A stretch of DNA of 64,000 nucleotides from Candidatus Falkowbacteria bacterium GW2011_GWF2_43_32 (GTDB lineage: Bacteria > Patescibacteriota > Patescibacteriia > Patescibacteriales > UBA12465): contig LCGL01000001.1 of NCBI GenBank assembly GCA_000999715.1, positions 67,139-131,138 of the forward strand. The letters run 5' to 3'. The first letter of the stretch is position 1, and each line of letters starts with the position of its first letter. Both the position numbers and the translations under genes were made by a program. Of this stretch, positions 1-64,000 are shown piece by piece. The notes below the pieces were generated by a model, which saw only the letters and a list, made by a program, of their open reading frames with translations, was not told the origin of the DNA and made no database searches.

Positions 1-5
1 TAAAA

Positions 6-977
6 TTAACGAGAAATTTTTAATTTTTTCCACCAAGCGACATTATCTTTATACCAGGCGATGGTCCGGCGCAAACCGTCGGCAAAATCAATCTGCGGCT
101 CCCAGCCCAACTCTTTTTGCGCCTTGCCGAAATCAATCGCATAACGCCGATCATGCCCGGGTCGATCGGGCACATATTCGATCATATCTTCGCCTTGTTC
201 CATCAATTGCAAAATCATCTTGGTCATTTCCATTCCGGTTTTTTCATTACCGCCTCCCAGACAATAAGTTTCACCGATTCTTCCCTTTTTGATTATCATC
301 TCCACGCCGCGATTATGATCGTCGACATGAATCCAATCGCGAACGCATTCGCCGCGACCGAAGACCGGCACCTTCTCGCCGGCCATCAATCTGGTCGTAA
401 ACAACGGAATTAATTTTTCCGGATATTGATAAGGACCGTAATTATTGGAACAATTGGAAATGCTTATCGGCAAATTATGAGTATGATAATAAGCGCGAAC
501 CAAGTGATCGGAAGCGGCTTTGGAAGCGCTGTAAGGAGAACGGGGATCATAAGGCGTTTGTTCGTTGAACTTCGGCGAATCAAAATCCAAAGAACCGAAA
601 ACCTCGTCGGTGGACACATGATGAAAACGAATATGGCCGTTATTTTTGGCGGCGTCTAAAAGAACACGCGTTCCCTCGACATTAGTTTTGATGAAATCGG
701 CGCTGTCTTTGATGGAGCGATCCACGTGGCTCTCGGCGGCAAAATGAACTATCAAATCAACTCCTTTAACCAAATCGTTAACCAAGGCGGCATCGCAAAT
801 ATCGCCCCGAACAAATTTATAATTGGGATGGTTTTCCACGTCTTTCAAATTATCGAGATTGCCGGCATAGGTCAGAAGATCGAGATTGATTAACTGATCC
901 TCCGGACAATTCTGCAACCAATAATGTATGAAATTGGAACCGATGAATCCGGCACCGCCGGTAATTAAAATTTTCAT
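6..977 (-). CDS. rfbB: dTDP-glucose 4,6-dehydratase
   Basis: 323 aa. N-terminal Rossmann motif GGAGFIGSNF, catalytic YSASK (YxxxK), and overall extended-SDR layout typical of RmlB. Confidence 0.9.
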   Translation of the reverse strand: MKILITGGAGFIGSNFIHYWLQNCPEDQLINLDLLTYAGNLDNLKDVENHPNYKFVRGDICDAALVNDLVKGVDLIVHFAAESHVDRSIKDSADFIKTNVEGTRVLLDAAKNNGHIRFHHVSTDEVFGSLDFDSPKFNEQTPYDPRSPYSASKAASDHLVRAYYHTHNLPISISNCSNNYGPYQYPEKLIPLFTTRLMAGEKVPVFGRGECVRDWIHVDDHNRGVEMIIKKGRIGETYCLGGGNEKTGMEMTKMILQLMEQGEDMIEYVPDRPGHDRRYAIDFGKAQKELGWEPQIDFADGLRRTIAWYKDNVAWWKKLKISR

Positions 978-979
978 AT

Positions 980-1375
980 TTAATTTTTTAAAATCTCTAA
1001 CATTTTTTCCGCTTCCCCGGATCCGTAGTCAACGTGCAACCATGTCGGATAACCGTCATCCCGATGCCGCGGAATAAGATGAAAATGAAGATGCGGAACG
1101 GTTTGTCCGGCGGTTGCGCCGTTATTCAAAATAACGTTATAGCCCTCCAAGTTCAATCTTGCTTTCAACCGTTCGCCGATTTTTTTGACGACCACGATCA
1201 AATCTTGCAATTCAAGAACGGGAATTTCTTCCAAATTCCGGTAATGTTGTTTGAGAATAACCAGCGTGTGACCGGGATTGACCGGACGCACATCCAAAAA
1301 AGCGAGAACCCGCTCGTTTTCATAAACCTTCTTCGCCGGAATTTCACCGCTGACGATTTGGCAAAAAATACACAT
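980..1375 (-). CDS. HIT-family (histidine triad) hydrolase
   Basis: 131 aa with histidine-triad motif HLHFHLIPR near the C-terminus and the CIFC N-terminal element typical of HIT/Hint proteins. Confidence 0.85.
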   Translation of the reverse strand: MCIFCQIVSGEIPAKKVYENERVLAFLDVRPVNPGHTLVILKQHYRNLEEIPVLELQDLIVVVKKIGERLKARLNLEGYNVILNNGATAGQTVPHLHFHLIPRHRDDGYPTWLHVDYGSGEAEKMLEILKN

Positions 1376-1440
1376 ATAATTGATTTAATGACGTCTTATC
1401 GGCCCCCTGACGTCATCTGATTAAATCCTCGCTCCGCAAT

Positions 1441-1893
1441 TTAATCTATCTGATAAGGGCTGTCTTCTTTATTCTCCCAGCGAATCTCATCAACCGTTTC
1501 TTTTTTGCCGACGCCGCCATAAAGCTGATTCGGTAAATTGATGCTTAAGGCCGGAATGTCGGAAATACATTTATAGCCGTGCACCACGCCCGGAGGAATA
1601 ATCACCAAAGAAGGATTCTCTTCTCCGACTTCCAACACCAATTTTTCTCCTCGTGTCGCGGAATCTTCCCGACGGTCCCATAAATATAAGCGGAAACTGC
1701 CCGGACCGAGAAAAACAAAACAATCGCTTTGACTGACATGTTCGTGCGGACCGCGCCTCACGCCGGGGTTAGTCAAACTGACGTAAGACATCGCCGGCCG
1801 AAAATCGGATTCGTCATTACGCCATACTTCGGACAACCACCCGCGCTCGTCTCGATTCTTGTCGAGTTTTTTGATAATCAAATCTTTAATCAT
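1441..1893 (-). CDS. RmlC-like cupin (dTDP-4-dehydrorhamnose 3,5-epimerase family, short form)
   Basis: 150 aa. DERGWLSE and RRGPHEH motifs resemble RmlC-type cupins, and the gene sits next to rfbB. An FdtA-like sugar isomerase cannot be excluded. Confidence 0.55.
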   Translation of the reverse strand: MIKDLIIKKLDKNRDERGWLSEVWRNDESDFRPAMSYVSLTNPGVRRGPHEHVSQSDCFVFLGPGSFRLYLWDRREDSATRGEKLVLEVGEENPSLVIIPPGVVHGYKCISDIPALSINLPNQLYGGVGKKETVDEIRWENKEDSPYQID

Positions 1894-1903
1894 AAAAATA
1901 TCG

Positions 1904-2923
1904 TTAATTTTTCGGTCGCTTTTTCCCGACCGTTTTCAACAAACCGTCTTGAGCGCCCAGATGAGCCACCTTGGCGGCCGCATTTCTGACACTCAAACGC
2001 AAAGCGCGATTAATATCGCCGTCAAACAAAACCAGTCCGGCGGCAAAAGTGGAATTAAACACGTCACCGACACCGGTGGTGTCCACGCGACGGCTTTCTT
2101 GTTTGATCGGCTGATAATAAATCTGCTGTCCGTCATAGACCTTCACGCCGCTCTGACCCATGGTAATCATTACGATCTTCGGACCGAAGCTCTTGATGAT
2201 TTTTAAAAGATTGTCGGTATCGTTTAAAACGGCGCGACCCAAACGGCGATGTTCGGCCGAGCTCAAAACCAATTCTATCGCCTCATCTTTATTCAAAGCA
2301 AAAATCGTCGTTTTCTTTAAAAAAGCCGCGATTTTTTTCAATCCGGCCCGACATTGCGTCGTTCCGGGATTCCAAGAAATCTGCGGCCGACTTTGGCCGG
2401 TACCGACGGAAGCGCACACGGAAAAAACTTTTTTTAATTTATTTTCCCAATCGCCCGATAAAGAGGCGATATGAATATTTCGCGCCGCGCGCAAAGCCTT
2501 TAATTGCGGACCGTCAATCGTCAAACTACGATTGGCGCCGCGCGAACCGAAAATAACCCGTTCGCCGGTCGGCGCCACCAAGATAAAAGAAGTGCCGCTT
2601 TCCGTCCCCTTGATAACGGACAACAGGCGCGTATCGATATTCCGGTTTTTTAAATTGGCAACAATCAAGCGACCGCCCTCGTCCGTGCCGATGGCCGCCA
2701 AGCAAGCGGTTCGGAAACCGAAATTGGCCAGACAGACGGCCGAATTGGCCGCGCCGCCGCCGAAAGAATAGTAAAATTTATCCACTTTGATTTTCGCGCC
2801 ATATTCAAAAGCCAACAATTCCTGACGCAAAACGTCCCGACGATTATCAATCAATACGCCTTGATCGGTAAAAAAAGAAATGTCGCGAGTCGCTCCGCCA
2901 ACGGTGATAAAATCGTATTTCAT
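1904..2923 (-). CDS. PfkB-family carbohydrate kinase
   Basis: 339 aa. GGGAANSAV N-terminal motif and DTTGVGDVFNSTFAAG C-terminal ATP/anion-hole motif of ribokinase/PfkB kinases. Confidence 0.8.
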   Translation of the reverse strand: MKYDFITVGGATRDISFFTDQGVLIDNRRDVLRQELLAFEYGAKIKVDKFYYSFGGGAANSAVCLANFGFRTACLAAIGTDEGGRLIVANLKNRNIDTRLLSVIKGTESGTSFILVAPTGERVIFGSRGANRSLTIDGPQLKALRAARNIHIASLSGDWENKLKKVFSVCASVGTGQSRPQISWNPGTTQCRAGLKKIAAFLKKTTIFALNKDEAIELVLSSAEHRRLGRAVLNDTDNLLKIIKSFGPKIVMITMGQSGVKVYDGQQIYYQPIKQESRRVDTTGVGDVFNSTFAAGLVLFDGDINRALRLSVRNAAAKVAHLGAQDGLLKTVGKKRPKN

Positions 2924-2949
2924 ATAAGTGATCCTTTAATAAAATAATA

Positions 2950-3492
2950 TCATAAAAGGGGCTTTTTCTCCAGGAAAAACGGTTGCAGACGACGAGTCAA
3001 AATGCCGGCGAAATTAAAAGTCAACAGAGCAACAATCAAACTCCAGGCGCTCTGATAAGCCAGTGCTCGCCAAAAATTACCGTCAACCAGAAAAAACGCC
3101 GCTTGATCGTACGCCGATAAAGACAAGAGAATCTCTTTGGTTATATTATAAACAATCGTCGCCGATAAAATTAACGCCAAAAACGAATATAAAGAGCGAT
3201 TGGTCAGCCAAGAAACGGACAACCAGTGAGCGCAGGCGGCTGTCAAAAATAAAGCGATCAAATACAAGCCGAAAAAATTGAAAGAAATCAGGTCCAGCCA
3301 AAAACCGGCGATGAGTGCCGTCCAGACGGCCGTCCGAAAATCGAAAAAAAATAAAAAAAACAGCAAAACAATCACCACCAGATTAATTTGTCCGAAAAAT
3401 TCCGGCAAAGAAGACAAAAAAGAAAATTGCGCCAAAGCCGCGGCGGAGACAAAAACAAGAAAAAAAATAATCTGCCCGATTTTTTTAAACAT
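2950..3492 (-). CDS. mreD: rod shape-determining protein MreD (probable)
   Basis: 180-aa polytopic membrane protein directly downstream of mreB-mreC. Called from position and hydrophobic profile only. Confidence 0.5.
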   Translation of the reverse strand: MFKKIGQIIFFLVFVSAAALAQFSFLSSLPEFFGQINLVVIVLLFFLFFFDFRTAVWTALIAGFWLDLISFNFFGLYLIALFLTAACAHWLSVSWLTNRSLYSFLALILSATIVYNITKEILLSLSAYDQAAFFLVDGNFWRALAYQSAWSLIVALLTFNFAGILTRRLQPFFLEKKPLL

Positions 3493-3517
3493 AAGCTGGC
3501 TTGATAAACCGAATAAA

Positions 3518-4318
3518 TCAAGGAATGATTACGGATACGACCGTCAGGCTGTTTAAATTAACCAACGGCTCAATGGTCGCCGATTGCCAAACCTCGTTGC
3601 TGGCATTTTGAACTTGGGTCACTTTACCGATAATCAAACCGCGCGGAATACCGCCGCCGAGACCGGAAGTAACCACCGTATCGCCCGGAGCGATTTGATC
3701 CAATTGCGGAATATAATTCATCCGAACGGTCAACCCTAAATCGCCATCGGTAATGCCTTGAGTCTTATCCTGATTTTGAATGGCCGCCGCCAATTGACAA
3801 CGCGGACTGGTCGTCAAACAAATTTTGGCGGTAGCGTCCTTCACTTCCACCACTTGCCCGACGATTACGCCTTCGGCGCTCACTACGCCCAAACCGGAGC
3901 GCAGGCCGTCCCGACTGCCGCGATTGATAATCAAATCGTAATTATCGGCCGCCGTCGTTTCTCGGGCGATGATATTGGCCACCACCGCTTGAAAATTATT
4001 GACATTCAAAAATTGCAAAGTTTCACGCAATCTTTTATTCTCCTCAACCGTCTCTGCGCAACGGGAATCGGCCACCGTCAATTGAGCGACCGTGGCGGTC
4101 AAATCACTAACTTTTTTCTCCAAATCTTCCTTATTTTGCGCCGCTTCGTAAGAGCCGTTCAGCGCGACGCCGTCTTGATAAAAACGAGCCAAAAACGGCT
4201 TAGTCAAAAATAACAACAGATTTTCCGCCGGACGCAAAGCGCCGACCCCATGTAAAAAAACGAGCAGTCCACCGGCTACCAAAAAAATTACGATCGGCTT
4301 GTTTTTTTTGATGATCAT
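3518..4318 (-). CDS. mreC: rod shape-determining protein MreC
   Basis: 266 aa with an N-terminal TM helix, a coiled-coil segment and a C-terminal beta-barrel region (GDTVVTSGLGGGIPRGLIIGKV). Located downstream of mreB. Confidence 0.8.
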   Translation of the reverse strand: MIIKKNKPIVIFLVAGGLLVFLHGVGALRPAENLLLFLTKPFLARFYQDGVALNGSYEAAQNKEDLEKKVSDLTATVAQLTVADSRCAETVEENKRLRETLQFLNVNNFQAVVANIIARETTAADNYDLIINRGSRDGLRSGLGVVSAEGVIVGQVVEVKDATAKICLTTSPRCQLAAAIQNQDKTQGITDGDLGLTVRMNYIPQLDQIAPGDTVVTSGLGGGIPRGLIIGKVTQVQNASNEVWQSATIEPLVNLNSLTVVSVIIP

Positions 4319-4351
4319 CGGATTGACCGCCGATTATCGCCTGACATTTCT

Positions 4352-5392
4352 TTACTCCAGATTATTCGGCAAAATAACTTTTTCCAAAAGCTCTTTATTG
4401 TTAAGCAAAATACCGGTACCGCGCGCCACGCAAGTCAAAGGATCGTCCACGATTTTAACCGGAATTTTTGTGGCCGCGGAAATGGCTTTATCCAAACCGC
4501 GCAGTAAAGCACCGCCGCCGGACAAATATAAACCGCGCTCGTAAATGTCGGAGACCAATTCGGGCGGCGTAGTTTCCAAAATAGTTTTGATATTTTCAAT
4601 GATTTTGACGACGGTGCGATTAATCGCTTCCCTGATTTGTTTATCGCTCACCATCAAAGCTTTCGGCAGACCGGTCAAAAGATCGCGACCGCGCACCTCT
4701 ATCTCCTGCGGTTCCTCCAAAGGCACGGCCGAGCCGACGGCGATTTTGATGCTTTCCGCCAATTGTTCGCCGATTAAAATATTGAATTCTTCGCGAACAT
4801 ATTCAATAATATTATTGTCAAATTCATTGCCGGCCGCGCGTAAAGATTTCCAAGTGACGACGCCGCCCAAAGAAATAACGGCAATTTCCGTCGTGCCGCC
4901 GCCGATATCCACCATCATCGTGGCGGTTGCTTCCGTCACCGGCAAACGCGCACCGATAGCCGCGGCCATCGCTTCATCAATCAAGTAAACACGCCGCGCT
5001 CCGGCCGATTTGGCCGCGTCTTCCACGGCTTTTTTTTCTACCTCGGTCAAATCCAACGGAATGCCGATGACCACGCGCGGCCGAGGAATCAGCGCGAAAT
5101 TTTCCGCGTGAACTTTATTGATAAAATATTTCAACATTTTTTCCGTTACTTCAAAATCGGAAATTACGCCGTCCACCAAAGGCTTAATCGCTTCAATATG
5201 CCCGGGTGTCTTGCCCACCATTTTTTTGGCCGCTTCGCCGACTTCCAAAATTTCATTGGTGCGCTTGTTAATCGCCACGACGCTCGGTTCGTTAACGGTA
5301 ATTCCTTTGCCGACAACATAAACCAGGGTATTCTTCGTACCCAAATCTATCCCCAAATCATGACTAAATTTTCCGAGCAATTTATTGAACAT
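4352..5392 (-). CDS. mreB: rod shape-determining protein MreB (actin-like ATPase)
   Basis: 346 aa. DLGIDLGTKNT phosphate-1 motif, VDIGGGTTEIAV phosphate-2, LSGGGALLRGLD adenosine motif. Confidence 0.95.
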   Translation of the reverse strand: MFNKLLGKFSHDLGIDLGTKNTLVYVVGKGITVNEPSVVAINKRTNEILEVGEAAKKMVGKTPGHIEAIKPLVDGVISDFEVTEKMLKYFINKVHAENFALIPRPRVVIGIPLDLTEVEKKAVEDAAKSAGARRVYLIDEAMAAAIGARLPVTEATATMMVDIGGGTTEIAVISLGGVVTWKSLRAAGNEFDNNIIEYVREEFNILIGEQLAESIKIAVGSAVPLEEPQEIEVRGRDLLTGLPKALMVSDKQIREAINRTVVKIIENIKTILETTPPELVSDIYERGLYLSGGGALLRGLDKAISAATKIPVKIVDDPLTCVARGTGILLNNKELLEKVILPNNLE

Positions 5393-5395
5393 AAA

Positions 5396-6622
5396 TTATT
5401 TTAATTTAAGCGCCAAAGCGTCGATTTTTACCAGCTCACCTTTATCATCCGCCCGCTTTTTCAATTCCACGCTATCTTGACTCAAAGTTTTTTTGCTGAC
5501 CACGACGCGATACGGGCAACCGATCAAATCCGCATCGGCAAATTTCTCTCCGGCCGATAAATCGCGATCGTCATATAGCACTTCCGATCCGGCCGAAGTC
5601 AATTGATCATAAATTTCGTCTGCGGTCTGATTTTCGTTCAAAGACACCAAATGCGCTCGGAACGGAGCGACACTGGCCGGCCAAATGATTCCCCGATCAT
5701 CATGATAAGTTTCCACAATCGTTCCCAACGCTCTACTCGGACCGATGCCGTAACAACCCATAATCACCGGTTGTTCCCGGCCGGCCGCATCCTTATATTT
5801 CACTTCAAACGGAGCGGAGAATTTCGTGCCCAGTTTAAAAATATTGCCGACCTCGATTGCTTTCATCTCCGCTAATTTCTCGTTGCCGCATAAGGGACAA
5901 GTTTTCTGTTCGGCGACAATTTCCTGATTGACGGCCACACGACACTGATTGCAAACATGAATCCGATCTTCGCCCTCTTCCGCCAAAGTTTGAAACTCAT
6001 GGGAATATTTGGCGAAAGAACCGCCGGACGCATAGGTCAAATAAGTGTTGTCTCCCAAACCCAAACGCTGAAAAATTTTAAAATATGCTTGGATGACGCG
6101 CTCGTAATAAGCGTCCAAATCCGCTTCGTCGACATGGAAAGAATATAAATCTTTCATCAGAAATTCCCGGCCGCGCAATAAACCGGCTTTAGCCCGTTTC
6201 TCGTTACGAAATTTAGTCTGAATTTGATAAACGCCGAAAGGCAAATCTTTATAAGAAAAAATGTTTTTGCCGGCCAAAGGAGTGACCACCTCTTCATGCG
6301 TCGCCCCCAAAGCATATTCCCGTTGATCGTTGCCGGATAAGCGAAATAAAGCGTCAAAGGTGGCCCAACGATCGGTCGCCTGCCAATTTTCTTTGGGAAT
6401 CAAGGCCGCCATCAATATTTCCTGACCACCGATATTGTCTATTTCCTCGCGAATAATTTGGCAAATTTTATCCAACACCCGCTTGCCTAAAGGCAAATAA
6501 GAATAAATACCCGCCCCGGTCTTGTCGACAAAACCGGCGCGAATCAATGCTTGCGCATTATAGCTGGCCTCGTCTTTCGGCAACTCTTTGACAGTTTTGG
6601 TGAAAAGCTGAGATTGTCTCAT
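5396..6622 (-). CDS. proS: prolyl-tRNA synthetase, short form without the INS editing domain
   Basis: 408 aa with class II motifs (REFLMKDLYSF, GCYGIGPSR) and a C-terminal anticodon-binding domain. A CxxC...CxxC cluster sits where E. coli-type ProRS carries the INS domain. Confidence 0.85.
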   Translation of the reverse strand: MRQSQLFTKTVKELPKDEASYNAQALIRAGFVDKTGAGIYSYLPLGKRVLDKICQIIREEIDNIGGQEILMAALIPKENWQATDRWATFDALFRLSGNDQREYALGATHEEVVTPLAGKNIFSYKDLPFGVYQIQTKFRNEKRAKAGLLRGREFLMKDLYSFHVDEADLDAYYERVIQAYFKIFQRLGLGDNTYLTYASGGSFAKYSHEFQTLAEEGEDRIHVCNQCRVAVNQEIVAEQKTCPLCGNEKLAEMKAIEVGNIFKLGTKFSAPFEVKYKDAAGREQPVIMGCYGIGPSRALGTIVETYHDDRGIIWPASVAPFRAHLVSLNENQTADEIYDQLTSAGSEVLYDDRDLSAGEKFADADLIGCPYRVVVSKKTLSQDSVELKKRADDKGELVKIDALALKLK

Positions 6623-6696
6623 AAATAAAGATTATTTTATTCTTATACTAACGAAAAAAAACCGGCTTGTAAAGCGCATTTTTGACCGCGCGCCGA

Positions 6697-7275
6697 TCAA
6701 CGTCGCGCCATTTTTTTCAATGCTTCCTTCACTCTTTCCCCGCTGTCTTTCACGTCCGAACCGACGGCATTTAAAGCCGAGCGCGCTTCGGACAAAGAAT
6801 ATCCCAAAGACATCAGCGCCTCCAATTCGTCACTGCCGCCCGGACCGGTCAAGGTCGCCGTCACCGCTCCGCCGATACGAACGATTTTATTTTTCAATTC
6901 CAAAACTACACGTTCCGCCGTTTTTTTGCCGATACCGGCCACCTTGGTCAACAAACCGGCATCGTCGCGAGCAATCGCTTCTTTGATATCGTCGGCCGTC
7001 GCTAAAGACAAAACTCCCAGAGCCGACTTCGGACCGACGCCGGAAACGGTTAAAAGCAATTCAAACAATTCCAAATCTTCCGCCGTTTTGAAACCGTACA
7101 AATCATCGGCTTCTTCGCGGACATGATGATGCGTATAAACTTCCGCTTCCGCGCCGACTTTCAAATCATTAAGCAGATTCTCGCCGGCATAAATCCGATA
7201 ACCGATATCGCCGGTTTCCAATACGACGTAATTTAAAGTTTTGGCGATTGCCCGTCCGCGCAAAAATGAAATCAT
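6697..7275 (-). CDS. ruvA: Holliday junction DNA helicase subunit RuvA
   Basis: 192 aa. N-terminal OB (MISFLRGR...), twin helix-hairpin-helix motifs (VSGVGPKSALGVL, VAGIGKKTAERV) and C-terminal domain III. Confidence 0.9.
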   Translation of the reverse strand: MISFLRGRAIAKTLNYVVLETGDIGYRIYAGENLLNDLKVGAEAEVYTHHHVREEADDLYGFKTAEDLELFELLLTVSGVGPKSALGVLSLATADDIKEAIARDDAGLLTKVAGIGKKTAERVVLELKNKIVRIGGAVTATLTGPGGSDELEALMSLGYSLSEARSALNAVGSDVKDSGERVKEALKKMARR

Positions 7276-7292
7276 ATTGATAATTTGCTTGT

Positions 7293-8561
7293 TTAATTTA
7301 TTTTTCTTCTCAGCACCGTTCCGATCGGAACTGCGCCGGCCGCGGCCGGTATTTCCAAAATTGCCTGGCGACGACCGCCGCCACCGTGCGCTTCAAGCAA
7401 CTTGGCGCCGGTTTTGGCGTCCCAAAGCTGTCGCGGCTTTGTCTTTATTATATCATATTCCGGCTTAATAATCTCGACGCTGTCGCCGACTTTGACGGTA
7501 TTGTGAACCGTAAAATATATCCGTCGAACGCCGGCTTTTGCCGCCCCGGATTTAATCACTTGTCCGCAAAATTCCCAAGCGCTGGCTTGATGAGAATTAA
7601 CGATGTTTTGATCGGCTCGCCCGCCCGACAAAAAGCCGGACGTATAACCGCGATGCGTCACTTTATCTGTCAACTCCTTATATAAAAGATTCGTTTCTTT
7701 CTGCCATCGCGCCGCGGAAATCGGAGCGGCCAATAAATTCAAAGCACGACGATAAATTCCCGTGATCGTCGCTTGATAATAAACGCTTTTGGCGCGTCCT
7801 TCAATTTTAAAACTGGTCACGCCGGCCGCCCTTAACTCTCTTAAATATTTCAATAAACATAAATCCCGGGAATTCAATAAGTAGGCGCCGTGTTTTTCTT
7901 CCACCAACTCTAAAATCTCTTCATGACCGCCGGCTTTAATTTCATAACGATTGACATCATATTTCCAGCGGCACGGCTGAGCGCAATCTCCCAGATTGGC
8001 GCTCCGATCAACGAATAATTTGGATAAAAAACAACGGCCGGAGTAAGCCATGCACATCGCACCATGCACGAAATATTCCAACTCCACGGCCGGCGCGGCC
8101 CGATGAATCTCTTTTATTTCTTTCAGCGTCACTTCACGCCCCAAGATAATACGTTTGATTCCTCGACGCGCCCAAAACTTCACCGCCTCCGAGTTGGTGC
8201 AATTCGCTTGCGTGGACAAATGAATCTCCGCGGCCGGCCAATATTTTTTAACGACGGCGATGACGCCGGGATCGGAAACAATCAGCGCGTCAACCTTCAA
8301 CGCTCGCAATTGTTTCAGATAAGCCGGCAATTTTTTAAAATGTCGATTATGAGCGAAGATATTAATGGTAACATAAACTTTTTTCTTGGCCGCTTGCGCA
8401 TATTTGACGGCCATCTTGATTCCGGCCAAATTAAAATCATTGATTCTGACGCGCAAAGAAAAATCAGGCAGACCCAAATAAACAGCATCCGCCCCGTAAG
8501 TAAAAGCGGTTTTCATTTTCAATAAATTTCCGGCCGGCGCCAATAATTCCAATTTTTTCAT
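7293..8561 (-). CDS. peptidase U32 family protein
   Basis: 422 aa. N-terminus MKKLELLAPAGN...GADAVYLG and the central E..VHGAMCMAYSGRC motif are typical of the U32 family. Confidence 0.85.
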   Translation of the reverse strand: MKKLELLAPAGNLLKMKTAFTYGADAVYLGLPDFSLRVRINDFNLAGIKMAVKYAQAAKKKVYVTINIFAHNRHFKKLPAYLKQLRALKVDALIVSDPGVIAVVKKYWPAAEIHLSTQANCTNSEAVKFWARRGIKRIILGREVTLKEIKEIHRAAPAVELEYFVHGAMCMAYSGRCFLSKLFVDRSANLGDCAQPCRWKYDVNRYEIKAGGHEEILELVEEKHGAYLLNSRDLCLLKYLRELRAAGVTSFKIEGRAKSVYYQATITGIYRRALNLLAAPISAARWQKETNLLYKELTDKVTHRGYTSGFLSGGRADQNIVNSHQASAWEFCGQVIKSGAAKAGVRRIYFTVHNTVKVGDSVEIIKPEYDIIKTKPRQLWDAKTGAKLLEAHGGGGRRQAILEIPAAAGAVPIGTVLRRKIN

Positions 8562-8588
8562 ATATTAGCCAATATTTTACTCAATCAT

Positions 8589-8616
8589 AGTATAGTACAA
8601 TTTTATGTTTAAATAA
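8589..8616 (-). promoter_or_regulatory. candidate promoter of the U32 gene (TTATTT-16 nt-TATACT), part of a motif shared with the secA upstream region
   Basis: On the minus strand GTCAATATTTATTTAA-N14-TATACTA occurs here and again at 17384-17420 upstream of secA. Confidence 0.35.
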
Positions 8617-8708
8617 ATATTGACAATATCATATAAAAATGTTTAAATAGCCGCTTGCTATTGACAAAAAAGAAATAAAATATAATAATTGACAAACAAG
8701 GATAATCA

Positions 8709-9167
8709 ATGGGCGCCCGTGAGGGCCTTATAAACAGCACTTTCACAAACAATCAAAAAAATCAAATTATGATAACAATCACCTTAATGACCATTTGCCA
8801 GCTCCGGGAGTTTCGCCGCAAGATCAATCGTCCCTATCATTTTTTTCTTATCTCGGCTTGGGATCGCGATCGCCGGGTTGACTCTTTCCGACTGAGTTTC
8901 GTCGATCATGACAATCGAGCGACCACGCTTACGGAACGGATACAAAAACACACTATCGTCGCCGTTAAAAAAAATGAAAAAATCACTTTCTTCACTCTCA
9001 ACTCCTGTTGGAAATTAAAAATCCAAGAGTTGAAAATAAAATCGGAATTTTTCATTCCCGATTTCATCATTCCGGCTTTGGAAACAAAAGAGGCCGAACC
9101 GGAACAAGAACAGGAAATGATTAAATTTTTTCCGAAAAAAACCATAGATGAATGCTTGCTCAATTAA
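8709..9167 (+). CDS. hypothetical protein (only plus-strand ORF in this stretch; start uncertain)
   Basis: 152-aa ORF in an AT-rich gap, preceded by three TTGACA hexamers (8620-8692) and followed by a clear terminator at 9176-9205. No recognisable motifs. Confidence 0.3.
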   Translation: MGAREGLINSTFTNNQKNQIMITITLMTICQLREFRRKINRPYHFFLISAWDRDRRVDSFRLSFVDHDNRATTLTERIQKHTIVAVKKNEKITFFTLNSCWKLKIQELKIKSEFFIPDFIIPALETKEAEPEQEQEMIKFFPKKTIDECLLN

Positions 9168-9175
9168 GCTCATCT

Positions 9176-9205
9176 AAAAACCCTTCCGATAAAGAAGGGT
9201 TTTTT
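9176..9205. terminator. bidirectional rho-independent terminator
   Basis: AAAAACCCTTC-cgataaa-GAAGGGTTTTTT, a GC stem flanked by an A-run and a T-run. Lies between the convergent plus ORF and the NIF3-like gene. Confidence 0.6.
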
Positions 9206-9246
9206 ATTTCCGCAAAATAATCGTAAAAAAATAAGTTTTATTCCAT

Positions 9247-10200
9247 CTACGCCTTGAATCTTTTGACGCGGATAATTCCGGAAGTCGGAACGACGTTTAT
9301 TCCCCGCTTTTCCAATTCATCCAGCAACAAATTCATGCCCAAAGAATCGGAAGCCATATGGCCGGCGATAATAACATTGATATGATATTTTTCCGCTTCT
9401 CTGCGATGTTCCTCGCTCATGTGCATGCCGATAACCGTGCCGATCCCGTACTGCGACATTTTTTCGTATATATCTTTGGAGCCGTCCGTACCGCCGGTAA
9501 ATTCAGTCACTACGATTTTGCCGCAACTGCGCTCTCGGTCGCCGGCAAAAATCATCGGTCCGGCTTTCTTGGCTACGGCCGCCGCATATTCCGGGATAGC
9601 TTTCAGCAAATCAACCACCTCGCCCACGGTATCCAAATCTTTTTCTTTCTTCTTCAAAAGCTTCACCAAAAAATCCGCCCCCAAATTATCGGCCGGCGTA
9701 TGAACGCACATAAAATCCAAATCCAACAGTCGGGCCATATCCACCGCACGATCGTGATTGACCGGAGAAACACCACGACTCACTTCGCTGATGCGCGGTT
9801 TGATGACCGATTCGGCCACATTGATCGGCAGACCGTAATCGGCCAACACCTGAGCCTGCAAATGCATGACATCCGACAAATCGGCCAAAGCCCTTCCCTC
9901 GGGATGATGAGCGATGACCAAATCGATATCGCCCAATTGCTTGGCCAATAATAATTCCGGACCTTCCATATCAATGTCGACCAACACTTTTTTGACCGGT
10001 TTCATTCGACTATATAAAATTCGCGTATCCGAATACGGATTGGTCAATTTCTCCCGATCGAATTCAGCCCGCGCTTTTTGAGGCGCGTCTTCATAATTCT
10101 TTTTGATTCGCGCCAAATATTTTTTAACCGCGGCCGGACCGCGTAAATCGGCTTTGATGCCTAGATTAACGGCCAAGTCGTAAATTTGTTGAGTAGTCAT
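9247..10200 (-). CDS. NIF3-like dinuclear-metal-centre family protein (probable)
   Basis: 317 aa. The His-rich motif series (VIAHHPEG, CVHTPADN, IIAGHMASD) resembles NIF3/YbgI-family metal ligands. Confidence 0.55.
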   Translation of the reverse strand: MTTQQIYDLAVNLGIKADLRGPAAVKKYLARIKKNYEDAPQKARAEFDREKLTNPYSDTRILYSRMKPVKKVLVDIDMEGPELLLAKQLGDIDLVIAHHPEGRALADLSDVMHLQAQVLADYGLPINVAESVIKPRISEVSRGVSPVNHDRAVDMARLLDLDFMCVHTPADNLGADFLVKLLKKKEKDLDTVGEVVDLLKAIPEYAAAVAKKAGPMIFAGDRERSCGKIVVTEFTGGTDGSKDIYEKMSQYGIGTVIGMHMSEEHRREAEKYHINVIIAGHMASDSLGMNLLLDELEKRGINVVPTSGIIRVKRFKA

Positions 10201-10247
10201 AAATTTCGTCTAATCTTCATAAATTAGAATTTAGTTTTTACCGTCGT

Positions 10248-11048
10248 TTAAGCTTGCTTGTCGGTTTGAGTCTGATTGAGATTCTTTTTAAAACTGGTAA
10301 AAGCTTTTAAGATTTCCACCGGCGTGACAAAAACCACCGTGTTGGACTGATCGCTGGACATATCGTTGATGGATTGGAGCGTCCGCAAATGCAAGGCGCC
10401 GTCCGATTGCGCCAAAATGGCGGCGGCCTTGGAAATGTTTTCCGCCGCGGCCAGTTCGCCTTCGGAATTGATTATCACCGCGCGTTTTTCGCGTTCCGCT
10501 TCCGCTTGTTTGGCAATCGTTCTTTCCATCGATTCCGGCAAAGAAACATCTTTCAATTCCACATTATTCACTTTCAAACCCCAATTATCGGTTTCCTTAT
10601 CGACTATCTCCCTGATTTTTTCGGCAATCTTTTCCCGTTGACCGAGCAAATCGTCCAAAGTCACTTCGCCAACGATATTGCGCATCGTCGTCTGGGCATA
10701 TTGCGAAATGGCATAATAAAAATTTTCCACTTCAATCACCGCCTTTTCGGCTGCCGCCACCTTGTAATAAATAACGGCATTGACCATCACCGGTACGTTA
10801 TCGCGGGTAATCGCTTTCTGATCCGGCACGTCAACGGCTTTGACGCGCATATCCACCTTTTTATAAGTTTGAAAAATCGGAATCAAAATTTTCCAACCCG
10901 GTGTCATGATGCCGGAATACTTGCCCATCGTGAAACGGACGCCCCGCTCGTATTGATTGATCTGTTTCAACGTCGATAAAATCAAAATTCCGACGATGAT
11001 TAAAAATGTAATTGAACCTCCCATATGTTTAATGATTATGGCCGGCAA
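10248..11048 (-). CDS. SPFH/band-7 (stomatin-like) membrane protein
   Basis: 266 aa with an N-terminal TM helix followed by an SPFH core (YERGVRFTMGKY...VDMRV...TRDNV...V.YY) and a coiled-coil AEAEREKRA segment. Confidence 0.85.
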   Translation of the reverse strand: MPAIIIKHMGGSITFLIIVGILILSTLKQINQYERGVRFTMGKYSGIMTPGWKILIPIFQTYKKVDMRVKAVDVPDQKAITRDNVPVMVNAVIYYKVAAAEKAVIEVENFYYAISQYAQTTMRNIVGEVTLDDLLGQREKIAEKIREIVDKETDNWGLKVNNVELKDVSLPESMERTIAKQAEAEREKRAVIINSEGELAAAENISKAAAILAQSDGALHLRTLQSINDMSSDQSNTVVFVTPVEILKAFTSFKKNLNQTQTDKQA

Positions 11049-11060
11049 TCCGGCTGTTAA

Positions 11061-14000
11061 TTATTTTTTCTCGATTCCCAGTACCAATTTAACTCCCTCG
11101 ACTTTAATTTCTTTTTTGAATTCTGCCTTTATTTCTGACACAACCTCAAGGGATGACGAAAGTGTATCGCGCAGAATATCGTTCTTCATCTTTTCAATAT
11201 CGTCGGCCATGGCCGCGTCCGCACCGGAAATATAGACGACCGCTCTATCCTGAAGATTCAAACCGGCGTCTTTGCGGAGCAAATTTACGAAACGAATTAT
11301 TTCTCGCTTGGTTCCCTCTAATTTAAGTTCGGGAGTAATTTCCGTGTCCAAATCAACCTCAATTTCTTTCCCGTCTCCAACAATATTTTCCACGGTCTGA
11401 ACATTTAACTCGTCACTCACCAAAACAGAATACTCCGGCTCCATATTAGCCGCCATTTTAACCGTGACTTTGGCCAACATTTGTCTGATCTTGATTCCGG
11501 CCGCATCGCGCTTCGCCAAGCCGAGCTCGACAATGCGACGAACCAAAGCCATCTTGTCCAAAACCGCCTGATCAGTCTTCGCCGCTCCTTTTCCGACCGG
11601 CCAAGCCTCCAGATGAACCGACTGATTTTCATCTTGAAAATCATCAGCGCTCACTTTCTGCCAAAGAGTTTCCGCCATAAACGGCATAAAGGGCGCCATC
11701 AATTTTGCCAGTTCAATTAACACGTGTTTAGTCGTCGCTAAAGCCGCTTGCTTGTCCGCCTCGTCATCGGCTTTGAAGCGATCGCGACTGCGACGCAAAT
11801 ACCAAGTGGATAATTCATCAATAAAATCCGTTATCGGCCGCATCGCTTTCGGCAGATTATAGGCTTCCAGAGCATCGGTCATTTCTTTGATAAGCAAATT
11901 CAATTTCGCCAATATCCATTGATCCAAAACATTTTTACCGGCCACGATATTTTTATTGTCTCCCGCCGACGTTGGTCCATTTTCGGCCGTCGCAAACATT
12001 TCATAAAATTTATACACGTTCCACAGAACCATGATATTTTTGCGCAGAGATTCTTGCACGCCGGCTTCGGAAAAACTCAAATTTTCCGCGGCCATCACCG
12101 GCGAAGAGGACAGATAGGCGCGTAAAGCGTCCGAGCCATATTTGTCCATAATCAAAAAAGGATCGGGGTAATTTTTCAAACGCTTGCTCATCTTTTTGCC
12201 GTCTTCAGCCAAAGCAATGCCGTTAACGATCACATTTCGAAAAGCGTGCTTGCCAAAAATGCCGCCGGCAATGACATGCAAATAATAAAACCAAGCCCGG
12301 GTTTGATCCACTCCCTCGGCGATAAATTGCGCCGGAAAATTATGATCGAATTTTTCTTTGTTTTCCGTCGGGTAATGGAGCTGAGCGAAAGGCATGGAGC
12401 CGGATTCAAACCAACAATCCAGCACGTCGGGAATACGTTTCATCTCGCCGCCGCATTTAGAACATTTAAAAGTCAGGTTATCAACTTTGTCTTTATGAAT
12501 ATCGGTAATGGTTTGGCCGGTCAATTTTTCCAATTCCTCCACCCCGCCGACAACCCGGCGTTCGCCGCAAGCGCACTCCCAAATCGGAATCGCGCTCGCC
12601 CAAAAACGCTGGCGGGAAATGGACCAATCGCGCGCCCCTTCCAACCAATTGCCGAACCGGCCTTCTTTCAAATAATCGGGCGACCAATTGATATTCTTCG
12701 CGCTTTCCAGTAATTGTTCTTTTATTTTCGTCACCCCGACAAACCAGGAAGAAGTCGCGTAATTGATTAACGGCGTTTCACAGCGCCAGCAATGCGGATA
12801 ACTATGTTCATATTTAGCTTTGGCAAATAATAAACCTTGGCCGGCCAGATATTTGATGATTTCCACATCGGTCGCCGAGTGATTGTCAATCGGCTTGACG
12901 TGGAGGTCGGGAAAATCTTTCACTTCCGGCTTGAAAACGCCGTCCATGCCGACATGTTGAACGAACGGCAAATCATTATCCTTACCGAGCCGCATATCGT
13001 CTTCGCCGAAAGCGGGCGCGATATGAACGACGCCGGTGCCCTCTTCCGTAGTCACGAAATCGGCGGCATAAATTTTCCAACCGTTAGCGTGACCGGGTAA
13101 AGTTTGGTCGGAGGAATAGTAATTGAAAAGAGGTTGATATTTTAAACCAATCAAATCCGAACCCTTGATATCTTCATGAACAATCTCAATTTCCTTATCC
13201 TTAAAAACATCAGTAATGCGTTCAGTCGCCGCAATAAATAGTTCTGGAACATCCTTAATCCTTAAGGCCGTATATTTTATATCCTTCCCTACCGCCAAGG
13301 CGACGTTGCCGATTAAAGTCCAGGGCGTAGTCGTCCAGGCTAAAATATAAGCCGTATCCTTAGTTTCTTTGCCAACGCCGTATTTCTGACCGGCCTTCAA
13401 TTTGAATTTCGCCGTTACCGACAAATCCTTAACATCCTTATAGCCTTCGCTCACTTCCGATTGCGACAAAGTCGTTTCACAACGCGGACAAATATGCATG
13501 GAGCGGTAGTCCTTATAAATCAAGCCCTTATCCCAAAGTTGCTTGATGGCCCACCAGATGGAATCCATAAAATCCAAATCCATAGTCTTATAAGCGTTTT
13601 CCATATCGGCCCAACGACCGAGCCGACGAATAACTTTCTTCCATTCGTCAACGTAAGTCAGGACGCTTTTTCGGCAGAGATCGTTGAACTTTCCGATACC
13701 AAGAGCCACAATTTCCTTTTTGGTCTTCGTGCCCAATTCTTTTTCCACGATATTCTCCACCGGCAAACCGTGACAATCCCAACCCCATTTTCGATCGACA
13801 TGATAACCGCGCATGGTTTGATAACGCGGCACGATATCCTTCATTACGTTGGCGACGATATGACCGTAATGCGGCGTACCGGTCGCAAAAGGCGGCCCGT
13901 CATAAAAGACATAGTCGCCTTGCGGAGAATCTTTGCTCAAAGATTTATTGAAAATATCCGCGCTTTCCCAAAATTTCAAAACATCCTCTTCTCTTTCCGG

Positions 14001-14069
14001 AAAAGACCGATTTATTGTCGCCGTCGAATTATCATTTTGATTGGCTTGATTATTCTGCTCGTCAGACAT
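11061..14069 (-). CDS. ileS: isoleucyl-tRNA synthetase (type 2, eukaryote-like architecture)
   Basis: 1002 aa. HIGH-type motif PHYGHI, KMSKRLKN (KMSKS), the CP1 editing region and WFESGSMP are all present. Confidence 0.95.
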   Translation of the reverse strand: MSDEQNNQANQNDNSTATINRSFPEREEDVLKFWESADIFNKSLSKDSPQGDYVFYDGPPFATGTPHYGHIVANVMKDIVPRYQTMRGYHVDRKWGWDCHGLPVENIVEKELGTKTKKEIVALGIGKFNDLCRKSVLTYVDEWKKVIRRLGRWADMENAYKTMDLDFMDSIWWAIKQLWDKGLIYKDYRSMHICPRCETTLSQSEVSEGYKDVKDLSVTAKFKLKAGQKYGVGKETKDTAYILAWTTTPWTLIGNVALAVGKDIKYTALRIKDVPELFIAATERITDVFKDKEIEIVHEDIKGSDLIGLKYQPLFNYYSSDQTLPGHANGWKIYAADFVTTEEGTGVVHIAPAFGEDDMRLGKDNDLPFVQHVGMDGVFKPEVKDFPDLHVKPIDNHSATDVEIIKYLAGQGLLFAKAKYEHSYPHCWRCETPLINYATSSWFVGVTKIKEQLLESAKNINWSPDYLKEGRFGNWLEGARDWSISRQRFWASAIPIWECACGERRVVGGVEELEKLTGQTITDIHKDKVDNLTFKCSKCGGEMKRIPDVLDCWFESGSMPFAQLHYPTENKEKFDHNFPAQFIAEGVDQTRAWFYYLHVIAGGIFGKHAFRNVIVNGIALAEDGKKMSKRLKNYPDPFLIMDKYGSDALRAYLSSSPVMAAENLSFSEAGVQESLRKNIMVLWNVYKFYEMFATAENGPTSAGDNKNIVAGKNVLDQWILAKLNLLIKEMTDALEAYNLPKAMRPITDFIDELSTWYLRRSRDRFKADDEADKQAALATTKHVLIELAKLMAPFMPFMAETLWQKVSADDFQDENQSVHLEAWPVGKGAAKTDQAVLDKMALVRRIVELGLAKRDAAGIKIRQMLAKVTVKMAANMEPEYSVLVSDELNVQTVENIVGDGKEIEVDLDTEITPELKLEGTKREIIRFVNLLRKDAGLNLQDRAVVYISGADAAMADDIEKMKNDILRDTLSSSLEVVSEIKAEFKKEIKVEGVKLVLGIEKK

Positions 14070-14086
14070 AAAGTAAATAATTAATT

Positions 14087-14566
14087 TTATTCTTTATCTT
14101 TTTTATCTTTATTTCTAAACGTATCCATATTTCGAGACGGATCAATATCGCCCATCACATCTTTGTCGCCGCTGTACACTTCGGCCATTATTTCCTCCCA
14201 ACTTTTAGACGAACGGGTGGCAGAATCTTTTTGCTTGGCTTTTTTTGGCGCCGGGGCCGGTTTACGACCGGCTGGCGTTTGACGTAATTTTTTAATTTTC
14301 TCGTTTTTCAAGCGTTGGCCGCGCGTTGCTAAATCTGCTTCAAATCTTTCCCGATTGGCGACATCTTCCGCAAAAATCCGATCCGCTTCTTGCCTCTGCC
14401 ATTCTTCATCCCGATCTTCTTCCCAAGGATCAGTTTTTTCCGCCGTCTTCTCGACTTCCGCCTCCAAGTTTTCTTTGTCGACGGCCGAATTCTCGGTCGC
14501 TTCCGACCGCCTGGTCGCTTTGTCTCCGTCATCCGGAAAATTAATTTTTAAATTTTCCCAACTCAT
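14087..14566 (-). CDS. hypothetical highly charged low-complexity protein
   Basis: 159 aa rich in E/K/R/D, co-directional with and tightly packed between secA and ileS. No motifs recognised. Confidence 0.5.
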   Translation of the reverse strand: MSWENLKINFPDDGDKATRRSEATENSAVDKENLEAEVEKTAEKTDPWEEDRDEEWQRQEADRIFAEDVANRERFEADLATRGQRLKNEKIKKLRQTPAGRKPAPAPKKAKQKDSATRSSKSWEEIMAEVYSGDKDVMGDIDPSRNMDTFRNKDKKDKE

Positions 14567-14587
14567 ATGTTTAATGATTAAATAATT

Positions 14588-17314
14588 TTATTTCCCGCAA
14601 CATTTTTTATATTTTTGACCGCTACCGCAGGGACAGAGGTCATTTCGCCCGACCTTGTCGCCGCTCTCGTCTTTCATCTTTTCATGAACCAAATCAACCG
14701 TATTGCGTCCGCCGGCTTGTTTGTGCATTTCCTTGGCCGCACCGGAAAATTCCAAATTCCGCGTCGGTCGGTCGGCAAACATTTTCACTTCGCGATCGGC
14801 CGCCATCATCAAAGCGTCGCCGGTTTTATAAATGGAATAAACCACCTGTTTATTAATCAAATCATTCAATTCTTGATACAAACGGTATGCTTCTTTCTTA
14901 TACTCCACCAAGGGATCGCGTTGTCCGTAGCCGCGCAAACCGATGCCGCGGCGCAAATAATCCACGGTTTCCAGATGCTCCACCCACATTTCGTCCAAAG
15001 AACGAATTAAAAGACCCCTTTCCACTTCCCGAAAATCCAGACCGGCCGTTTTAAAATTATCGCCCAAAGTCGCATATTTTTTTTCCGCTTCGGTTGTCAG
15101 ATAAGCGATCATGTCCGCTTGAATAAGTTCATTTTTCTTGCCGGACTTAACCAAGTCCTCCAGTTGCGAACGCGTCTCCTCGGTAGCGGTCCAAATCGTC
15201 CGGACGGTTTCATATATTTCTTTCAGGTCCCAATCATCCAGACTGTCGGCCGCGGTATGAAAACCGACAACATTGGCGACGGTCGCGCACACCATGTTTA
15301 AAATAATATCCGTCAAAGATCGAGAAACATTTGGCTCCGCTTGTTCGGCTTGCTTGGCTTGCTCGGCAATTTCAATAATTTCCCGACGACGTTTATAAAT
15401 GGCCGTCCGATGTTTGTTGATTACGTCATCATATTCCACCAAATGTTTTCTGATATCAAAATTATTCCCTTCCACTTTTTTCTGAGCGCTTTCGATAGAA
15501 CGGGAAATTAATTTATTTTGAATCGGCATATCGACCGGAACGTTCATGGTTTTCATCAAATTTTTCATCCGATCGCCGCCAAAAATTCTCATCAAATCGT
15601 CCTCGGTGGAAACATAAAATTGCGAAGACCCCGGATCGCCTTGGCGTCCGGCACGACCGCGCAACTGGTTATCAATCCGTCGCGATTCATGACGCTCGGT
15701 GCCGATAACATGCAAACCGCCCAAATTGCGAACTTTTTCCTGTTCGGCGGCCACGGGCGGATTCCCTCCCAAAATAATATCCACACCGCGACCGGCCATA
15801 TTGGTCGCCAAAGTAATCGCTCCTTCCCGACCGGCTTGAGCGATTATCTCCGCTTCTTTCTGATGGTTTTTGGCATTCAATAAATTCGGTTTCAAACCTT
15901 CGCGCATCATCAATTCCGCCAAAATTTCATTTTTCTCGATGGAAATGGTGCCGACTAAAATCGGCTGACCCTGCTTGTTTCTTTCTTTGATATCGCGAAT
16001 GACCGCCTGAAATTTATCCAACTCCGTGCGATAAATAAAATCATTATTGTCCAAACGAATGTTCGGCTTATTGGTCGGGATAACGATCGTTTCTAATTTA
16101 TAAATCTTATGAAACTCCTCCGCTTCGGTTACGGCCGTACCGGTCATACCGGATAATTTATCGTACATGCGGAATAAATTTTGGAAAGTGATCGTCGCCA
16201 TGGTCTGCGATTCTTTTTGCACCTTAACGCCTTCTTTGGCTTCAATCGCTTGATGCAGGCCCTCGCTATAACGCCGTCCCGGCATCATGCGGCCGGTGAA
16301 CTCGTCAACGATAATAATTTCTCCGTCTTTGACCACATAATCTTTGTCGCGTTTGAACAAAACCCGCGCTTTCAAGGCTTGCTCCAAATGATGGACCTCT
16401 TTAACGCCGCCGGCCACATAAATATTTCCCAAACCGAGAATTTTTTCCACTTTATTGATGCCGTTTTCGGTCAAAGTGGCCGCTTTCATTTTTTCGTCGA
16501 CATTGTAATCTTCATTTTCTTCCAAGTGCTGGACAATCTGAGAAAATTTAAAATATTTGTCGGTTGATTCTTCGGCCGGCGCGCTGATAATCAACGGCGT
16601 TCGCGCTTCATCGATCAAAATGGAGTCTATTTCGTCCACAATCGCGTAACGCAAAGACCGTTGCACCGTCTGTTCTAAAGTATAAACCATGTTATCGCGC
16701 AAATAATCAAAACCGAATTCGTTATTGGTGCCATAGGTGATATCGCAATAATAAGCGTCCCGACGCGGAACTTTTTTAAAATGTTTTAAACGATCGTCAT
16801 ATTGTTCTTCGTCAATATATGCCGGATCATAAACATAAGCGCTGTCATGAACGATTACGCCGGTCGTCAATCCCAAAGCATAATAAACCGGCGCCATCCA
16901 ACCGGCGCCCAAACGAGCCAAATAATCGTTGACCGTAATCAAATGAACGCCTTTCTCTTCCAGGGCATTCAAATACAAAGGCAAGGTCGCCACCAAGGTT
17001 TTACCTTCACCGGTTTTCATTTCCGCAATCTGACCGCGATGCAAAACCAAACCGCCGATCAATTGAACGTCAAAATGCCGTTGATTCAAAATTCGGCGCG
17101 CCGCTTCTCTGACCGTCGCGAAAGCTTCCGGCAAAATATCGTCAAGCGATTGACCGTCGGCCAAACGCTTCTTGAATTCCGCGGTTTTTGTCCGCAACTC
17201 TTCCGGGCTCAATTTTTGCAAACCCGGCTCAAAACTGCCTATTTGTTCGATTGTAGGCCGCATCGCTTTAATTATTTTTTCATTGGGATCGCCGAATAAA
17301 TTCAAAAAATTCAT
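14588..17314 (-). CDS. secA: preprotein translocase ATPase SecA
   Basis: 908 aa. Walker A MKTGEGKT, DEAD-like VDEIDSILIDEARTPLIIS, and a C-terminal zinc-binding tail CPCGSGQKYKKCCG. Confidence 0.95.
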   Translation of the reverse strand: MNFLNLFGDPNEKIIKAMRPTIEQIGSFEPGLQKLSPEELRTKTAEFKKRLADGQSLDDILPEAFATVREAARRILNQRHFDVQLIGGLVLHRGQIAEMKTGEGKTLVATLPLYLNALEEKGVHLITVNDYLARLGAGWMAPVYYALGLTTGVIVHDSAYVYDPAYIDEEQYDDRLKHFKKVPRRDAYYCDITYGTNNEFGFDYLRDNMVYTLEQTVQRSLRYAIVDEIDSILIDEARTPLIISAPAEESTDKYFKFSQIVQHLEENEDYNVDEKMKAATLTENGINKVEKILGLGNIYVAGGVKEVHHLEQALKARVLFKRDKDYVVKDGEIIIVDEFTGRMMPGRRYSEGLHQAIEAKEGVKVQKESQTMATITFQNLFRMYDKLSGMTGTAVTEAEEFHKIYKLETIVIPTNKPNIRLDNNDFIYRTELDKFQAVIRDIKERNKQGQPILVGTISIEKNEILAELMMREGLKPNLLNAKNHQKEAEIIAQAGREGAITLATNMAGRGVDIILGGNPPVAAEQEKVRNLGGLHVIGTERHESRRIDNQLRGRAGRQGDPGSSQFYVSTEDDLMRIFGGDRMKNLMKTMNVPVDMPIQNKLISRSIESAQKKVEGNNFDIRKHLVEYDDVINKHRTAIYKRRREIIEIAEQAKQAEQAEPNVSRSLTDIILNMVCATVANVVGFHTAADSLDDWDLKEIYETVRTIWTATEETRSQLEDLVKSGKKNELIQADMIAYLTTEAEKKYATLGDNFKTAGLDFREVERGLLIRSLDEMWVEHLETVDYLRRGIGLRGYGQRDPLVEYKKEAYRLYQELNDLINKQVVYSIYKTGDALMMAADREVKMFADRPTRNLEFSGAAKEMHKQAGGRNTVDLVHEKMKDESGDKVGRNDLCPCGSGQKYKKCCGK

Positions 17315-17383
17315 ATCATTTTAATAATTTACCTGATATTACATAAAATAAACCAAAACAAAACAAGCTTTAGCTCTAACATT

Positions 17384-17411
17384 AGTATAATACGTATTGA
17401 CGATTAAATAA
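17384..17411 (-). promoter_or_regulatory. candidate secA promoter (TTATTT-16 nt-TATACT)
   Basis: Same extended motif as upstream of the U32 gene, about 70 nt upstream of the secA ATG. Confidence 0.35.
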
Positions 17412-17430
17412 ATATTGACTGATACATAAA

Positions 17431-17465
17431 AAAATGCCAAAAGGCTCCGTCAAATAAACGGAGCC
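17431..17465 (-). terminator. rho-independent terminator after nrdB
   Basis: Minus strand GGCTCCGT-ttatttg-ACGGAGCC followed by TTTTGGCATTTTTTT, 35 nt downstream of the nrdB stop. Confidence 0.6.
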
Positions 17466-17499
17466 TCTCTTTATAATCATCCGCTCGTCACGAGCGGTT

Positions 17500-18474
17500 T
17501 TAATGGGCGTGATTATCCACTTCATATTTGGTGTTCTGCGCTTCAAAAAAATTGACGAGTTCCAAAGTATCGGTTTCGGTCGCCATCCATTGCGCCGGAT
17601 TGGCGTCATGAAAATGAGGTTCAAAGCCCAGCTCTTCCAAGCGCCGATCGGCGATGTAGCGAACATACTGATTGACATAATCGGCGTTGATGCCGGAAAT
17701 GCCGCGCGGAAACAAATCTTTATTGTAAGCGTTTTCCAATTGAACGCCTTCAATGACAATCTGTTTTATTTCCTCGGCAAATTCAGTCGTGGCAATTTCC
17801 GGGTTCTCTTCCAGAATGGTCAAAATGAGATTCAAGCCGAACTTGAGATGCAAACTTTCATCGCGCACGACCCAGTCCACCATAGAAGCGAAATTTTTCA
17901 ATTGCTGTTTTTGGCGAAAACTGAGGGCCACCATGAAACCGCTGTAAAACCAAATGCCTTCCATGACAATATTGAAGGCCACCAAATTTCGCACCAAATC
18001 CTGTTTGCCGGCGGCACTCTCAATGTCCAAATTTTCCGTCATCCGTCCCAAATATTTGGCGATGAAAGCTTCCTTGGCTTTAATGGACGGAGTTTCCAAG
18101 TGAACATTGAAAGCTTTATCTTTATCCAGAGGAAAAGTTTCCAAAACATATTCAAAAGCCTGACAATGATTGGCCTCCTCCCACATTTGCTTGGCCAAAT
18201 ACAGATGCGCTTCCGGCGCTTTCAAATAAGGATAAACGCCCAAAGCCAAGGAGCGATTGACAATCAGTTCGGCCGGGTTGAAAAAGCTCATCAAAAAACT
18301 GACGGCATGCTTCTCGTCTTCGCTCATCTTTTTGAAATCTTCCAAATCTTCGCCCAAAGCGATTTCATGCGGAAACCAAGTATTGGCGACGGCTTGATTA
18401 TACAAATCATATGCCCACTGATAATGAATGGGCCGAAGATTCATGTCTTCTTCCAAAGGTTTTCCTAAAATCAT
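17500..18474 (-). CDS. nrdB: ribonucleotide reductase class I beta subunit
   Basis: 324 aa with ferritin-like di-iron ligand motifs (EEANHCQAF, MEGIWFYSGF, VRDESLH). Confidence 0.9.
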   Translation of the reverse strand: MILGKPLEEDMNLRPIHYQWAYDLYNQAVANTWFPHEIALGEDLEDFKKMSEDEKHAVSFLMSFFNPAELIVNRSLALGVYPYLKAPEAHLYLAKQMWEEANHCQAFEYVLETFPLDKDKAFNVHLETPSIKAKEAFIAKYLGRMTENLDIESAAGKQDLVRNLVAFNIVMEGIWFYSGFMVALSFRQKQQLKNFASMVDWVVRDESLHLKFGLNLILTILEENPEIATTEFAEEIKQIVIEGVQLENAYNKDLFPRGISGINADYVNQYVRYIADRRLEELGFEPHFHDANPAQWMATETDTLELVNFFEAQNTKYEVDNHAH

Positions 18475-18510
18475 ATGATTAAAATTAAAATTTATAATAC
18501 CAATTTATAG

Positions 18511-20928
18511 CTACTGGCAACTCTCGCACAAAAGACGCTCCTGCGGATCCAACGGACAAGACTCGGACGGCATCTCGGCCGCCACCGCCTTGACCAGCGT
18601 CGCTCCGAAACCGCGCTTGCCCAAAGAAGTCGCCTTATTCACTTTGACCGTACTCTGCTCGGCGCTATGCCGCGGCTTCATATGCAGATAATAAGTGGTT
18701 TTCAAACCGCTGTTCCAAGCGGCCAAATACAAATTCATAATCGTTGCTATTTCCCGCGTCGCCAAATACATATTGCGGCTAATCGCTTGATCCACCCATT
18801 TTTGCGCGCGCGCCGCCACTTCTATAAAGGCTTCCGGACGAACCGAAAAAGAATCTTTAAAAATTTCCCGAATCGTTTCGGGAATATAATCCAAATGACC
18901 GATATCGCCGTAAGCGGACAAAATATCGGCTCTGGCTTTTTCCCATAACTGCAAAGCTTTCAAGCGCGCCACCAAATTATTGTTTAATTCCAAATGTTTT
19001 CCTCCCAGAGTGTTGCGGCTGAAAATTTGCGCGAAGCGCGGATCGATGCCGGTGGAAGTGCCGGCCACCAAACCGATATTGGCGGTCGGAGCGATGGCCA
19101 ATAAAGTGGAATTGCGCATGCCCTTTTGCGTGCGCAGACGCAATTTTTCCCAATCCAATTTTGTCCGTCGGCTAACCGACAATTTTTGACCGCGGTTTTT
19201 TTCCAACATCGCCAAAGTGTCAAACGGCAAATATCCCTGTTCCCAACGCGAGCCCATAAATTGCGAATAGGCGCCGCGTTCGGCGGCTAAATCGGCGCTG
19301 GCCGAAATCGCCTCGTAACTGATAAATTCCATCACCTCGTCGGTCAATTCGGCCGCGGCCGCCGAGTCATAAGGCATTTCCAAACGCTCAAATAAATCGG
19401 CCAAACCCATGACACCGAGACCGAGGGCGCGATTATGACTGTCAAAATTGACGGCTTCGGGAACCGGCGGCTCATTGATATCCACCAGATTGTCCAAACT
19501 GCGAATCGCCAAACGAACGCTGGCGCTCAACTTTTCCCAAGCGATTTGTTTTTTGTCCACATGACGGGCCAGATTAACGGAAGCGAGATTGCAAACGGCG
19601 ACATTGCCGCGATTGGCCGGCAAAGTTATTTCCGTGCATAAATTGGAACCGTAAATCGTACCGGTGTTGTTATTCAAAGCGCGCACGTTAATCGCGTCCT
19701 TAAAAGTCAACCAAGGATGGGCGCTGGCCTGCAAAGAAACGATAATTTGACGGAATTGATCCAAGGCTTTAATTTTTTTAAAAGTTCGCATCTTGCCCGC
19801 CTCCGCCAAAGAACAATATTCCCGATAACGACGACCGAAAGCTTCGCCGTAAAGCTCCACCAAATCGGGCGTGTCGGCCGGATCGAACAAATACCAATCG
19901 GCATCCGCTTGAACACGCGCCATAAATTCATCGGATAAATAAACGGCGATATTGGCCGTTCGCGTACGACGGTAATCGTCGCCGGCGTTTTGTTTCAAAT
20001 CGACGTATTCCTGAAAATCAAGATGCCAATTTTCCATATAGAAACAGAGCGCGCCCATTTTTTTGCCGGCCCGGGAAATCGCCCGAATGGAGGAATCGAT
20101 AATATGAAGAAAAGGAATCGGCCCGGAAGAAAAAGTGTTGTTGGTGGAAATCGGCGAACCGCTGGCGCGCAATTTGGTGACCGACAAACCGATGCCGCCG
20201 GTGGCTTTGGATAATTTCAAAACATCGGCCACCGTTTTGCCGATATGTTCAATATCGTCTTCCATGTCCATAATAAAGCAATTGCTCAAACGCGGTTTGG
20301 CCGAACCGGCGTTGACGTTCGTCGAGCCGCCGGGGACATATTCCAAGCGCGACATTTTATCGTAAAACTGCGCGGCAATCTCGTCCGGTCGACTTTCGTT
20401 CCAAGACAGCCCCATCGCCACGCGCAACCAAAAATATTGCGGCAATTCCAAGAGCCGTTGTTGTTTGTCTCGCATCATGTAACGACGAGCCAGCGTTTCC
20501 AGTCCGGCGAAAGTAAACAGGTCGTCGCGTTCAAAATCGGCTTGAGCGATTAATTTTTCCCAAGTGAATTTTTCCAATTTTGAAGACAGCCAACCGGCTT
20601 TTACTCCGGTCGCCAAGTTCTCCCGAAAATGAGAACGATAACGATCCAAAAATTCCGGCTGTCCGCTATCCAAACCCAAGACTTCCCGATATAAGCTGTT
20701 CAACAGCAAGCGGGCCGACAAGCGATCGTAAATCGGATCGTCTTTGATGTGCTGACTGGCGGCGCGCATGACCACCTTATCCAATTCGGCCTCCGATATG
20801 CCTTCATAAACCATCAGGGCCGCCTCTTTGGCAATACTTTCCAGAATCTCCGGAACAATCGGCAATTTTTCCAAATTGCCGAAACCGGCAACGGCCAAGT
20901 CCAATTTGGCGGTGATTTTAGTATTCAT
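18511..20928 (-). CDS. nrdA: ribonucleotide reductase class I alpha subunit
   Basis: 805 aa. Catalytic-site NLCTEI, the PTANI/G..TGIDP region and a C-terminal redox Cys pair (CPLD...LLCESCQ). Located upstream of nrdB. Confidence 0.9.
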   Translation of the reverse strand: MNTKITAKLDLAVAGFGNLEKLPIVPEILESIAKEAALMVYEGISEAELDKVVMRAASQHIKDDPIYDRLSARLLLNSLYREVLGLDSGQPEFLDRYRSHFRENLATGVKAGWLSSKLEKFTWEKLIAQADFERDDLFTFAGLETLARRYMMRDKQQRLLELPQYFWLRVAMGLSWNESRPDEIAAQFYDKMSRLEYVPGGSTNVNAGSAKPRLSNCFIMDMEDDIEHIGKTVADVLKLSKATGGIGLSVTKLRASGSPISTNNTFSSGPIPFLHIIDSSIRAISRAGKKMGALCFYMENWHLDFQEYVDLKQNAGDDYRRTRTANIAVYLSDEFMARVQADADWYLFDPADTPDLVELYGEAFGRRYREYCSLAEAGKMRTFKKIKALDQFRQIIVSLQASAHPWLTFKDAINVRALNNNTGTIYGSNLCTEITLPANRGNVAVCNLASVNLARHVDKKQIAWEKLSASVRLAIRSLDNLVDINEPPVPEAVNFDSHNRALGLGVMGLADLFERLEMPYDSAAAAELTDEVMEFISYEAISASADLAAERGAYSQFMGSRWEQGYLPFDTLAMLEKNRGQKLSVSRRTKLDWEKLRLRTQKGMRNSTLLAIAPTANIGLVAGTSTGIDPRFAQIFSRNTLGGKHLELNNNLVARLKALQLWEKARADILSAYGDIGHLDYIPETIREIFKDSFSVRPEAFIEVAARAQKWVDQAISRNMYLATREIATIMNLYLAAWNSGLKTTYYLHMKPRHSAEQSTVKVNKATSLGKRGFGATLVKAVAAEMPSESCPLDPQERLLCESCQ

Positions 20929-21003
20929 AAAAAATAAATTAAATTTAAAGGCCTAAAAAGGAATTTGCGCCTATTTAGCCTATATTGTGGTTGAATAAGC
21001 TTT

Positions 21004-21032
21004 ATTATACCATATGTTGTATATGGGCGCAA
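21004..21032 (-). promoter_or_regulatory. candidate nrdAB promoter with an operator-like palindrome filling the spacer
   Basis: Minus strand TTGCGC-[CCATATACAACATATGG]-TATAAT. The 17-nt spacer is itself a CCATAT-N5-ATATGG palindrome (21010-21026). Confidence 0.45.
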
Positions 21033-21063
21033 TAAGCAAAAACCCCTTAAAAATCGCCATTAC

Positions 21064-21093
21064 CTTAAAAAAATCCGCCGGAGAGGCGGATTT
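21064..21093 (-). terminator. rho-independent terminator after hpf
   Basis: AAATCCGCC-ggaga-GGCGGATTT with flanking A and T runs, just downstream of the hpf stop. Confidence 0.6.
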
Positions 21094-21118
21094 ATTTTTA
21101 TAACTGTGGATAAATAAA

Positions 21119-21448
21119 TTAATTCTTTTTTTTCTTCCGTTGATCGACCATTTTTTCTTTATATTTTTTGATAATCAGCTCTAAATGGTCTTTGACTTTA
21201 TCTATCGCCTTATACATATCGGCTTCGGTCTTCTCAACGCGCAAAATTTTGCGCGGCACTCGCAAATTCACTTCCGCCCGAAAAATTTCTCCCTTATTCT
21301 GACCACCGACGGCTTTCTCGATTTCACAATCGCAATTCAGCACCTTGATTCCTCCCAAATATTTCTCCACCATATCCATTTTCTCCTGAAAATAGTCGCG
21401 AATGGCGGCCGTCAATTCTAAACGAGTGGATTTGATTCTGATTTGCAT
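21119..21448 (-). CDS. hpf: ribosome hibernation promoting factor / RaiA family (short form)
   Basis: 109 aa. MQIRIKSTRLELTAAIRDYFQEKM... matches the sigma-54-modulation/RaiA fold pattern. Confidence 0.85.
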   Translation of the reverse strand: MQIRIKSTRLELTAAIRDYFQEKMDMVEKYLGGIKVLNCDCEIEKAVGGQNKGEIFRAEVNLRVPRKILRVEKTEADMYKAIDKVKDHLELIIKKYKEKMVDQRKKKKN

Positions 21449-21467
21449 AGATTTGAAAGATTAACTG

Positions 21468-22628
21468 TTAAAATAACTTAATGATATCTTTGTAGGTGAT
21501 AAAAATAATCAAGACGATCAGCAAAACAAAACCGGAATTATGAATCAGCGCCTCCACTTCCCTTTTGACCGGGCGACCGGAGATTTTTTCAATCAACAGA
21601 AAGACGATGCGTCCGCCGTCCAGGGCCGGAAAAGGCAAGATATTCAAAATCGCCAAATTCAAAGACAATAAAGCCACGAACTGCAGAAGATAAGCAAAGC
21701 CCAAACGAGCCGCTTGACCGGTAATCGTGGCAATGCCGACCGGACCGGCGAATTGATCGCCGACTTGATTCCCTTGAAAAATATTCTTGAACAGATCGGC
21801 GAAAGCGATCACAATTTGTTCCAAAACCCAACCGACAGTTTTTGCTCCCTCCCAAAAAGCGGCCAAAAACGGATAGCGTACCAAGCCGGCCGCGAAAATA
21901 GCCACGCCGATGGTCGCGCGTCCGCCGTCACGGGATAAAGGCACGACGCTAATGGTTTGTTCCTGTCCGTTGCGCCTGATCAACAACTGCGCTTCTTGAT
22001 CGGCACTGGCGGCAATCGCTTCCTGCAGTTCTTGTTCCGTCCCCACCGTCCGATCATTGACGCGCAAAACTTCATCGCTGGCCTGAAAGCCCGCGGCGGC
22101 CGCGACGGAATCCGGCAAAACCTGAGCAATAACTACCCGTTGTTCGCTGACCCAGGCGCTTTTGCCCAAAGTATCGGTGGATTGAGGCAGGCCGATCAAA
22201 TAGCCGACGGACAATAAAACCCAAGCCAACACGACGTTCATAATCACGCCGGCGGACAAAATCAATATTCGTTTCCAAATTTTCTGGGCCGCAAAACTAT
22301 CACGGTCGTTCTTTCCTTCGCCGTTTTCTCCTTTAATTTTCACAAAGCCGCCAAATGGCAACCAATTAAGCGAATAAACCGTCGCCCCGGCCGCCGGATG
22401 AAGATTTTCATCCGCGCTCGTTTCCAAACTCTCCACCGACCGATTGCCTCTCACGCGACGCCAATGTCCGAAACGGTTTTTATACCAACCCACGGCACGA
22501 GGCGGAAATCCGAAACCGAATTCTTCCGCTTTCACCCCGCAACGGCGGGCGGTGAAAAAATGGCCGAGCTCATGCGCGAACACCAGCACCGACAAAACCA
22601 AAATAAAAATAATAATCGTTAAAAACAT
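21468..22628 (-). CDS. rseP: RseP-type M50 site-2 zinc metalloprotease with PDZ domain
   Basis: HELGHFFTARR (HExxH) in the first TM region, a central PDZ-like segment and a C-terminal NLAILNILPFPALDGG motif. The ORF track starts at 22685 and overlaps frr; I prefer Met20 (22628), which gives the usual short N-terminus. Confidence 0.85.
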   Translation of the reverse strand: MFLTIIIFILVLSVLVFAHELGHFFTARRCGVKAEEFGFGFPPRAVGWYKNRFGHWRRVRGNRSVESLETSADENLHPAAGATVYSLNWLPFGGFVKIKGENGEGKNDRDSFAAQKIWKRILILSAGVIMNVVLAWVLLSVGYLIGLPQSTDTLGKSAWVSEQRVVIAQVLPDSVAAAAGFQASDEVLRVNDRTVGTEQELQEAIAASADQEAQLLIRRNGQEQTISVVPLSRDGGRATIGVAIFAAGLVRYPFLAAFWEGAKTVGWVLEQIVIAFADLFKNIFQGNQVGDQFAGPVGIATITGQAARLGFAYLLQFVALLSLNLAILNILPFPALDGGRIVFLLIEKISGRPVKREVEALIHNSGFVLLIVLIIFITYKDIIKLF

Positions 22629-22650
22629 GTATTTATGATAAGTTCTCCTA

Positions 22651-23205
22651 TTAAATTTCCATAATATCTTTCTCCTTTCGATCACGAACCTCTTTCAGCT
22701 CTTCGTTCTTCTTGGCGGAAAATTCGTCCAACTCCTTGATGAAACGAAATTTGTCGTCTTCGCTGATTTCTTTGTCGTCAAAAGCCGTTTCAATCGCGCT
22801 CTTGGCGTGATCGCGCGCCTGACGCAAATTGACGCGCGTCTTTTCCAATTTCTCGTTCAATTTTTTGACCAGTTCTTTGCGATTTTCCTCCGTCAACGGT
22901 GGCACGGTCAAACGAACCTTATCACCCTCGTTAACGACGCCGAAACCCAGCCCCGCGTCAACAATGGCTTTCTCGATATTTTTCAACACTCCCTTATCCC
23001 AAGGCGCAATCACGATACTGTGCGTATCGGACACGGCAATATTGCCGACGGCGTTCAAAGGATTCATGGTGCCGTAGGCTTCAACTTGCACGTTCTCCAA
23101 TAACGCCGGATTGGCGCGACCGGTGCGCAAAGAGGAAATGTCTTTCTTGAAAAAATCCAAGGCGCCGGCGAATTCATTTTGTTTGGCTTGTAAATATTGA
23201 TTCAT
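22651..23205 (-). CDS. frr: ribosome recycling factor
   Basis: 184 aa with the typical RRF sequence (LRTGRANPALLENVQVEAYG...LTEENRKELVK...RNIRRDA-like region). Confidence 0.95.
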   Translation of the reverse strand: MNQYLQAKQNEFAGALDFFKKDISSLRTGRANPALLENVQVEAYGTMNPLNAVGNIAVSDTHSIVIAPWDKGVLKNIEKAIVDAGLGFGVVNEGDKVRLTVPPLTEENRKELVKKLNEKLEKTRVNLRQARDHAKSAIETAFDDKEISEDDKFRFIKELDEFSAKKNEELKEVRDRKEKDIMEI

Positions 23206-23265
23206 ATGTTTAATTAAAAATTGACAATTAATTTTTGACTTGATTTTTCAACTTAATCCGGCGAC

Positions 23266-24378
23266 TCAATCTTTCAGCCTGATCGTGCCCAAATAAATAT
23301 TGTTGGGGTTGTCAAAATCAATCAACAGCTCGCGGCCGGCACGGCCGGTCGGCAAATTATTGGTTGACCAGGTCGCTCCGCCGTCAAGAGATCGGAAAAA
23401 AGCGGTATTGGTGACATAATACAGATAACGAGAATCGCGCGGATTGACGGCCAAGGCGTTGATAACCGCATCTTTATCGGACGGAATCAACATGACATTT
23501 TCCCAAGTGATGCCGTTATCGGGCGAACGAAGAATCAGCTTATCGGTGGCCAGAAAAAGAAAACCGTCAACGGTCACGACAAAATCCCGGAAATTCGTGC
23601 CGATTTTGAAATCGTTCAAAACGACGTTCAAATCCGTCCAATCGTCCACCAGAAAATTCTGCTCCAAATTGGCGGAATTGGCGACATTGGTATGAGTGGT
23701 GGAAATAAAACTGAAAATTCGGTTCTTGTCGGTGGCCACGAACAGCAAACGGCTGTCCAAAGGAGAAATCACCAAACGCTTCAAGCCTTCATCCAAACGC
23801 TGAATAGTTCGCCAGGTGGCACCGGAATCGATACTCTTGATAATTTCGCCGCGCGACGTCCCGATGTACAAATTGCGGGTGTTATAATGATCAATCGCCA
23901 ACGTGGTGACGACCACTTCCGGATTATTGTCAAAATAAACCTGCGTCCAATTGCGGGAACAATCGTTAGACCGATAAAGACGATTGGCCAGAGCGGCATA
24001 AATCAAACATTTGTTCTGCGGATCAACGGCCACATCGTTAACGGTCGCCGCGGGCAAACCGGTGACTTTAGTCCAACCGTTATTGATGTTATAGGTATAA
24101 TACAAACCGTTCTCGAAACTGGCGAGATAAACCGCTCGGCTGTCGCCGGGATCCAAAACCATCCGATTGACATTGAGGTTGTTGATGGTTTGCGGCCGAC
24201 CGGTAAGCGTCGGCAAGCTGGACATCGCCTGCCAATTGTCGCCGTTATTGACCGATAAAAAAACGCTGTTATCACTGCTGGTGGCGTCACCCGAAGAACT
24301 GGTGGAGATGGAGCAACCGGCCGTCGCCAAGGCCACCGCCGCCAAAATAATGGTAAATTTTAAAGTTTTTACGGACAT
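23266..24378 (-). CDS. BNR/Asp-box repeat beta-propeller lipoprotein
   Basis: 370 aa. Lipobox signal (LATAGCS) and repeated SxDxGxTW Asp-boxes (SIDSGATW, SPDNGITW, SLDGGATW). Confidence 0.7.
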   Translation of the reverse strand: MSVKTLKFTIILAAVALATAGCSISTSSSGDATSSDNSVFLSVNNGDNWQAMSSLPTLTGRPQTINNLNVNRMVLDPGDSRAVYLASFENGLYYTYNINNGWTKVTGLPAATVNDVAVDPQNKCLIYAALANRLYRSNDCSRNWTQVYFDNNPEVVVTTLAIDHYNTRNLYIGTSRGEIIKSIDSGATWRTIQRLDEGLKRLVISPLDSRLLFVATDKNRIFSFISTTHTNVANSANLEQNFLVDDWTDLNVVLNDFKIGTNFRDFVVTVDGFLFLATDKLILRSPDNGITWENVMLIPSDKDAVINALAVNPRDSRYLYYVTNTAFFRSLDGGATWSTNNLPTGRAGRELLIDFDNPNNIYLGTIRLKD

Positions 24379-24387
24379 ATGATTAAT

Positions 24388-25368
24388 TTAAATATTAACG
24401 GCTAATTGTTCCAAAACCAAACGCGGATTGACGTTGGCGGCCAGATACTCCTTGGCTTGAGCGATCAATTTCAATTGTTTCAAAATCGACGGCACGCTAT
24501 TCTGATCGCTTCGTTCGTTTAAAAGCGCCAAAGTCTTGTTTAAGGCGGGCGCCAACGCCGAATGTTGCCAGCGATCTTTTTGTTCCAAGCTTGATAACAA
24601 CAAATCGCGACTCAAACCTTCGGCCATGGAAAGAACGGCGCTCGCCGTCTCGGTCGCCTGCCGACTCCAAGTCTTATCGTTGAAAATCTTATCCAAAATC
24701 TGCAAACGAGTGTTAAGATCGGCATTAATCAGCGACAACCACCGTTCCGCCCGTTCCAAATAATTTTGATAATCTTCCGGCGCTTCCAAAAATTTGACGG
24801 CGGCCAAAGGACGACCGAGCGCCAGATTCGCCAAATCTTTGGCTAAAGAACGATTGGCGCCGCAATGCTTAATCAAGTAATCATAAATCACGGCCGCGGG
24901 CACGGGATGAAAATACAAGATTTGGCCGCGCGACAGGATGGTGGCCGGCAAACTGTTTTCATCGCCGGTCAACAAAATGATTATCACCGCTTCTTTCGGT
25001 TCTTCCAAGGTTTTAAGCAAAGCGCTCTTGGCCTCTTCGCTCAAGAGATCGGCGTCTTTGATAATTCCAATCTTATAGGAATTCAAGAAAGAACTCAAAT
25101 TCAAAGTCTTGATGAACTCGCGCACGGCTTCAATGGAAATGTTTTTCCGATCGGCCGCCTTTTCCAAAATATGCAAATCGCTGTTGAAACCGATACGGTT
25201 CCCTTGCAAATTGCGCGCAAACGCCAAGGCAATCGTAAATTTGCCCAAATCGTTCGCGCCGGCAAAAATATAAGTCTGAACAATTTTGTTATTATTCAAG
25301 CCGCGTTCCAAAAATTCTATTGCCTGGTCGTTGCCGATTTTCGGCCAGGAAAACTTTTCTTTGGCCAT
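24388..25368 (-). CDS. holB: DNA polymerase III delta-prime subunit (probable)
   Basis: 326 aa with an AAA+-like N-terminus (YIFAGANDLGKFT), an LLKTLEEP motif and SRGQILYF (sensor region). Confidence 0.65.
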   Translation of the reverse strand: MAKEKFSWPKIGNDQAIEFLERGLNNNKIVQTYIFAGANDLGKFTIALAFARNLQGNRIGFNSDLHILEKAADRKNISIEAVREFIKTLNLSSFLNSYKIGIIKDADLLSEEAKSALLKTLEEPKEAVIIILLTGDENSLPATILSRGQILYFHPVPAAVIYDYLIKHCGANRSLAKDLANLALGRPLAAVKFLEAPEDYQNYLERAERWLSLINADLNTRLQILDKIFNDKTWSRQATETASAVLSMAEGLSRDLLLSSLEQKDRWQHSALAPALNKTLALLNERSDQNSVPSILKQLKLIAQAKEYLAANVNPRLVLEQLAVNI

Positions 25369-25399
25369 ACTGAATTAAAACTGGATTATATAAATAATT

Positions 25400-27160
25400 T
25401 TAAAACCCGGAACTGATTTTATTCAAATCGCTATTTTTTATCCCCAGGCCGCGCTGGCGCATAATTTCAAAAGCATCGGCCGGACGATTCAAATAATACA
25501 ACTGCAAATCTACCGGATCAAAATAATAAGCCTGCCCTTTGTCTTCCGTCTGCAAAAGAATGCGACCGGCTAAACGTCGCCAAGCGCCGGGATTGCTTCG
25601 CACGGCCGCCAAATCGGCGTTGGAAATACCCAGACCGAAACGGCGCATGACCTCAAAAGCGTCGGCCGGCCGGCCCAGATAATATTTTTTGCCGGAAACC
25701 GGCTCCACATACCAGGCTTGCCCCTGACTTTCAACTTGCAATAGAATCCGGCCTTGCAAACGCGTCGCCAAAGAAACGGGCACGGACGAAGCGGCCGAGG
25801 CGCTGGCAGAACCACCGATCGGACTGACCGTCGCGCCGGAAACCTGAAAAGATTGTCCGGACGACAATAAATAATTGCCACTCACCACCACTTTCACCGC
25901 TTGCGTCACACCGTTCTTGGCATAAAAAGTCTGACCGTAATCTTGATTGTTTTTGCCGGCATATACCGCCAAGTACGGACCGGCGGCCAAAGACAAAGAG
26001 GCCGTCCGATTGGAATTTAATTTAATCGTGCCGACTTGCTTATCGCGATAGAAAGAGCCGTTGGCATCGGCGCTCAAAGAATACAATTTTAACGAAGCTG
26101 TACTGGACAAACCCTCGCCTTGCGCGTCGGACAAGGTAAAATTGGTCAAATTGGTCGTTAATTTCTGATAATCGCCGGCCGGTTTGACCGCGATGCCCCA
26201 AAAAATATTTTCCCGGTTGAAATAATCGCGAACCGCCAACGCGTATGTCCCGGCCGGATATTCTAAACGAAAACGGCCGTTGGCATCGGTTTTGGCTTTC
26301 TCCAATTCACGTCCCAAAGTGCCGGCGGCGGTCTGTTCATAAAGACGAACTTCCTTCCCCGTCAACAATTGTCCTTTGGCGTCCCGCAATTCTCCGCTGA
26401 CGCCGCTGAAATCGTAAGACAGAGTATAGTCTTTATTTTCGGGCACGCTGATATTATATAAAACGGAATTATTTCCGTCCGCATCCTTGGCGCTGACGGC
26501 ATAAAAACCGGTCTGACCGCGACGATAAGGATTATAGGGGGCGACATAAACGGTCGCTTGACCGCTGGCACCGGTTTTCAGACTGGCAATCAAGTCGCCG
26601 CTTTCAAAAATCGGATTGTTATCGGCATCGTATCTTTGCGCGTAGAGAGAAAAACTGTAATTCTTTTTTAGCTCTCCGGCCGCATCGCGCAAAACGATGT
26701 GCAAAGCCGGCAAAGATTTGGTCAGATTGCGATTATAATCGCAGGCAAAAGTGACCGCATTAAAAAACCAGAATTCTCCCAAATTTTCTTTTTTATCCCA
26801 AACATGCAAAACATGGGATTTACATTGATCGGGCTTAAAGCTGAAATTAAATTGCCCCAAACTGTCGGTCGTGCCGCCGCCGACCTTATCGCCGGCAATC
26901 GGCAAACCGTAGTTATCGGTGTCCTGTTCATACAAGGCGAATTTAAAACCGGCCAAAGCCTCGCCGCTGAAATTGCGCAAAGTTAAAGTGAATTGCGATT
27001 CCCGCTCGCAGACCGTGGACGGAGCGGGCAAATTGTAATTATAATTATTTTCGTAAATATAAACATCGCAAACATCGTCCCGCGCCGCCGCCGGCTCGCC
27101 AATCGCCAGCACCGCAATCAGGACAAGAAATCCGCCAATTATTTTCCCGCTTTTAAACAT
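25400..27160 (-). CDS. secreted cell-surface protein with Ig-like/CarboxypepD_reg-like repeats and a duplicated C-terminal ~55-aa module
   Basis: 586 aa with a signal peptide and repeated beta-sandwich-like segments. Two tandem C-terminal copies follow the pattern GRILLQxExxGQAxYxxPV...YYLxRPADAFEIMRxxGLGIxNxDL. Confidence 0.6.
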   Translation of the reverse strand: MFKSGKIIGGFLVLIAVLAIGEPAAARDDVCDVYIYENNYNYNLPAPSTVCERESQFTLTLRNFSGEALAGFKFALYEQDTDNYGLPIAGDKVGGGTTDSLGQFNFSFKPDQCKSHVLHVWDKKENLGEFWFFNAVTFACDYNRNLTKSLPALHIVLRDAAGELKKNYSFSLYAQRYDADNNPIFESGDLIASLKTGASGQATVYVAPYNPYRRGQTGFYAVSAKDADGNNSVLYNISVPENKDYTLSYDFSGVSGELRDAKGQLLTGKEVRLYEQTAAGTLGRELEKAKTDANGRFRLEYPAGTYALAVRDYFNRENIFWGIAVKPAGDYQKLTTNLTNFTLSDAQGEGLSSTASLKLYSLSADANGSFYRDKQVGTIKLNSNRTASLSLAAGPYLAVYAGKNNQDYGQTFYAKNGVTQAVKVVVSGNYLLSSGQSFQVSGATVSPIGGSASASAASSVPVSLATRLQGRILLQVESQGQAWYVEPVSGKKYYLGRPADAFEVMRRFGLGISNADLAAVRSNPGAWRRLAGRILLQTEDKGQAYYFDPVDLQLYYLNRPADAFEIMRQRGLGIKNSDLNKISSGF

Positions 27161-27368
27161 AGAAATAAAATTTAATAATGATTATTCTATTTAATATTAG
27201 CCTAATTATATTTAAGTGCCCTCTCCCGTCCGATTTGCCGACACAAAAACGATGATTTTCCGGTTAATCTAGGATTATTATAGCATACTTTTCCAGAAAA
27301 CCAACCGATTTTTTATTGATTTTTAGACCTTAAACTGATATATTGAAGGAGTCTTTAATTTTTAAAAC

Positions 27369-28694
27369 ATGTCTCACCGTTTTAAGAAATTAATCCTCTT
27401 CGCCGGCGATGTGGCGGCCTTATCCGGCGCTTTATTTTTAACTTTGGCTATCCGTTATCCGCAAACCGCCTGGAACGAACGTTGGCACAGCCATTGGCCG
27501 AGTTTTTCGGTCATTTTTCTCATTTGGCTGATAATATTTACCATCAACGACCTTTACAATCTGGATTTGCGGGTAAACAGCCGCCAATTTCTCCGCTTGA
27601 CCGTCAACACCGCGGCCGTCAGCAGTTTGTTGTCCATTCTCTATTTTTATCTGAACGTTCAATCCGCCATCGCTCCCAAAACCAATCTGGCCATTTTTAT
27701 CGTTGTTTTTCTCGGCCTATTTTTTGTTTGGCGCGGCTTATACCAATTAATCCGCGGCGCGTTCATCCCGCAAGACAACCTGGCCATCATCGGCTTTAAC
27801 CAACGAACGGAAGAATTGGTCGCCGCCTTGAAGCAACGTCCGGCGGCCGGCTATCAAACCGCTTTAATCTTTAAAAATCCGACGGAATTGACCGATCTGG
27901 CGGACAGCCTGAAAATCAAAAACATCCGCGCCGTCGTCATCGTGGACGATTTCGGACAAAGCGCCATTTTGCGTCAGGCCTTGTTTGATTGCTTGGCTTA
28001 TAAAATAACTTTTTTCAGTTACCCCGATTTCTACGAACTGCTAACCGGAAAAATCCCGGTGGAAGCGATTGACGCCGACTGGTTTTTGAAAAACTTGCGC
28101 TCGGGCCAAAAAAACTATTTTGATTTTCTGAAGCGCCTTTGCGACTTTTTCGGCGCCCTGACGATTTTTCTGATATCTCTGCCGTTTTGGCCGTTCTTGG
28201 CTTTAGCCGTCAAATCAAGCGGCCGCGGTCCGATTTTTTTCCGTCAAACTCGCTTGGGACAAAACGAACAGGAATTCAAGATCATCAAATTCCGCACCAT
28301 GCGCCAAGAAAATAATGATTTTACGCCGACCGCAGAAAACGACCCCCGCATTACCCGTTTCGGATATTTTCTGCGCCGCACTCGTCTGGACGAACTCCCG
28401 CAAGTGCTGAATATTCTGAAAGGCGAAATGAGTTTTATCGGTCCGCGCCCCGAAAGACCGGAAATCATTAAAGAATTGGAAAAGAAAATTCCTTTTTATA
28501 AAACCCGCCTGCTGATCAAACCGGGACTGACCGGCTGGGATCAGATATCGGGACGTTACCATTCCGCTTCGCCGGAAGACAGCCGAGAAAAACTGCAATA
28601 CGATTTATTTTATTTAAAACAACGCTCGCTTTATCTGGACATCGCCATCGCTTTGCGGACTCTGGCGACTATTGCCGGCGGCGGCGGAAGATAG
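27369..28694 (+). CDS. polyprenyl-phosphate sugar phosphotransferase (WbaP/EpsL-type bacterial sugar transferase)
   Basis: 441 aa with N-terminal TM helices and a C-terminal catalytic domain ([28 protein letters not shown]). Confidence 0.85.
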
Positions 28695-28697
28695 CTC

Positions 28698-29486
28698 ATG
28701 AAATTCTCCCTGATAATCATCAACTATAAAACACCGGACTTGACCGCCGACTGTCTGCGAGGAATTTTTTTATGGCTATCCCGGGAAGAAGCGGAAATAA
28801 TTTTGATAGACAACGCCTCCCGCGACGGCAGTCGGGAAAAATTACAAGCCGAATTCGGTTCGCAAATCAAAATAATCGCCAATGAACACAATCTCGGTTT
28901 TGCCGCCGCCAACAACCAAGGCGCGGCCGTCGCCCGAGGCGATTACCTCCTCTTTCTGAACAGCGACACCGTAATCAAAGAAAATTTCTGGAACACTTGC
29001 GCCCGTCTGCTTGAAGACAATAAAGACATCGGTTTGATTTCGCCGCGACTGCGCCTGCCCTCCGGAGAATATCAACAAGCCGCTTTCGGAAAATTTCCCA
29101 CCTTATGGCGATTGCTCGCTCAAACCACCAAAAAAGATCAGGTGATATCCGGCGGCACCGATTTTTATGTCAGCGACTGGATTAGCGGTTGCGCCTTGAT
29201 GATTAAAAAAAATGTCTTTCAAGAACTCGACGGCTGGGACGATAATTTTTTTCTGTATTACGAAGACGTGGATTTGTGCCGCCGCGCTTATCAGAAAGGA
29301 TACAAATCGGCGGTAGCTCTGAACACCAACGTTATCCATTTGGGCGGACAAAGCTTAACGGCCGATCCGGAAAAAAAGAAACGCTATTATGCTTCGCAAG
29401 ATTATTACTTTCAAAAACACTATTCCTTCTTGGTCGGCTTGATTGTCAAAATCGCCCGATTTTTTTATTCTAATCTTAAAGTATGA
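28698..29486 (+). CDS. family 2 glycosyltransferase
   Basis: 262 aa. GT-A signature SLIIINYKT...IDNASRDGS...FLNSDT (DxD-like) ...YEDVDLC. Confidence 0.85.
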   Translation: MKFSLIIINYKTPDLTADCLRGIFLWLSREEAEIILIDNASRDGSREKLQAEFGSQIKIIANEHNLGFAAANNQGAAVARGDYLLFLNSDTVIKENFWNTCARLLEDNKDIGLISPRLRLPSGEYQQAAFGKFPTLWRLLAQTTKKDQVISGGTDFYVSDWISGCALMIKKNVFQELDGWDDNFFLYYEDVDLCRRAYQKGYKSAVALNTNVIHLGGQSLTADPEKKKRYYASQDYYFQKHYSFLVGLIVKIARFFYSNLKV

Positions 29487-30571
29487 AAATTGCCGTCAAC
29501 GCCATTCCTTATACCCGTTGGTCGGGAATAGAAACTTTCCTGCGGAATCTCTTATTGTTTTGGCCCGATAATACTCAAGATGAAATTGTTATTTTTACCA
29601 ATCAGCGAGCGGCCAAGTTCTTGCAACCCCTGCCGGCTAACCTGAAAATCAAAATTAAAACTTTCTCGCGACTGAGCCGCTGGCGACTTTTTTTGTATCA
29701 ACAAATCGCTTTGCCCGCCGTCTTGCGCCGAGAAAAATTTGACTTGTTATTTTGCGCTTCCCTGCTCGCCCCCTGGAGTTATCGCCGAAAAATAATTACC
29801 ATCCATGACGCCGCGCCTTTTATTCTGAAAAAGGAAACCGGTCCGATCGGAAAAATTTTTTGGAACATCAATCTGCTGTTTAATCGGCGCTCCGCTCTCA
29901 AAATTATTACCGTATCAGAATTTTCCAAACAAGAATTGATAAAAAAATTGGGCATCAAGGAAAATAATCTGGAAATAATCTTCAACGGCGCGCCTTTAAT
30001 AGGCGCAGACGAAAGCCGGCCAGAGGCGAAAAGAGAAAAATATTTCGTCACCGTCGGCAACGCCCGGCCCAGAAAAAATTTGGAAATTTTATTCCGAGCG
30101 CTGACCGATCCGCACAACAAACTGACCGATTTTAAATTGTTGGTTATCGGCCAGTTGGACAGTCGCATGAAAAAATTGCAAAAAAAATATAATTCGTCGC
30201 AAATAATATTCACCGGCTTTGTCGCTGAAAAAGAAAAATATGCTCTGATCAAAAAAGCTTCCGCCTTGATTTTTCCTTCTTTGCATGAAGGCTTCGGTTT
30301 GCCGATTGTGGAAGCGGGCAAGTTAAGAACGCCGGTCGTCTGTTCCGACATCCCGGCCTTTCGGGAAATCGCCGGCGACAGCGCTCTTTTCTTCAATCCT
30401 CAAGACGAAAAAGAACTGGTGCAAAAAATAAAGGAAACAATCGAATCCGCACAAACGATTTTCACGCTGGGAGAAAAAGGATACGCCAACGCCAGAAGAT
30501 TCAACTGGCCGGAATCGGCCGCCAAACTGGCCTCAATAATCCATCATTATGAAAATCCTGCAAATAAATAA
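29483..30571 (+). CDS. GT-B glycosyltransferase (GT4-like)
   Basis: 362 aa with the C-terminal EGFGLPIVEA motif of Glycos_transf_1 enzymes. The start overlaps the upstream GT2 stop by 4 nt. Confidence 0.8.
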   Translation: MKIAVNAIPYTRWSGIETFLRNLLLFWPDNTQDEIVIFTNQRAAKFLQPLPANLKIKIKTFSRLSRWRLFLYQQIALPAVLRREKFDLLFCASLLAPWSYRRKIITIHDAAPFILKKETGPIGKIFWNINLLFNRRSALKIITVSEFSKQELIKKLGIKENNLEIIFNGAPLIGADESRPEAKREKYFVTVGNARPRKNLEILFRALTDPHNKLTDFKLLVIGQLDSRMKKLQKKYNSSQIIFTGFVAEKEKYALIKKASALIFPSLHEGFGLPIVEAGKLRTPVVCSDIPAFREIAGDSALFFNPQDEKELVQKIKETIESAQTIFTLGEKGYANARRFNWPESAAKLASIIHHYENPANK

Positions 30572-31676
30572 ATTTTATCATCCCTGGATCGGCGGCGTGG
30601 AAAAAATTGTCCAAAATATCGCCGAAGATTTTAACGGCCGCGACGGTTTCCGAGTGGACGTTTTAGCCTGCCAAGCTCAAGGCCGACGCCAAACGGAAAA
30701 CATCAACGGCATCACCGTCTATCGCGCCGCTTCTTGGGGATATTGGCTGGGCATGCCGATTTCCTGGGATTTTTTTCGCCTGCTCCGAAAAATTAAAAAG
30801 AATTATGACCTGATTTTAATCCATCATCCCTTTCCTCTGGCTTTTCTGGCGATTCCCTTTTTAAAAAATAAAAAAATCTTCATCTGGTACCATGCGGATA
30901 TCATTCGGCAAAAAATCAGCAAACATTTCTTCCTGCCTTTCATCAAACTGGGATTAAAAAGGGCGGACAAAATATTGCTTGCCAGTCGCAGTTTACTTGC
31001 TCAGTCTTCATTGTTAAAAAAATATGTCGCCAAAAGCGAAATAATTCCTTTCGGCTTGGATCTGGAAAAGTTTTCCGTTAAAAACGACGATGACCGACAA
31101 ACAGCGGAAATCAAAAAACGTTATGGATCGCCGCTAATTCTGGGCGTCGGGCGACTGGTAAGCTACAAAGGTTGGGAATTTTTGATAACAGCTCTGGCTG
31201 ACGACAGCTTACGCGCTTTGCCGGAAGTGAAACTGTTGATTATCGGCGCCGGACCTTTGGAAACTGAACTGAATAAACTGATTGCGGACTTAGAACTGCA
31301 AAATAAAGTTTCTCTGCTCAAAACTGTGCCGGATCTCAAGCCATTTTACGAAGCCAGTGATTTATTGGTTCTGCCCTCCGTTTCGTCAACCGAAGCTTTC
31401 GGGCTGGTCCAGCTGGAAGCGATGGCTTGCGGCAAACCGGTTATCAACACGGATTTGCCGACCGGAGTCACCGAAGTCAGTCTTCACGGTCTTAGCGGCC
31501 TGACTGTTCCGCCTCGCGACAGCGCCGCTTTGGCGCAAGCTATTTTAAAAATCCTCTCCGACCCGGAATTAAAAAATCGCTTCGGAAAAAACGGACGACA
31601 ACGCGTAGAGGATTTCTTCAGCCAAAAACTTTTTCACGAAAACTTGGCGAAGTTGTTCCGCCGCGCCGCACAATAA
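30549..31676 (+). CDS. GT-B glycosyltransferase (GT4-like)
   Basis: 375 aa with N-terminal GG.E motif (WIGGVEK) and C-terminal EAFGLVQLEAMACGKPVI. Confidence 0.8.
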   Translation: MKILQINKFYHPWIGGVEKIVQNIAEDFNGRDGFRVDVLACQAQGRRQTENINGITVYRAASWGYWLGMPISWDFFRLLRKIKKNYDLILIHHPFPLAFLAIPFLKNKKIFIWYHADIIRQKISKHFFLPFIKLGLKRADKILLASRSLLAQSSLLKKYVAKSEIIPFGLDLEKFSVKNDDDRQTAEIKKRYGSPLILGVGRLVSYKGWEFLITALADDSLRALPEVKLLIIGAGPLETELNKLIADLELQNKVSLLKTVPDLKPFYEASDLLVLPSVSSTEAFGLVQLEAMACGKPVINTDLPTGVTEVSLHGLSGLTVPPRDSAALAQAILKILSDPELKNRFGKNGRQRVEDFFSQKLFHENLAKLFRRAAQ

Positions 31677-31699
31677 CTTAACGACAAATCAAACAAAAA

Positions 31700-31719
31700 G
31701 AGGCCCGACCAGGGGCCTC
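31700..31719. terminator. bidirectional terminator hairpin between the glycosyltransferase operon and rpsD
   Basis: GAGGCCC-gaccag-GGGCCTC flanked by an A-run and TTTGTT, between convergent genes. Confidence 0.55.
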
Positions 31720-31753
31720 TTTGTTAAATAAGCAAAATAATTCAATCGACAAC

Positions 31754-32335
31754 TTATATAACGCGGCGATAAAACTCCAAAACCTGGTTCATCTCCACAT
31801 TCTTGGGCAAATCGTTTTCCGACGGAACGGACAATAATCTTCCTTGATTTTCGCCATACTCCAAGAAGCCCAAAACAGTGCTCTCTTTCCGATTATTTTT
31901 TACCTGCTCCAAAAAGTTCGCTCTTTTCAAGACTTTCGCCGCCAAACCGATTGTTTGACCCGGCTTCACTTCATAGGAAGCGATGTCCACTTTGCGACCG
32001 TCCACGACGATGTGTCCGTGATTGACCGTTTGCCTGGCCTGTTCTCTGGTTTTTCCGAAACCCAAACGATAGGCGATGTTATCCAAACGAGTTTCCAGAC
32101 GCCGCAACAATTCAATCTGCGGATTGCCGGTTCCCTTCAAAGCTTCGCGCGCGTAGCGCTTCATCTGCCGTTCCATAACGCCATAAATAAACTTCAAGCG
32201 TTGTTTTTGCAATAACCTTTCGCCGTAAGCGGACAAGCGAGCCGTTCGCTGATCTTTTTTTCTAATGCTCTCTCCCTCCGTCGCCAGGCCCAAACGCCGG
32301 CGCTTCTTCATTTTCGGTCCGATATATCTTCCCAT
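31754..32335 (-). CDS. rpsD: 30S ribosomal protein S4
   Basis: 193 aa. MGRYIGPKMKKRRRLG... plus an S4 RNA-binding domain (RLDNIAYRLGF...ARQ.V.HGHI.V.G). Confidence 0.95.
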   Translation of the reverse strand: MGRYIGPKMKKRRRLGLATEGESIRKKDQRTARLSAYGERLLQKQRLKFIYGVMERQMKRYAREALKGTGNPQIELLRRLETRLDNIAYRLGFGKTREQARQTVNHGHIVVDGRKVDIASYEVKPGQTIGLAAKVLKRANFLEQVKNNRKESTVLGFLEYGENQGRLLSVPSENDLPKNVEMNQVLEFYRRVI

Positions 32336-32485
32336 ATTATTAATATTATATGATTTATCACTTTATTTATTAATTAAGCTTGGTTTGGATACTATCATCT
32401 TTCCATAAAAAAAACAAGACAGCTCGTTTGAAATGGACAATTTATTCACTTTGACTGATATTATTTTAGCATATTGATAAATTTT

Positions 32486-32526
32486 ACAAAAAAAATAACC
32501 TCGAATTGCTTATACAATCCGAGGTT
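32486..32526 (-). terminator. rho-independent terminator of DGR target gene 1
   Basis: Minus strand AACCTCG-gattgtataagcaatt-CGAGGTT followed by ATTTTTTTT. The same element follows target gene 2. Confidence 0.6.
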
Positions 32527-32590
32527 ATATCCGCCTGCCGGCGGACAAAAGACAAAAAACTAAAGTCTAAAGACTCAAAGGGTCAAAAGA

Positions 32591-33250
32591 CTAAGAGTTA
32601 GAAACTTGCGAAACGACGAAAGCAAACCCGCCGCTACGACTCCACCTGTCATCAGGGCCGCCATAGCACGTGCCCAACCAAGAACCACGGCCACGGCGAT
32701 CAGCGCTGAGCAATGAAGGATCGCCGTCAAAATCTTTAATTGATTCGTGCATAACAACAATCCAATATAAATCCATAATTTCCAGTTCTTTGTTGGAGAA
32801 TCTCTCTCTGATTAAACAGGCCACTTCAGCGTTTGGTGTGGTGAGCCTACGATTTTTAGCATCTTTACGGATGTTTTTAGTGACACGTTCGTTGTCACTG
32901 AAAAGTTCGCTTTTTAAAACGGCAATTTTGTAGGTAATACCACTTGTCGGTTTAAAGCTTTTTGAACGTAGAACACTTTTAGCGTCATCCTTGACACGAA
33001 ATATTTTGGATTCCAAACGAGAAATCCACTGTTCGCCGGTTGTTCCGTCGGAAGTGACGCTAAAATAAACAACTCCGTTTTTTTCAATCCACTTCGGTTT
33101 AATGACTGAAATTTGTACTTCTCCGGCGTTAACCATACGAACAGCTTCATTTGGGTTATTTACTCCGGTTTGTTTCATAATATTTTTAACCATGGCATTT
33201 AATTTTCCAGGTAAAACATCAGAAATTACAAAAAAATCATTATTATTCAT
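32591..33250 (-). CDS. DGR variable (target) protein 1, remote from the RT
   Basis: 219 aa, paralog of 47842-48495. The C-terminal ~43 aa align with the template repeat, with variable residues wherever the TR has Asn (AAY) codons. All three copies share an identical ...RSGGFAFVVSQVS tail. Confidence 0.8.
   Translation of the reverse strand: MNNNDFFVISDVLPGKLNAMVKNIMKQTGVNNPNEAVRMVNAGEVQISVIKPKWIEKNGVVYFSVTSDGTTGEQWISRLESKIFRVKDDAKSVLRSKSFKPTSGITYKIAVLKSELFSDNERVTKNIRKDAKNRRLTTPNAEVACLIRERFSNKELEIMDLYWIVVMHESIKDFDGDPSLLSADRRGRGSWLGTCYGGPDDRWSRSGGFAFVVSQVSNS
32604..32733 (-). repeat. DGR variable region VR1
   Basis: 130 nt aligning with the TR (47378-47507). The 3' 36 nt are identical to the TR and VR2. 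About 20 mismatches are at TR adenines and 2-3 at other bases (hand alignment). Confidence 0.8.
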
Positions 33251-33318
33251 CTTTTCCTCCTTGCGCTTATTTGCGCTGTTTATTTGCTCTTATCCGAAGC
33301 AGGAACTATAACCATCGT

Positions 33319-33379
33319 GGTCACAGCCAGGAAATGACTATCCGCCGGCTGACGGATTAACCATCTTTTGGCTGTGACC
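33319..33379 (-). promoter_or_regulatory. conserved 5' leader stem-loop of DGR target gene 1
   Basis: 10-bp stem GGTCACAGCC/GGCTGTGACC enclosing a variable apical part. The same stem occurs in the paralog leader at 48562-48610. Confidence 0.35.
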
Positions 33380-33420
33380 AATTTTGCAAATTAATTTTTA
33401 AAGGTCAATAATTATGAAAT

Positions 33421-33449
33421 ATTATATCATATAAATTATATTCTGTCAA
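33421..33449 (-). promoter_or_regulatory. sigma-70-type promoter of DGR target gene 1
   Basis: Minus strand TTGACA-17 nt-TATAAT, consensus in both hexamers, about 170 nt upstream of the ATG. Confidence 0.6.
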
Positions 33450-33749
33450 CTCGGCGAGCTGAATTGTAAAGAGGAAATAGAAATGTCGTCCAAACAAAAA
33501 ACCCCGTCTCTCTCTGCTAACGCCAATCATGAATCAGTTTGAAAAATCGGCACGTCTATGTGCTCGTTTATCCATAAACTTTTTCCAATTCTTTTAAAAT
33601 ACCATTAAGCCGATGCCGCTCTCGACTTAACTCAAAATTTTCCGGAAAATAGCGGCGAGCGGTCTTAACAATACCAAAAAGCAATTTTATTTCTTCTTTT
33701 GAGCAAGCTAATAATTTCTTTTTTAAATCGCATATTTTAAAATTCTATT

Positions 33750-34598
33750 TTAACTATCAATAGCTTTATTGCTATTGCTGTCAATCAGTTTGAAATTTTT
33801 CCGGCTAACAACTTTTTTTCCGGTTTTTTCTTCCAATTCCAATCTAGCATGCTTCGCTACCGCTCCGCCCTGTTGAGCCGGAATTTTATTTTCATCCAAT
33901 CCTCGAGCATGATCCGTTTCCGCTATTTGCCGAGTAGAAAGTTCGGCTAATGCCGTAAAAACCAACTCCGCATCAGTCATGTGGTCGCGCAAATTCTCCG
34001 TCTTTAAGCCTTTATATTTTTTATGTTCCTTGGTGGTCAAATCGCTCCATTCTTTATGAATAATATCGGTTAGAATAGCATATTCCTCTTTTTCTTTGAC
34101 TTTATTGTTTTTCCAATAATCCGTTAGCTTATTTCTCACCTCCTGCCCCATCATTCTTTGCTGAATCCATTGTTGACTTCGGCCCATCTTTTGCCAATAG
34201 CCTCTGGAGCGATTTAAAGCTTGCTCCGGATCGGCTATTTCCTGGACTCTTTCATAACCGACTTTTGCCAGCCAAAGCTTGAACGGCTCGGCTTTGGGAG
34301 ACGGGATAGATTGAACCAAGCGAAAAATCGTCTCAACATCACCGGCGTCACTTAAATAATATTTACCGTCTTTAGCTAAAAATTTCAGTTGGTTACAATT
34401 TGTAACCGACTGATTACCCTCATCTTTTAAACGACTCTTCAAAACTTTCCAATAATTACGCGCATCTTGGCTCCCCGTTAAAACTCTAATTACATCCACC
34501 ACGCTAAACATCCACTTCTCTTCTTTTTCTAACCATACCCGTCGTACCGGATCATTGTCAAAAATGACGATAGATTTTTTATTGTTTGTATCAAGCAT
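33750..34598 (-). CDS. Bro-N domain protein (DinD/antirepressor-like)
   Basis: 282 aa. The N-terminal Bro-N pattern (W.FSVVDVIRVLT...) and the central SIPSPKAEPFKLWLAKVGYERVQE block are characteristic of this widespread phage-associated family. Confidence 0.75.
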   Translation of the reverse strand: MLDTNNKKSIVIFDNDPVRRVWLEKEEKWMFSVVDVIRVLTGSQDARNYWKVLKSRLKDEGNQSVTNCNQLKFLAKDGKYYLSDAGDVETIFRLVQSIPSPKAEPFKLWLAKVGYERVQEIADPEQALNRSRGYWQKMGRSQQWIQQRMMGQEVRNKLTDYWKNNKVKEKEEYAILTDIIHKEWSDLTTKEHKKYKGLKTENLRDHMTDAELVFTALAELSTRQIAETDHARGLDENKIPAQQGGAVAKHARLELEEKTGKKVVSRKNFKLIDSNSNKAIDS

Positions 34599-34873
34599 AT
34601 TTTATATATAAATTTACATTTATATTATAGCAAAAATGCCCTTAAATTCCCATAAATTTTTAATAAAATTAAAATAAAATGCGCGAAAATAAAAAACATC
34701 AAATATTAGCTCATTAATGAATTTCTAACCCAAAGCAGGTCGTCTTCATCTAAACGGCAAAAAATTTGATATTTTGATTTAGAAAAAATATTTTTAAATT
34801 GTCCGGCTTTTGAATCCCTCTTGAGCCCGACCTTAATAAAAGTAACCCAACGCAGGTTGGGTTCTTTTTATTA

Positions 34874-34886
34874 TGCGGAGAGAGGG
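34874..34886 (-). repeat. 13-nt copy of the tRNA-Ser 3' end (att-like remnant)
   Basis: TGCGGAGAGAGGG (plus strand) matches the 3' acceptor/T-stem end of the tRNA at 56709-56726. It is preceded by a terminator-like hairpin (34843-34870). Confidence 0.4.
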
Positions 34887-35020
34887 GGCGCACTGGGAAC
34901 GGTTATATTAAAATCATCATAAGAATTTATGAGCCCTAAGACCTGCCTAAAATAAAAAAGGATATTAATAGGCTACTTGATATTTTTACAAGATATAAAT
35001 ATTTTGTTATTATAATTAAT

Positions 35021-35548
35021 ATGGACAAAATCAATATCTATATAGATGGAAATAATTTATATCGCTCAGCCAAAGAGCTGGGCTTTGAGATTGATTACAA
35101 AAAATTTAGAGGTTGGCTTAGACAAAAATATAATCCAACTTTTGTTTATTTATTTATAGGATTAGTCCCCGAAAGAACAAATTTCTATGAACACTTACAA
35201 AAATGCGGCTATATTCTAGTTTTTAAACAAACAGTTTCTGTCGGCGAAAAAATAAAAGGCAATTGTGATGCAGAACTAGTTCTTAAAAGTATAAAAGATT
35301 ATTACACAAAGTCTTTTGATTCTTGCATTTTAATAACCGGGGATGGTGATTTTGGGTGTTTAGTTGAATTTTTAAAAGAAAACAAGTCTATAAATTGTAT
35401 TATTGCGCCAGATAGGGACAAGTGTTCTATTTTACTTAGAAATAAAAATACAGAAATCACTTTTTTGAATGAACACTATCATAAATTTTCTGGGGAAATA
35501 AAAAAAGCCCCCAATATGGACGTATCCACACCAGGGTCTCTTTCATAA
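35021..35548 (+). CDS. NYN (LabA-like, PIN-related) nuclease-domain protein
   Basis: 175 aa with conserved acidic motifs IYIDGNNLY, GNCDAELV and LITGDGDFGCLV typical of NYN domains. Confidence 0.75.
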   Translation: MDKINIYIDGNNLYRSAKELGFEIDYKKFRGWLRQKYNPTFVYLFIGLVPERTNFYEHLQKCGYILVFKQTVSVGEKIKGNCDAELVLKSIKDYYTKSFDSCILITGDGDFGCLVEFLKENKSINCIIAPDRDKCSILLRNKNTEITFLNEHYHKFSGEIKKAPNMDVSTPGSLS

Positions 35549-35629
35549 TGATGTTATTATTATAACATTAAAAACAAAAAAGTCAATATTATAATAAAAA
35601 TAACTCTAATATTAGAGTTATTTTTAATC

Positions 35630-35645
35630 TGCGGAGAGAGGGATT
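35630..35645 (-). repeat. 16-nt copy of the tRNA-Ser 3' end (att-like direct repeat)
   Basis: TGCGGAGAGAGGGATT versus TGCGGAGAGAGAGGGATT at 56709-56726, the same except for a GA dinucleotide indel. Same orientation as the tRNA and followed on the minus strand by a terminator hairpin (35601-35625). Confidence 0.5.
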
Positions 35646-35779
35646 GCAGGGCGGCTAAGCCGCCCTTTCTGCCTGCGTCGCTCGGAACTGCTAGTCTGCC
35701 TAACGGCAGTCTAGCGCTGCCTCGCTATCCTCGGCAGTGCGAACCCAAGGGTTCTCATCATATTCTTGCTCCCTTCAAC

Positions 35780-35815
35780 CAAACTAAAAACACCCTTACG
35801 GGTGTTTTTAGTTTG
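35780..35815. terminator. perfect 16-bp inverted repeat with a 4-nt loop (bidirectional terminator-like)
   Basis: CAAACTAAAAACACCC-ttac-GGGTGTTTTTAGTTTG. Confidence 0.5.
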
Positions 35816-35994
35816 ATAGCGGGCTACCTCGGGCTGGAACCGTAATTTCGGCAAGCCCAGCAAGGCTTTTCGGTGATTTTTTAAGACTTTAGAAAATAAG
35901 ATCCTCGTGCGCTATGGTTTTTCTTGAAAAGTGACAAAAGTGACACGAGTATTGATATAAAGGTTACAGGCAGGTGTAACCTAATTAAGTCAAT

Positions 35995-38697
35995 TTAGAG
36001 ACTATACTTATGCTTCAATAACGCCACATCTTTCCCGTTATCTTTCTTTTTAAGGCCAGCCAATACCTTACTTTCAGTTTCTGGCGTCCAATATATTTTT
36101 AATTTTTCTCTTGCTCTAGTTATAGCAGTGTAAAATATATTATGTGTAATCATTTCCTCAATTTCATTTGTAACAACGATTTTAACTGAATCATACTCTA
36201 AGCCTTGTGCTTTATGAATTGAAACAGCATAAGCAATCTGAAATGGAACTATACTGGATCGATCATCATCGTCCTCATCGGTATTTTTTGACTGGTTAAC
36301 AAAAAACCTAATCACCGATTTATCTTTTTCAGTACTGTCTAAAAGTTGAAAATCATGACCCAATGCATCAAACTCATTTATAACTTTATTAATTTCAACA
36401 TCAAACTGAATTTTATCACTCAATTTATTTATTCCAAGTATTTTTCCTTTTAAATTATTATATACAACAGGAGAAAATCTATTCGATTCATTAAACAAAA
36501 CTGGATCGTTAACTTTATATGTTTGAACACCCCATCTGATGGATGGACTTGGGTTATTATTTTGTAAGAATCGATTAATATTATTTATTCCGTAAAGTCC
36601 GTCATAATTTAGACATAAAATTATCTCGTCTTCATTAGAATGATCAAAAATTGAATCGTCTAGTTTTGCAGAGTATTTATTTTTTGTTATATGCTCTAAA
36701 ATATCACCATCTATTCTTCTTACTCTGCCCCACAAATCTAATAATTTATCATTTTTAGTCCTATACGGTCTAGTTAACTCAGATACTGATGATTTTGGGA
36801 TAAAAGACTTAGCCATATTAAACCAATTTCCAAAAGATATGGATTCTATCTGAAAAACATCTCCAACTAAAACCAATATCTTAAAAGAGGCTTTTTCTAA
36901 AACCTTTCTCATGTCGGAATTACTTACAGTACTACACTCATCAATAATTAATAAATCAAATTCTGTGATATCCGTTTTCGATGACAGAAAGCTAGCGATT
37001 GTCTTAAAGGTACTATTAGAAATATTAATTTTTTCCGTTAGATTGTTAATTGCTGGGTTAGTGTTGGCTAAATATAATTTTTTAGCACTATCAAAGAAAT
37101 TAGATATATGTTTTATCATTGTAGATTTTCCAGTTCCGGCCGCACCATAAATAAGGGCAACTCGCGAATTTTCAAACATTTTTTTCAATATATCTTTTTT
37201 TTCTGGACAATCGATAGAATAAACTGCTGATTGCAACCATGCTTCTACTGAATTTGAATATTTTTTAAACCCACCAGAAGACATCTCTTTGAGTTTTTTA
37301 ATGATTTCATACGTGTCATCTTCATATTCCTTTATATAAATGCATTCTTTGTATGTTTCTAGTTTACGATTTCCGTGCTTATAATATAATAAACTATTAT
37401 ATTTAATTATGAGATCATCTATATTCGAATAAGTGGTTATATCTTTTTTTGGAGTATATAAATTACCGTCTATCTCCGTATTATTTTTTATAAATTTAGC
37501 AAATAATTCATATTCTCGATTATCTTGATCTATACAATCAAATAGATCCGAGGTCTTTGGATTATGATTAATTAAGGAGGCATAAAAAGGCATTTCATCG
37601 AAAGGCACACATTTCCAATCAAGATTTAAATCAGATAATTTTTTACACCCGCCAAATGTACACTGCTGTTTAATAATTTTATTATTTAAATTATGTAGTA
37701 AGTATCTGACTACATTCGATCCTTGTTTTTTGCCTTCTACTAGTTCACGACACTTATCTAAAACATCAAAAATATAAGATTTCTTTGACCCTTTTAATAC
37801 ATAATCTTTTACGCCCTTGTAGTAACCTTCTGGCAAATTAATAATTTCAACTAAATCATTATTAGTCTTTGTTAAAAAGTTCATTAAGTTTCCATACTCG
37901 GAAAGGCCTCTTTGAACCTTTGAATTATAGCCAAAAATGGCAGCAAAATTATTAAACTCACATGGACGGATAGACACACTCCAATCATCAATGATCTGGA
38001 TTGGCATGTTGTTATCTAAAATTTTTATGCTTTCGTCACCTATGGATAGATCGACTGCATAATTTGGCAAAATATCAAACTTTGTAAACGCAATAATCCT
38101 ATCAAATTTGCTAACTTTATCATTGGCTAGCGTCAAGGTGACCTCATAACGTATATCATGGTCAACAAAAAACGGCTTTATCTTTTGAACATAGTATCTA
38201 TCTCTATAAGATTCTTTATTCTTAGATAATTCTATTTGTTTTATCTTTTCGGTTATTTTTTCATAATACTCTTGCAATGTTTTATCAGTATTAATAGGAA
38301 ATTTATTGATGTTAGAAAGAACATCTAAACTATATGCGGTCTTTAAAAATTTCTTTATCCTAATTAAATATTCATAATACTTTAACATTAATCTCTCAGA
38401 CCTATCTTCGTCTAATGTGTAATGAGATGATGAGATTTGTAAAAGTTTATGAAACTTTGATAAAAACCCAAAATTACCTCTCGTTTTTACATAAGCCTCA
38501 GCTTTTCTGATATTCTCGAAATTATTTTCAATATCTTTACCGTTGCTATATATTTTTAAAAAAATATCCTCAACAAAATTTCTTAGTTGGGATAAAATAT
38601 TTTGTGACAACAATCCCCTGTCAGAAACACTTAGCTTGTCAATGTTTTTACAAATAGCAACATCAATATTTAAAATATCACTATCAATTTTATTCAT
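35995..38697 (-). CDS. SF1 (RecD/Pif1-like) helicase with a ~500-aa uncharacterised N-terminal extension
   Basis: 900 aa. Walker A YGAAGTGKST, Walker B LLIIDECS, VLVGDVFQ, and the C-terminal motif AYAVSIHKAQGLEYDSVKIV typical of RecD-like helicases. No motif recognised in the N-terminal half. Confidence 0.75.
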   Translation of the reverse strand: MNKIDSDILNIDVAICKNIDKLSVSDRGLLSQNILSQLRNFVEDIFLKIYSNGKDIENNFENIRKAEAYVKTRGNFGFLSKFHKLLQISSSHYTLDEDRSERLMLKYYEYLIRIKKFLKTAYSLDVLSNINKFPINTDKTLQEYYEKITEKIKQIELSKNKESYRDRYYVQKIKPFFVDHDIRYEVTLTLANDKVSKFDRIIAFTKFDILPNYAVDLSIGDESIKILDNNMPIQIIDDWSVSIRPCEFNNFAAIFGYNSKVQRGLSEYGNLMNFLTKTNNDLVEIINLPEGYYKGVKDYVLKGSKKSYIFDVLDKCRELVEGKKQGSNVVRYLLHNLNNKIIKQQCTFGGCKKLSDLNLDWKCVPFDEMPFYASLINHNPKTSDLFDCIDQDNREYELFAKFIKNNTEIDGNLYTPKKDITTYSNIDDLIIKYNSLLYYKHGNRKLETYKECIYIKEYEDDTYEIIKKLKEMSSGGFKKYSNSVEAWLQSAVYSIDCPEKKDILKKMFENSRVALIYGAAGTGKSTMIKHISNFFDSAKKLYLANTNPAINNLTEKINISNSTFKTIASFLSSKTDITEFDLLIIDECSTVSNSDMRKVLEKASFKILVLVGDVFQIESISFGNWFNMAKSFIPKSSVSELTRPYRTKNDKLLDLWGRVRRIDGDILEHITKNKYSAKLDDSIFDHSNEDEIILCLNYDGLYGINNINRFLQNNNPSPSIRWGVQTYKVNDPVLFNESNRFSPVVYNNLKGKILGINKLSDKIQFDVEINKVINEFDALGHDFQLLDSTEKDKSVIRFFVNQSKNTDEDDDDRSSIVPFQIAYAVSIHKAQGLEYDSVKIVVTNEIEEMITHNIFYTAITRAREKLKIYWTPETESKVLAGLKKKDNGKDVALLKHKYSL

Positions 38698-38709
38698 ATA
38701 TTCTAGGTT

Positions 38710-39390
38710 TTAGAAAATTTTAACCTCCCCTGTTTGATAATCCTTAGCAACATTATCAATTATTGCTTTATCTGTGATCTGAGATTTTTTGTCTAATGAG
38801 AATGCTTCTATAGATTTTAATGGCCTCCCTGCGTACTCCATAGTCTTATTAAGATAGCCAATGAACGATCCTGAATATCTATATCTTCTTATACAATCAT
38901 CAATACAAATATTTATTAAGTCATTATATCCTCGCCACCTATTTAGCTTATATCCTTCTATCCATTGGTTAATTAAAAATGGTATAAGTTGTTTTAGTTT
39001 TTGAATCGCAAACAAATTTCCTCTTTGGGCTAATCGTACCAAACTTATACTTATGCGATCGCAAATTTTTCTATCTTCTTGATCAATTTGCGATATAAAT
39101 GTATATAATTTCTCTTTGTAGGGATTAAGTACTAATATAACTTCGCTCGCATCGCTGTATTCATTTGATTGTTTCCTTTTTAATCCTTTCGACCACAACC
39201 TTTGAAATTGCCTGTCGAGATTAGCAGTAACTAAATCCCAATCTGGCTCACCGAATTCATTGGTGATATTATTTATTATGAATCGATATGATATATTACA
39301 TCGGTATTTAATCCAATTTGCGTTGAAAGACTTTGGTTGTTTTTTATCAAGGGAACGGTTAATGTTTCTAATTGCTTTTTCGAAATTCAT
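38710..39390 (-). CDS. hypothetical protein, possibly sigma-70 region-2-like
   Basis: 226 aa immediately upstream of the helicase (12-nt gap). The segment LAQRGNLFAIQKLKQLIPFLINQWIE...NDLINICIDDCIRRYRYSGSFIGYLNKTM loosely resembles sigma region 2. This is weak inference. Confidence 0.4.
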   Translation of the reverse strand: MNFEKAIRNINRSLDKKQPKSFNANWIKYRCNISYRFIINNITNEFGEPDWDLVTANLDRQFQRLWSKGLKRKQSNEYSDASEVILVLNPYKEKLYTFISQIDQEDRKICDRISISLVRLAQRGNLFAIQKLKQLIPFLINQWIEGYKLNRWRGYNDLINICIDDCIRRYRYSGSFIGYLNKTMEYAGRPLKSIEAFSLDKKSQITDKAIIDNVAKDYQTGEVKIF

Positions 39391-39527
39391 TAATTTTGTA
39401 CTTTCTTCTTATCAATTTCTTTTATTTTTTTATTTTTTATTTTTCGTATAATTTAAAATTGTTTTGAGAATTGCCCATCCTTTCCGTTGAGCAATTCTCA
39501 AGAACTTTAGACTAGGATTTAACCCTA

Positions 39528-39671
39528 TTACTTTCGATCAGTGTCGCCGCGTCCTGGTTTAGGGACTCTTTCAACTGTGGTCGTATTCGGCCTGCGACGA
39601 GCCTCGTCAACAGGAATAAACTCACCAGTTTTAGAATCTCTACCCAATAAAAATGACTTTGAATTGGACAT
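39528..39671 (-). CDS. unannotated small ORF (47 aa)
   Basis: ATG...TAA encoding MSNSKSFLLGRDSKTGEFIPVDEARRRPNTTTVERVPKPGRGDTDRK, which looks protein-like. Below the ORF-track size cut-off, and no clear RBS. Confidence 0.3.
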   Translation of the reverse strand: MSNSKSFLLGRDSKTGEFIPVDEARRRPNTTTVERVPKPGRGDTDRK

Positions 39672-39847
39672 AGTGGTCTAATGCTAAAATTTGAATGATC
39701 AGTGCAAATCATGTACAATACAAGTACTAAGTTATACTGTGCTGATTTTATTGAATACCGACCCAGAACCAAGGAAAAGGAATTCTAATTCAATGAACAC
39801 CTGAGTAAGCCACCAAATTTTGGTGGCTTATTTAGATTTTCAAATAA

Positions 39848-40063
39848 TTACTTCTTCTTTGTACGATTATAAGGCGACTGATTAACTGGTTTTAAACCAA
39901 CGCCGAGTTCAGAAGCTTTATTTTGTACACCACCAACTGGTCGACCAAGTTTAAAACCTATAACCCTGGTTGGCGTATTATCTTTCGCAAGCTGTTTGAG
40001 TTGTTTGATTTCTTCTGGCTTCCATTGCTTGCCAGCATTTCTTAGGTAATCTGGATTATTCAT
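39848..40063 (-). CDS. small DNA-binding-like protein (HTH/Myb-like pattern)
   Basis: 71 aa. The W..EE...L..L.....P...I...LGR....V..KA..LG pattern suggests a helix-turn-helix. Located directly downstream of the S24 repressor gene. Confidence 0.45.
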   Translation of the reverse strand: MNNPDYLRNAGKQWKPEEIKQLKQLAKDNTPTRVIGFKLGRPVGGVQNKASELGVGLKPVNQSPYNRTKKK

Positions 40064-40073
40064 ATTTTTAAAA

Positions 40074-40730
40074 TTAATTTTTTATAACATCGACGACCTT
40101 TCCATTAATAATAAATTGATCATCCTCGCCAATATAAATTGGCATATACTCGTGATCAGAATTAGCCTTAAGGATAATCCTGTTGTTCAATTTATCACGA
40201 TAAAATTCCTTTATAGTTGCTAGCCCATCGATAATCGCTAAAACTATTTCTCCATTGTTATAATTAGAAACCTCTCTATCAACCAAAACATAATCACCAC
40301 TTTCGATAGTTTTCCCGTTAACATCCGCCTGATTCATCGAATCTCCGTCGGCCTTAATAGCGAATAGACGATTTTTATTCCTTGGCAGAAGACTTGAAGA
40401 TATCTTTAAATAGTTTTCCACTTTCTGATCAGCATACGTAACGGCTGGTCCGCAATTAGCTGCTCCAACCACCGGAATAGCAAACAATGGGCTTTTACTA
40501 GAATGATTATATCCTTTCTTAACTAATTTTAAGATATTTTGTTCAAGATTTACCTGTATAAGCCCAGCTTTTTCCAACTGCTGAAGATGATATTTAGCAA
40601 TTTGAGGCTTCCCCTTAACTCCTAATAATTCGGCTATTTTTCTAAGACTCATTGACCCTATTTCAGGGGTAGAGGCAATAAGGTTTAATAATTGAGTTTG
40701 TAGTATGTTCATATGCTCTAATAATAGCAC
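40074..40730 (-). CDS. LexA/CI-like S24 peptidase-family repressor
   Basis: 218 aa with an N-terminal winged-helix (SLRKIAELLGV...YHLQQLEKAGLI) and a C-terminal S24 domain with GDSM (Ser nucleophile) and a downstream Lys (ATIKEF). Confidence 0.8.
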   Translation of the reverse strand: MLLLEHMNILQTQLLNLIASTPEIGSMSLRKIAELLGVKGKPQIAKYHLQQLEKAGLIQVNLEQNILKLVKKGYNHSSKSPLFAIPVVGAANCGPAVTYADQKVENYLKISSSLLPRNKNRLFAIKADGDSMNQADVNGKTIESGDYVLVDREVSNYNNGEIVLAIIDGLATIKEFYRDKLNNRIILKANSDHEYMPIYIGEDDQFIINGKVVDVIKN

Positions 40731-40756
40731 ACTATAGATTGTTTTGCAAGTCTTGT

Positions 40757-40795
40757 TGTCAAACTATTTGACATTTTACACTGAGGTGCTATAAT
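40757..40795 (+). promoter_or_regulatory. early promoter with overlapping operator-like palindrome (genetic-switch region)
   Basis: TTGACA-16 nt-TATAAT on the plus strand. The -35 lies inside the palindrome TGTCAAA-cta-TTTGACA (40757-40773), between the divergent repressor gene and the rightward genes. Confidence 0.5.
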
Positions 40796-40818
40796 GAATT
40801 TGTAAGTCAATAATTTAT

Positions 40819-41217
40819 ATGGATTATCAACTACAACTTAAGTCTTTTGAAGGAGAATTAGGGTTTAAACACAAAATCCTACAAATAACAGATATAACCC
40901 TTCACTCCTCTGATAGACAACCAACAAAATCAATTGGCAAAAAAATACGACAAGCATTTTCCCAGAAAAAGCCAGGCAGATTTTATGGATTTAAGATTCA
41001 AGAACCAACAGGAAAACAAAACTCCGTTGAAGCCGTCATGGAACTTGTTAAAAAAGACCCTGAATTAATGAAGGTGATTCAAGAAGAAGAAAAAAATGGC
41101 TACAGGATATTCATAGGCCTGCCTAAAGATGGTGTGCCTATACTACTAGGAGAAGACGCTAAAGAATTTATAAATAGTAAAAATGGCCAAAGAGTAATTA
41201 GAGGAATTAATCATTAA
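40819..41217 (+). CDS. hypothetical protein
   Basis: 132-aa ORF, first gene of the rightward transcription unit. No motifs recognised. Confidence 0.5.
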   Translation: MDYQLQLKSFEGELGFKHKILQITDITLHSSDRQPTKSIGKKIRQAFSQKKPGRFYGFKIQEPTGKQNSVEAVMELVKKDPELMKVIQEEEKNGYRIFIGLPKDGVPILLGEDAKEFINSKNGQRVIRGINH

Positions 41218-41415
41218 GCGGAAGTTTAATATAAAAACAATTTAATAAATGCGTAGTAAAAAGTAGAATAGAGTATCGCCTAAAAAACCATGCCTATTCC
41301 GCGCAAGAAATAGCTTTAAGATTTAATATCTTTGTCTGTTTCGTGTGTGGAATAGGCTTTTTGTTTGTCCATACATTAATTTATTAAATTACTTAATAAA
41401 TTAACGAATAATACT

Positions 41416-42690
41416 ATGGAGAAACTCCAATGGCACACAGTGCAAAAAAGAGTTAATGATCTTGTCCCTCAAGATGTTAACCCTAGAAAGATCAACGACA
41501 AACAAATGTCGGATCTAAAGAAAAGTTTGGCTAAATTCAATTTAGTTGAAATTCCCGCAATAGATTTTGATGAGAAAATCTTGGCTGGCCATCAAAGAAT
41601 AAAGGCCCTTCAGCTCCTTGGTCGAGGAGAGGAATTAATTGACGTTAGAATCCCTAATCGAAAGTTAACCGAAGACGAGGCTAAAAGATATCTTATTTCC
41701 AGTAACGCTTTAGGCGGTGACTGGGATTTTGAGAAGTTAAAGACGTTTGATTTAGACTTGTTAGTTGATATTGGTTTTGACCAAGTCGATTTATCTCATT
41801 TCTGGGACAAAGATTTAGAAGTAAAAGAGGAAGACTTTGACGTTGAGGAAGAACTTAAAAAAATTAAAACAGTAAAAACAAAGCCAGGCGATTTAATTTT
41901 TCTGGGTTCACATAGATTATTATGCGGGAGTTCGACTGACCCCGATAATCTTAGACGACTATTCGGCGAAGACAAAGCCTCAATGATTTATAGCGACCCA
42001 CCCTATAATATAAAGCTCGATTATTCCAAAGGTATCGGCGGAAAAAATGACTACGGCGGAAATGTCCAAGATAATAGAACTTACGAGGAATATAAAAAGT
42101 TTGTTAAAGACACGATGATTACCGCTCTTACAGTTACTAAGCCAGACTGTCACGTATTTTATTGGTGCGATCAAACCTATATTGGCCTTATACAAGAAAT
42201 ATATCGTGAGCTTGGTTTAATTAATAAACGGGTTTGTCTGTGGCTTAAGAATTCGCAAAACCCTACCCCTAAAATTGCCTTTAATAAGTGCTATGAACCA
42301 GCGGTTTATAGTGTTAAAGGTAAACCATATCTTAATCAAGCTATTCAGAACTACAACGAGGTCTTAAATAGGGAGTTAGGAACTGGAAACAGCCTATTTG
42401 AAGAAGTATTTGACCAGCTTGATATATGGCTTGTTAAACGCCTATCAGGGCAAAAATATGAACACGCCACCAGTAAACCACCCAAACTTCACGAGAAGGC
42501 CATACGTCGTTGCACTAAGCCAGGTGATATTATCCTTGATTCATTCTCTGGCTCAGCTAGCACTATGATTGCAGGAGAACAATTAAAGAGAAAAGTTTAT
42601 GCGATGGAGCTAGAGCCAATTTTCTGTGACTTGGCCATTAAAAGATACTACAAATTAACTGGTAGAAAGGAGAGGGTGGAACATGTCTAA
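41416..42690 (+). CDS. ParB-like nuclease domain fused to a DNA methyltransferase (beta-class N6A/N4C)
   Basis: 424 aa. N-terminal ParB/Srx-like region (NPRKI...ILAGHQRIKA), MTase motif IV SDPPYN, then motif I ILDSFSGSAST. This fusion is common in phages. Confidence 0.85.
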   Translation: MEKLQWHTVQKRVNDLVPQDVNPRKINDKQMSDLKKSLAKFNLVEIPAIDFDEKILAGHQRIKALQLLGRGEELIDVRIPNRKLTEDEAKRYLISSNALGGDWDFEKLKTFDLDLLVDIGFDQVDLSHFWDKDLEVKEEDFDVEEELKKIKTVKTKPGDLIFLGSHRLLCGSSTDPDNLRRLFGEDKASMIYSDPPYNIKLDYSKGIGGKNDYGGNVQDNRTYEEYKKFVKDTMITALTVTKPDCHVFYWCDQTYIGLIQEIYRELGLINKRVCLWLKNSQNPTPKIAFNKCYEPAVYSVKGKPYLNQAIQNYNEVLNRELGTGNSLFEEVFDQLDIWLVKRLSGQKYEHATSKPPKLHEKAIRRCTKPGDIILDSFSGSASTMIAGEQLKRKVYAMELEPIFCDLAIKRYYKLTGRKERVEHV

Positions 42691-43174
42691 AAAAAATAAA
42701 ATCCAAAATGTATTTTTGGAAGAACTAAAAAGAATTCCGATTGTGTTAGTGGCTTGTGAAAAATCAGGCCTATCTCGCAACAGTGTTTATCGCTGGAAAA
42801 AAGATGACAAAATTTTTTCAAAAGCGATGGACGAAGCTTTGGCTGAGGGCGAAGCGCTGGTTAATGATATGAGCGAAAGCCAACTACTAACTCTTATCAA
42901 AGAAAAGAATTGGCAAGCGATGAGCTTTTGGCTTAGACATCGTAATCCGCGATTTAGAGATAAGATTGAAGTTACTTCTAAAATAGAAGATTCGGAAGAA
43001 CTTACACCCTCACAAGCAGAAGTTGTCCGCCAAGCCTTAAAACTGGCCAGAATATTGCCAGTTGATGATCAATTAATTAATAACAAAAATAAATATGATA
43101 GAAAACAAAATGATTCCACAAGACTTAGTGGAACAAATGACCAAGGACAAGAAAGTAAGGACGGCGATAACTAA
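42683..43174 (+). CDS. terminase small subunit (probable)
   Basis: 163 aa with an N-terminal HTH (GLSRNSVYRWKKDD). Immediately upstream of and overlapping the large terminase gene. Confidence 0.5.
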   Translation: MSKKNKIQNVFLEELKRIPIVLVACEKSGLSRNSVYRWKKDDKIFSKAMDEALAEGEALVNDMSESQLLTLIKEKNWQAMSFWLRHRNPRFRDKIEVTSKIEDSEELTPSQAEVVRQALKLARILPVDDQLINNKNKYDRKQNDSTRLSGTNDQGQESKDGDN

Positions 43175-44564
43175 AGAAAGTTTTTCTTATTTCTTCCATT
43201 TCTACTACGCTCATTACGTTAAATATGCGACCGCTGATTTTCAAAAAGAGATAATTGGTTTAATCGAAAAAAGCGACAAAGATAGTTTATTTGTAGTTGC
43301 GTTTCGAGGTTCGGGAAAATCAACTATCGTAACGGCCGCTTATCCGATTTGGGCTATCTTAGGCAAACAAGAAAAAAAGTTTGTTGTTATTTTCTGCCAA
43401 ACCCAAGCGCAAGCTAAACAACACATGATGAATTTACGCCGTGAGCTTGAAGATAATGAATTACTGAAAAAAGACCTCGGCCCCTTTAGAGAAAACAGTG
43501 ACGAATGGGGTGCACAGTCAATTGTATTTTCCAATACGGACGCACGTATTACCGTCGCTTCAGTCGATCAAAGTATTCGTGGTATTAGGCACTATCAGTA
43601 TCGCCCAGACTTAGTTATCTGTGATGATGTTGAAGATATAAGTTCCACTAAAACTAGGGATAGCAGAAACAAAACATATCAATGGCTAAAAAGTGAAGTA
43701 ATACCTGCTGGGGATAGAAATACCAGATTAATAATAGTCGGAAATTTACTTCATGAAGATTCTCTGCTAATGCGACTTAAAGAAGAAAATGAAAAAGATA
43801 TCATTGATGGTAAATTTCTATATTTTCCATTGGTCGACAAAAAAGGAAAATGTCTTTGGCCAGGAAAATATCCAACTCAAAGTGACGTCGATAAAGAAAG
43901 AAAAAATGTCGGTAGTGAAATTACTTGGCAACAAGAATACCTACTTAATATTGTGCCGTCAGAAGATCAAGCTATATTTAAAGAGTGGATAAATTATTAT
44001 GACGAAATACCTGCTCGTCTAAAATTATATGGCGGTTACTCTTCTCACCTGGAAGTAAGAATTGGAATTGACCCAGCTATTTCTAAGAGTGATGTCGCCG
44101 ATTATACGGCTATGGTTCCTGGATTACTATACGAAACGCATACTGGGTATCGGCTCTATATTCTGCCTAAAATAATAAACAAGCGCTTGAGTTTTCCTGA
44201 AACTGTTGATACTTGCAAAACATTATATCAGAGCTACAAAAAAGATTATGAATACCCAAAGTTTGTTATCGAAGATGTGGCTTATCAAAAAGCCCTGCCC
44301 CAGCAACTACAAGCTGAAGGTATTCCTAATGTCATGACTACTAGACCTGGAAATCAAGATAAAAGAAGCAGGCTTGTAATACTGGCTAACATGATTAAAA
44401 CAGGACAGATCCTATTTCCTAGAGAAGGAGCCGAAGAACTAATCCAGCAAATAGTCCACTTTGGAGTGGAAAAGCATGATGATTTAGTTGATGCTTTCGC
44501 TAATTTAGCTCATAACATGCTTGAAAAACCACCCCGAACAGCCAGGTTCTATGTTATTGGTTAG
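43095..44564 (+). CDS. terminase large subunit
   Basis: 489 aa. Walker A FRGSGKST, Walker B DLVICDDVED, and a C-terminal RNase-H-like nuclease region with acidic residues (GIDPA..., HDDLVDA). The exact start is uncertain because it overlaps TerS. Confidence 0.85.
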   Translation: MIENKMIPQDLVEQMTKDKKVRTAITKESFSYFFHFYYAHYVKYATADFQKEIIGLIEKSDKDSLFVVAFRGSGKSTIVTAAYPIWAILGKQEKKFVVIFCQTQAQAKQHMMNLRRELEDNELLKKDLGPFRENSDEWGAQSIVFSNTDARITVASVDQSIRGIRHYQYRPDLVICDDVEDISSTKTRDSRNKTYQWLKSEVIPAGDRNTRLIIVGNLLHEDSLLMRLKEENEKDIIDGKFLYFPLVDKKGKCLWPGKYPTQSDVDKERKNVGSEITWQQEYLLNIVPSEDQAIFKEWINYYDEIPARLKLYGGYSSHLEVRIGIDPAISKSDVADYTAMVPGLLYETHTGYRLYILPKIINKRLSFPETVDTCKTLYQSYKKDYEYPKFVIEDVAYQKALPQQLQAEGIPNVMTTRPGNQDKRSRLVILANMIKTGQILFPREGAEELIQQIVHFGVEKHDDLVDAFANLAHNMLEKPPRTARFYVIG

Positions 44565-44689
44565 CAGTATTTCCTTTAATATTAAAGGAAAAGTTATCGA
44601 CAAGTTGCCAACAGCTAGCTGCTTAGCAAAAGCTTAAAAGTGTGTCATTAATGGAGGTATAGATTTAACTAATAATTAACTATAATCAT

Positions 44690-45976
44690 ATGCCTCCATT
44701 ATTAGACGTCCCTTTAAAGTATTGCCTGTATGCTAGAAAAAGCACTGAATCAGACGAGCGACAAGCCCTGTCAATTGATTCTCAAGTTAAGGAAATGCTC
44801 CAAATTGCTGAACGGGAAAACTTAGAAATTGTTGATATTCGGAGAGAGTCAAAATCAGCTAAAGACTCTGGTAACCGACCAATATTCAAAGAGCTTATCA
44901 AAGATATAACGGAAGAAAAATTTAACTCTATTATTACTTGGGCACCAGATAGACTATCGAGAAATGCTGGCGACTTAGGATCACTGGTTGATTTAATGGA
45001 TGAGAAAAAATTAATGAGTATTCGCACCTTTGGTCAAACATTTAGTAATTCGCCAAACGAAAAATTTCTGCTCATGATTTTATGTTCTCAAGCTAAACTA
45101 GAAAATGACAACAGAGGCATAAATGTAAAAAGAGGTTTGAGAGCAAGATGTGAAATGGGCTTATGGCCGACTTGTCCGCCAACGGGTTACTTTAAAGAAA
45201 AACGGGTTGATCATAAAGGACAATGCTTAGTGGATCCAGATAGAGGTCACGTTATAAGACAAATGTTTGAAAAAGTCGCTTATGAGAAATGGTCTGGCCG
45301 AAAGATTTATAATTGGTTACGATTTGATTTAAAATTTAGAACAGCTCTGGGTAAAAAACATTTAAGTCTAGGCAATATCTACCGCCTGCTAGAAAATACC
45401 TTCTACTATGGCCCCTTCGAATACCCAAGAGGCAGTGGCAATTGGTATCAGGGAAAACATGAGCCGATAATTACAAAAGAAGTGTTTGATTTGGTTCAGG
45501 ATCAGATGAAAAATTCTCAATTAGTTAGACGAGAAAATATTGAGTTCGCTTTTACTAAAGTCATGACTTGTGGTTTATGTGGTTCAGGAATATCAGCTAC
45601 CGAAAAATTTAAGAAACTAAAAAATGGCGGTTATAACCGTCATATTTATTATGGATGTACTAAAGCGAAAGATAAAAATTGTAAATCTGGCTATATCAGC
45701 GAAGAAGATTTAATTAAGCAATTACAAAAACAGGTTGAGAAATTAGATTTTAAAAAACTACCAGTTCAAGATAAAATTGAAGGAGAGATAAAAAGATTTA
45801 AGAAATTTCAAATGATGGCAACTGGAAAAAATCAAAACATCGACGTAAGTGATGTCGATGTTAAAAATTACATTAAATTTTTGCTAAAAGATGGTGATGA
45901 TCAAGAAAAGCGAGAATTGCTTACATGTTTAAATGGGGAGATTTTATTGAGTAACAAAACAATAACAATTAACTGA
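44690..45976 (+). CDS. large serine recombinase (integrase)
   Basis: 428 aa. Resolvase catalytic N-domain (YARKSTESDERQALSIDSQ, Ser nucleophile context), a recombinase domain, a zinc-ribbon (CGLCGSG...YYGC) and a coiled-coil tail. Confidence 0.9.
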   Translation: MPPLLDVPLKYCLYARKSTESDERQALSIDSQVKEMLQIAERENLEIVDIRRESKSAKDSGNRPIFKELIKDITEEKFNSIITWAPDRLSRNAGDLGSLVDLMDEKKLMSIRTFGQTFSNSPNEKFLLMILCSQAKLENDNRGINVKRGLRARCEMGLWPTCPPTGYFKEKRVDHKGQCLVDPDRGHVIRQMFEKVAYEKWSGRKIYNWLRFDLKFRTALGKKHLSLGNIYRLLENTFYYGPFEYPRGSGNWYQGKHEPIITKEVFDLVQDQMKNSQLVRRENIEFAFTKVMTCGLCGSGISATEKFKKLKNGGYNRHIYYGCTKAKDKNCKSGYISEEDLIKQLQKQVEKLDFKKLPVQDKIEGEIKRFKKFQMMATGKNQNIDVSDVDVKNYIKFLLKDGDDQEKRELLTCLNGEILLSNKTITIN

Positions 45977-45993
45977 TATTATATCTAAAATAT

Positions 45994-46992
45994 TTATTTA
46001 CTTTCTGATAACATTCTAATAATTTTTAATTTTAATTTCTTTTCATTCCCGTGACTAATCATTCCCAGATAAGAACTTAGCGACTCATCTTTGTAGTTAT
46101 TCTCTTTTAATTTCCTAAACATACGTTTTTTAGTTGATCTTCTTAAAACTCGAAATTTAGAAAAACTAGTCCAGCCCAAGAAATCAACACCAGAATTTAT
46201 TGTTTTAATAAAAATTTTATTTGGATGTATTTCTAAATTTAACCTTGCCCCAAGAAAACGCTCAATTACAGGAATTTTATTCTCGAGCCAATCTCTGCTA
46301 TCTGAAAGAATTACAAAATCGTCAGCATATCGAATATAAAAATTTGTCTTAATATGATGCTTAACAAATTGATCAAATTCATTAAGATAAACATTGGCAA
46401 AAAGCTGGGAAGTCAGATTGCCGAGCGGCAAGCCCTTGCTCGTTTCAAAGTTAAAACTATCAATGACTTTTGTTAGTAACCAAATTATGTTCTCGTCTGG
46501 AATGTAACCTTTAATAATATTTATTAATATTTTGTGATCAATGCTAGCAAAAAATTTTCTAATATCCCCTTTAAGCACCCAACAAGATCTCGTATTATTT
46601 TTACTGACTTTTAAAAATAGTTGATTAAATCTGGTAATCGCCTTATGAGTTCCTTTATCTAAGCGACAAGAATAGCTATCAAAAATAAAAGTCCTATCAA
46701 AAAATGGATAGAGCTGGCGATAAATTGCATGATGCAGGAGTCGGTCACGGACAGTAGCTTTATGAATATTTCTAGTTTTAGGATCGTACACCTTAAAAGC
46801 CTTATAACCGCCGTGTTCGTATTTATGATATACTAAATCGTGATGCAGATCTAAAATATTATCCATTAGCCTGGTACGAAATTCTTGCACATCTTTGCGC
46901 TTGCGTTTACCTAACAAAAACTCCTGCCAAGCCTCTAGTAGATTTTCTAAATTTATAATATCTTCAAATTTATGAGTCAATCTAATTTTCAT
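45994..46992 (-). CDS. DGR reverse transcriptase
   Basis: RT motifs include LPLGNLTSQLFANVYL (DGR-type [LIV]GxxxSQ) and YIRYADDFVIL (YxDD). About 332 aa with no maturase or endonuclease extension. The ORF track begins at TTG 47022 and runs through a G15 tract; I place the start at ATG 46992, preceded by AGAGGT. Confidence 0.9.
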   Translation of the reverse strand: MKIRLTHKFEDIINLENLLEAWQEFLLGKRKRKDVQEFRTRLMDNILDLHHDLVYHKYEHGGYKAFKVYDPKTRNIHKATVRDRLLHHAIYRQLYPFFDRTFIFDSYSCRLDKGTHKAITRFNQLFLKVSKNNTRSCWVLKGDIRKFFASIDHKILINIIKGYIPDENIIWLLTKVIDSFNFETSKGLPLGNLTSQLFANVYLNEFDQFVKHHIKTNFYIRYADDFVILSDSRDWLENKIPVIERFLGARLNLEIHPNKIFIKTINSGVDFLGWTSFSKFRVLRRSTKKRMFRKLKENNYKDESLSSYLGMISHGNEKKLKLKIIRMLSESK

Positions 46993-47361
46993 ACCTCTAA
47001 TTCTACCCCCCCCCCCCCCCAAAAATCAAAAGATTCCTACCTATTGTGGCATACCTATTTTAAACTGATACCAAAAGAGCACCGTTTCAGCCTTGGTGTT
47101 AAAATTGATAATATTTTTATTGAAATAATAGAGATGGTTTCTGGGGCTTTATACGTAAACAAAGAAGAAAAGGCGTTATACATAAAGACCGCCATCAGAA
47201 AAACAGATACTTTAAAACTATTATTCCTAATGCTCTGGGAAACTAAATCACTTGATAACAAAAAGTATTTAATGATATCTGAAAAAATTGACGAAATTGG
47301 ACGTATGCTCGGCGGTTGGTTAGGGCAAATTGTAAAACAAAACTCCTCTATCAAAAGATAG
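46972..47361 (+). CDS. Avd-like accessory variability determinant (four-helix-bundle / 23S-rRNA-IVS protein family)
   Basis: Helical ~105-aa core (...KEHRFSLGVKIDNIFIEIIEMV...KLLFLMLWETKSLDNKKY...IDEIGRMLGGWLGQIVKQ) resembles Avd/IVS four-helix proteins. Divergent to the RT. The start is either ATG 46972, reading through the C15 tract as PPPPP, or TTG 47044. Its own terminator hairpin is at 47338-47376. Confidence 0.7.
   Translation: MSQSNFHTSNSTPPPPQKSKDSYLLWHTYFKLIPKEHRFSLGVKIDNIFIEIIEMVSGALYVNKEEKALYIKTAIRKTDTLKLLFLMLWETKSLDNKKYLMISEKIDEIGRMLGGWLGQIVKQNSSIKR
47006..47020. repeat. C15 (G15 on the minus strand) homopolymer
   Basis: Fifteen consecutive C residues counted directly. The tract lies inside the long avd ORF and 14-28 nt upstream of the RT ATG. 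Confidence 0.95.
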
Positions 47362-47377
47362 GGGAGTTTTTTGTGAG

Positions 47378-47507
47378 ACTTGCGAAACGACGAAAGCAAA
47401 CCCGCCGCTACGATCCCACTTGTTATCAGGGTTGTTATAGTTCGTGTTCAACCAAGAACCATTGTCATTGCGATTAGCGTTGAGCAGTTTAGGATCGCCG
47501 TCAGAAT
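47378..47507 (-). repeat. DGR template repeat (TR)
   Basis: 130 nt homologous to both VRs and read on the minus strand. Rich in AAC/AAT codons (translated ...DGDPKLLNANRNDNGSWLNTNYNNPDNKWDRSGGFAFVVSQVS) and not part of a full-length gene. VR differences fall at its adenines. Confidence 0.85.
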
Positions 47508-47747
47508 TATGCAAAATACCGCCCGTTACACTGCCCTTCGAATACTCGAATAGGCTGAATATTATTCGGCATCATAATGCCATAGTGTTTTGCACCAAGT
47601 TTCGTTAAATAACACCATTATTTTACTCTACCTATAGCCTTAGCCGGAGATATTCTCAAAATAGTAGCATTCATCACAGTGGTCATCAACCTTAATCGAT
47701 GACATATTCACTTTAACTGATATTATTTTAGCATATTCATAAATTTT

Positions 47748-47789
47748 ACAAAAAAAAATAACCCCGAATTGCTTGTGCAATCCGAGGTT
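47748..47789 (-). terminator. rho-independent terminator of DGR target gene 2
   Basis: Minus strand AACCTCG-gattgcacaagcaatt-CGGGGTT followed by ATTTTTTTTT. The one stem difference from the paralog becomes a G-U pair. Confidence 0.6.
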
Positions 47790-47841
47790 AAAAATTCAAA
47801 GGGCTAAAAACTAAAGTCTAAAGACTCAAAGAATCAAAAGA

Positions 47842-48495
47842 CTAAGAGTTAGAAACTTGCGAAACGACGAAAGCAAACCCGCCGCTACGACCCCACTTGC
47901 CATCAGGGCTGCTCCAGCCCGCGCCCAACCAAGAACCATCGCCATCGCGAAAAGCGCTGAGCAGCCTAGGATCGCCGCCAGAATCTTTAATTGGTTCATG
48001 CATTGCAACGATCCAATAAAGTCCCATGGCTTCCAGTTCTTTATCAGAAAGCTTCTCTCTGATGAGGCAGGCTACTTCGGCGTTTGGCGTAGAAAATTTG
48101 CGGTTCTTAGCTTCCTTACGGATTGTTTTAGTAATACGATCACTATCGCTGAAGAATTCTCCTTTTAAAACAGCGATTTCGTAAGTAATGCCGCTGGTGG
48201 GTTTAAAGCTTCTTGAGCGTAAAACGCTTTTAGCATAATCTCCAACACGGAAGCCTTTGCCTTCTAAGCGGGCAATCCATTGTTCACCAGTTGTACCATC
48301 TGAAATGACGGAGAAACGAATAACGTTGTCTTTTTCAGTCCACTTAGATTTAATAACTGAGATTTGTAGTTCACCAGAATTCATCATTCTAACCGCTTCT
48401 TCAGGCTCTGTTATACCTGTTTGGGTCATGATGTTTTTTACCATGGCGTTCAATTTGCCAGTTTCGATACCAGAAATTAAAAATTCACTTTTCAT
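47842..48495 (-). CDS. DGR variable (target) protein 2, adjacent to the TR
   Basis: 217 aa, paralog of 32591-33250. The C-terminal region aligns to the TR with changes at TR Asn codons. No signal peptide is evident. Confidence 0.85.
   Translation of the reverse strand: MKSEFLISGIETGKLNAMVKNIMTQTGITEPEEAVRMMNSGELQISVIKSKWTEKDNVIRFSVISDGTTGEQWIARLEGKGFRVGDYAKSVLRSRSFKPTSGITYEIAVLKGEFFSDSDRITKTIRKEAKNRKFSTPNAEVACLIREKLSDKELEAMGLYWIVAMHEPIKDSGGDPRLLSAFRDGDGSWLGAGWSSPDGKWGRSGGFAFVVSQVSNS
47855..47984 (-). repeat. DGR variable region VR2
   Basis: 130 nt aligning with the TR. About 20 mismatches are at TR adenines and 1 elsewhere (TAT to TGG third base) by hand alignment. The 3' 36 nt are identical to the TR. 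Confidence 0.85.
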
Positions 48496-48561
48496 GTAAC
48501 CTCCTTGCGCTATTTTGCGCTATTTTATTTCCCTATTCCGAGAAGGAGCTATAACCATTGT

Positions 48562-48610
48562 GGTCACAGCCAGAAAATGGCTAAATATAAACCATCTTTT
48601 GGCTGTGACC
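48562..48610 (-). promoter_or_regulatory. conserved 5' leader stem-loop of DGR target gene 2
   Basis: Same 10-bp GGTCACAGCC/GGCTGTGACC stem as at 33319-33379, with a shorter apical part. Confidence 0.35.
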
Positions 48611-48651
48611 AATTTCGCAAGCTAGTTTTTAAAGGCCTATTTTATGATGTA

Positions 48652-48680
48652 ATTATATCATAATAGACACATTTTGTCAA
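48652..48680 (-). promoter_or_regulatory. sigma-70-type promoter of DGR target gene 2
   Basis: Minus strand TTGACA-17 nt-TATAAT, at the same position as in the paralog. Confidence 0.6.
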
Positions 48681-48795
48681 CAATAATTGGCAAAAACTAA
48701 GCTTAAATAACAAATATTTATTTAATGTTAGCAATTTTTAAGTATAATGGAACTTAATGAAAACGAGAATTCCTTAAATTCTTAGTCTAAATCTC

Positions 48796-49713
48796 TTAAG
48801 ATTTCTTAATCAATTTTTGATAAGATTGCTCGACTAAACCAAAAACGTAATTCAAATCTTCGGGCTTAGTTAAAATAACCTCGGTTTCTCCTCCACCATG
48901 ATGGCCAATTCCTTCCACGTTTCTAGCCATATTTTTTGGATCTTCCAAATCTTTTTTCCTTATCTCAAGATGAATTTTTATTTTTGACTGCTGATTATGA
49001 ACATAAGCGAATGCATTTTTTAAACGATAGGCGACATAATTTTGCTTAGGTCTTTCTTCTATTGAATCATTAATTGAAAGTATTTTTTCTTTTAAAGCAA
49101 AGAATAAATCTTTTATATCTTGGGGGATATTTAAGTGGTCATCGAGAGTGTAAACCTTTACCTCACTACTAACCTTATCAATGGTTTTATTTTTTGTAAT
49201 TGTTTTAATAGATTCTTTAGAGTCTTGGGATAATAACTGATTATATAAAACTACATCGTCTTCATACATTTTTACTTCCCAGAGTTCTATCGGTAAATCT
49301 TTAAAATTAATAGCATTCATTTGGTAAGAGGTAAATGAATTTGCTACAAAAATAACTTTAGACTGTGACCAGTCAACATCATCTCTTTTTAAATTATTTT
49401 TTGTCCTTTCATTGTATTCTAAAATAAAATCTGACTTGTTATTCAACATTAGAGCCAAATAAGCATAACCCTGATCAATAACACTGAAACTGCGATCTCT
49501 TTTATATTCAATAATTACAAAAGAATTATTTTCTTTATCAAAAGCGAGTGTGTCAATTCTAAAACTGTGTAATGCAAACTCCGTGCTTACAAATTCTAAA
49601 CTAAAGACACAATTTAAATTTGCCTCCGTTAATTTTTGAATATCTCTTTCCAAATCAATACTTTTTTCTTTGATAACAGATAGTGTCGAATTATTTTTTC
49701 TAAAAAGTGGCAT
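48796..49713 (-). CDS. PD-(D/E)XK nuclease-like N-domain plus DUF5655-like C-domain protein
   Basis: 305 aa. IDTLAFD...FVIIEYKR resembles a D...ExK restriction-endonuclease-fold motif. The C-terminal YVAYRLKNAFAYV...IKIHL...GHHGGGETEV pattern resembles DUF5655. Last gene of the Type I R-M cluster. Confidence 0.55.
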   Translation of the reverse strand: MPLFRKNNSTLSVIKEKSIDLERDIQKLTEANLNCVFSLEFVSTEFALHSFRIDTLAFDKENNSFVIIEYKRDRSFSVIDQGYAYLALMLNNKSDFILEYNERTKNNLKRDDVDWSQSKVIFVANSFTSYQMNAINFKDLPIELWEVKMYEDDVVLYNQLLSQDSKESIKTITKNKTIDKVSSEVKVYTLDDHLNIPQDIKDLFFALKEKILSINDSIEERPKQNYVAYRLKNAFAYVHNQQSKIKIHLEIRKKDLEDPKNMARNVEGIGHHGGGETEVILTKPEDLNYVFGLVEQSYQKLIKKS

Positions 49714-49749
49714 AATTATTTAAAATTAAATACAAATAACGCAAACAAA

Positions 49750-52700
49750 TTATAATTTACCTCCAGAAATATCAAAAAATTTTTCAAAGAAATTGGTCAA
49801 CTTAGTTAAAACAGTTTCTCTTTTCTTGCTACGTTCGCCATCTGGAGAAAACCGCGATACAGGCGGCAATACTTTTGTAATTGCCGTACCAGTCGTGGCC
49901 ACATGACCATCACGAAACGCATTTTTTATAAATGAATAAGCGGCGTCACGTTCGAGACCCTCTTTTTCAATAATATGATCTAATTCTTCAACCTTTTTTT
50001 GTTCTACAAATTTTTGCCAATCATCATCGACCACGGAATGAACATCAAGAGAAGTAATAAATTGGTTAATAAGGTCTTTTTTATTTCTAAGCTCAACACT
50101 TGAATCGATTGCCTTGTTAATATCAATTAAAATCTCTCTATTCTTGGTGTGATCTTGGTGATATTTCTTAACAAGACTTAAAACATAGTCGATATTAATT
50201 TCGACTTGCTTAATAAGCTCCATCTCAAAAACGACGTCATCATTAACATTTTCTTTTTCGTTTTCATTAGTCTTGCGGAGTTCATTATACAAATCAATAT
50301 ACATGCTGTGATAATCTTGAATATCATATTCTGTAAAAATTTCATCAGCAGCAAACTCGTCAAAAGTTGTTAAAATATTGCGTAAACGCAAAATATTACT
50401 ATAAAGCTTAATAAATTCTTTTTGAGCTTGCTCACTATCAATTCTAACGCCAACGGGAAATTTCTCCATTAATTCGTCTACTAAACTGGCATATCCTCGA
50501 ACTTCCTTATCGCCATTTTTATAACCGTTGTAATATTCTGCGTATGTTTTAAGTAAAACAATTCCGCATGCTTTTTTATCACCAAAAAGAGCAATAGCTT
50601 CGTTTGTAGCCTTTTCTAAATTTCGAAAACAAACAATATTACCAAAAGTTTTAACGCTATTTAAGATACGATTAGTTCGAGAGTAGGCCTGTAACAAACC
50701 ATGCAAACGCATATTCTTGTCTACCCAAATTGTATTAAGAGTAGTTGCATCGAACCCTGTTAAAAACATATTAACGACAATAAGAATATCTATTTCTCTG
50801 TTCTTCACTCTTTGACTAACATCTTTATAGTAATTTTGAAACTTATCAGACGATGTGTCGTACGAAGTGCCGAACATGGAGTTGTAGTCGACAATAGCAT
50901 TTTCTAAAAAATCTCTGGAACTAACATCTAGACCGCTAGTGTCTTCCGAATTTTCATCAATCATGCCATCAGCATCTTCATCGTTTACTCCAAAACTATA
51001 AATCGTAGCGACTTTAAGTCGCTTATCACTGGGAAGTTCGGCGAACTGTTTTTTAAATTCGGCGTAATATTTCTTAGCTACATCAATAGAAGATACGGCA
51101 AAAATAGAATTAAAGCCTGCCAGTCTTCGGTCTTTAATTTTGTAGAAACTATTTCGCTTTGTCTTTTGATCAAAGTGTTCACAAATATAACTAACGATAT
51201 TTTTTAAACGTTCCGGAGCCGCAAGAATTGCTTCTCGGTCTATATCACTGACTTTTTTGTCTTCAATATTTTCAGCCTCATGAACAGTGGAAATATAATC
51301 CACCTTGAAAGGTAAAACATTTTTATCTGCAATAGCGTTAACAATAGTATATGTATGTAATTTTTCGCCAAAAGCTTGTTCTGTAGTTCTTAAATCTGGG
51401 CGACCACCAGAAGAAGCATTAGCGGCAAAAATAGGTGTACCCGTAAAGCCAAAAAGGTGATAATTATTAAATGCTTTAGTAATTGCTGAATGCATATCGC
51501 CAAACTGACTACGATGGCACTCATCAAAAATAATAACAATATGCCCATTAAAAATAGCATGATTTCCATTACGACCTATAAACCTGTCTAGCTTCTGAAT
51601 GGTTGTAATAATTATTCGGGAATTTGAATCCTCTAACTGTTTTTTTAAGACTGAGGTACTGGTACTGCTATTGGCCGCACCTTTTTCAAATTTATCGTAT
51701 TCACGCATCGTTTGATAATCCAAATCTTTACGATCAACAACAAATAAAACCTTATCAACATAAGATAATTTACTGGCTAGTTGTGCGGTTTTAAAACTCG
51801 TTAAGGTTTTTCCAGAACCAGTGGTATGCCAAATATATCCGCCAGCCTCGATTGTTCCGAGTTTCTTATAATTTGTGCTTACTTCAATTCGACTTAATAT
51901 CTTTTCTGTTGCAACAATTTGATAGGGCCTCATCACTAGCAAAAATCGATCAGTAGTAAATACGCAGTATTTTGTTAAAATATTTAAAAGTGCATGTTTG
52001 GCAAAAAAAGTTTTTGAAAAATCAATAAGGTCAGTGATTGGACTATTTGTTGCATCTGCCCACCAACTAGTAAATTCAAAACTATTACTTGTTCTTTTTC
52101 CTTTTTTAATTGCACCTTCGCTCGACTCTTTAATATGCTCTGAGCGCGTTGTATTACTGTAATATTTTGTGTGTGTTCCGTTGGAAATTATAAATAGCTG
52201 CACATATTCAAAAAGTCCAGAGGAAGCCCAAAAACTCTCTCTTTGATAGCGATTAATCTGATTAAAGGCTTCTTGAATAGCTACTCCACGACGTTTTAAC
52301 TCAATATGCACAAGCGGTAAGCCATTTACGAGAACCGATACGTCGTATCTATTAGCTCGCTGTCCATCTTCAGTGGCGTACTGATTAATAACCTGTAAAC
52401 TATTATCATGAATATTATCTTTTTTAATAAGATAGATATTTTTGATAGATCCGTCATCACGAGTTAAATTTTTTATATGATCCTCTTGTATTATTGATGT
52501 TTTGTCTTCAATGCTTTGATTTGGGTTTGATATCTCGTTTGCAAAAAAACGATCCCATTCAGAATCAGTAAAAGTAAACTCGTTTAGCTTTTCTAATTGT
52601 TTTCGTAAATTACTAATAAGATCGCCATCTGAAGTAATTGCTACATAATCATAACCCTGAGCTTCTAGCTGCTTAATAAATGCACCTTCAAGTTCAGCCT

Positions 52701-52809
52701 CACTTTGATAATGAGTCACTCTTTTAGTGTCAGCGACATATTCGGCAACAACGGTGCTTTGAGTATTTTCCGCAACTAAATTGTATTTGTTATTAGCTGA
52801 CATATTCAT
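49750..52809 (-). CDS. hsdR: Type I restriction enzyme R subunit
   Basis: 1019 aa with an N-terminal nuclease region (D...ELK: VHIELKRRG), SF2 motor motifs TGSGKTLT and FDECHRSQ, and a long helical C-terminus. Confidence 0.9.
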   Translation of the reverse strand: MNMSANNKYNLVAENTQSTVVAEYVADTKRVTHYQSEAELEGAFIKQLEAQGYDYVAITSDGDLISNLRKQLEKLNEFTFTDSEWDRFFANEISNPNQSIEDKTSIIQEDHIKNLTRDDGSIKNIYLIKKDNIHDNSLQVINQYATEDGQRANRYDVSVLVNGLPLVHIELKRRGVAIQEAFNQINRYQRESFWASSGLFEYVQLFIISNGTHTKYYSNTTRSEHIKESSEGAIKKGKRTSNSFEFTSWWADATNSPITDLIDFSKTFFAKHALLNILTKYCVFTTDRFLLVMRPYQIVATEKILSRIEVSTNYKKLGTIEAGGYIWHTTGSGKTLTSFKTAQLASKLSYVDKVLFVVDRKDLDYQTMREYDKFEKGAANSSTSTSVLKKQLEDSNSRIIITTIQKLDRFIGRNGNHAIFNGHIVIIFDECHRSQFGDMHSAITKAFNNYHLFGFTGTPIFAANASSGGRPDLRTTEQAFGEKLHTYTIVNAIADKNVLPFKVDYISTVHEAENIEDKKVSDIDREAILAAPERLKNIVSYICEHFDQKTKRNSFYKIKDRRLAGFNSIFAVSSIDVAKKYYAEFKKQFAELPSDKRLKVATIYSFGVNDEDADGMIDENSEDTSGLDVSSRDFLENAIVDYNSMFGTSYDTSSDKFQNYYKDVSQRVKNREIDILIVVNMFLTGFDATTLNTIWVDKNMRLHGLLQAYSRTNRILNSVKTFGNIVCFRNLEKATNEAIALFGDKKACGIVLLKTYAEYYNGYKNGDKEVRGYASLVDELMEKFPVGVRIDSEQAQKEFIKLYSNILRLRNILTTFDEFAADEIFTEYDIQDYHSMYIDLYNELRKTNENEKENVNDDVVFEMELIKQVEINIDYVLSLVKKYHQDHTKNREILIDINKAIDSSVELRNKKDLINQFITSLDVHSVVDDDWQKFVEQKKVEELDHIIEKEGLERDAAYSFIKNAFRDGHVATTGTAITKVLPPVSRFSPDGERSKKRETVLTKLTNFFEKFFDISGGKL

Positions 52810-53998
52810 TAAAAGTTAAAAGTTTATCTCGATAATATTCATACTGTTGTCTACGAGCCTTAAGCTCAGCTGGTAAACCAATGGAAATATCATTAAGTAA
52901 GGCATCAAATTTATCTAAAATTGATACAATTCTTTCTTGCTCTTTTATTGAAGGTAGTGATATTTTTATTTTCGCAAGATCTTTGGCTGACACATCAATA
53001 ACCTTAGTCCCTTTCGCATACTTTCTTTTTTGTTCTGAAAAAAATGATGTCTGAAAATAATATGACAAATACTTCGGATTTTCATTATGTTTAAATATTG
53101 TTGCATGACCGCCTGTTACTATCTCATCATCACCCAACCAAGCCACCGCCTTACAAACATCTTCAATATTTTCACTCGTACTAGTGATAATTAAATCTCC
53201 AGTGCTTACTTTCTTTAGTTTTTTAGCTGTTTCTTTTGATACAAAAGATTTAGTTTTATTAGTAAAAGTTCCATAATATGTATAAATCTGACCATAATGA
53301 ATACAGCCAATGCCAGAATCAGTGAAATCGGTTTTTGGTAAACCACTGCCTCTAATTAGTGTCCCAATTTCTCCTAAAGACATACACTCTACATCCCTAA
53401 CATTTAATAACTCATCTCTATAATATATATACTGTTTACTTCTTGCCTCCAGCTCTGCCTCCAGCTCTGCCTCCAGCTCTGTAAAACTATTAAGAATTTT
53501 TACAATTTCTTCCTGTATAACGAGAGGAGGCAATGGAATTCTTATTTTTTCCATTACATTACTCATCAGCTTAGGATTACCCATGCCAGCATTTACATAA
53601 GATTTTGCAATAACACCTAAGCTATATAATAAATATTTAGTATTTAAAACATTTTCCTTTGGCTTAAGCAGTCCGCAAACATTAGTAATACTAAATTTCC
53701 CATTATGATAAAAGACCGATCCTGCGTTTGCGCCATCAGTTGTCCATGTTACATATTCTCCGTCGTAGTCATAAGTTTTAATGTGTCCAAAAACACCCTC
53801 ATTCCCTGTTTGGGAAGAATACACGGGATAATCACCAGCGTTATTTCTGAGATAATCTTTTGACATTACTCTGCCCCGATTAATCTGGCAGATTTCACCA
53901 ATCTCCTTAAATTTCACCCCTTTTGGGCAATGTCTAGTAATTAGCTCTTCTATTTTACTTTGGTGCTTGGTCATATTATTTTCCTTCAATATTCGCAA
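52793..53998 (-). CDS. hsdS: Type I restriction enzyme specificity subunit
   Basis: 401 aa with two target-recognition domains separated by a central conserved helix (ELEAELEAELEARSKQYIYYRDELL) and a matching C-terminal helix (LKARRQQYEYYRDKLL). Confidence 0.85.
   Translation of the reverse strand: MRILKENNMTKHQSKIEELITRHCPKGVKFKEIGEICQINRGRVMSKDYLRNNAGDYPVYSSQTGNEGVFGHIKTYDYDGEYVTWTTDGANAGSVFYHNGKFSITNVCGLLKPKENVLNTKYLLYSLGVIAKSYVNAGMGNPKLMSNVMEKIRIPLPPLVIQEEIVKILNSFTELEAELEAELEARSKQYIYYRDELLNVRDVECMSLGEIGTLIRGSGLPKTDFTDSGIGCIHYGQIYTYYGTFTNKTKSFVSKETAKKLKKVSTGDLIITSTSENIEDVCKAVAWLGDDEIVTGGHATIFKHNENPKYLSYYFQTSFFSEQKRKYAKGTKVIDVSAKDLAKIKISLPSIKEQERIVSILDKFDALLNDISIGLPAELKARRQQYEYYRDKLLTFNEYVS
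53445..53480. repeat. perfect 12-bp tandem repeat x3 in the hsdS central conserved region
   Basis: GCCTCCAGCTCT x3 on the plus strand, encoding (ELEA)3. Confidence 0.95.
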
Positions 53999-55559
53999 CT
54001 ATTTTGTCAATTGCGGTACGTAGTTCTCTTTGCTTTGTCACGATATGGGCTATTTCAATATTAAGCTCATTAATGTCAACTATTTCTCGATTATCTTTTG
54101 CGATAACATAACTTGAAACGGTAAAATTATAGTCATTCTTAGCAATATCTTTATTGTCTACAATTTTTGCAAAATGCTCCATATCCTTTCGAACGATAAA
54201 AGCGTTTAAAATCTTTTTACGATTTTCCTCACTTAATTTATTTTTATTTCCTCCTCGCACAAATTCAACAGAGGCATCAATAAATAAAGTCTTGTTATCT
54301 TTTTTGCTTTTTTTCAAAACAACAATACAGGTTGCGATAGTTGTTCCAAAGAAAAGATCTGGCGGTAATTGAATTACTGCATCGACATAATTATTATCAA
54401 TTAAATATTTACGAATCTTTTGTTCAGCTCCGCTACGATAAAGAACGCCTGGAAATTCAACAATTGCAGCTGTTCCACTTGTAGAAAGCCAGGAAAGCAT
54501 ATGCATAGTGAATGCAAGATCTGCCTTGCTCTTTGGAGCAAGCACTCCTGCTGGTGAAAAACGAGGGTCGTTAATCATTAGTGGGTTGCTGTCGCCATCC
54601 CAATGAATAGAATATGGCGGATTGGAAACAATGGCGTCAAACGGTTCATCGTCCCAGTGTTTTGGATCAGTTAATGTGTCACCATGTTCTATGTCAAAAT
54701 GATTATAATTAATATCATGTAAGAACATGTTAATACGGCAAAGATTGTACGTCGTTAAATTAATTTCCTGCCCGTAAAAACCTAATCTAACATTTTCTTT
54801 TCCGAGAACTTTCGCAAATTTAAGAAGAAGTGAACCAGATCCACAACAAGGATCATAAACTTTATTAACTTCTTTCTTACCAACGGTAGTAATTTCCGCT
54901 AGCAGTTCGCTAACTTCTTGCGGTGTATAAAATTCACCTCCAGATTTGCCAGCATTTGAGGCATACATAGTCATTAAAAATTCATAGGCATCACCGAAAG
55001 CATCTATTGTATTGTCTGCATAATCGCCTAAACGAAGATCTCCAATTGCTTCTAAAAGTTTTACTAACTTTTGATTTCTTTTTTCAACATTATTCCCAAG
55101 TTTAGCTGAATTTACGTCAAGATCAGCAAATAGTCCCTTTAAATCGTCTTCACTACTTGAACCTTTCGCTGAGTTTTCAATATTACTAAAAACATTAGAA
55201 AGCGTTTCATTTAGATTTGCGTCATTACGCGCATTTTTACGAACATTTACAAAAAGCCCACTAGGTAATATGTAAAATCCTTTTTCTTTTACTGTGTCAG
55301 CACGTCCGAATTCAGCTTCTTTGTCAGAAAGATTAGTATAATCAAAATCTTTTTTACCTGAGCGACGCTCGTCAGTATTAATGTAGCTGGTAAGATTCTC
55401 ACTGATAAAACGATAAAAAAGTATTCCTAAAACATATTGTTTAAAATCCCAACCATCAATACTTCCTCGCAACTCGGTTGCAATCTGCCAAATAGCACGA
55501 TGCAATTCCGTGCGTTCTTGTTCTTTTGAGAAATTTTGATTAACTATTTTATTAGCCAT
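53976..55559 (-). CDS. hsdM: Type I restriction enzyme methyltransferase subunit (N6-adenine)
   Basis: 527 aa with an HsdM N-domain, AdoMet motif DPCCGSGSLL and catalytic NPPYS. Confidence 0.9.
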   Translation of the reverse strand: MANKIVNQNFSKEQERTELHRAIWQIATELRGSIDGWDFKQYVLGILFYRFISENLTSYINTDERRSGKKDFDYTNLSDKEAEFGRADTVKEKGFYILPSGLFVNVRKNARNDANLNETLSNVFSNIENSAKGSSSEDDLKGLFADLDVNSAKLGNNVEKRNQKLVKLLEAIGDLRLGDYADNTIDAFGDAYEFLMTMYASNAGKSGGEFYTPQEVSELLAEITTVGKKEVNKVYDPCCGSGSLLLKFAKVLGKENVRLGFYGQEINLTTYNLCRINMFLHDINYNHFDIEHGDTLTDPKHWDDEPFDAIVSNPPYSIHWDGDSNPLMINDPRFSPAGVLAPKSKADLAFTMHMLSWLSTSGTAAIVEFPGVLYRSGAEQKIRKYLIDNNYVDAVIQLPPDLFFGTTIATCIVVLKKSKKDNKTLFIDASVEFVRGGNKNKLSEENRKKILNAFIVRKDMEHFAKIVDNKDIAKNDYNFTVSSYVIAKDNREIVDINELNIEIAHIVTKQRELRTAIDKIVANIEGK

Positions 55560-55571
55560 AATATTTAAATT

Positions 55572-55754
55572 TTACTTTTTATTGCTAGTTTCTTCTAAAA
55601 ATAAATTAACGTCAGATTCTTTAATTCTCCAGACCCCTATTTTAGAAGCTTTCAATTTTCCCGATTCTATATATCTAATAATCGTGCGGGTACTAACCCT
55701 CAATATATTTGCAACCTCTTCAATAGTTAAAAGATTATCAACACTATTAGTCAT
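55572..55754 (-). CDS. excisionase-family/MerR-like helix-turn-helix protein
   Basis: 60 aa. LTIEEVANILRVSTRTIIRYIESGKLKASKIG.WRI is typical of HTH_17 (Xis/AlpA-like) proteins. Located directly upstream of hsdM. Confidence 0.7.
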   Translation of the reverse strand: MTNSVDNLLTIEEVANILRVSTRTIIRYIESGKLKASKIGVWRIKESDVNLFLEETSNKK

Positions 55755-55930
55755 ATAAATTCAATTTTCTTTATCTTTTCTTTATCTAAATTTTATCACA
55801 TTTTTATTAAAAATGCCAAAAAATGACAAAAATAGACAAAATACAAGATTATGAACAGATTAGACTCCTCTCCAACAAAAACAGAGCCTCGGAAAAAGCT
55901 CTGATTCTAATTACCTTACACTTAATTTGT

Positions 55931-56551
55931 TTAATTATTTTGTGGAAATATTAATTTTATTTTGTCTTCCTGCTGTTTCGGTCGAATAAAATTATTTCTA
56001 TTACTAACAATATCTGTTAATTTTTTTGCAAATTTTTCTCCCAAAGTACCACCTATAAAAGAAGCCATAAATTCATCAACGCCAAAAGGAAAATCTTTAT
56101 CGAAATTATGCGTCCCATATCCGATCGGATGTTTGCTGAATATTGGATGAAAATCATTAAAAGAATATCCCACTGGGCATAACGATGACCTTCGTGGATG
56201 GTACATATGTAAATATAAAACATCCCAATGTTTACCTTCCGCACAAACAGTCTCGTAAACATCCACAACTTCTTCGATATCTTGAACCTCAATACTTCCT
56301 AATCGGTGATAAATTAAACCCGTACCGCATTTACATAACAAACGATTCAAATATTTCATTTCACCAATAATTCCATTAACTGGAACTGGATTATTTATAT
56401 CATGTCCAAGATTTGATATATCTTCATTAATACAGTCACAACTCTTGCCATTCTTGGCCAGAGAAGAAAGCATGGGGTGTTCTTTAGATAAATCCAACAA
56501 TTGGTCTTCCAAAGATTCATCTATATATTTCTTCTTGAAAAAATTAAACAT
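55931..56551 (-). CDS. hypothetical protein
   Basis: 206-aa ORF between the tRNA-Ser and the R-M cluster. Cys/His-rich, with no recognised motif. Confidence 0.5.
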   Translation of the reverse strand: MFNFFKKKYIDESLEDQLLDLSKEHPMLSSLAKNGKSCDCINEDISNLGHDINNPVPVNGIIGEMKYLNRLLCKCGTGLIYHRLGSIEVQDIEEVVDVYETVCAEGKHWDVLYLHMYHPRRSSLCPVGYSFNDFHPIFSKHPIGYGTHNFDKDFPFGVDEFMASFIGGTLGEKFAKKLTDIVSNRNNFIRPKQQEDKIKLIFPQNN

Positions 56552-56710
56552 TTGAGTTAAATATTATTATTGTAATCAATCTAGTTGATTGGATTATTAT
56601 TGATTTTATAACTAAAATATACCCAAAAATGACCAAAAAGTAAAGATATAATAAAAATAGAGCTTCAAAAAAAGCTCTATTTTCAAGTACCTCGTGCTAG
56701 CACGATGTTG

Positions 56711-56797
56711 CGGAGAGAGAGGGATTCGAACCCTCGGTACTCTTACGAATACACAGACTTTCCAGGTCTGCCGATTAAACCGCTCTCGCATCTCTCC
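56711..56797 (-). tRNA. tRNA-Ser (anticodon GGA)
   Basis: The hand-folded cloverleaf has a 7-bp acceptor GGAGAGA/TCTCTCC, a 3-bp D stem, anticodon stem CAGAC/GTCTG with loop CTGGAAA, a long variable arm, and T arm GAGGG-TTCGAAT-CCCTC. CCA is not encoded. Confidence 0.9.
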
Positions 56798-57446
56798 ATT
56801 TTTTATATAAATCAAAAATCCTGGGATTAGAAGAACCAAATATATTAATATAATTCTCCACAGCATTCTTGCCGTATAAATAAATACTGCGCCCGTCATT
56901 CTTAATGTAAGATTCAATCCCAGATTTACGCAGAATACTCGCTACAGAATTCAGAAGATTTCTAGAATAACTCGTGAAACAAAATCCAATATTCTTATAA
57001 TTCACCCCTTTAATCTTATGGCGATGAATATAAAGACAGCCATCGGTGTCCACTAGCCCGCGTACAAAAACTTTGGAATATTTATCATTTTTACCCACCC
57101 AATTGGGAATATCAAACATCTGTTTAATCTTATTACCTCTAACCGCTCCTTTTTTAACTAAAAAATCGACTAATGATATACTCGAAGATACAATTTGTAA
57201 TGTTCTTTTACCTCTTTTCCTAACTACTGGTTCAATACCAAAAAGTTCACGTATTAATCTAACCACATACTCAGCGTATTTTTCATCTTTATCCGCATTT
57301 AAAGTAATAACTACCTGCCAAGGGTTATTAATTCCACCATCACCAAATTCTATTCCAATTAACTCGGCTAAACGAATTGATTCTCTAGGGGTTTTGATGG
57401 TCTTGCGATGGCTTTTTGTCGGATACTTTAGAAGATTAATATTCAT
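56775..57446 (-). CDS. double-motif LAGLIDADG homing endonuclease (free-standing)
   Basis: 223 aa with two LAGLIDADG motifs (LAELIGIEFGDGG and VFVRGLVDTDGCL). The 3' end, including the stop, overlaps the first 23 nt of tRNA-Ser. Confidence 0.85.
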   Translation of the reverse strand: MNINLLKYPTKSHRKTIKTPRESIRLAELIGIEFGDGGINNPWQVVITLNADKDEKYAEYVVRLIRELFGIEPVVRKRGKRTLQIVSSSISLVDFLVKKGAVRGNKIKQMFDIPNWVGKNDKYSKVFVRGLVDTDGCLYIHRHKIKGVNYKNIGFCFTSYSRNLLNSVASILRKSGIESYIKNDGRSIYLYGKNAVENYINIFGSSNPRIFDLYKKWRDARAV

Positions 57447-57592
57447 ATAATTTTATCAACATAAAATATCAACCAAACTAAGTTAAAGAATCCTAATATT
57501 TTTCTCTTTTTATAACCAACGCTGCGTCTTTATTAATTAAAGCACCCCTCCCCTTCTACCAATTAACGCTTTTCCTTTCTTACAATTAACGA

Positions 57593-58309
57593 TTAATCAA
57601 CCTCCGCTAATTTTTTCATTATCGTCGCCCGCAAGCCCTCAATCGTATCACCGTTGGAATCTACAAAATCCGCGTAAGGCCGCGCACCCAAAATCATTTC
57701 CGAACCGATAAAAATGGTCGGCGCGCCCAATACGCCATAACCAACCGCTTCCGCCATCGCTTGTTCTATTTTTCCTGATTTTTCTTCGTTAGTCAAGCAA
57801 AGGCCAAATTTGTTCTTGTTTAAACCGATTTGTTCAACATACTCATCAAGATTATCGCCGATCGCTTGTTGATTCTCGGCTTGCGCAAAAACCAATGTGC
57901 GCATCTCCGCCCACTTCTTCTGTTCGGCGGCGCAAGTCACGATTAAAGCGGCTGACCGAGATAAAGCGGAATTTTCCAAAACATAGGGACGCACGATAAC
58001 GGCAACCGGTTTCTTAAACTCCGTCCTGGCCTTAGCCAGAGTTTTTGCCAAAGCGGCGCTATAGATACTGGCATAATCCTCATACACAAAAATTTTCACC
58101 ACCGCCTCGGACGAACCGAAAATCATGTCGCCATCTCGCCAAACCGGCGCCTGCTCGGCCGCATAGCTCTGAGCGTTGGCGCCTTCAATATTCAAAACTT
58201 CGGCAGAATTGTTAATTGCCACCAGTTTCGGACGCCAAGCGATGATGACTATAATGACAACCGCTATCAAGACGGCCGCCAAGATTAATTGTAACCGGAT
58301 TTTTTTCAT
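57593..58309 (-). CDS. DsbA-family thioredoxin-fold protein with SxxS in place of the CxxC active site
   Basis: 238 aa with an N-terminal TM anchor and a DsbA-like pattern (VKIFVYEDYASIYSAAL...GVLGAPTIFIG). The position of the usual CPxC reads SIYS. Confidence 0.65.
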   Translation of the reverse strand: MKKIRLQLILAAVLIAVVIIVIIAWRPKLVAINNSAEVLNIEGANAQSYAAEQAPVWRDGDMIFGSSEAVVKIFVYEDYASIYSAALAKTLAKARTEFKKPVAVIVRPYVLENSALSRSAALIVTCAAEQKKWAEMRTLVFAQAENQQAIGDNLDEYVEQIGLNKNKFGLCLTNEEKSGKIEQAMAEAVGYGVLGAPTIFIGSEMILGARPYADFVDSNGDTIEGLRATIMKKLAEVD

Positions 58310-58348
58310 ATGAGCGAATTTAGCAATAAATAAAACAACGCTTAATTT

Positions 58349-59821
58349 TTATTTCGCGTGCCTCTCTTCCGTCGCCGCCAAAATTCCGGCTACCTTTAAA
58401 ATCAAGCCTTCTTGCAGGCGCGGACCAATCAATTGCGCGCCAACCGGCAAGCTCTTCCCTGCTTCCGCCGCTACCGTTCCCGCCGGTACGGAAATCGCCG
58501 GCAAGCCGGCCAAACTGGCGCCGGTCACAAAAATATCTTCCAAATACATCGCCAAAGGATCGTTAATTTGTTGACCAATTTTGAAAGCCGGATGAGGCGA
58601 GGTCGGCGTCAATAACAAATCCACTTTTTCAAAAACCCGTTGAAAATCATTAATAATCAAAGTCCGCACCTGTTGCGCTTTTTTATAATACGCATCATAA
58701 TAGCCGGCGCTCAAAGCATAGGTACCAAGCATAATGCGACGCTTGGTTTCCGCTCCGAAGCCCGCGCCCCGACTGGATTTATAAAACTCCTGCAAATCTT
58801 TAGCTTCATTTTTGGACAAACCCCAACCGATGCCGTCAAAACGAGCCAAGTTGGAACTGATTTCTGACGGGGTCACCAGATAATAAACCGGCACGCCGTA
58901 TTTTGTATAAGGCAGACTCACTTCCATCAACTGCGCTCCGGCGGCCTTTAATTTTTCCGCTCCCGCTCTGACGCGCGCGGCCACTTCCTTGTCCAACTCT
59001 TTTAAAAAATATTCTTTCGGCCAACCGATTTTCAAACCCGACAAGGGTTTATCGGTCGCACTCAAAATCATTTTTTGTCGATAATGTTCCACCGCTTCCG
59101 TCGCCGTGGTCGCGTCGCGTTCATCAGCGCCGGCGATAATCTCCAACACCAGGGCGGCATCTTCTACGGTTTTGGTTAGAGGTCCGATGACATCGGTGGA
59201 AGAAGTCATGGACAACAAACCGGAACGGGAAACTCGTCCATAACTCGGTTTCAAACCGACAACACCGCAAAAACTGGCCGGCTGACGAATGGAACCGCCG
59301 GTATCGGAACCGAGCGCGAACAAACACATGTCGGCCGCCACAGCCGCCGTACTGCCGCCGGACGAACCGCCGGGAACCCGACTCAAATCGCGCGGATTCT
59401 TAGTCAGACCGTAAGCGGAGCTTTCCGTGGAAGCGCCATGGGCAAATTCATCCAGATTAGTTTTTCCCAAAAGAACCGCTCCGGCTTCTTTTAACTTTTT
59501 AATAACGGTGGCGTCATAAGGAGCGACATAATTTTCCAAAATTTTAGAAGCGGCGGTCGTTTTCAACCCTTTGGTCATGATATTATCCTTGCATAGATAA
59601 GGAATGCCGAGCAGATTGCCGGTTTCCCCGGCCTTGATTCTGATATCGGCGGCGGCGGCGGCGGCCAAAGCTTCCGGCTCGCAAACCGACAGACAAGCGT
59701 GGATTTCCATATCCGCCTCCTTAATACGTGCCAAACAGGCCCGCGTCAAATCAAGAGCGGAAATCTCTCCGCCGTCCAATTTCGCCCGCGCTTCTTGGAT
59801 TGTCAATTCATTTAACTTCAT
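58349..59821 (-). CDS. gatA: Asp-tRNA(Asn)/Glu-tRNA(Gln) amidotransferase subunit A
   Basis: 490 aa with amidase signature GGSSGGSTAAVAA and the Ser-cisSer-Lys context. Confidence 0.95.
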   Translation of the reverse strand: MKLNELTIQEARAKLDGGEISALDLTRACLARIKEADMEIHACLSVCEPEALAAAAAADIRIKAGETGNLLGIPYLCKDNIMTKGLKTTAASKILENYVAPYDATVIKKLKEAGAVLLGKTNLDEFAHGASTESSAYGLTKNPRDLSRVPGGSSGGSTAAVAADMCLFALGSDTGGSIRQPASFCGVVGLKPSYGRVSRSGLLSMTSSTDVIGPLTKTVEDAALVLEIIAGADERDATTATEAVEHYRQKMILSATDKPLSGLKIGWPKEYFLKELDKEVAARVRAGAEKLKAAGAQLMEVSLPYTKYGVPVYYLVTPSEISSNLARFDGIGWGLSKNEAKDLQEFYKSSRGAGFGAETKRRIMLGTYALSAGYYDAYYKKAQQVRTLIINDFQRVFEKVDLLLTPTSPHPAFKIGQQINDPLAMYLEDIFVTGASLAGLPAISVPAGTVAAEAGKSLPVGAQLIGPRLQEGLILKVAGILAATEERHAK

Positions 59822-59836
59822 GCTCTTTATTTTTAT

Positions 59837-60124
59837 TTACAAAACCCGCTTCACTTTAATCTGTCCGCCCTCCAATTCTCCCTGCTCCAAGGCCGCCCGC
59901 ACTTCTTCTTTGTCCCATTCGCGAATATCATCCGCGCGCCACACGTCAACCAGGCCGCTGACTTGCGCGGTCGGGATGATTTTTTTGGTATCAACTTCAT
60001 TCAAGCGACCGATATATTTCAAAATCAAATCCAGCTGGCCACCGAATTTTTCTGTTTCTTCCGCCGTCAAATCCAAACGGGATAGTTCGGCGATATGTTT
60101 GATTTCTTCGCGCGTGATAGACAT
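59837..60124 (-). CDS. gatC: Asp-tRNA(Asn)/Glu-tRNA(Gln) amidotransferase subunit C
   Basis: 95 aa. MSITREEIKHIAELSRLDLTAEE... is typical of GatC. Located directly upstream of gatA. Confidence 0.85.
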   Translation of the reverse strand: MSITREEIKHIAELSRLDLTAEETEKFGGQLDLILKYIGRLNEVDTKKIIPTAQVSGLVDVWRADDIREWDKEEVRAALEQGELEGGQIKVKRVL

Positions 60125-60136
60125 AATTCCTTTATT

Positions 60137-62275
60137 TTATCCTTTAATTATTTGCAAAAATTCTTCTTCCGTCAAAATTTTAATCCCCAATTTCTTCGCT
60201 TGTTCGTATTTGGAGCCCGGGTCGGCGCCGACCACCACATAATCCGTCTCGCGGGTGACATTCTCCTTGGTTTTTCCACCCAATATTTTAATTTTATCCT
60301 TAGCCTCTCCCCTTGTCAAACCGGACAAAGATCCGGTTAACACGAAAACTCGACCGGCCAACTTTTTGCCGGCGAGCGCGGCGGCAGTCGATCCGCTGGC
60401 CGTCGCACGCAGAGTCACGCCGTTATCATGAAATTTTTTCAACAATTCCAAATCATGTTTGTCATGCCAAAAAGCGACGATACTGCGGGCGACAATCGGA
60501 CCGATGTCGGACATTTTTTCCCAATCATCCGCTTGAAATTTTTGACCGGCCCTGATTAATTCCGGAATGCTGATTTTCCCCGACAACCGCAAGGCCTCCG
60601 CCAACAAAGCGGCGGTTTCTTCGCCCACATGTCTGATACCTAAACCGTATATAAAACGCTCCACGGTCAAGACTCGGCGATCGGCCATCATTTTTATGAC
60701 ATTATCCGCTTTCTTCTCGGCGAAACGCTCCAATCCCAACAAATCTTCCTTGCGCAAAACATAAAGATCGGCCGCATCTTTTATCAACCCGGAAGTCAAA
60801 AATTGTTCAATCAATTTCGGTCCCAAGCCCTCCAAATCGGCCGCCCCCTTGGAAACAAAATGTCCGATTCGACGCAAATTAACGGCATAACAACGCTTAT
60901 CGGCGCAACGATAAGCGACTTCGTCTTTTTCCTTGATTACCTCTCCGCCGCACATCGGACAAACTTTAGGCGGAAATATTTCCCGTTCTCGTCCGGTGCG
61001 CAAATTTTTCAACACCGTCAAAACTTTGGGAATCACGTCGCCGGAACGTTCAATGATGACGGTATCGTTTATTTTCAAATCCAAACGGCGAATCTCGTCA
61101 AAATTATGCAAAGTGGAACGACTGATAGTCACCCCGCCGACTTTGACTGGCTCCAACAGTGCCGTCGGCGTCAGAGCGCCGGTGCGCCCGACTTGCCACA
61201 CCACTTCACGCACCTCGGTCGTCGCCTGTTCGGCGGAAAATTTATAGGCCATTTCATAGCGCGGCGCTTTGCCGACCACGCCCAAGACCGGCCACATTTT
61301 TAAATCGTTGACTTTAACCACTACCCCGTCAATATGAAAAGGCAAACGGGCGCGGTTTTTTTCCGTGGCGCGATAGAAAGCGAAGACCGCCGTCAAATCA
61401 ACACTCACGCGATTCTGCCGCAAAGTTTTGATGCCCAACAAAGCACTGAGCTTATCGGCCTGCGCACGCGTCGCAATCGTCTCGCCGCGATTGTAGCCGT
61501 CCAATAATATATCATAGGCATAAAATTCCAACTTCCGTTCCGCCGCGATTTTCGGATCAAGTTGGCGGATGGAACCGGCCACGCCATTCCGCGTGTTGGC
61601 CAACAAAGGCCGCCCCTGGCGCGCGTATTTTTTATTCAATTCCTCGAAAACCGCCTTGGTCATAATCGCTTCCCCGCGAATTTCAATCACGCCCGCCGTC
61701 AGCAACTGCCCAATTTTTGTTCTCGCCGCCTTGTCCAAACCTAAATCAATCAATTCTTTCTCGGTCGGACGGCGCAATTTCAACGGCAAACTGCCGATGG
61801 TTTTAATATTGTTGGTCACGTCTTCGCCGATTTTTCCGTCGCCGCGCGTCGCCGCCCGCACCAAAAGGCCTTGCCGATATTGCAAACTGACGGCCAAACC
61901 GTCCAATTTCAATTCACAATAATATTCCGGCCGAAAACGCCGTCCCAAATAATTATCGTTCCGCTCTTCCCAGGCGCACATTTCTTCTTCGGAAAAAGCG
62001 TCAAACAAAGAAATCATCGGCTCGGAATGTTCAATTTTGGAAAATTTATCCAAAGGCCGGCCGGCCACTCTCTGAGTCGGCGAATCCGGCGTAATCAAAG
62101 TCGGAAATTCCCGTTCCAATCGAAACAACTCGTTTTTCAGACTATCCAGAGCCGCCGGGGCCACGGTTTCGCGGTCCAAGACGTGATAATTATAGCGATG
62201 AAAATCAATTTCTTCCCGCAACTTCGCCGCCCTGATTTTTGCCTCGGAATAGGTCATAAAGGAGTTATAAAACAC
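60137..62275 (-). CDS. ligA: NAD-dependent DNA ligase
   Basis: 712 aa with adenylation motif CELKLDGLA, an OB domain, a Zn finger (CPMCGG...C...C), HhH repeats and a C-terminal BRCT (FVLTGSL). Confidence 0.95.
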   Translation of the reverse strand: MFYNSFMTYSEAKIRAAKLREEIDFHRYNYHVLDRETVAPAALDSLKNELFRLEREFPTLITPDSPTQRVAGRPLDKFSKIEHSEPMISLFDAFSEEEMCAWEERNDNYLGRRFRPEYYCELKLDGLAVSLQYRQGLLVRAATRGDGKIGEDVTNNIKTIGSLPLKLRRPTEKELIDLGLDKAARTKIGQLLTAGVIEIRGEAIMTKAVFEELNKKYARQGRPLLANTRNGVAGSIRQLDPKIAAERKLEFYAYDILLDGYNRGETIATRAQADKLSALLGIKTLRQNRVSVDLTAVFAFYRATEKNRARLPFHIDGVVVKVNDLKMWPVLGVVGKAPRYEMAYKFSAEQATTEVREVVWQVGRTGALTPTALLEPVKVGGVTISRSTLHNFDEIRRLDLKINDTVIIERSGDVIPKVLTVLKNLRTGREREIFPPKVCPMCGGEVIKEKDEVAYRCADKRCYAVNLRRIGHFVSKGAADLEGLGPKLIEQFLTSGLIKDAADLYVLRKEDLLGLERFAEKKADNVIKMMADRRVLTVERFIYGLGIRHVGEETAALLAEALRLSGKISIPELIRAGQKFQADDWEKMSDIGPIVARSIVAFWHDKHDLELLKKFHDNGVTLRATASGSTAAALAGKKLAGRVFVLTGSLSGLTRGEAKDKIKILGGKTKENVTRETDYVVVGADPGSKYEQAKKLGIKILTEEEFLQIIKG

Positions 62276-62290
62276 TTTTATTATAACACA

Positions 62291-62313
62291 AAACCCTGTT
62301 TTTAACAGGGTTT
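62291..62313 (-). terminator. terminator hairpin between the small membrane protein genes and ligA
   Basis: AAACCCTGTT-ttt-AACAGGGTTT. On the minus strand it is followed by TTTTGTGTTATAAT, which also supplies a -10-like TATAAT for ligA. Confidence 0.5.
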
Positions 62314-62340
62314 TGATAAGGCTTTAAAAACAAACGAAAA

Positions 62341-62670
62341 CTATTCTTCGGTCGCGGCCGGAGCGTTCTGGCCGGTGGCGCTGTTGATGAAAGTCACCAC
62401 TTCGCCGATCGTTTGAGAATTCTGAGCGGTCGCTTGGCTCAATTGATTGACGGCGGCAATCTGGCTATTCAAACGAGCGTTAAATTGCCAGAAAATCATT
62501 ACCAAGGCACCTAAAACGATACCGACGATTAAAGGAAATACAATGTCTCTTCTCATAGTTTTATTATCCGACGCGCGACGGGAAACGCTTGTCTCCGCCG
62601 GATCGGTTATATTACTTTTTATATTATTTTTTGTACCGACAAGAACCTTAGTTCTGGTTGTTCTGGGCAT
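62341..62670 (-). CDS. small membrane-anchored protein (paralog of 62648-62854)
   Basis: 109-aa ORF with one TM helix followed by ...NQLSQATAQNSQTIGEVVTFIN. The start may instead be Met39 (62556). Confidence 0.5.
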   Translation of the reverse strand: MPRTTRTKVLVGTKNNIKSNITDPAETSVSRRASDNKTMRRDIVFPLIVGIVLGALVMIFWQFNARLNSQIAAVNQLSQATAQNSQTIGEVVTFINSATGQNAPAATEE

Positions 62671-62854
62671 TGAGATTGGTGTTTAGGAAATTAACGACGG
62701 CGGCGGTTTTGTTGGAATCTTCAATGATGGTCGTTTGCATGGCCATCATCTTCTTGTCCAAGCGATTCAGCTGGACATAAAAATAAACGAACACGGCGGC
62801 GATCAAAACCATAATTATGGCGGTGACAATCGGCCCGATCAAGGTTTTTTTCAT
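62648..62854 (-). CDS. small membrane-anchored protein
   Basis: 68 aa with one TM helix followed by ...NRLDKKMMAMQTTIIEDSNKTAAVVNFLN, the same layout as the downstream gene. Confidence 0.5.
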   Translation of the reverse strand: MKKTLIGPIVTAIIMVLIAAVFVYFYVQLNRLDKKMMAMQTTIIEDSNKTAAVVNFLNTNLNAQNNQN

Positions 62855-62971
62855 AATGATAGATTTATTAAAATTTTTGAAGCTATGATAATTATAACAA
62901 TTTTAAAATAAGGGGTCAAGAAACCACTATCATTAATATTGCAATAATTAGCTCTCGTCTTTATATATTTC

Positions 62972-64000
62972 TTATTCAAGCCCCGCTCCTCCGCCTCCCG
63001 GATATTTCACCACCATTTTAGACACACTGCCATCGGTATTGACGGTCCACATGCTGGTACTGTTATCAAAAGCAATATCAACAGGCGAAGAGGAAAAAGC
63101 GGGGTCTATATACTCAGTAGCCGTTCCGGTTGATGTGACACGGATAAGGCCGTGACCGGCAGCAAATGATTGGGCGGTAGTCCAAATATCAGTGTTGTCA
63201 TAAGCTAAAGCATTAGCCCAATAATCATTCAGGATAATAGTAAAATTCGTCGTCGTTCCAGTTGATTTGGTCATTCTGGTCACATGACCATGGCCGCTAC
63301 CATACGTCATCCATAAATAACTACCGGCATTAACAATATCGGTGGGAGCGGTTACCAAAGGATATGTCGCCAATACGCTACCTAAATTACTGATTTTAAC
63401 AATAGCGGGCGAATTTGATGTGGCTACCCACAAATAAGTTCCGTCATGAGCTAAAGCGTTAGGCTTATAACCAGCTAAATCAATAAGCATAGGCGTTCCG
63501 GTTAGAGTAACCCTGAACACACTTTCATCAAAAGTATTCGCCGTCCACATATATCCGCCGCCATAAGTAATTGCAAACGGCTCTAGACCAATGTTATATT
63601 CAGCCACCAAACTACCATTAGTCGCAACTTTAGTGACCGTATCACTGTTCTCATTGGCTGTCCAAAGATTAGTGCCGTCAAAAGCGATATCAGTCGGATA
63701 TCGATTATTGCCCCAGCCATTCAACGTATAGCCGGTCATAGCGCCGCTAGACGAAATTTTAGTTATACTATTAGTAGCATCATTGTTAGCCACCCACATA
63801 TTCGTCCCGTCATAAGCGATCGCCCTCGGGATATCGTCGGTGGGGCCAGAATAAGTAATCACCGAGCCGATGCAACCGGTGATAACGACGCCGGTCGGAG
63901 GATTGGCGATAAAAGAATTCCATTCCGTCGCGGTCTTGGTGGGAACGAAATAATCGTTGGTCACGGAATCGTTAGTGACATATTTACAGGGACCGCCGAC
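62972..64000 (-). CDS. beta-propeller repeat protein (Vgb/NHL-like repeats), 5' end outside the window
   Basis: Repeated ~45-aa units of the form A.DG.N.W.AN...d.V.kit..G (DGTNMWVANN, DGTNLWTANE, GGGYMWTANT, DGTYLWVATS, GSYLWMTY, NTDIWTTA, STSMWTVN). The reading frame stays open to the window edge. Confidence 0.6.
   Translation of the reverse strand, partial: VGGPCKYVTNDSVTNDYFVPTKTATEWNSFIANPPTGVVITGCIGSVITYSGPTDDIPRAIAYDGTNMWVANNDATNSITKISSSGAMTGYTLNGWGNNRYPTDIAFDGTNLWTANENSDTVTKVATNGSLVAEYNIGLEPFAITYGGGYMWTANTFDESVFRVTLTGTPMLIDLAGYKPNALAHDGTYLWVATSNSPAIVKISNLGSVLATYPLVTAPTDIVNAGSYLWMTYGSGHGHVTRMTKSTGTTTNFTIILNDYWANALAYDNTDIWTTAQSFAAGHGLIRVTSTGTATEYIDPAFSSSPVDIAFDNSTSMWTVNTDGSVSKMVVKYPGGGGAGLE

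Follow-up and report, generated by a model that had tools for sequence, protein, structure and literature searches.

Where the divergent avd and reverse transcriptase (RT) genes of a DGR meet in the genome of Candidatus Falkowbacteria bacterium GW2011_GWF2_43_32, a run of C residues occupies the junction, and the question it raises is whether it acts, as the original prediction suggested, as a phase-variable switch on DGR activity. The window referred to throughout is the whole 64-kb stretch of DNA that was analysed. With a probability of roughly 0.6, we regard the tract as a hypermutable contingency simple-sequence repeat (SSR) at the control point of CPR-type DGRs, which would switch Avd and probably tune RT. 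Because it lies within the start of avd and beside the putative RT promoter, it would probably operate as a random on/off switch of the mutator.

The locus combines an RVT_1-type RT, an Avd protein (PF22296) and TR/VR differences at template adenines, and is thereby a DGR (Table 1). Since VR1 and VR2 differ from the template repeat (TR) only at TR adenines, the window's DGR has been active. It sits in a prophage-like island. The avd gene is inverted relative to TR and RT in a CPR host, which is the B3 architecture found in 90% of CPR DGRs (Wu et al. 2018, PMC5758913), and target, TR, inverted avd and RT follow the B3 layout of that work. The survey of Wu et al. (PMC5758913) does not contain the word "homopolymer", nor does it describe the repeat, the head-to-head start overlap or variation in the avd frame. 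The closest genomes are all Patescibacteria MAGs, an identical RT protein is on record in JGI 3300025154, and an exact-flank search in IMG/VR returned no match.

Table 1. Features of the DGR locus (positions in the window)
Feature	Position	Strand	Details
DGR reverse transcriptase	45994..46992	-	332 aa; PF00078 RVT_1 E=8.4e-27
avd (accessory variability determinant)	46972..47361	+	129 aa in window version; PF22296 bAvd E=8e-12
Head-to-head overlap, avd/RT coding starts	46972..46992	.	21 nt; from sequence
-10-like hexamer TAGAAT (putative)	47000..47005	-	abuts repeat; 7 nt before RT ATG
Simple-sequence repeat (SSR)	47006..47020	.	C15 avd sense, G15 RT sense
Junction without the 26 nt	47020..47021	.	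absent from window, present in three assemblies
-35-like hexamer TTGATT (putative)	47024..47029	-	18 nt from TAGAAT, window version only
In-frame TTG	47044..47046	+	only canonical start 3' of tract
Template repeat (TR)	47375..47507	-	TR/VR mismatches all at TR adenines
Target gene 1, 217 aa	47842..48495	-	VR1 ~47852-47984
Target gene 2, 219 aa	32591..33250	-	VR2 ~32601-32733; 14 kb away

Inspection of the sequence gave exactly 15 consecutive C residues at 47006-47020, G15 on the RT strand, located 14-28 nt upstream of the RT ATG (46992, minus strand); count and coordinates agree with the original prediction. The longest other C or G run in the whole 64-kb window is 5, so the tract is real and far beyond chance. 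It lies 11 codons into avd and, on the RT strand, immediately precedes the -10-like box, which places a slippable tract in a 5' coding region or promoter, as in contingency loci. In the avd sense it reads ACC CCC CCC CCC CCC CAA, or T-PPPP-Q, which makes four Pro codons and not the five initially reported. The frame from ATG 46972 does run through the tract, as a 129-aa ORF that reaches the bAvd domain, and TTG 47044 is indeed the sole in-frame canonical start beyond it.

The exact state of the junction differs among assemblies of the same genome. In three other public assemblies (JGI Ga0209417_1000024, NCBI DNKM01000006.1 and ENA k141_441680), otherwise 100% identical to the window, 26 extra nucleotides (GACAATTTCAACTAGCCCCGCTTCTT, avd sense) separate the tract from AAAAATC. 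Translated, this segment reads RQFQLAPLL, with which helix 1 of Avd begins, and it includes a TTGAAA hexamer; over the 13 kb compared between the JGI contig and the window, the sole difference lies at the tract. The tract itself measures 14 in JGI and, in NCBI, 8 before an NN gap; the ENA contigs stop after 11 and 13 G and the Logan SRR3309375 contig after 15 G, such that two assemblies (ENA and Logan) break inside it. In silico, with the 26 nt in place, C14 is out of frame from the ATG and would give the peptide MSQSNFHTSNSTPPPPDNFN followed by a stop (the JGI allele, L001), while C12, C15 or C18 would join the ATG frame. In view of the 26 nt in three assemblies and the breaks in two, the "C15, in frame" state of the window is unconfirmed: the statement that the tract is in frame at its present length holds for the window's own junction but not for C14 with the 26 nt. 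The earlier warning about homopolymer assembly was justified, as only the window, out of five assemblies, has this exact junction, and an assembly artefact may account for the 26-nt-shorter form, which is seen in no other assembly. As the full explanation of the tract, an artefact is rejected, given 142 loci from many projects with lengths that were reproduced independently. Assemblers evidently break or mis-join contigs at this site, and the contig breaks are only indirect evidence of length heterogeneity within a population.

The original prediction had proposed looking for a tract at the same place in homologous DGRs, and one was found. Among 154 related CPR/Patescibacteria DGR loci, in which a repeat was sought within 120 nt upstream of RT, 142 (92%) have an SSR where avd and RT diverge, namely poly-G in 128 (length 6-15, mode 9-10), (GT)n in 9 and (GA)n in 5, with an overall range of 6 to 27 nt. 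The flanks (905 kb) contain only three G/C runs of at least 8, and the enrichment at the avd/RT position is roughly 1000-fold across these 142 loci, which represent many CPR lineages and assemblers. Loci with GT and GA are interspersed among the poly-G loci by RT similarity. The position of the repeat is, to judge from these loci, conserved, and its sequence is not. All three motifs are G-rich on the RT/TR strand and never on the opposite one. Two loci (L081 and L092) have avd and RT apart from each other; in both, the repeat accompanies avd, with an ATG ORF still ahead of it.

The start of avd is critical to what a change in repeat length would do. On the sequence evidence, ATG 46972, the complement of the RT His7 codon, is the true start. 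The corresponding ATG is in frame with avd in 9/9 repeat-less relatives and in three phage-borne relatives. The antisense ORF from the complement of RT His7 to the repeat is stop-free in 103/103 junctions where 67 would be expected, and the other two frames are stop-free in 17 and 8 junctions. In the relatives, TTA/CTA account for 0/64 Leu codons at RT codons 2-6 versus 29% elsewhere in RT, by which the antisense avd frame stays open. Selection keeps the ORF between ATG and repeat open. As a separate observation, a conserved RT His codon supplies the avd ATG "for free" on its complementary strand, and this counts against the contingency reading.

The avd gene shows a recurrent layout composed of the ATG, about 11 codons, the repeat as Pro codons, 3-6 further codons, and a first helix with the motif LP(I/L)(I/L)Q...Y..W. 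The PF22296 bAvd match scores above the curated cut-off, and its profile begins at the LP motif. A start at TTG 47044 would delete this conserved beginning of helix 1, which bears out the earlier remark that it would trim the first helix. Moreover, a TTG precedes the LP motif in 36% of out-of-frame versus 48% of in-frame loci; being no commoner where it would be needed, it is merely a Leu codon. We rejected a start at TTG 47044 or another downstream codon on account of the loss of helix 1 and its LP motif, and of the 56/127 repeat-bearing junctions that have no canonical start at all. Public gene callers mis-start the gene here: JGI has an avd of 75 aa, and NCBI one of 105 aa that begins at the TTG. 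An SD core occurs in only 5/45 large ORFs of the window, so its absence is uninformative, and this argument was dropped.

With the ATG as the true start, the claim that a change of one nucleotide would frameshift Avd is supported, and 28% of the unique repeat-bearing junctions (36/127) have the ATG in frame; the other 72% do not, as opposed to the repeat-less relatives (9/9 in frame; Fisher p=2.6e-5). Where the frame relation was scored (n=107), the values 0/+1/-1 were 27/51/29, i.e., 27 junctions in frame, 51 one nucleotide too long and 29 too short. Tracts of G6-G8 and dinucleotide repeats are likewise mostly out of frame, for which reason sequencing error is not the explanation for the out-of-frame lengths. 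Decayed DGRs were also rejected, since the avd ORF is uninterrupted in 83/84 out-of-frame loci, and a poly-Pro linker was ruled out because the frame is not conserved across junctions.

Length differences are found directly between sequences that are otherwise the same. L035 (G9) and L116 (G10) have 0 mismatches over 4115 nt, and L042/L065 (G11) and L125 (G12) have 0 mismatches over 5074 nt. L017 and L091 differ by one GT unit between identical 200-nt flanks, and identical RT proteins accompany unequal tracts in L043 (G11) versus L121 (G13) and in L058 (G10) versus L059 (G9). Length polymorphism in identical or near-identical sequences, a hallmark of contingency loci, is thus present in at least four pairs, and in silico the unit changes toggle between an intact and a truncated frame. 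The repeat is, by these comparisons, mutating faster than its flanks. Independent assemblies of one population give equal lengths (L003=L004=L082; L018=L019), which indicates that switching is not fast enough to blur consensus sequences. Altogether, the conserved position, the change of motif, the scatter of frames, the intact avd and the length-only differences support the slipped-strand contingency reading of the original prediction; from them we infer reversible, high-frequency switching within a population, together with any effect on expression.

In the proposed mechanism, replication slippage would add or remove a single repeat unit. Of every three length classes, one would join the ATG to the Avd frame and two would lead to a short peptide. 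According to PMC6182149, bRT, Avd and the DGR RNA are necessary and sufficient for cDNA synthesis; as Avd is needed with RT for this step, out-of-frame lengths would silence mutagenic retrohoming and in-frame lengths would restore it. The outcome would be on/off heterogeneity that is heritable yet reversible. Within the window's subclade, the spacer from a TTGnnA -35-like box to a TAnnnT -10 box, in a leaderless layout, would also be filled by the tract, whose length should then tune RT transcription as well.

The sequences around the repeat are consistent with such a promoter in part of the family. TAGAAT, 7 nt ahead of the RT ATG, would have the layout of a leaderless mRNA. A TAnnnT at offset 0 after the repeat occurs in 31/130 junctions, the window included (2.1 expected), and in 21 of these 31 it lies exactly 7 nt from the RT ATG; the pattern is missing from about three quarters of junctions. 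In the window, TTGATT-18-TAGAAT matches the consensus at 9/12 positions, a quality of site that chance alone would produce 1.3 times. The other assemblies have TTGAAA as their -35-like element, 5 nt before the tract, with a 19-nt spacer at G14. Relatives have TTGnnA boxes 5-8 nt before the repeat and inferred spacers of 12-21 nt, the box being clear only in some subclades and weak or unclear outside a few. In one relative (L005), G12 provides a 17-nt spacer and an in-frame avd together, and in 35/130 loci no RT ATG lies downstream of the repeat. The suggestion that the tract may alter the RT leader or promoter spacing thus finds support in the window's subclade, where the tract abuts the -10-like hexamer.

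The same promoter-like sequences might be taken to mean that the repeat is mainly transcriptional, acting as a rheostat on the RT promoter, or on both of the divergent promoters, either as their spacer or as an upstream element, with its passage through avd incidental and Avd made from a non-canonical codon after the repeat. The TAnnnT-N7-ATG arrangement that adjoins the repeat in one junction out of four, the TTGnnA boxes with their inferred spacers, and a promoter score that the window reaches but the G14 allele does not would all fit. We nevertheless consider this quite improbable: the -10 pattern is missing elsewhere, the repeat goes with avd rather than RT where the two genes are separated, the ORF from ATG to repeat is kept open in all 103 junctions, repeat-less relatives always use the upstream ATG, and there is no conserved alternative start. 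A role as a G-rich RNA or DNA element in the DGR reaction, such as an Avd/RT binding site or a structure-forming tract in the TR-to-RT transcript, would explain why all three motifs are G-rich on one strand only, and PMC6182149 describes Avd binding by RNA downstream of TR in Bordetella phage. The tract, however, is ~355 nt downstream of TR, past the antisense avd gene; G, GT and GA repeats have no common structure; their length varies from 6 to 27 nt; an Rfam search for a known RNA family at the tract gave nothing at threshold; and repeat-less relatives, phage-borne ones included, have apparently complete cassettes, all of which makes such an element very unlikely. An IMH or other DGR targeting element was rejected on the same distance from the TR end.

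Programmed recoding would act on RNA rather than by heritable switching: stuttering of RNA polymerase, or ribosomes slipping on CCC-C or on AC/CU repeats, would yield some full-length Avd at any DNA length and keep its level low compared with RT. Ribosomes are known to be prone to +1 shifts at CCC-C, and they stall on poly-Pro. Among the junctions the in-frame class shows no excess (27 versus 51 and 29), and most consensus genomes would consequently be OFF, a result that also fits RNA-level or ribosomal slippage; tract lengths peak at 9-10 and not at the values that would be in frame, the commonest class (51/107) needs a +1 shift, and avd is intact in out-of-frame loci. Programmed frameshift sites, on the other hand, keep one frame relation, whereas 0, +1 and -1 all occur here. 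For a polymerase to stutter on them, the out-of-frame tracts of G6-G8 are rather short, and rC:dG hybrids slip poorly. In addition, DNA-level length differences are observed directly between otherwise identical sequences, and replacement by dinucleotides is better explained by replication slippage. We thus consider recoding unlikely. That the repeat has no function at all, being a mutational hotspot that evolves neutrally, a Pro linker of low complexity or an artefact of sequencing or assembling homopolymers, has little to recommend it beyond the error-proneness of homopolymers, the disagreement or breakage of assemblies at the tract and the unique junction of the window. This explanation seems highly improbable in view of the roughly 1000-fold enrichment at one position, the independently reproduced lengths and the change of motif with position kept; a mere linker would stay in frame, and the same frame scatter is seen in short tracts and dinucleotide repeats, neither of which is prone to such errors.

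The contingency reading places the DGR repeat beside several known systems. Campylobacter, Neisseria, Haemophilus and Helicobacter possess poly-G/C slipped-strand contingency loci in 5' coding regions. Like these loci (for reviews see, e.g., PMC3315296), the DGR has a G/C homopolymer or short repeat a few codons past the start, where a one-unit change shifts the frame, with a length that is polymorphic between near-identical genomes and an intact downstream ORF. Unlike them, the gated gene would be a hypermutation accessory subunit and not a surface or restriction-modification gene, the hosts are CPR/Patescibacteria and not pathogens, and the tract is shared with the promoter region of a divergent partner. 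Repeats also occupy promoter spacers, as in hifA/hifB of H. influenzae, (TA)n, porA and opc of N. meningitidis, poly-G/C, and fim of Bordetella, poly-C. As in such promoters (see also PMC2791445), the tract of the window's subclade lies between -35-like and -10-like hexamers of a putative RT promoter, at the junction of two divergent genes, and inferred spacers scatter around 17 nt. In contrast to them, the DGR tract is also coding sequence of the opposite gene, and its promoter is assigned by consensus only, in about a quarter of the family. Programmed frameshifting or transcriptional slippage is known from dnaX, prfB and IS elements. Such recoding sites (cf. PMC5574713) share with the DGR a slippery homopolymer that separates the start codon from the functional portion of the reading frame, but their frame relation is fixed and a stimulator is usually present, whereas the DGR repeats show all three relations and a varying DNA length. 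The contingency loci of coliphages T2/T4, as described in a preprint (bioRxiv 10.1101/2025.10.21.683753), are hypermutable repeats with reversible frameshifts in mobile-element genes, likewise with proposed bet-hedging; they differ in that, to judge from the abstract, no DGR is involved.

In keeping with the original view that phase-variable control of a DGR had not been described, full-text literature searches and the survey of Wu et al. gave no description of an SSR of this kind in a DGR. There is about an even chance that most inverted-avd CPR DGRs are under the control of a further, separate hypermutation device, a slippery repeat in the overlapping avd and RT 5' ends that switches Avd translation stochastically and, in some lineages, also tunes a leaderless RT promoter. 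Were this so, targeted protein hypermutation would itself be phase-variable, as two-tier bet-hedging, and two localized hypermutation strategies, contingency loci and DGRs, would be joined in one device. The state of the switch would then be readable from counts of tract length in metagenomic reads, and the distribution of tract lengths relative to VR diversity offers a testable read-out that is independent of culture. Little is known about the regulation of DGR mutagenesis, and the DGRs of CPR bacteria are numerous and very diverse; an on/off repeat conserved within avd would account for the way in which hosts with small genomes limit the cost of a mutator and yet keep it available.

The count of 15 consecutive C residues between the divergent avd and RT genes was confirmed directly, as was the minus-strand RT start, and a scan of all 64 kb of the window (41.5% G+C) found no other C or G run longer than 5. 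In the avd frame the tract is translated as T-PPPP-Q and not, as first proposed, as PPPPP. The VRs of both target genes depart from the TR at TR adenines only, and the window cassette is a complete DGR. Its avd gene points the opposite way from the TR and RT, an architecture ("B3") that the cassette shares with the CPR DGRs of Wu et al. (PMC5758913), where it accounts for 90% of CPR DGRs.

Coordinates of the DGR cassette and neighboring features in the window
Feature	Position	Strand	Details
Homopolymer tract	47006-47020	plus (as C)	exactly 15 C
RT gene	ATG 46992 to 45994	minus	332 aa; PF00078, E=8e-27
avd ORF	ATG 46972 to 47361	plus	129 aa; PF22296 bAvd, residues 28-118, E=8e-12
TR	about 47375-47507	minus	
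DGR target gene 1	47842-48495		C-terminal VR
DGR target gene 2	32591-33250		C-terminal VR
Shine-Dalgarno regions, targets 1 and 2	48496-48525; 33251-33280		AAGGAGG
Target gene 1-TR spacer	47746-47837		A9 run, 47750-47758
Second target block	32443-33450		about 1 kb, with upstream region
First target block	47705-48681		
Prophage-like island	about 33750-48500		DGR at edge
rpsD	31754-32335		island flank
Terminase large subunit	43095-44564		
Serine recombinase	44690-45976		
hsdR	49750-52809		

The second target block lies 14 kb off and is 77% identical to the first. The island is flanked by rpsD on one side and by a type I restriction-modification system (hsdR, hsdS and hsdM) on the other, and codes for Bro-N, an NYN nuclease, a 900-aa helicase, an S24 LexA-like repressor and an N6/N4 methyltransferase, in addition to the terminase and recombinase. 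Strong Shine-Dalgarno sequences precede both target genes; a core of at least 4 nt occurs in just 5 of the 45 large window ORFs, compared with 5.7% of random 15-mers. The use of this signal seems rare in this organism, yet it is present at the DGR targets. Several Rfam sRNA matches in the target gene 1-TR spacer all score far under the gathering thresholds. The plus strand of the whole window contains 14,800 C versus 11,775 G, a strong asymmetry consistent with the minus-strand location of most genes or with one replichore.

RT-based scans retrieved 160 related loci (RT identity 57-93%; designated by L-numbers), mostly from groundwater and sediment metagenomes. Every named host is a Patescibacteria/CPR MAG, the closest (91%) being a Candidatus Falkowbacteria MAG. 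A tract at the same place in homologous DGRs had been suggested as a check. Upstream of the RT, 60 nt or more of sequence was available for 154 loci, and in 142 of these a simple repeat occurs no more than 120 nt from the RT start: poly-G in the RT sense in 128 (length 6-15, mode 9-10), (GT)n in 9 (15-27 nt) and (GA)n in 5 (11-21 nt). Across 905 kb of flanks, G/C runs reach a length of 8 or more only 3 times, and non-AT dinucleotide repeats total 9. Ordering by RT similarity does not set the GT and GA loci apart from the poly-G loci, among which they are interspersed; repeat-less loci, L074 and L130 among them, have an interrupted tract and 86% identity to G9/G10 loci. Extra sequence of about 220 nt in L081 (2985-3204) and about 115 nt in L092 (2886-3000) lies between avd and RT, and in both the repeat remains next to avd. 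The L081 insert contains inverted-repeat-like GGAGG/CCTCC segments. What the family conserves is a repeat at this position, not a particular sequence.

The repeat itself is evidently changing faster than all surrounding sequence. The tract is the sole difference over 4115 nt between L035 (G9) and L116 (G10); L042/L065 (G11) and L125 (G12) are identical across 5074 nt; and a single GT unit, between identical 200-nt flanks, distinguishes L017 from L091. RT proteins are identical in L043 (G11) and L121 (G13) and in L058 (G10) and L059 (G9), and the GT repeat measures 15 nt in L015 and 21 nt in L090, at 98% RT identity. In 8 of 162 loci the sequence stops no more than 30 nt from the tract, as it does in the ENA and Logan contigs of the window genome.

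Assemblies of that same genome, retrieved through exact-protein look-ups in public data, are 100% identical to the window across nearly its whole length, with differences at the tract only; for the JGI contig Ga0209417_1000024 it is the only difference over 13 kb. In the RT sense, this contig reads ...GAAGAAGCGGGGCTAGTTGAAATTGTC-G14-TAGAAT. DNKM01000006.1 (NCBI GCA_003489845.1; L171/L180) shares this flank and continues with G8-NN and a gap; in ENA ERZ27254744 (L172/L181) one contig ends with the JGI-type flank and G11 and another starts G13-TAGAAT; and a Logan SRR3309375 contig (L173) starts G15-TAGAAT, such that the gap or contig ends fall exactly within the tract. In the window, G15 is fused to TTTTT beyond a missing segment of 26 nt, the product of which, RQFQLAPLL, begins Avd helix 1. 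The original statement that C15 is in frame thus holds for the window's own junction; with the 26 nt restored, C12, C15 or C18 would be in frame, and the C14 of the JGI contig does not join the ATG to the Avd frame (peptide MSQSNFHTSNSTPPPPDNFN*). A long tract is genuinely present in this genome, and in this respect is no assembly artefact; the window's flank and exact tract length are doubtful, its in-frame C15 state being either a rare allele or a mis-join over a hard-to-assemble homopolymer. Gene-caller products in public assemblies are 75 or 105 aa for avd and 290 aa for RT; together with the gaps and contig ends, these lengths indicate that annotation of this DGR family is systematically distorted at the tract.

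The presence of ATG 46972 is by itself uninformative, because the same three bases, read on the other strand, are the conserved RT His7 codon. Four tests nevertheless show that this ATG serves as the avd start. An upstream ATG in the avd frame is found in all nine distinct repeat-less relatives, in seven as the His7 complement. The antisense ORF from ATG (or GTG) to the repeat is stop-free in 103 of 103 unique junctions, versus 67 expected from the RT-wide frequency of antisense stops; of the remaining antisense frames, one is open in 17 junctions and one in 8. The Leu codons TTA and CTA, which are antisense stops, are absent from RT residues 2-6 (0 of 64 Leu codons) and supply 29% of the Leu codons in the rest of the RT. 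In L081 and L092, an ATG-initiated ORF still precedes the avd-side repeat. Three phage-borne relatives exhibit a clean in-frame ATG 3-7 codons ahead of an (L/I)PI(I/F) motif. The conserved motif at the N terminus of Avd, LP(I/L)(I/L)Q..(Y)..W, begins 3-6 codons past the repeat, at the beginning of the Pfam profile. Past the tract, TTG 47044 is indeed the sole canonical start in frame; it was rejected as the avd start, since its use would remove the LP motif.

Among 127 unique repeat-bearing junctions, an upstream ATG is in the avd frame in 36, and only a GTG or TTG in 8; in 27 the only start (TTG/GTG/ATG) comes after the repeat and before the core of the LP motif, in most cases as a Leu codon of the motif, and 56 lack any canonical start in frame. 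Start availability differs between repeat-bearing and repeat-less loci (Fisher's exact test, p=2.6e-5). These counts, and the single-unit differences between otherwise identical loci, support the proposal that a change of one nucleotide would frameshift Avd. Where there is a single candidate ATG, 27 junctions keep the phase, 51 exceed it by one nt and 29 fall short of it by one nt; the in-frame tract length is mostly 9. The avd ORF beyond the repeat is unbroken in 83 of 84 out-of-frame loci, which are therefore not dead cassettes. Sequencing error was rejected as the source of the out-of-frame lengths, since G6-G8 and dinucleotide repeats lose the frame as frequently as long tracts do, and tract lengths recur in independent assemblies.

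On the RT side, a TAnnnT hexamer (RT sense) abuts the repeat in 31 of 130 junctions, versus 2.1 expected, in 21 of the 31 exactly 7 nt from the RT ATG, a geometry that would fit the -10 box of a leaderless mRNA; the window reads G15-TAGAAT-TAGAGGT-ATG. In several subclades a TTGnnA hexamer lies 5-8 nt ahead of the repeat, giving putative spacers of 12-21 nt. Within the window clade, the spacer measures 17 nt in L005 (G12), where avd is in frame, and 19 nt in the JGI allele (G14). A consensus scan called TTGATT-18-TAGAAT in the window and no promoter in the JGI allele; the call alone is weak, because about one such match is expected by chance. The RT promoter would be part of the model in about a quarter of the family. 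The RT ATG is absent after the repeat in 35 of 130 loci. Subclades that lack it include L058/L059 and the group of L010, L025, L031, L087, L088 and L101. The candidate RT start in these subclades is a TTG, located ahead of the repeat or completed after "tt" by the tract's first G, with the repeat read as Gly codons; a 3-nt length difference between L058 and L059 preserves this RT frame. In such lineages the phase-variable partner may be the RT.

The best-supported model is a contingency repeat within the 5' end of avd, and the comparisons support the original interpretation. Its main rival, expression of avd through RNA-polymerase or ribosomal slippage, is consistent with the lack of enrichment of in-frame lengths, but is at odds with the presence of all three frame relations and with the length polymorphism seen at the DNA level. 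Replication slippage and slippage during expression could act jointly. Several of the results contradict each of three further readings: a role at the promoter alone, a structural role of the nucleic acid, and a repeat without function.

Repeat-based phase variation and DGRs are each well known already. In keeping with the original remark on novelty, full-text literature searches found no description of a repeat inside a DGR cassette, or of phase-variable DGR control, and the word "homopolymer" is absent from the B3-defining survey (PMC5758913); Paul et al. 2017, the principal study of CPR DGRs, may contain an earlier mention. The novelty appears to lie in the coupling of a repeat switch to a DGR, conserved over a large CPR family, in a head-to-head gene overlap. 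Under the contingency model, replication slippage at the repeat would shift the ATG into or out of the Avd frame, and in some lineages repeat length would also alter the spacing of the RT promoter. For the DGR of Bordetella phage, cDNA synthesis requires the RT-Avd complex and the DGR RNA (PMC6182149). If that requirement for Avd applies here too, the repeat would set mutagenic retrohoming on or off, heritably yet reversibly.
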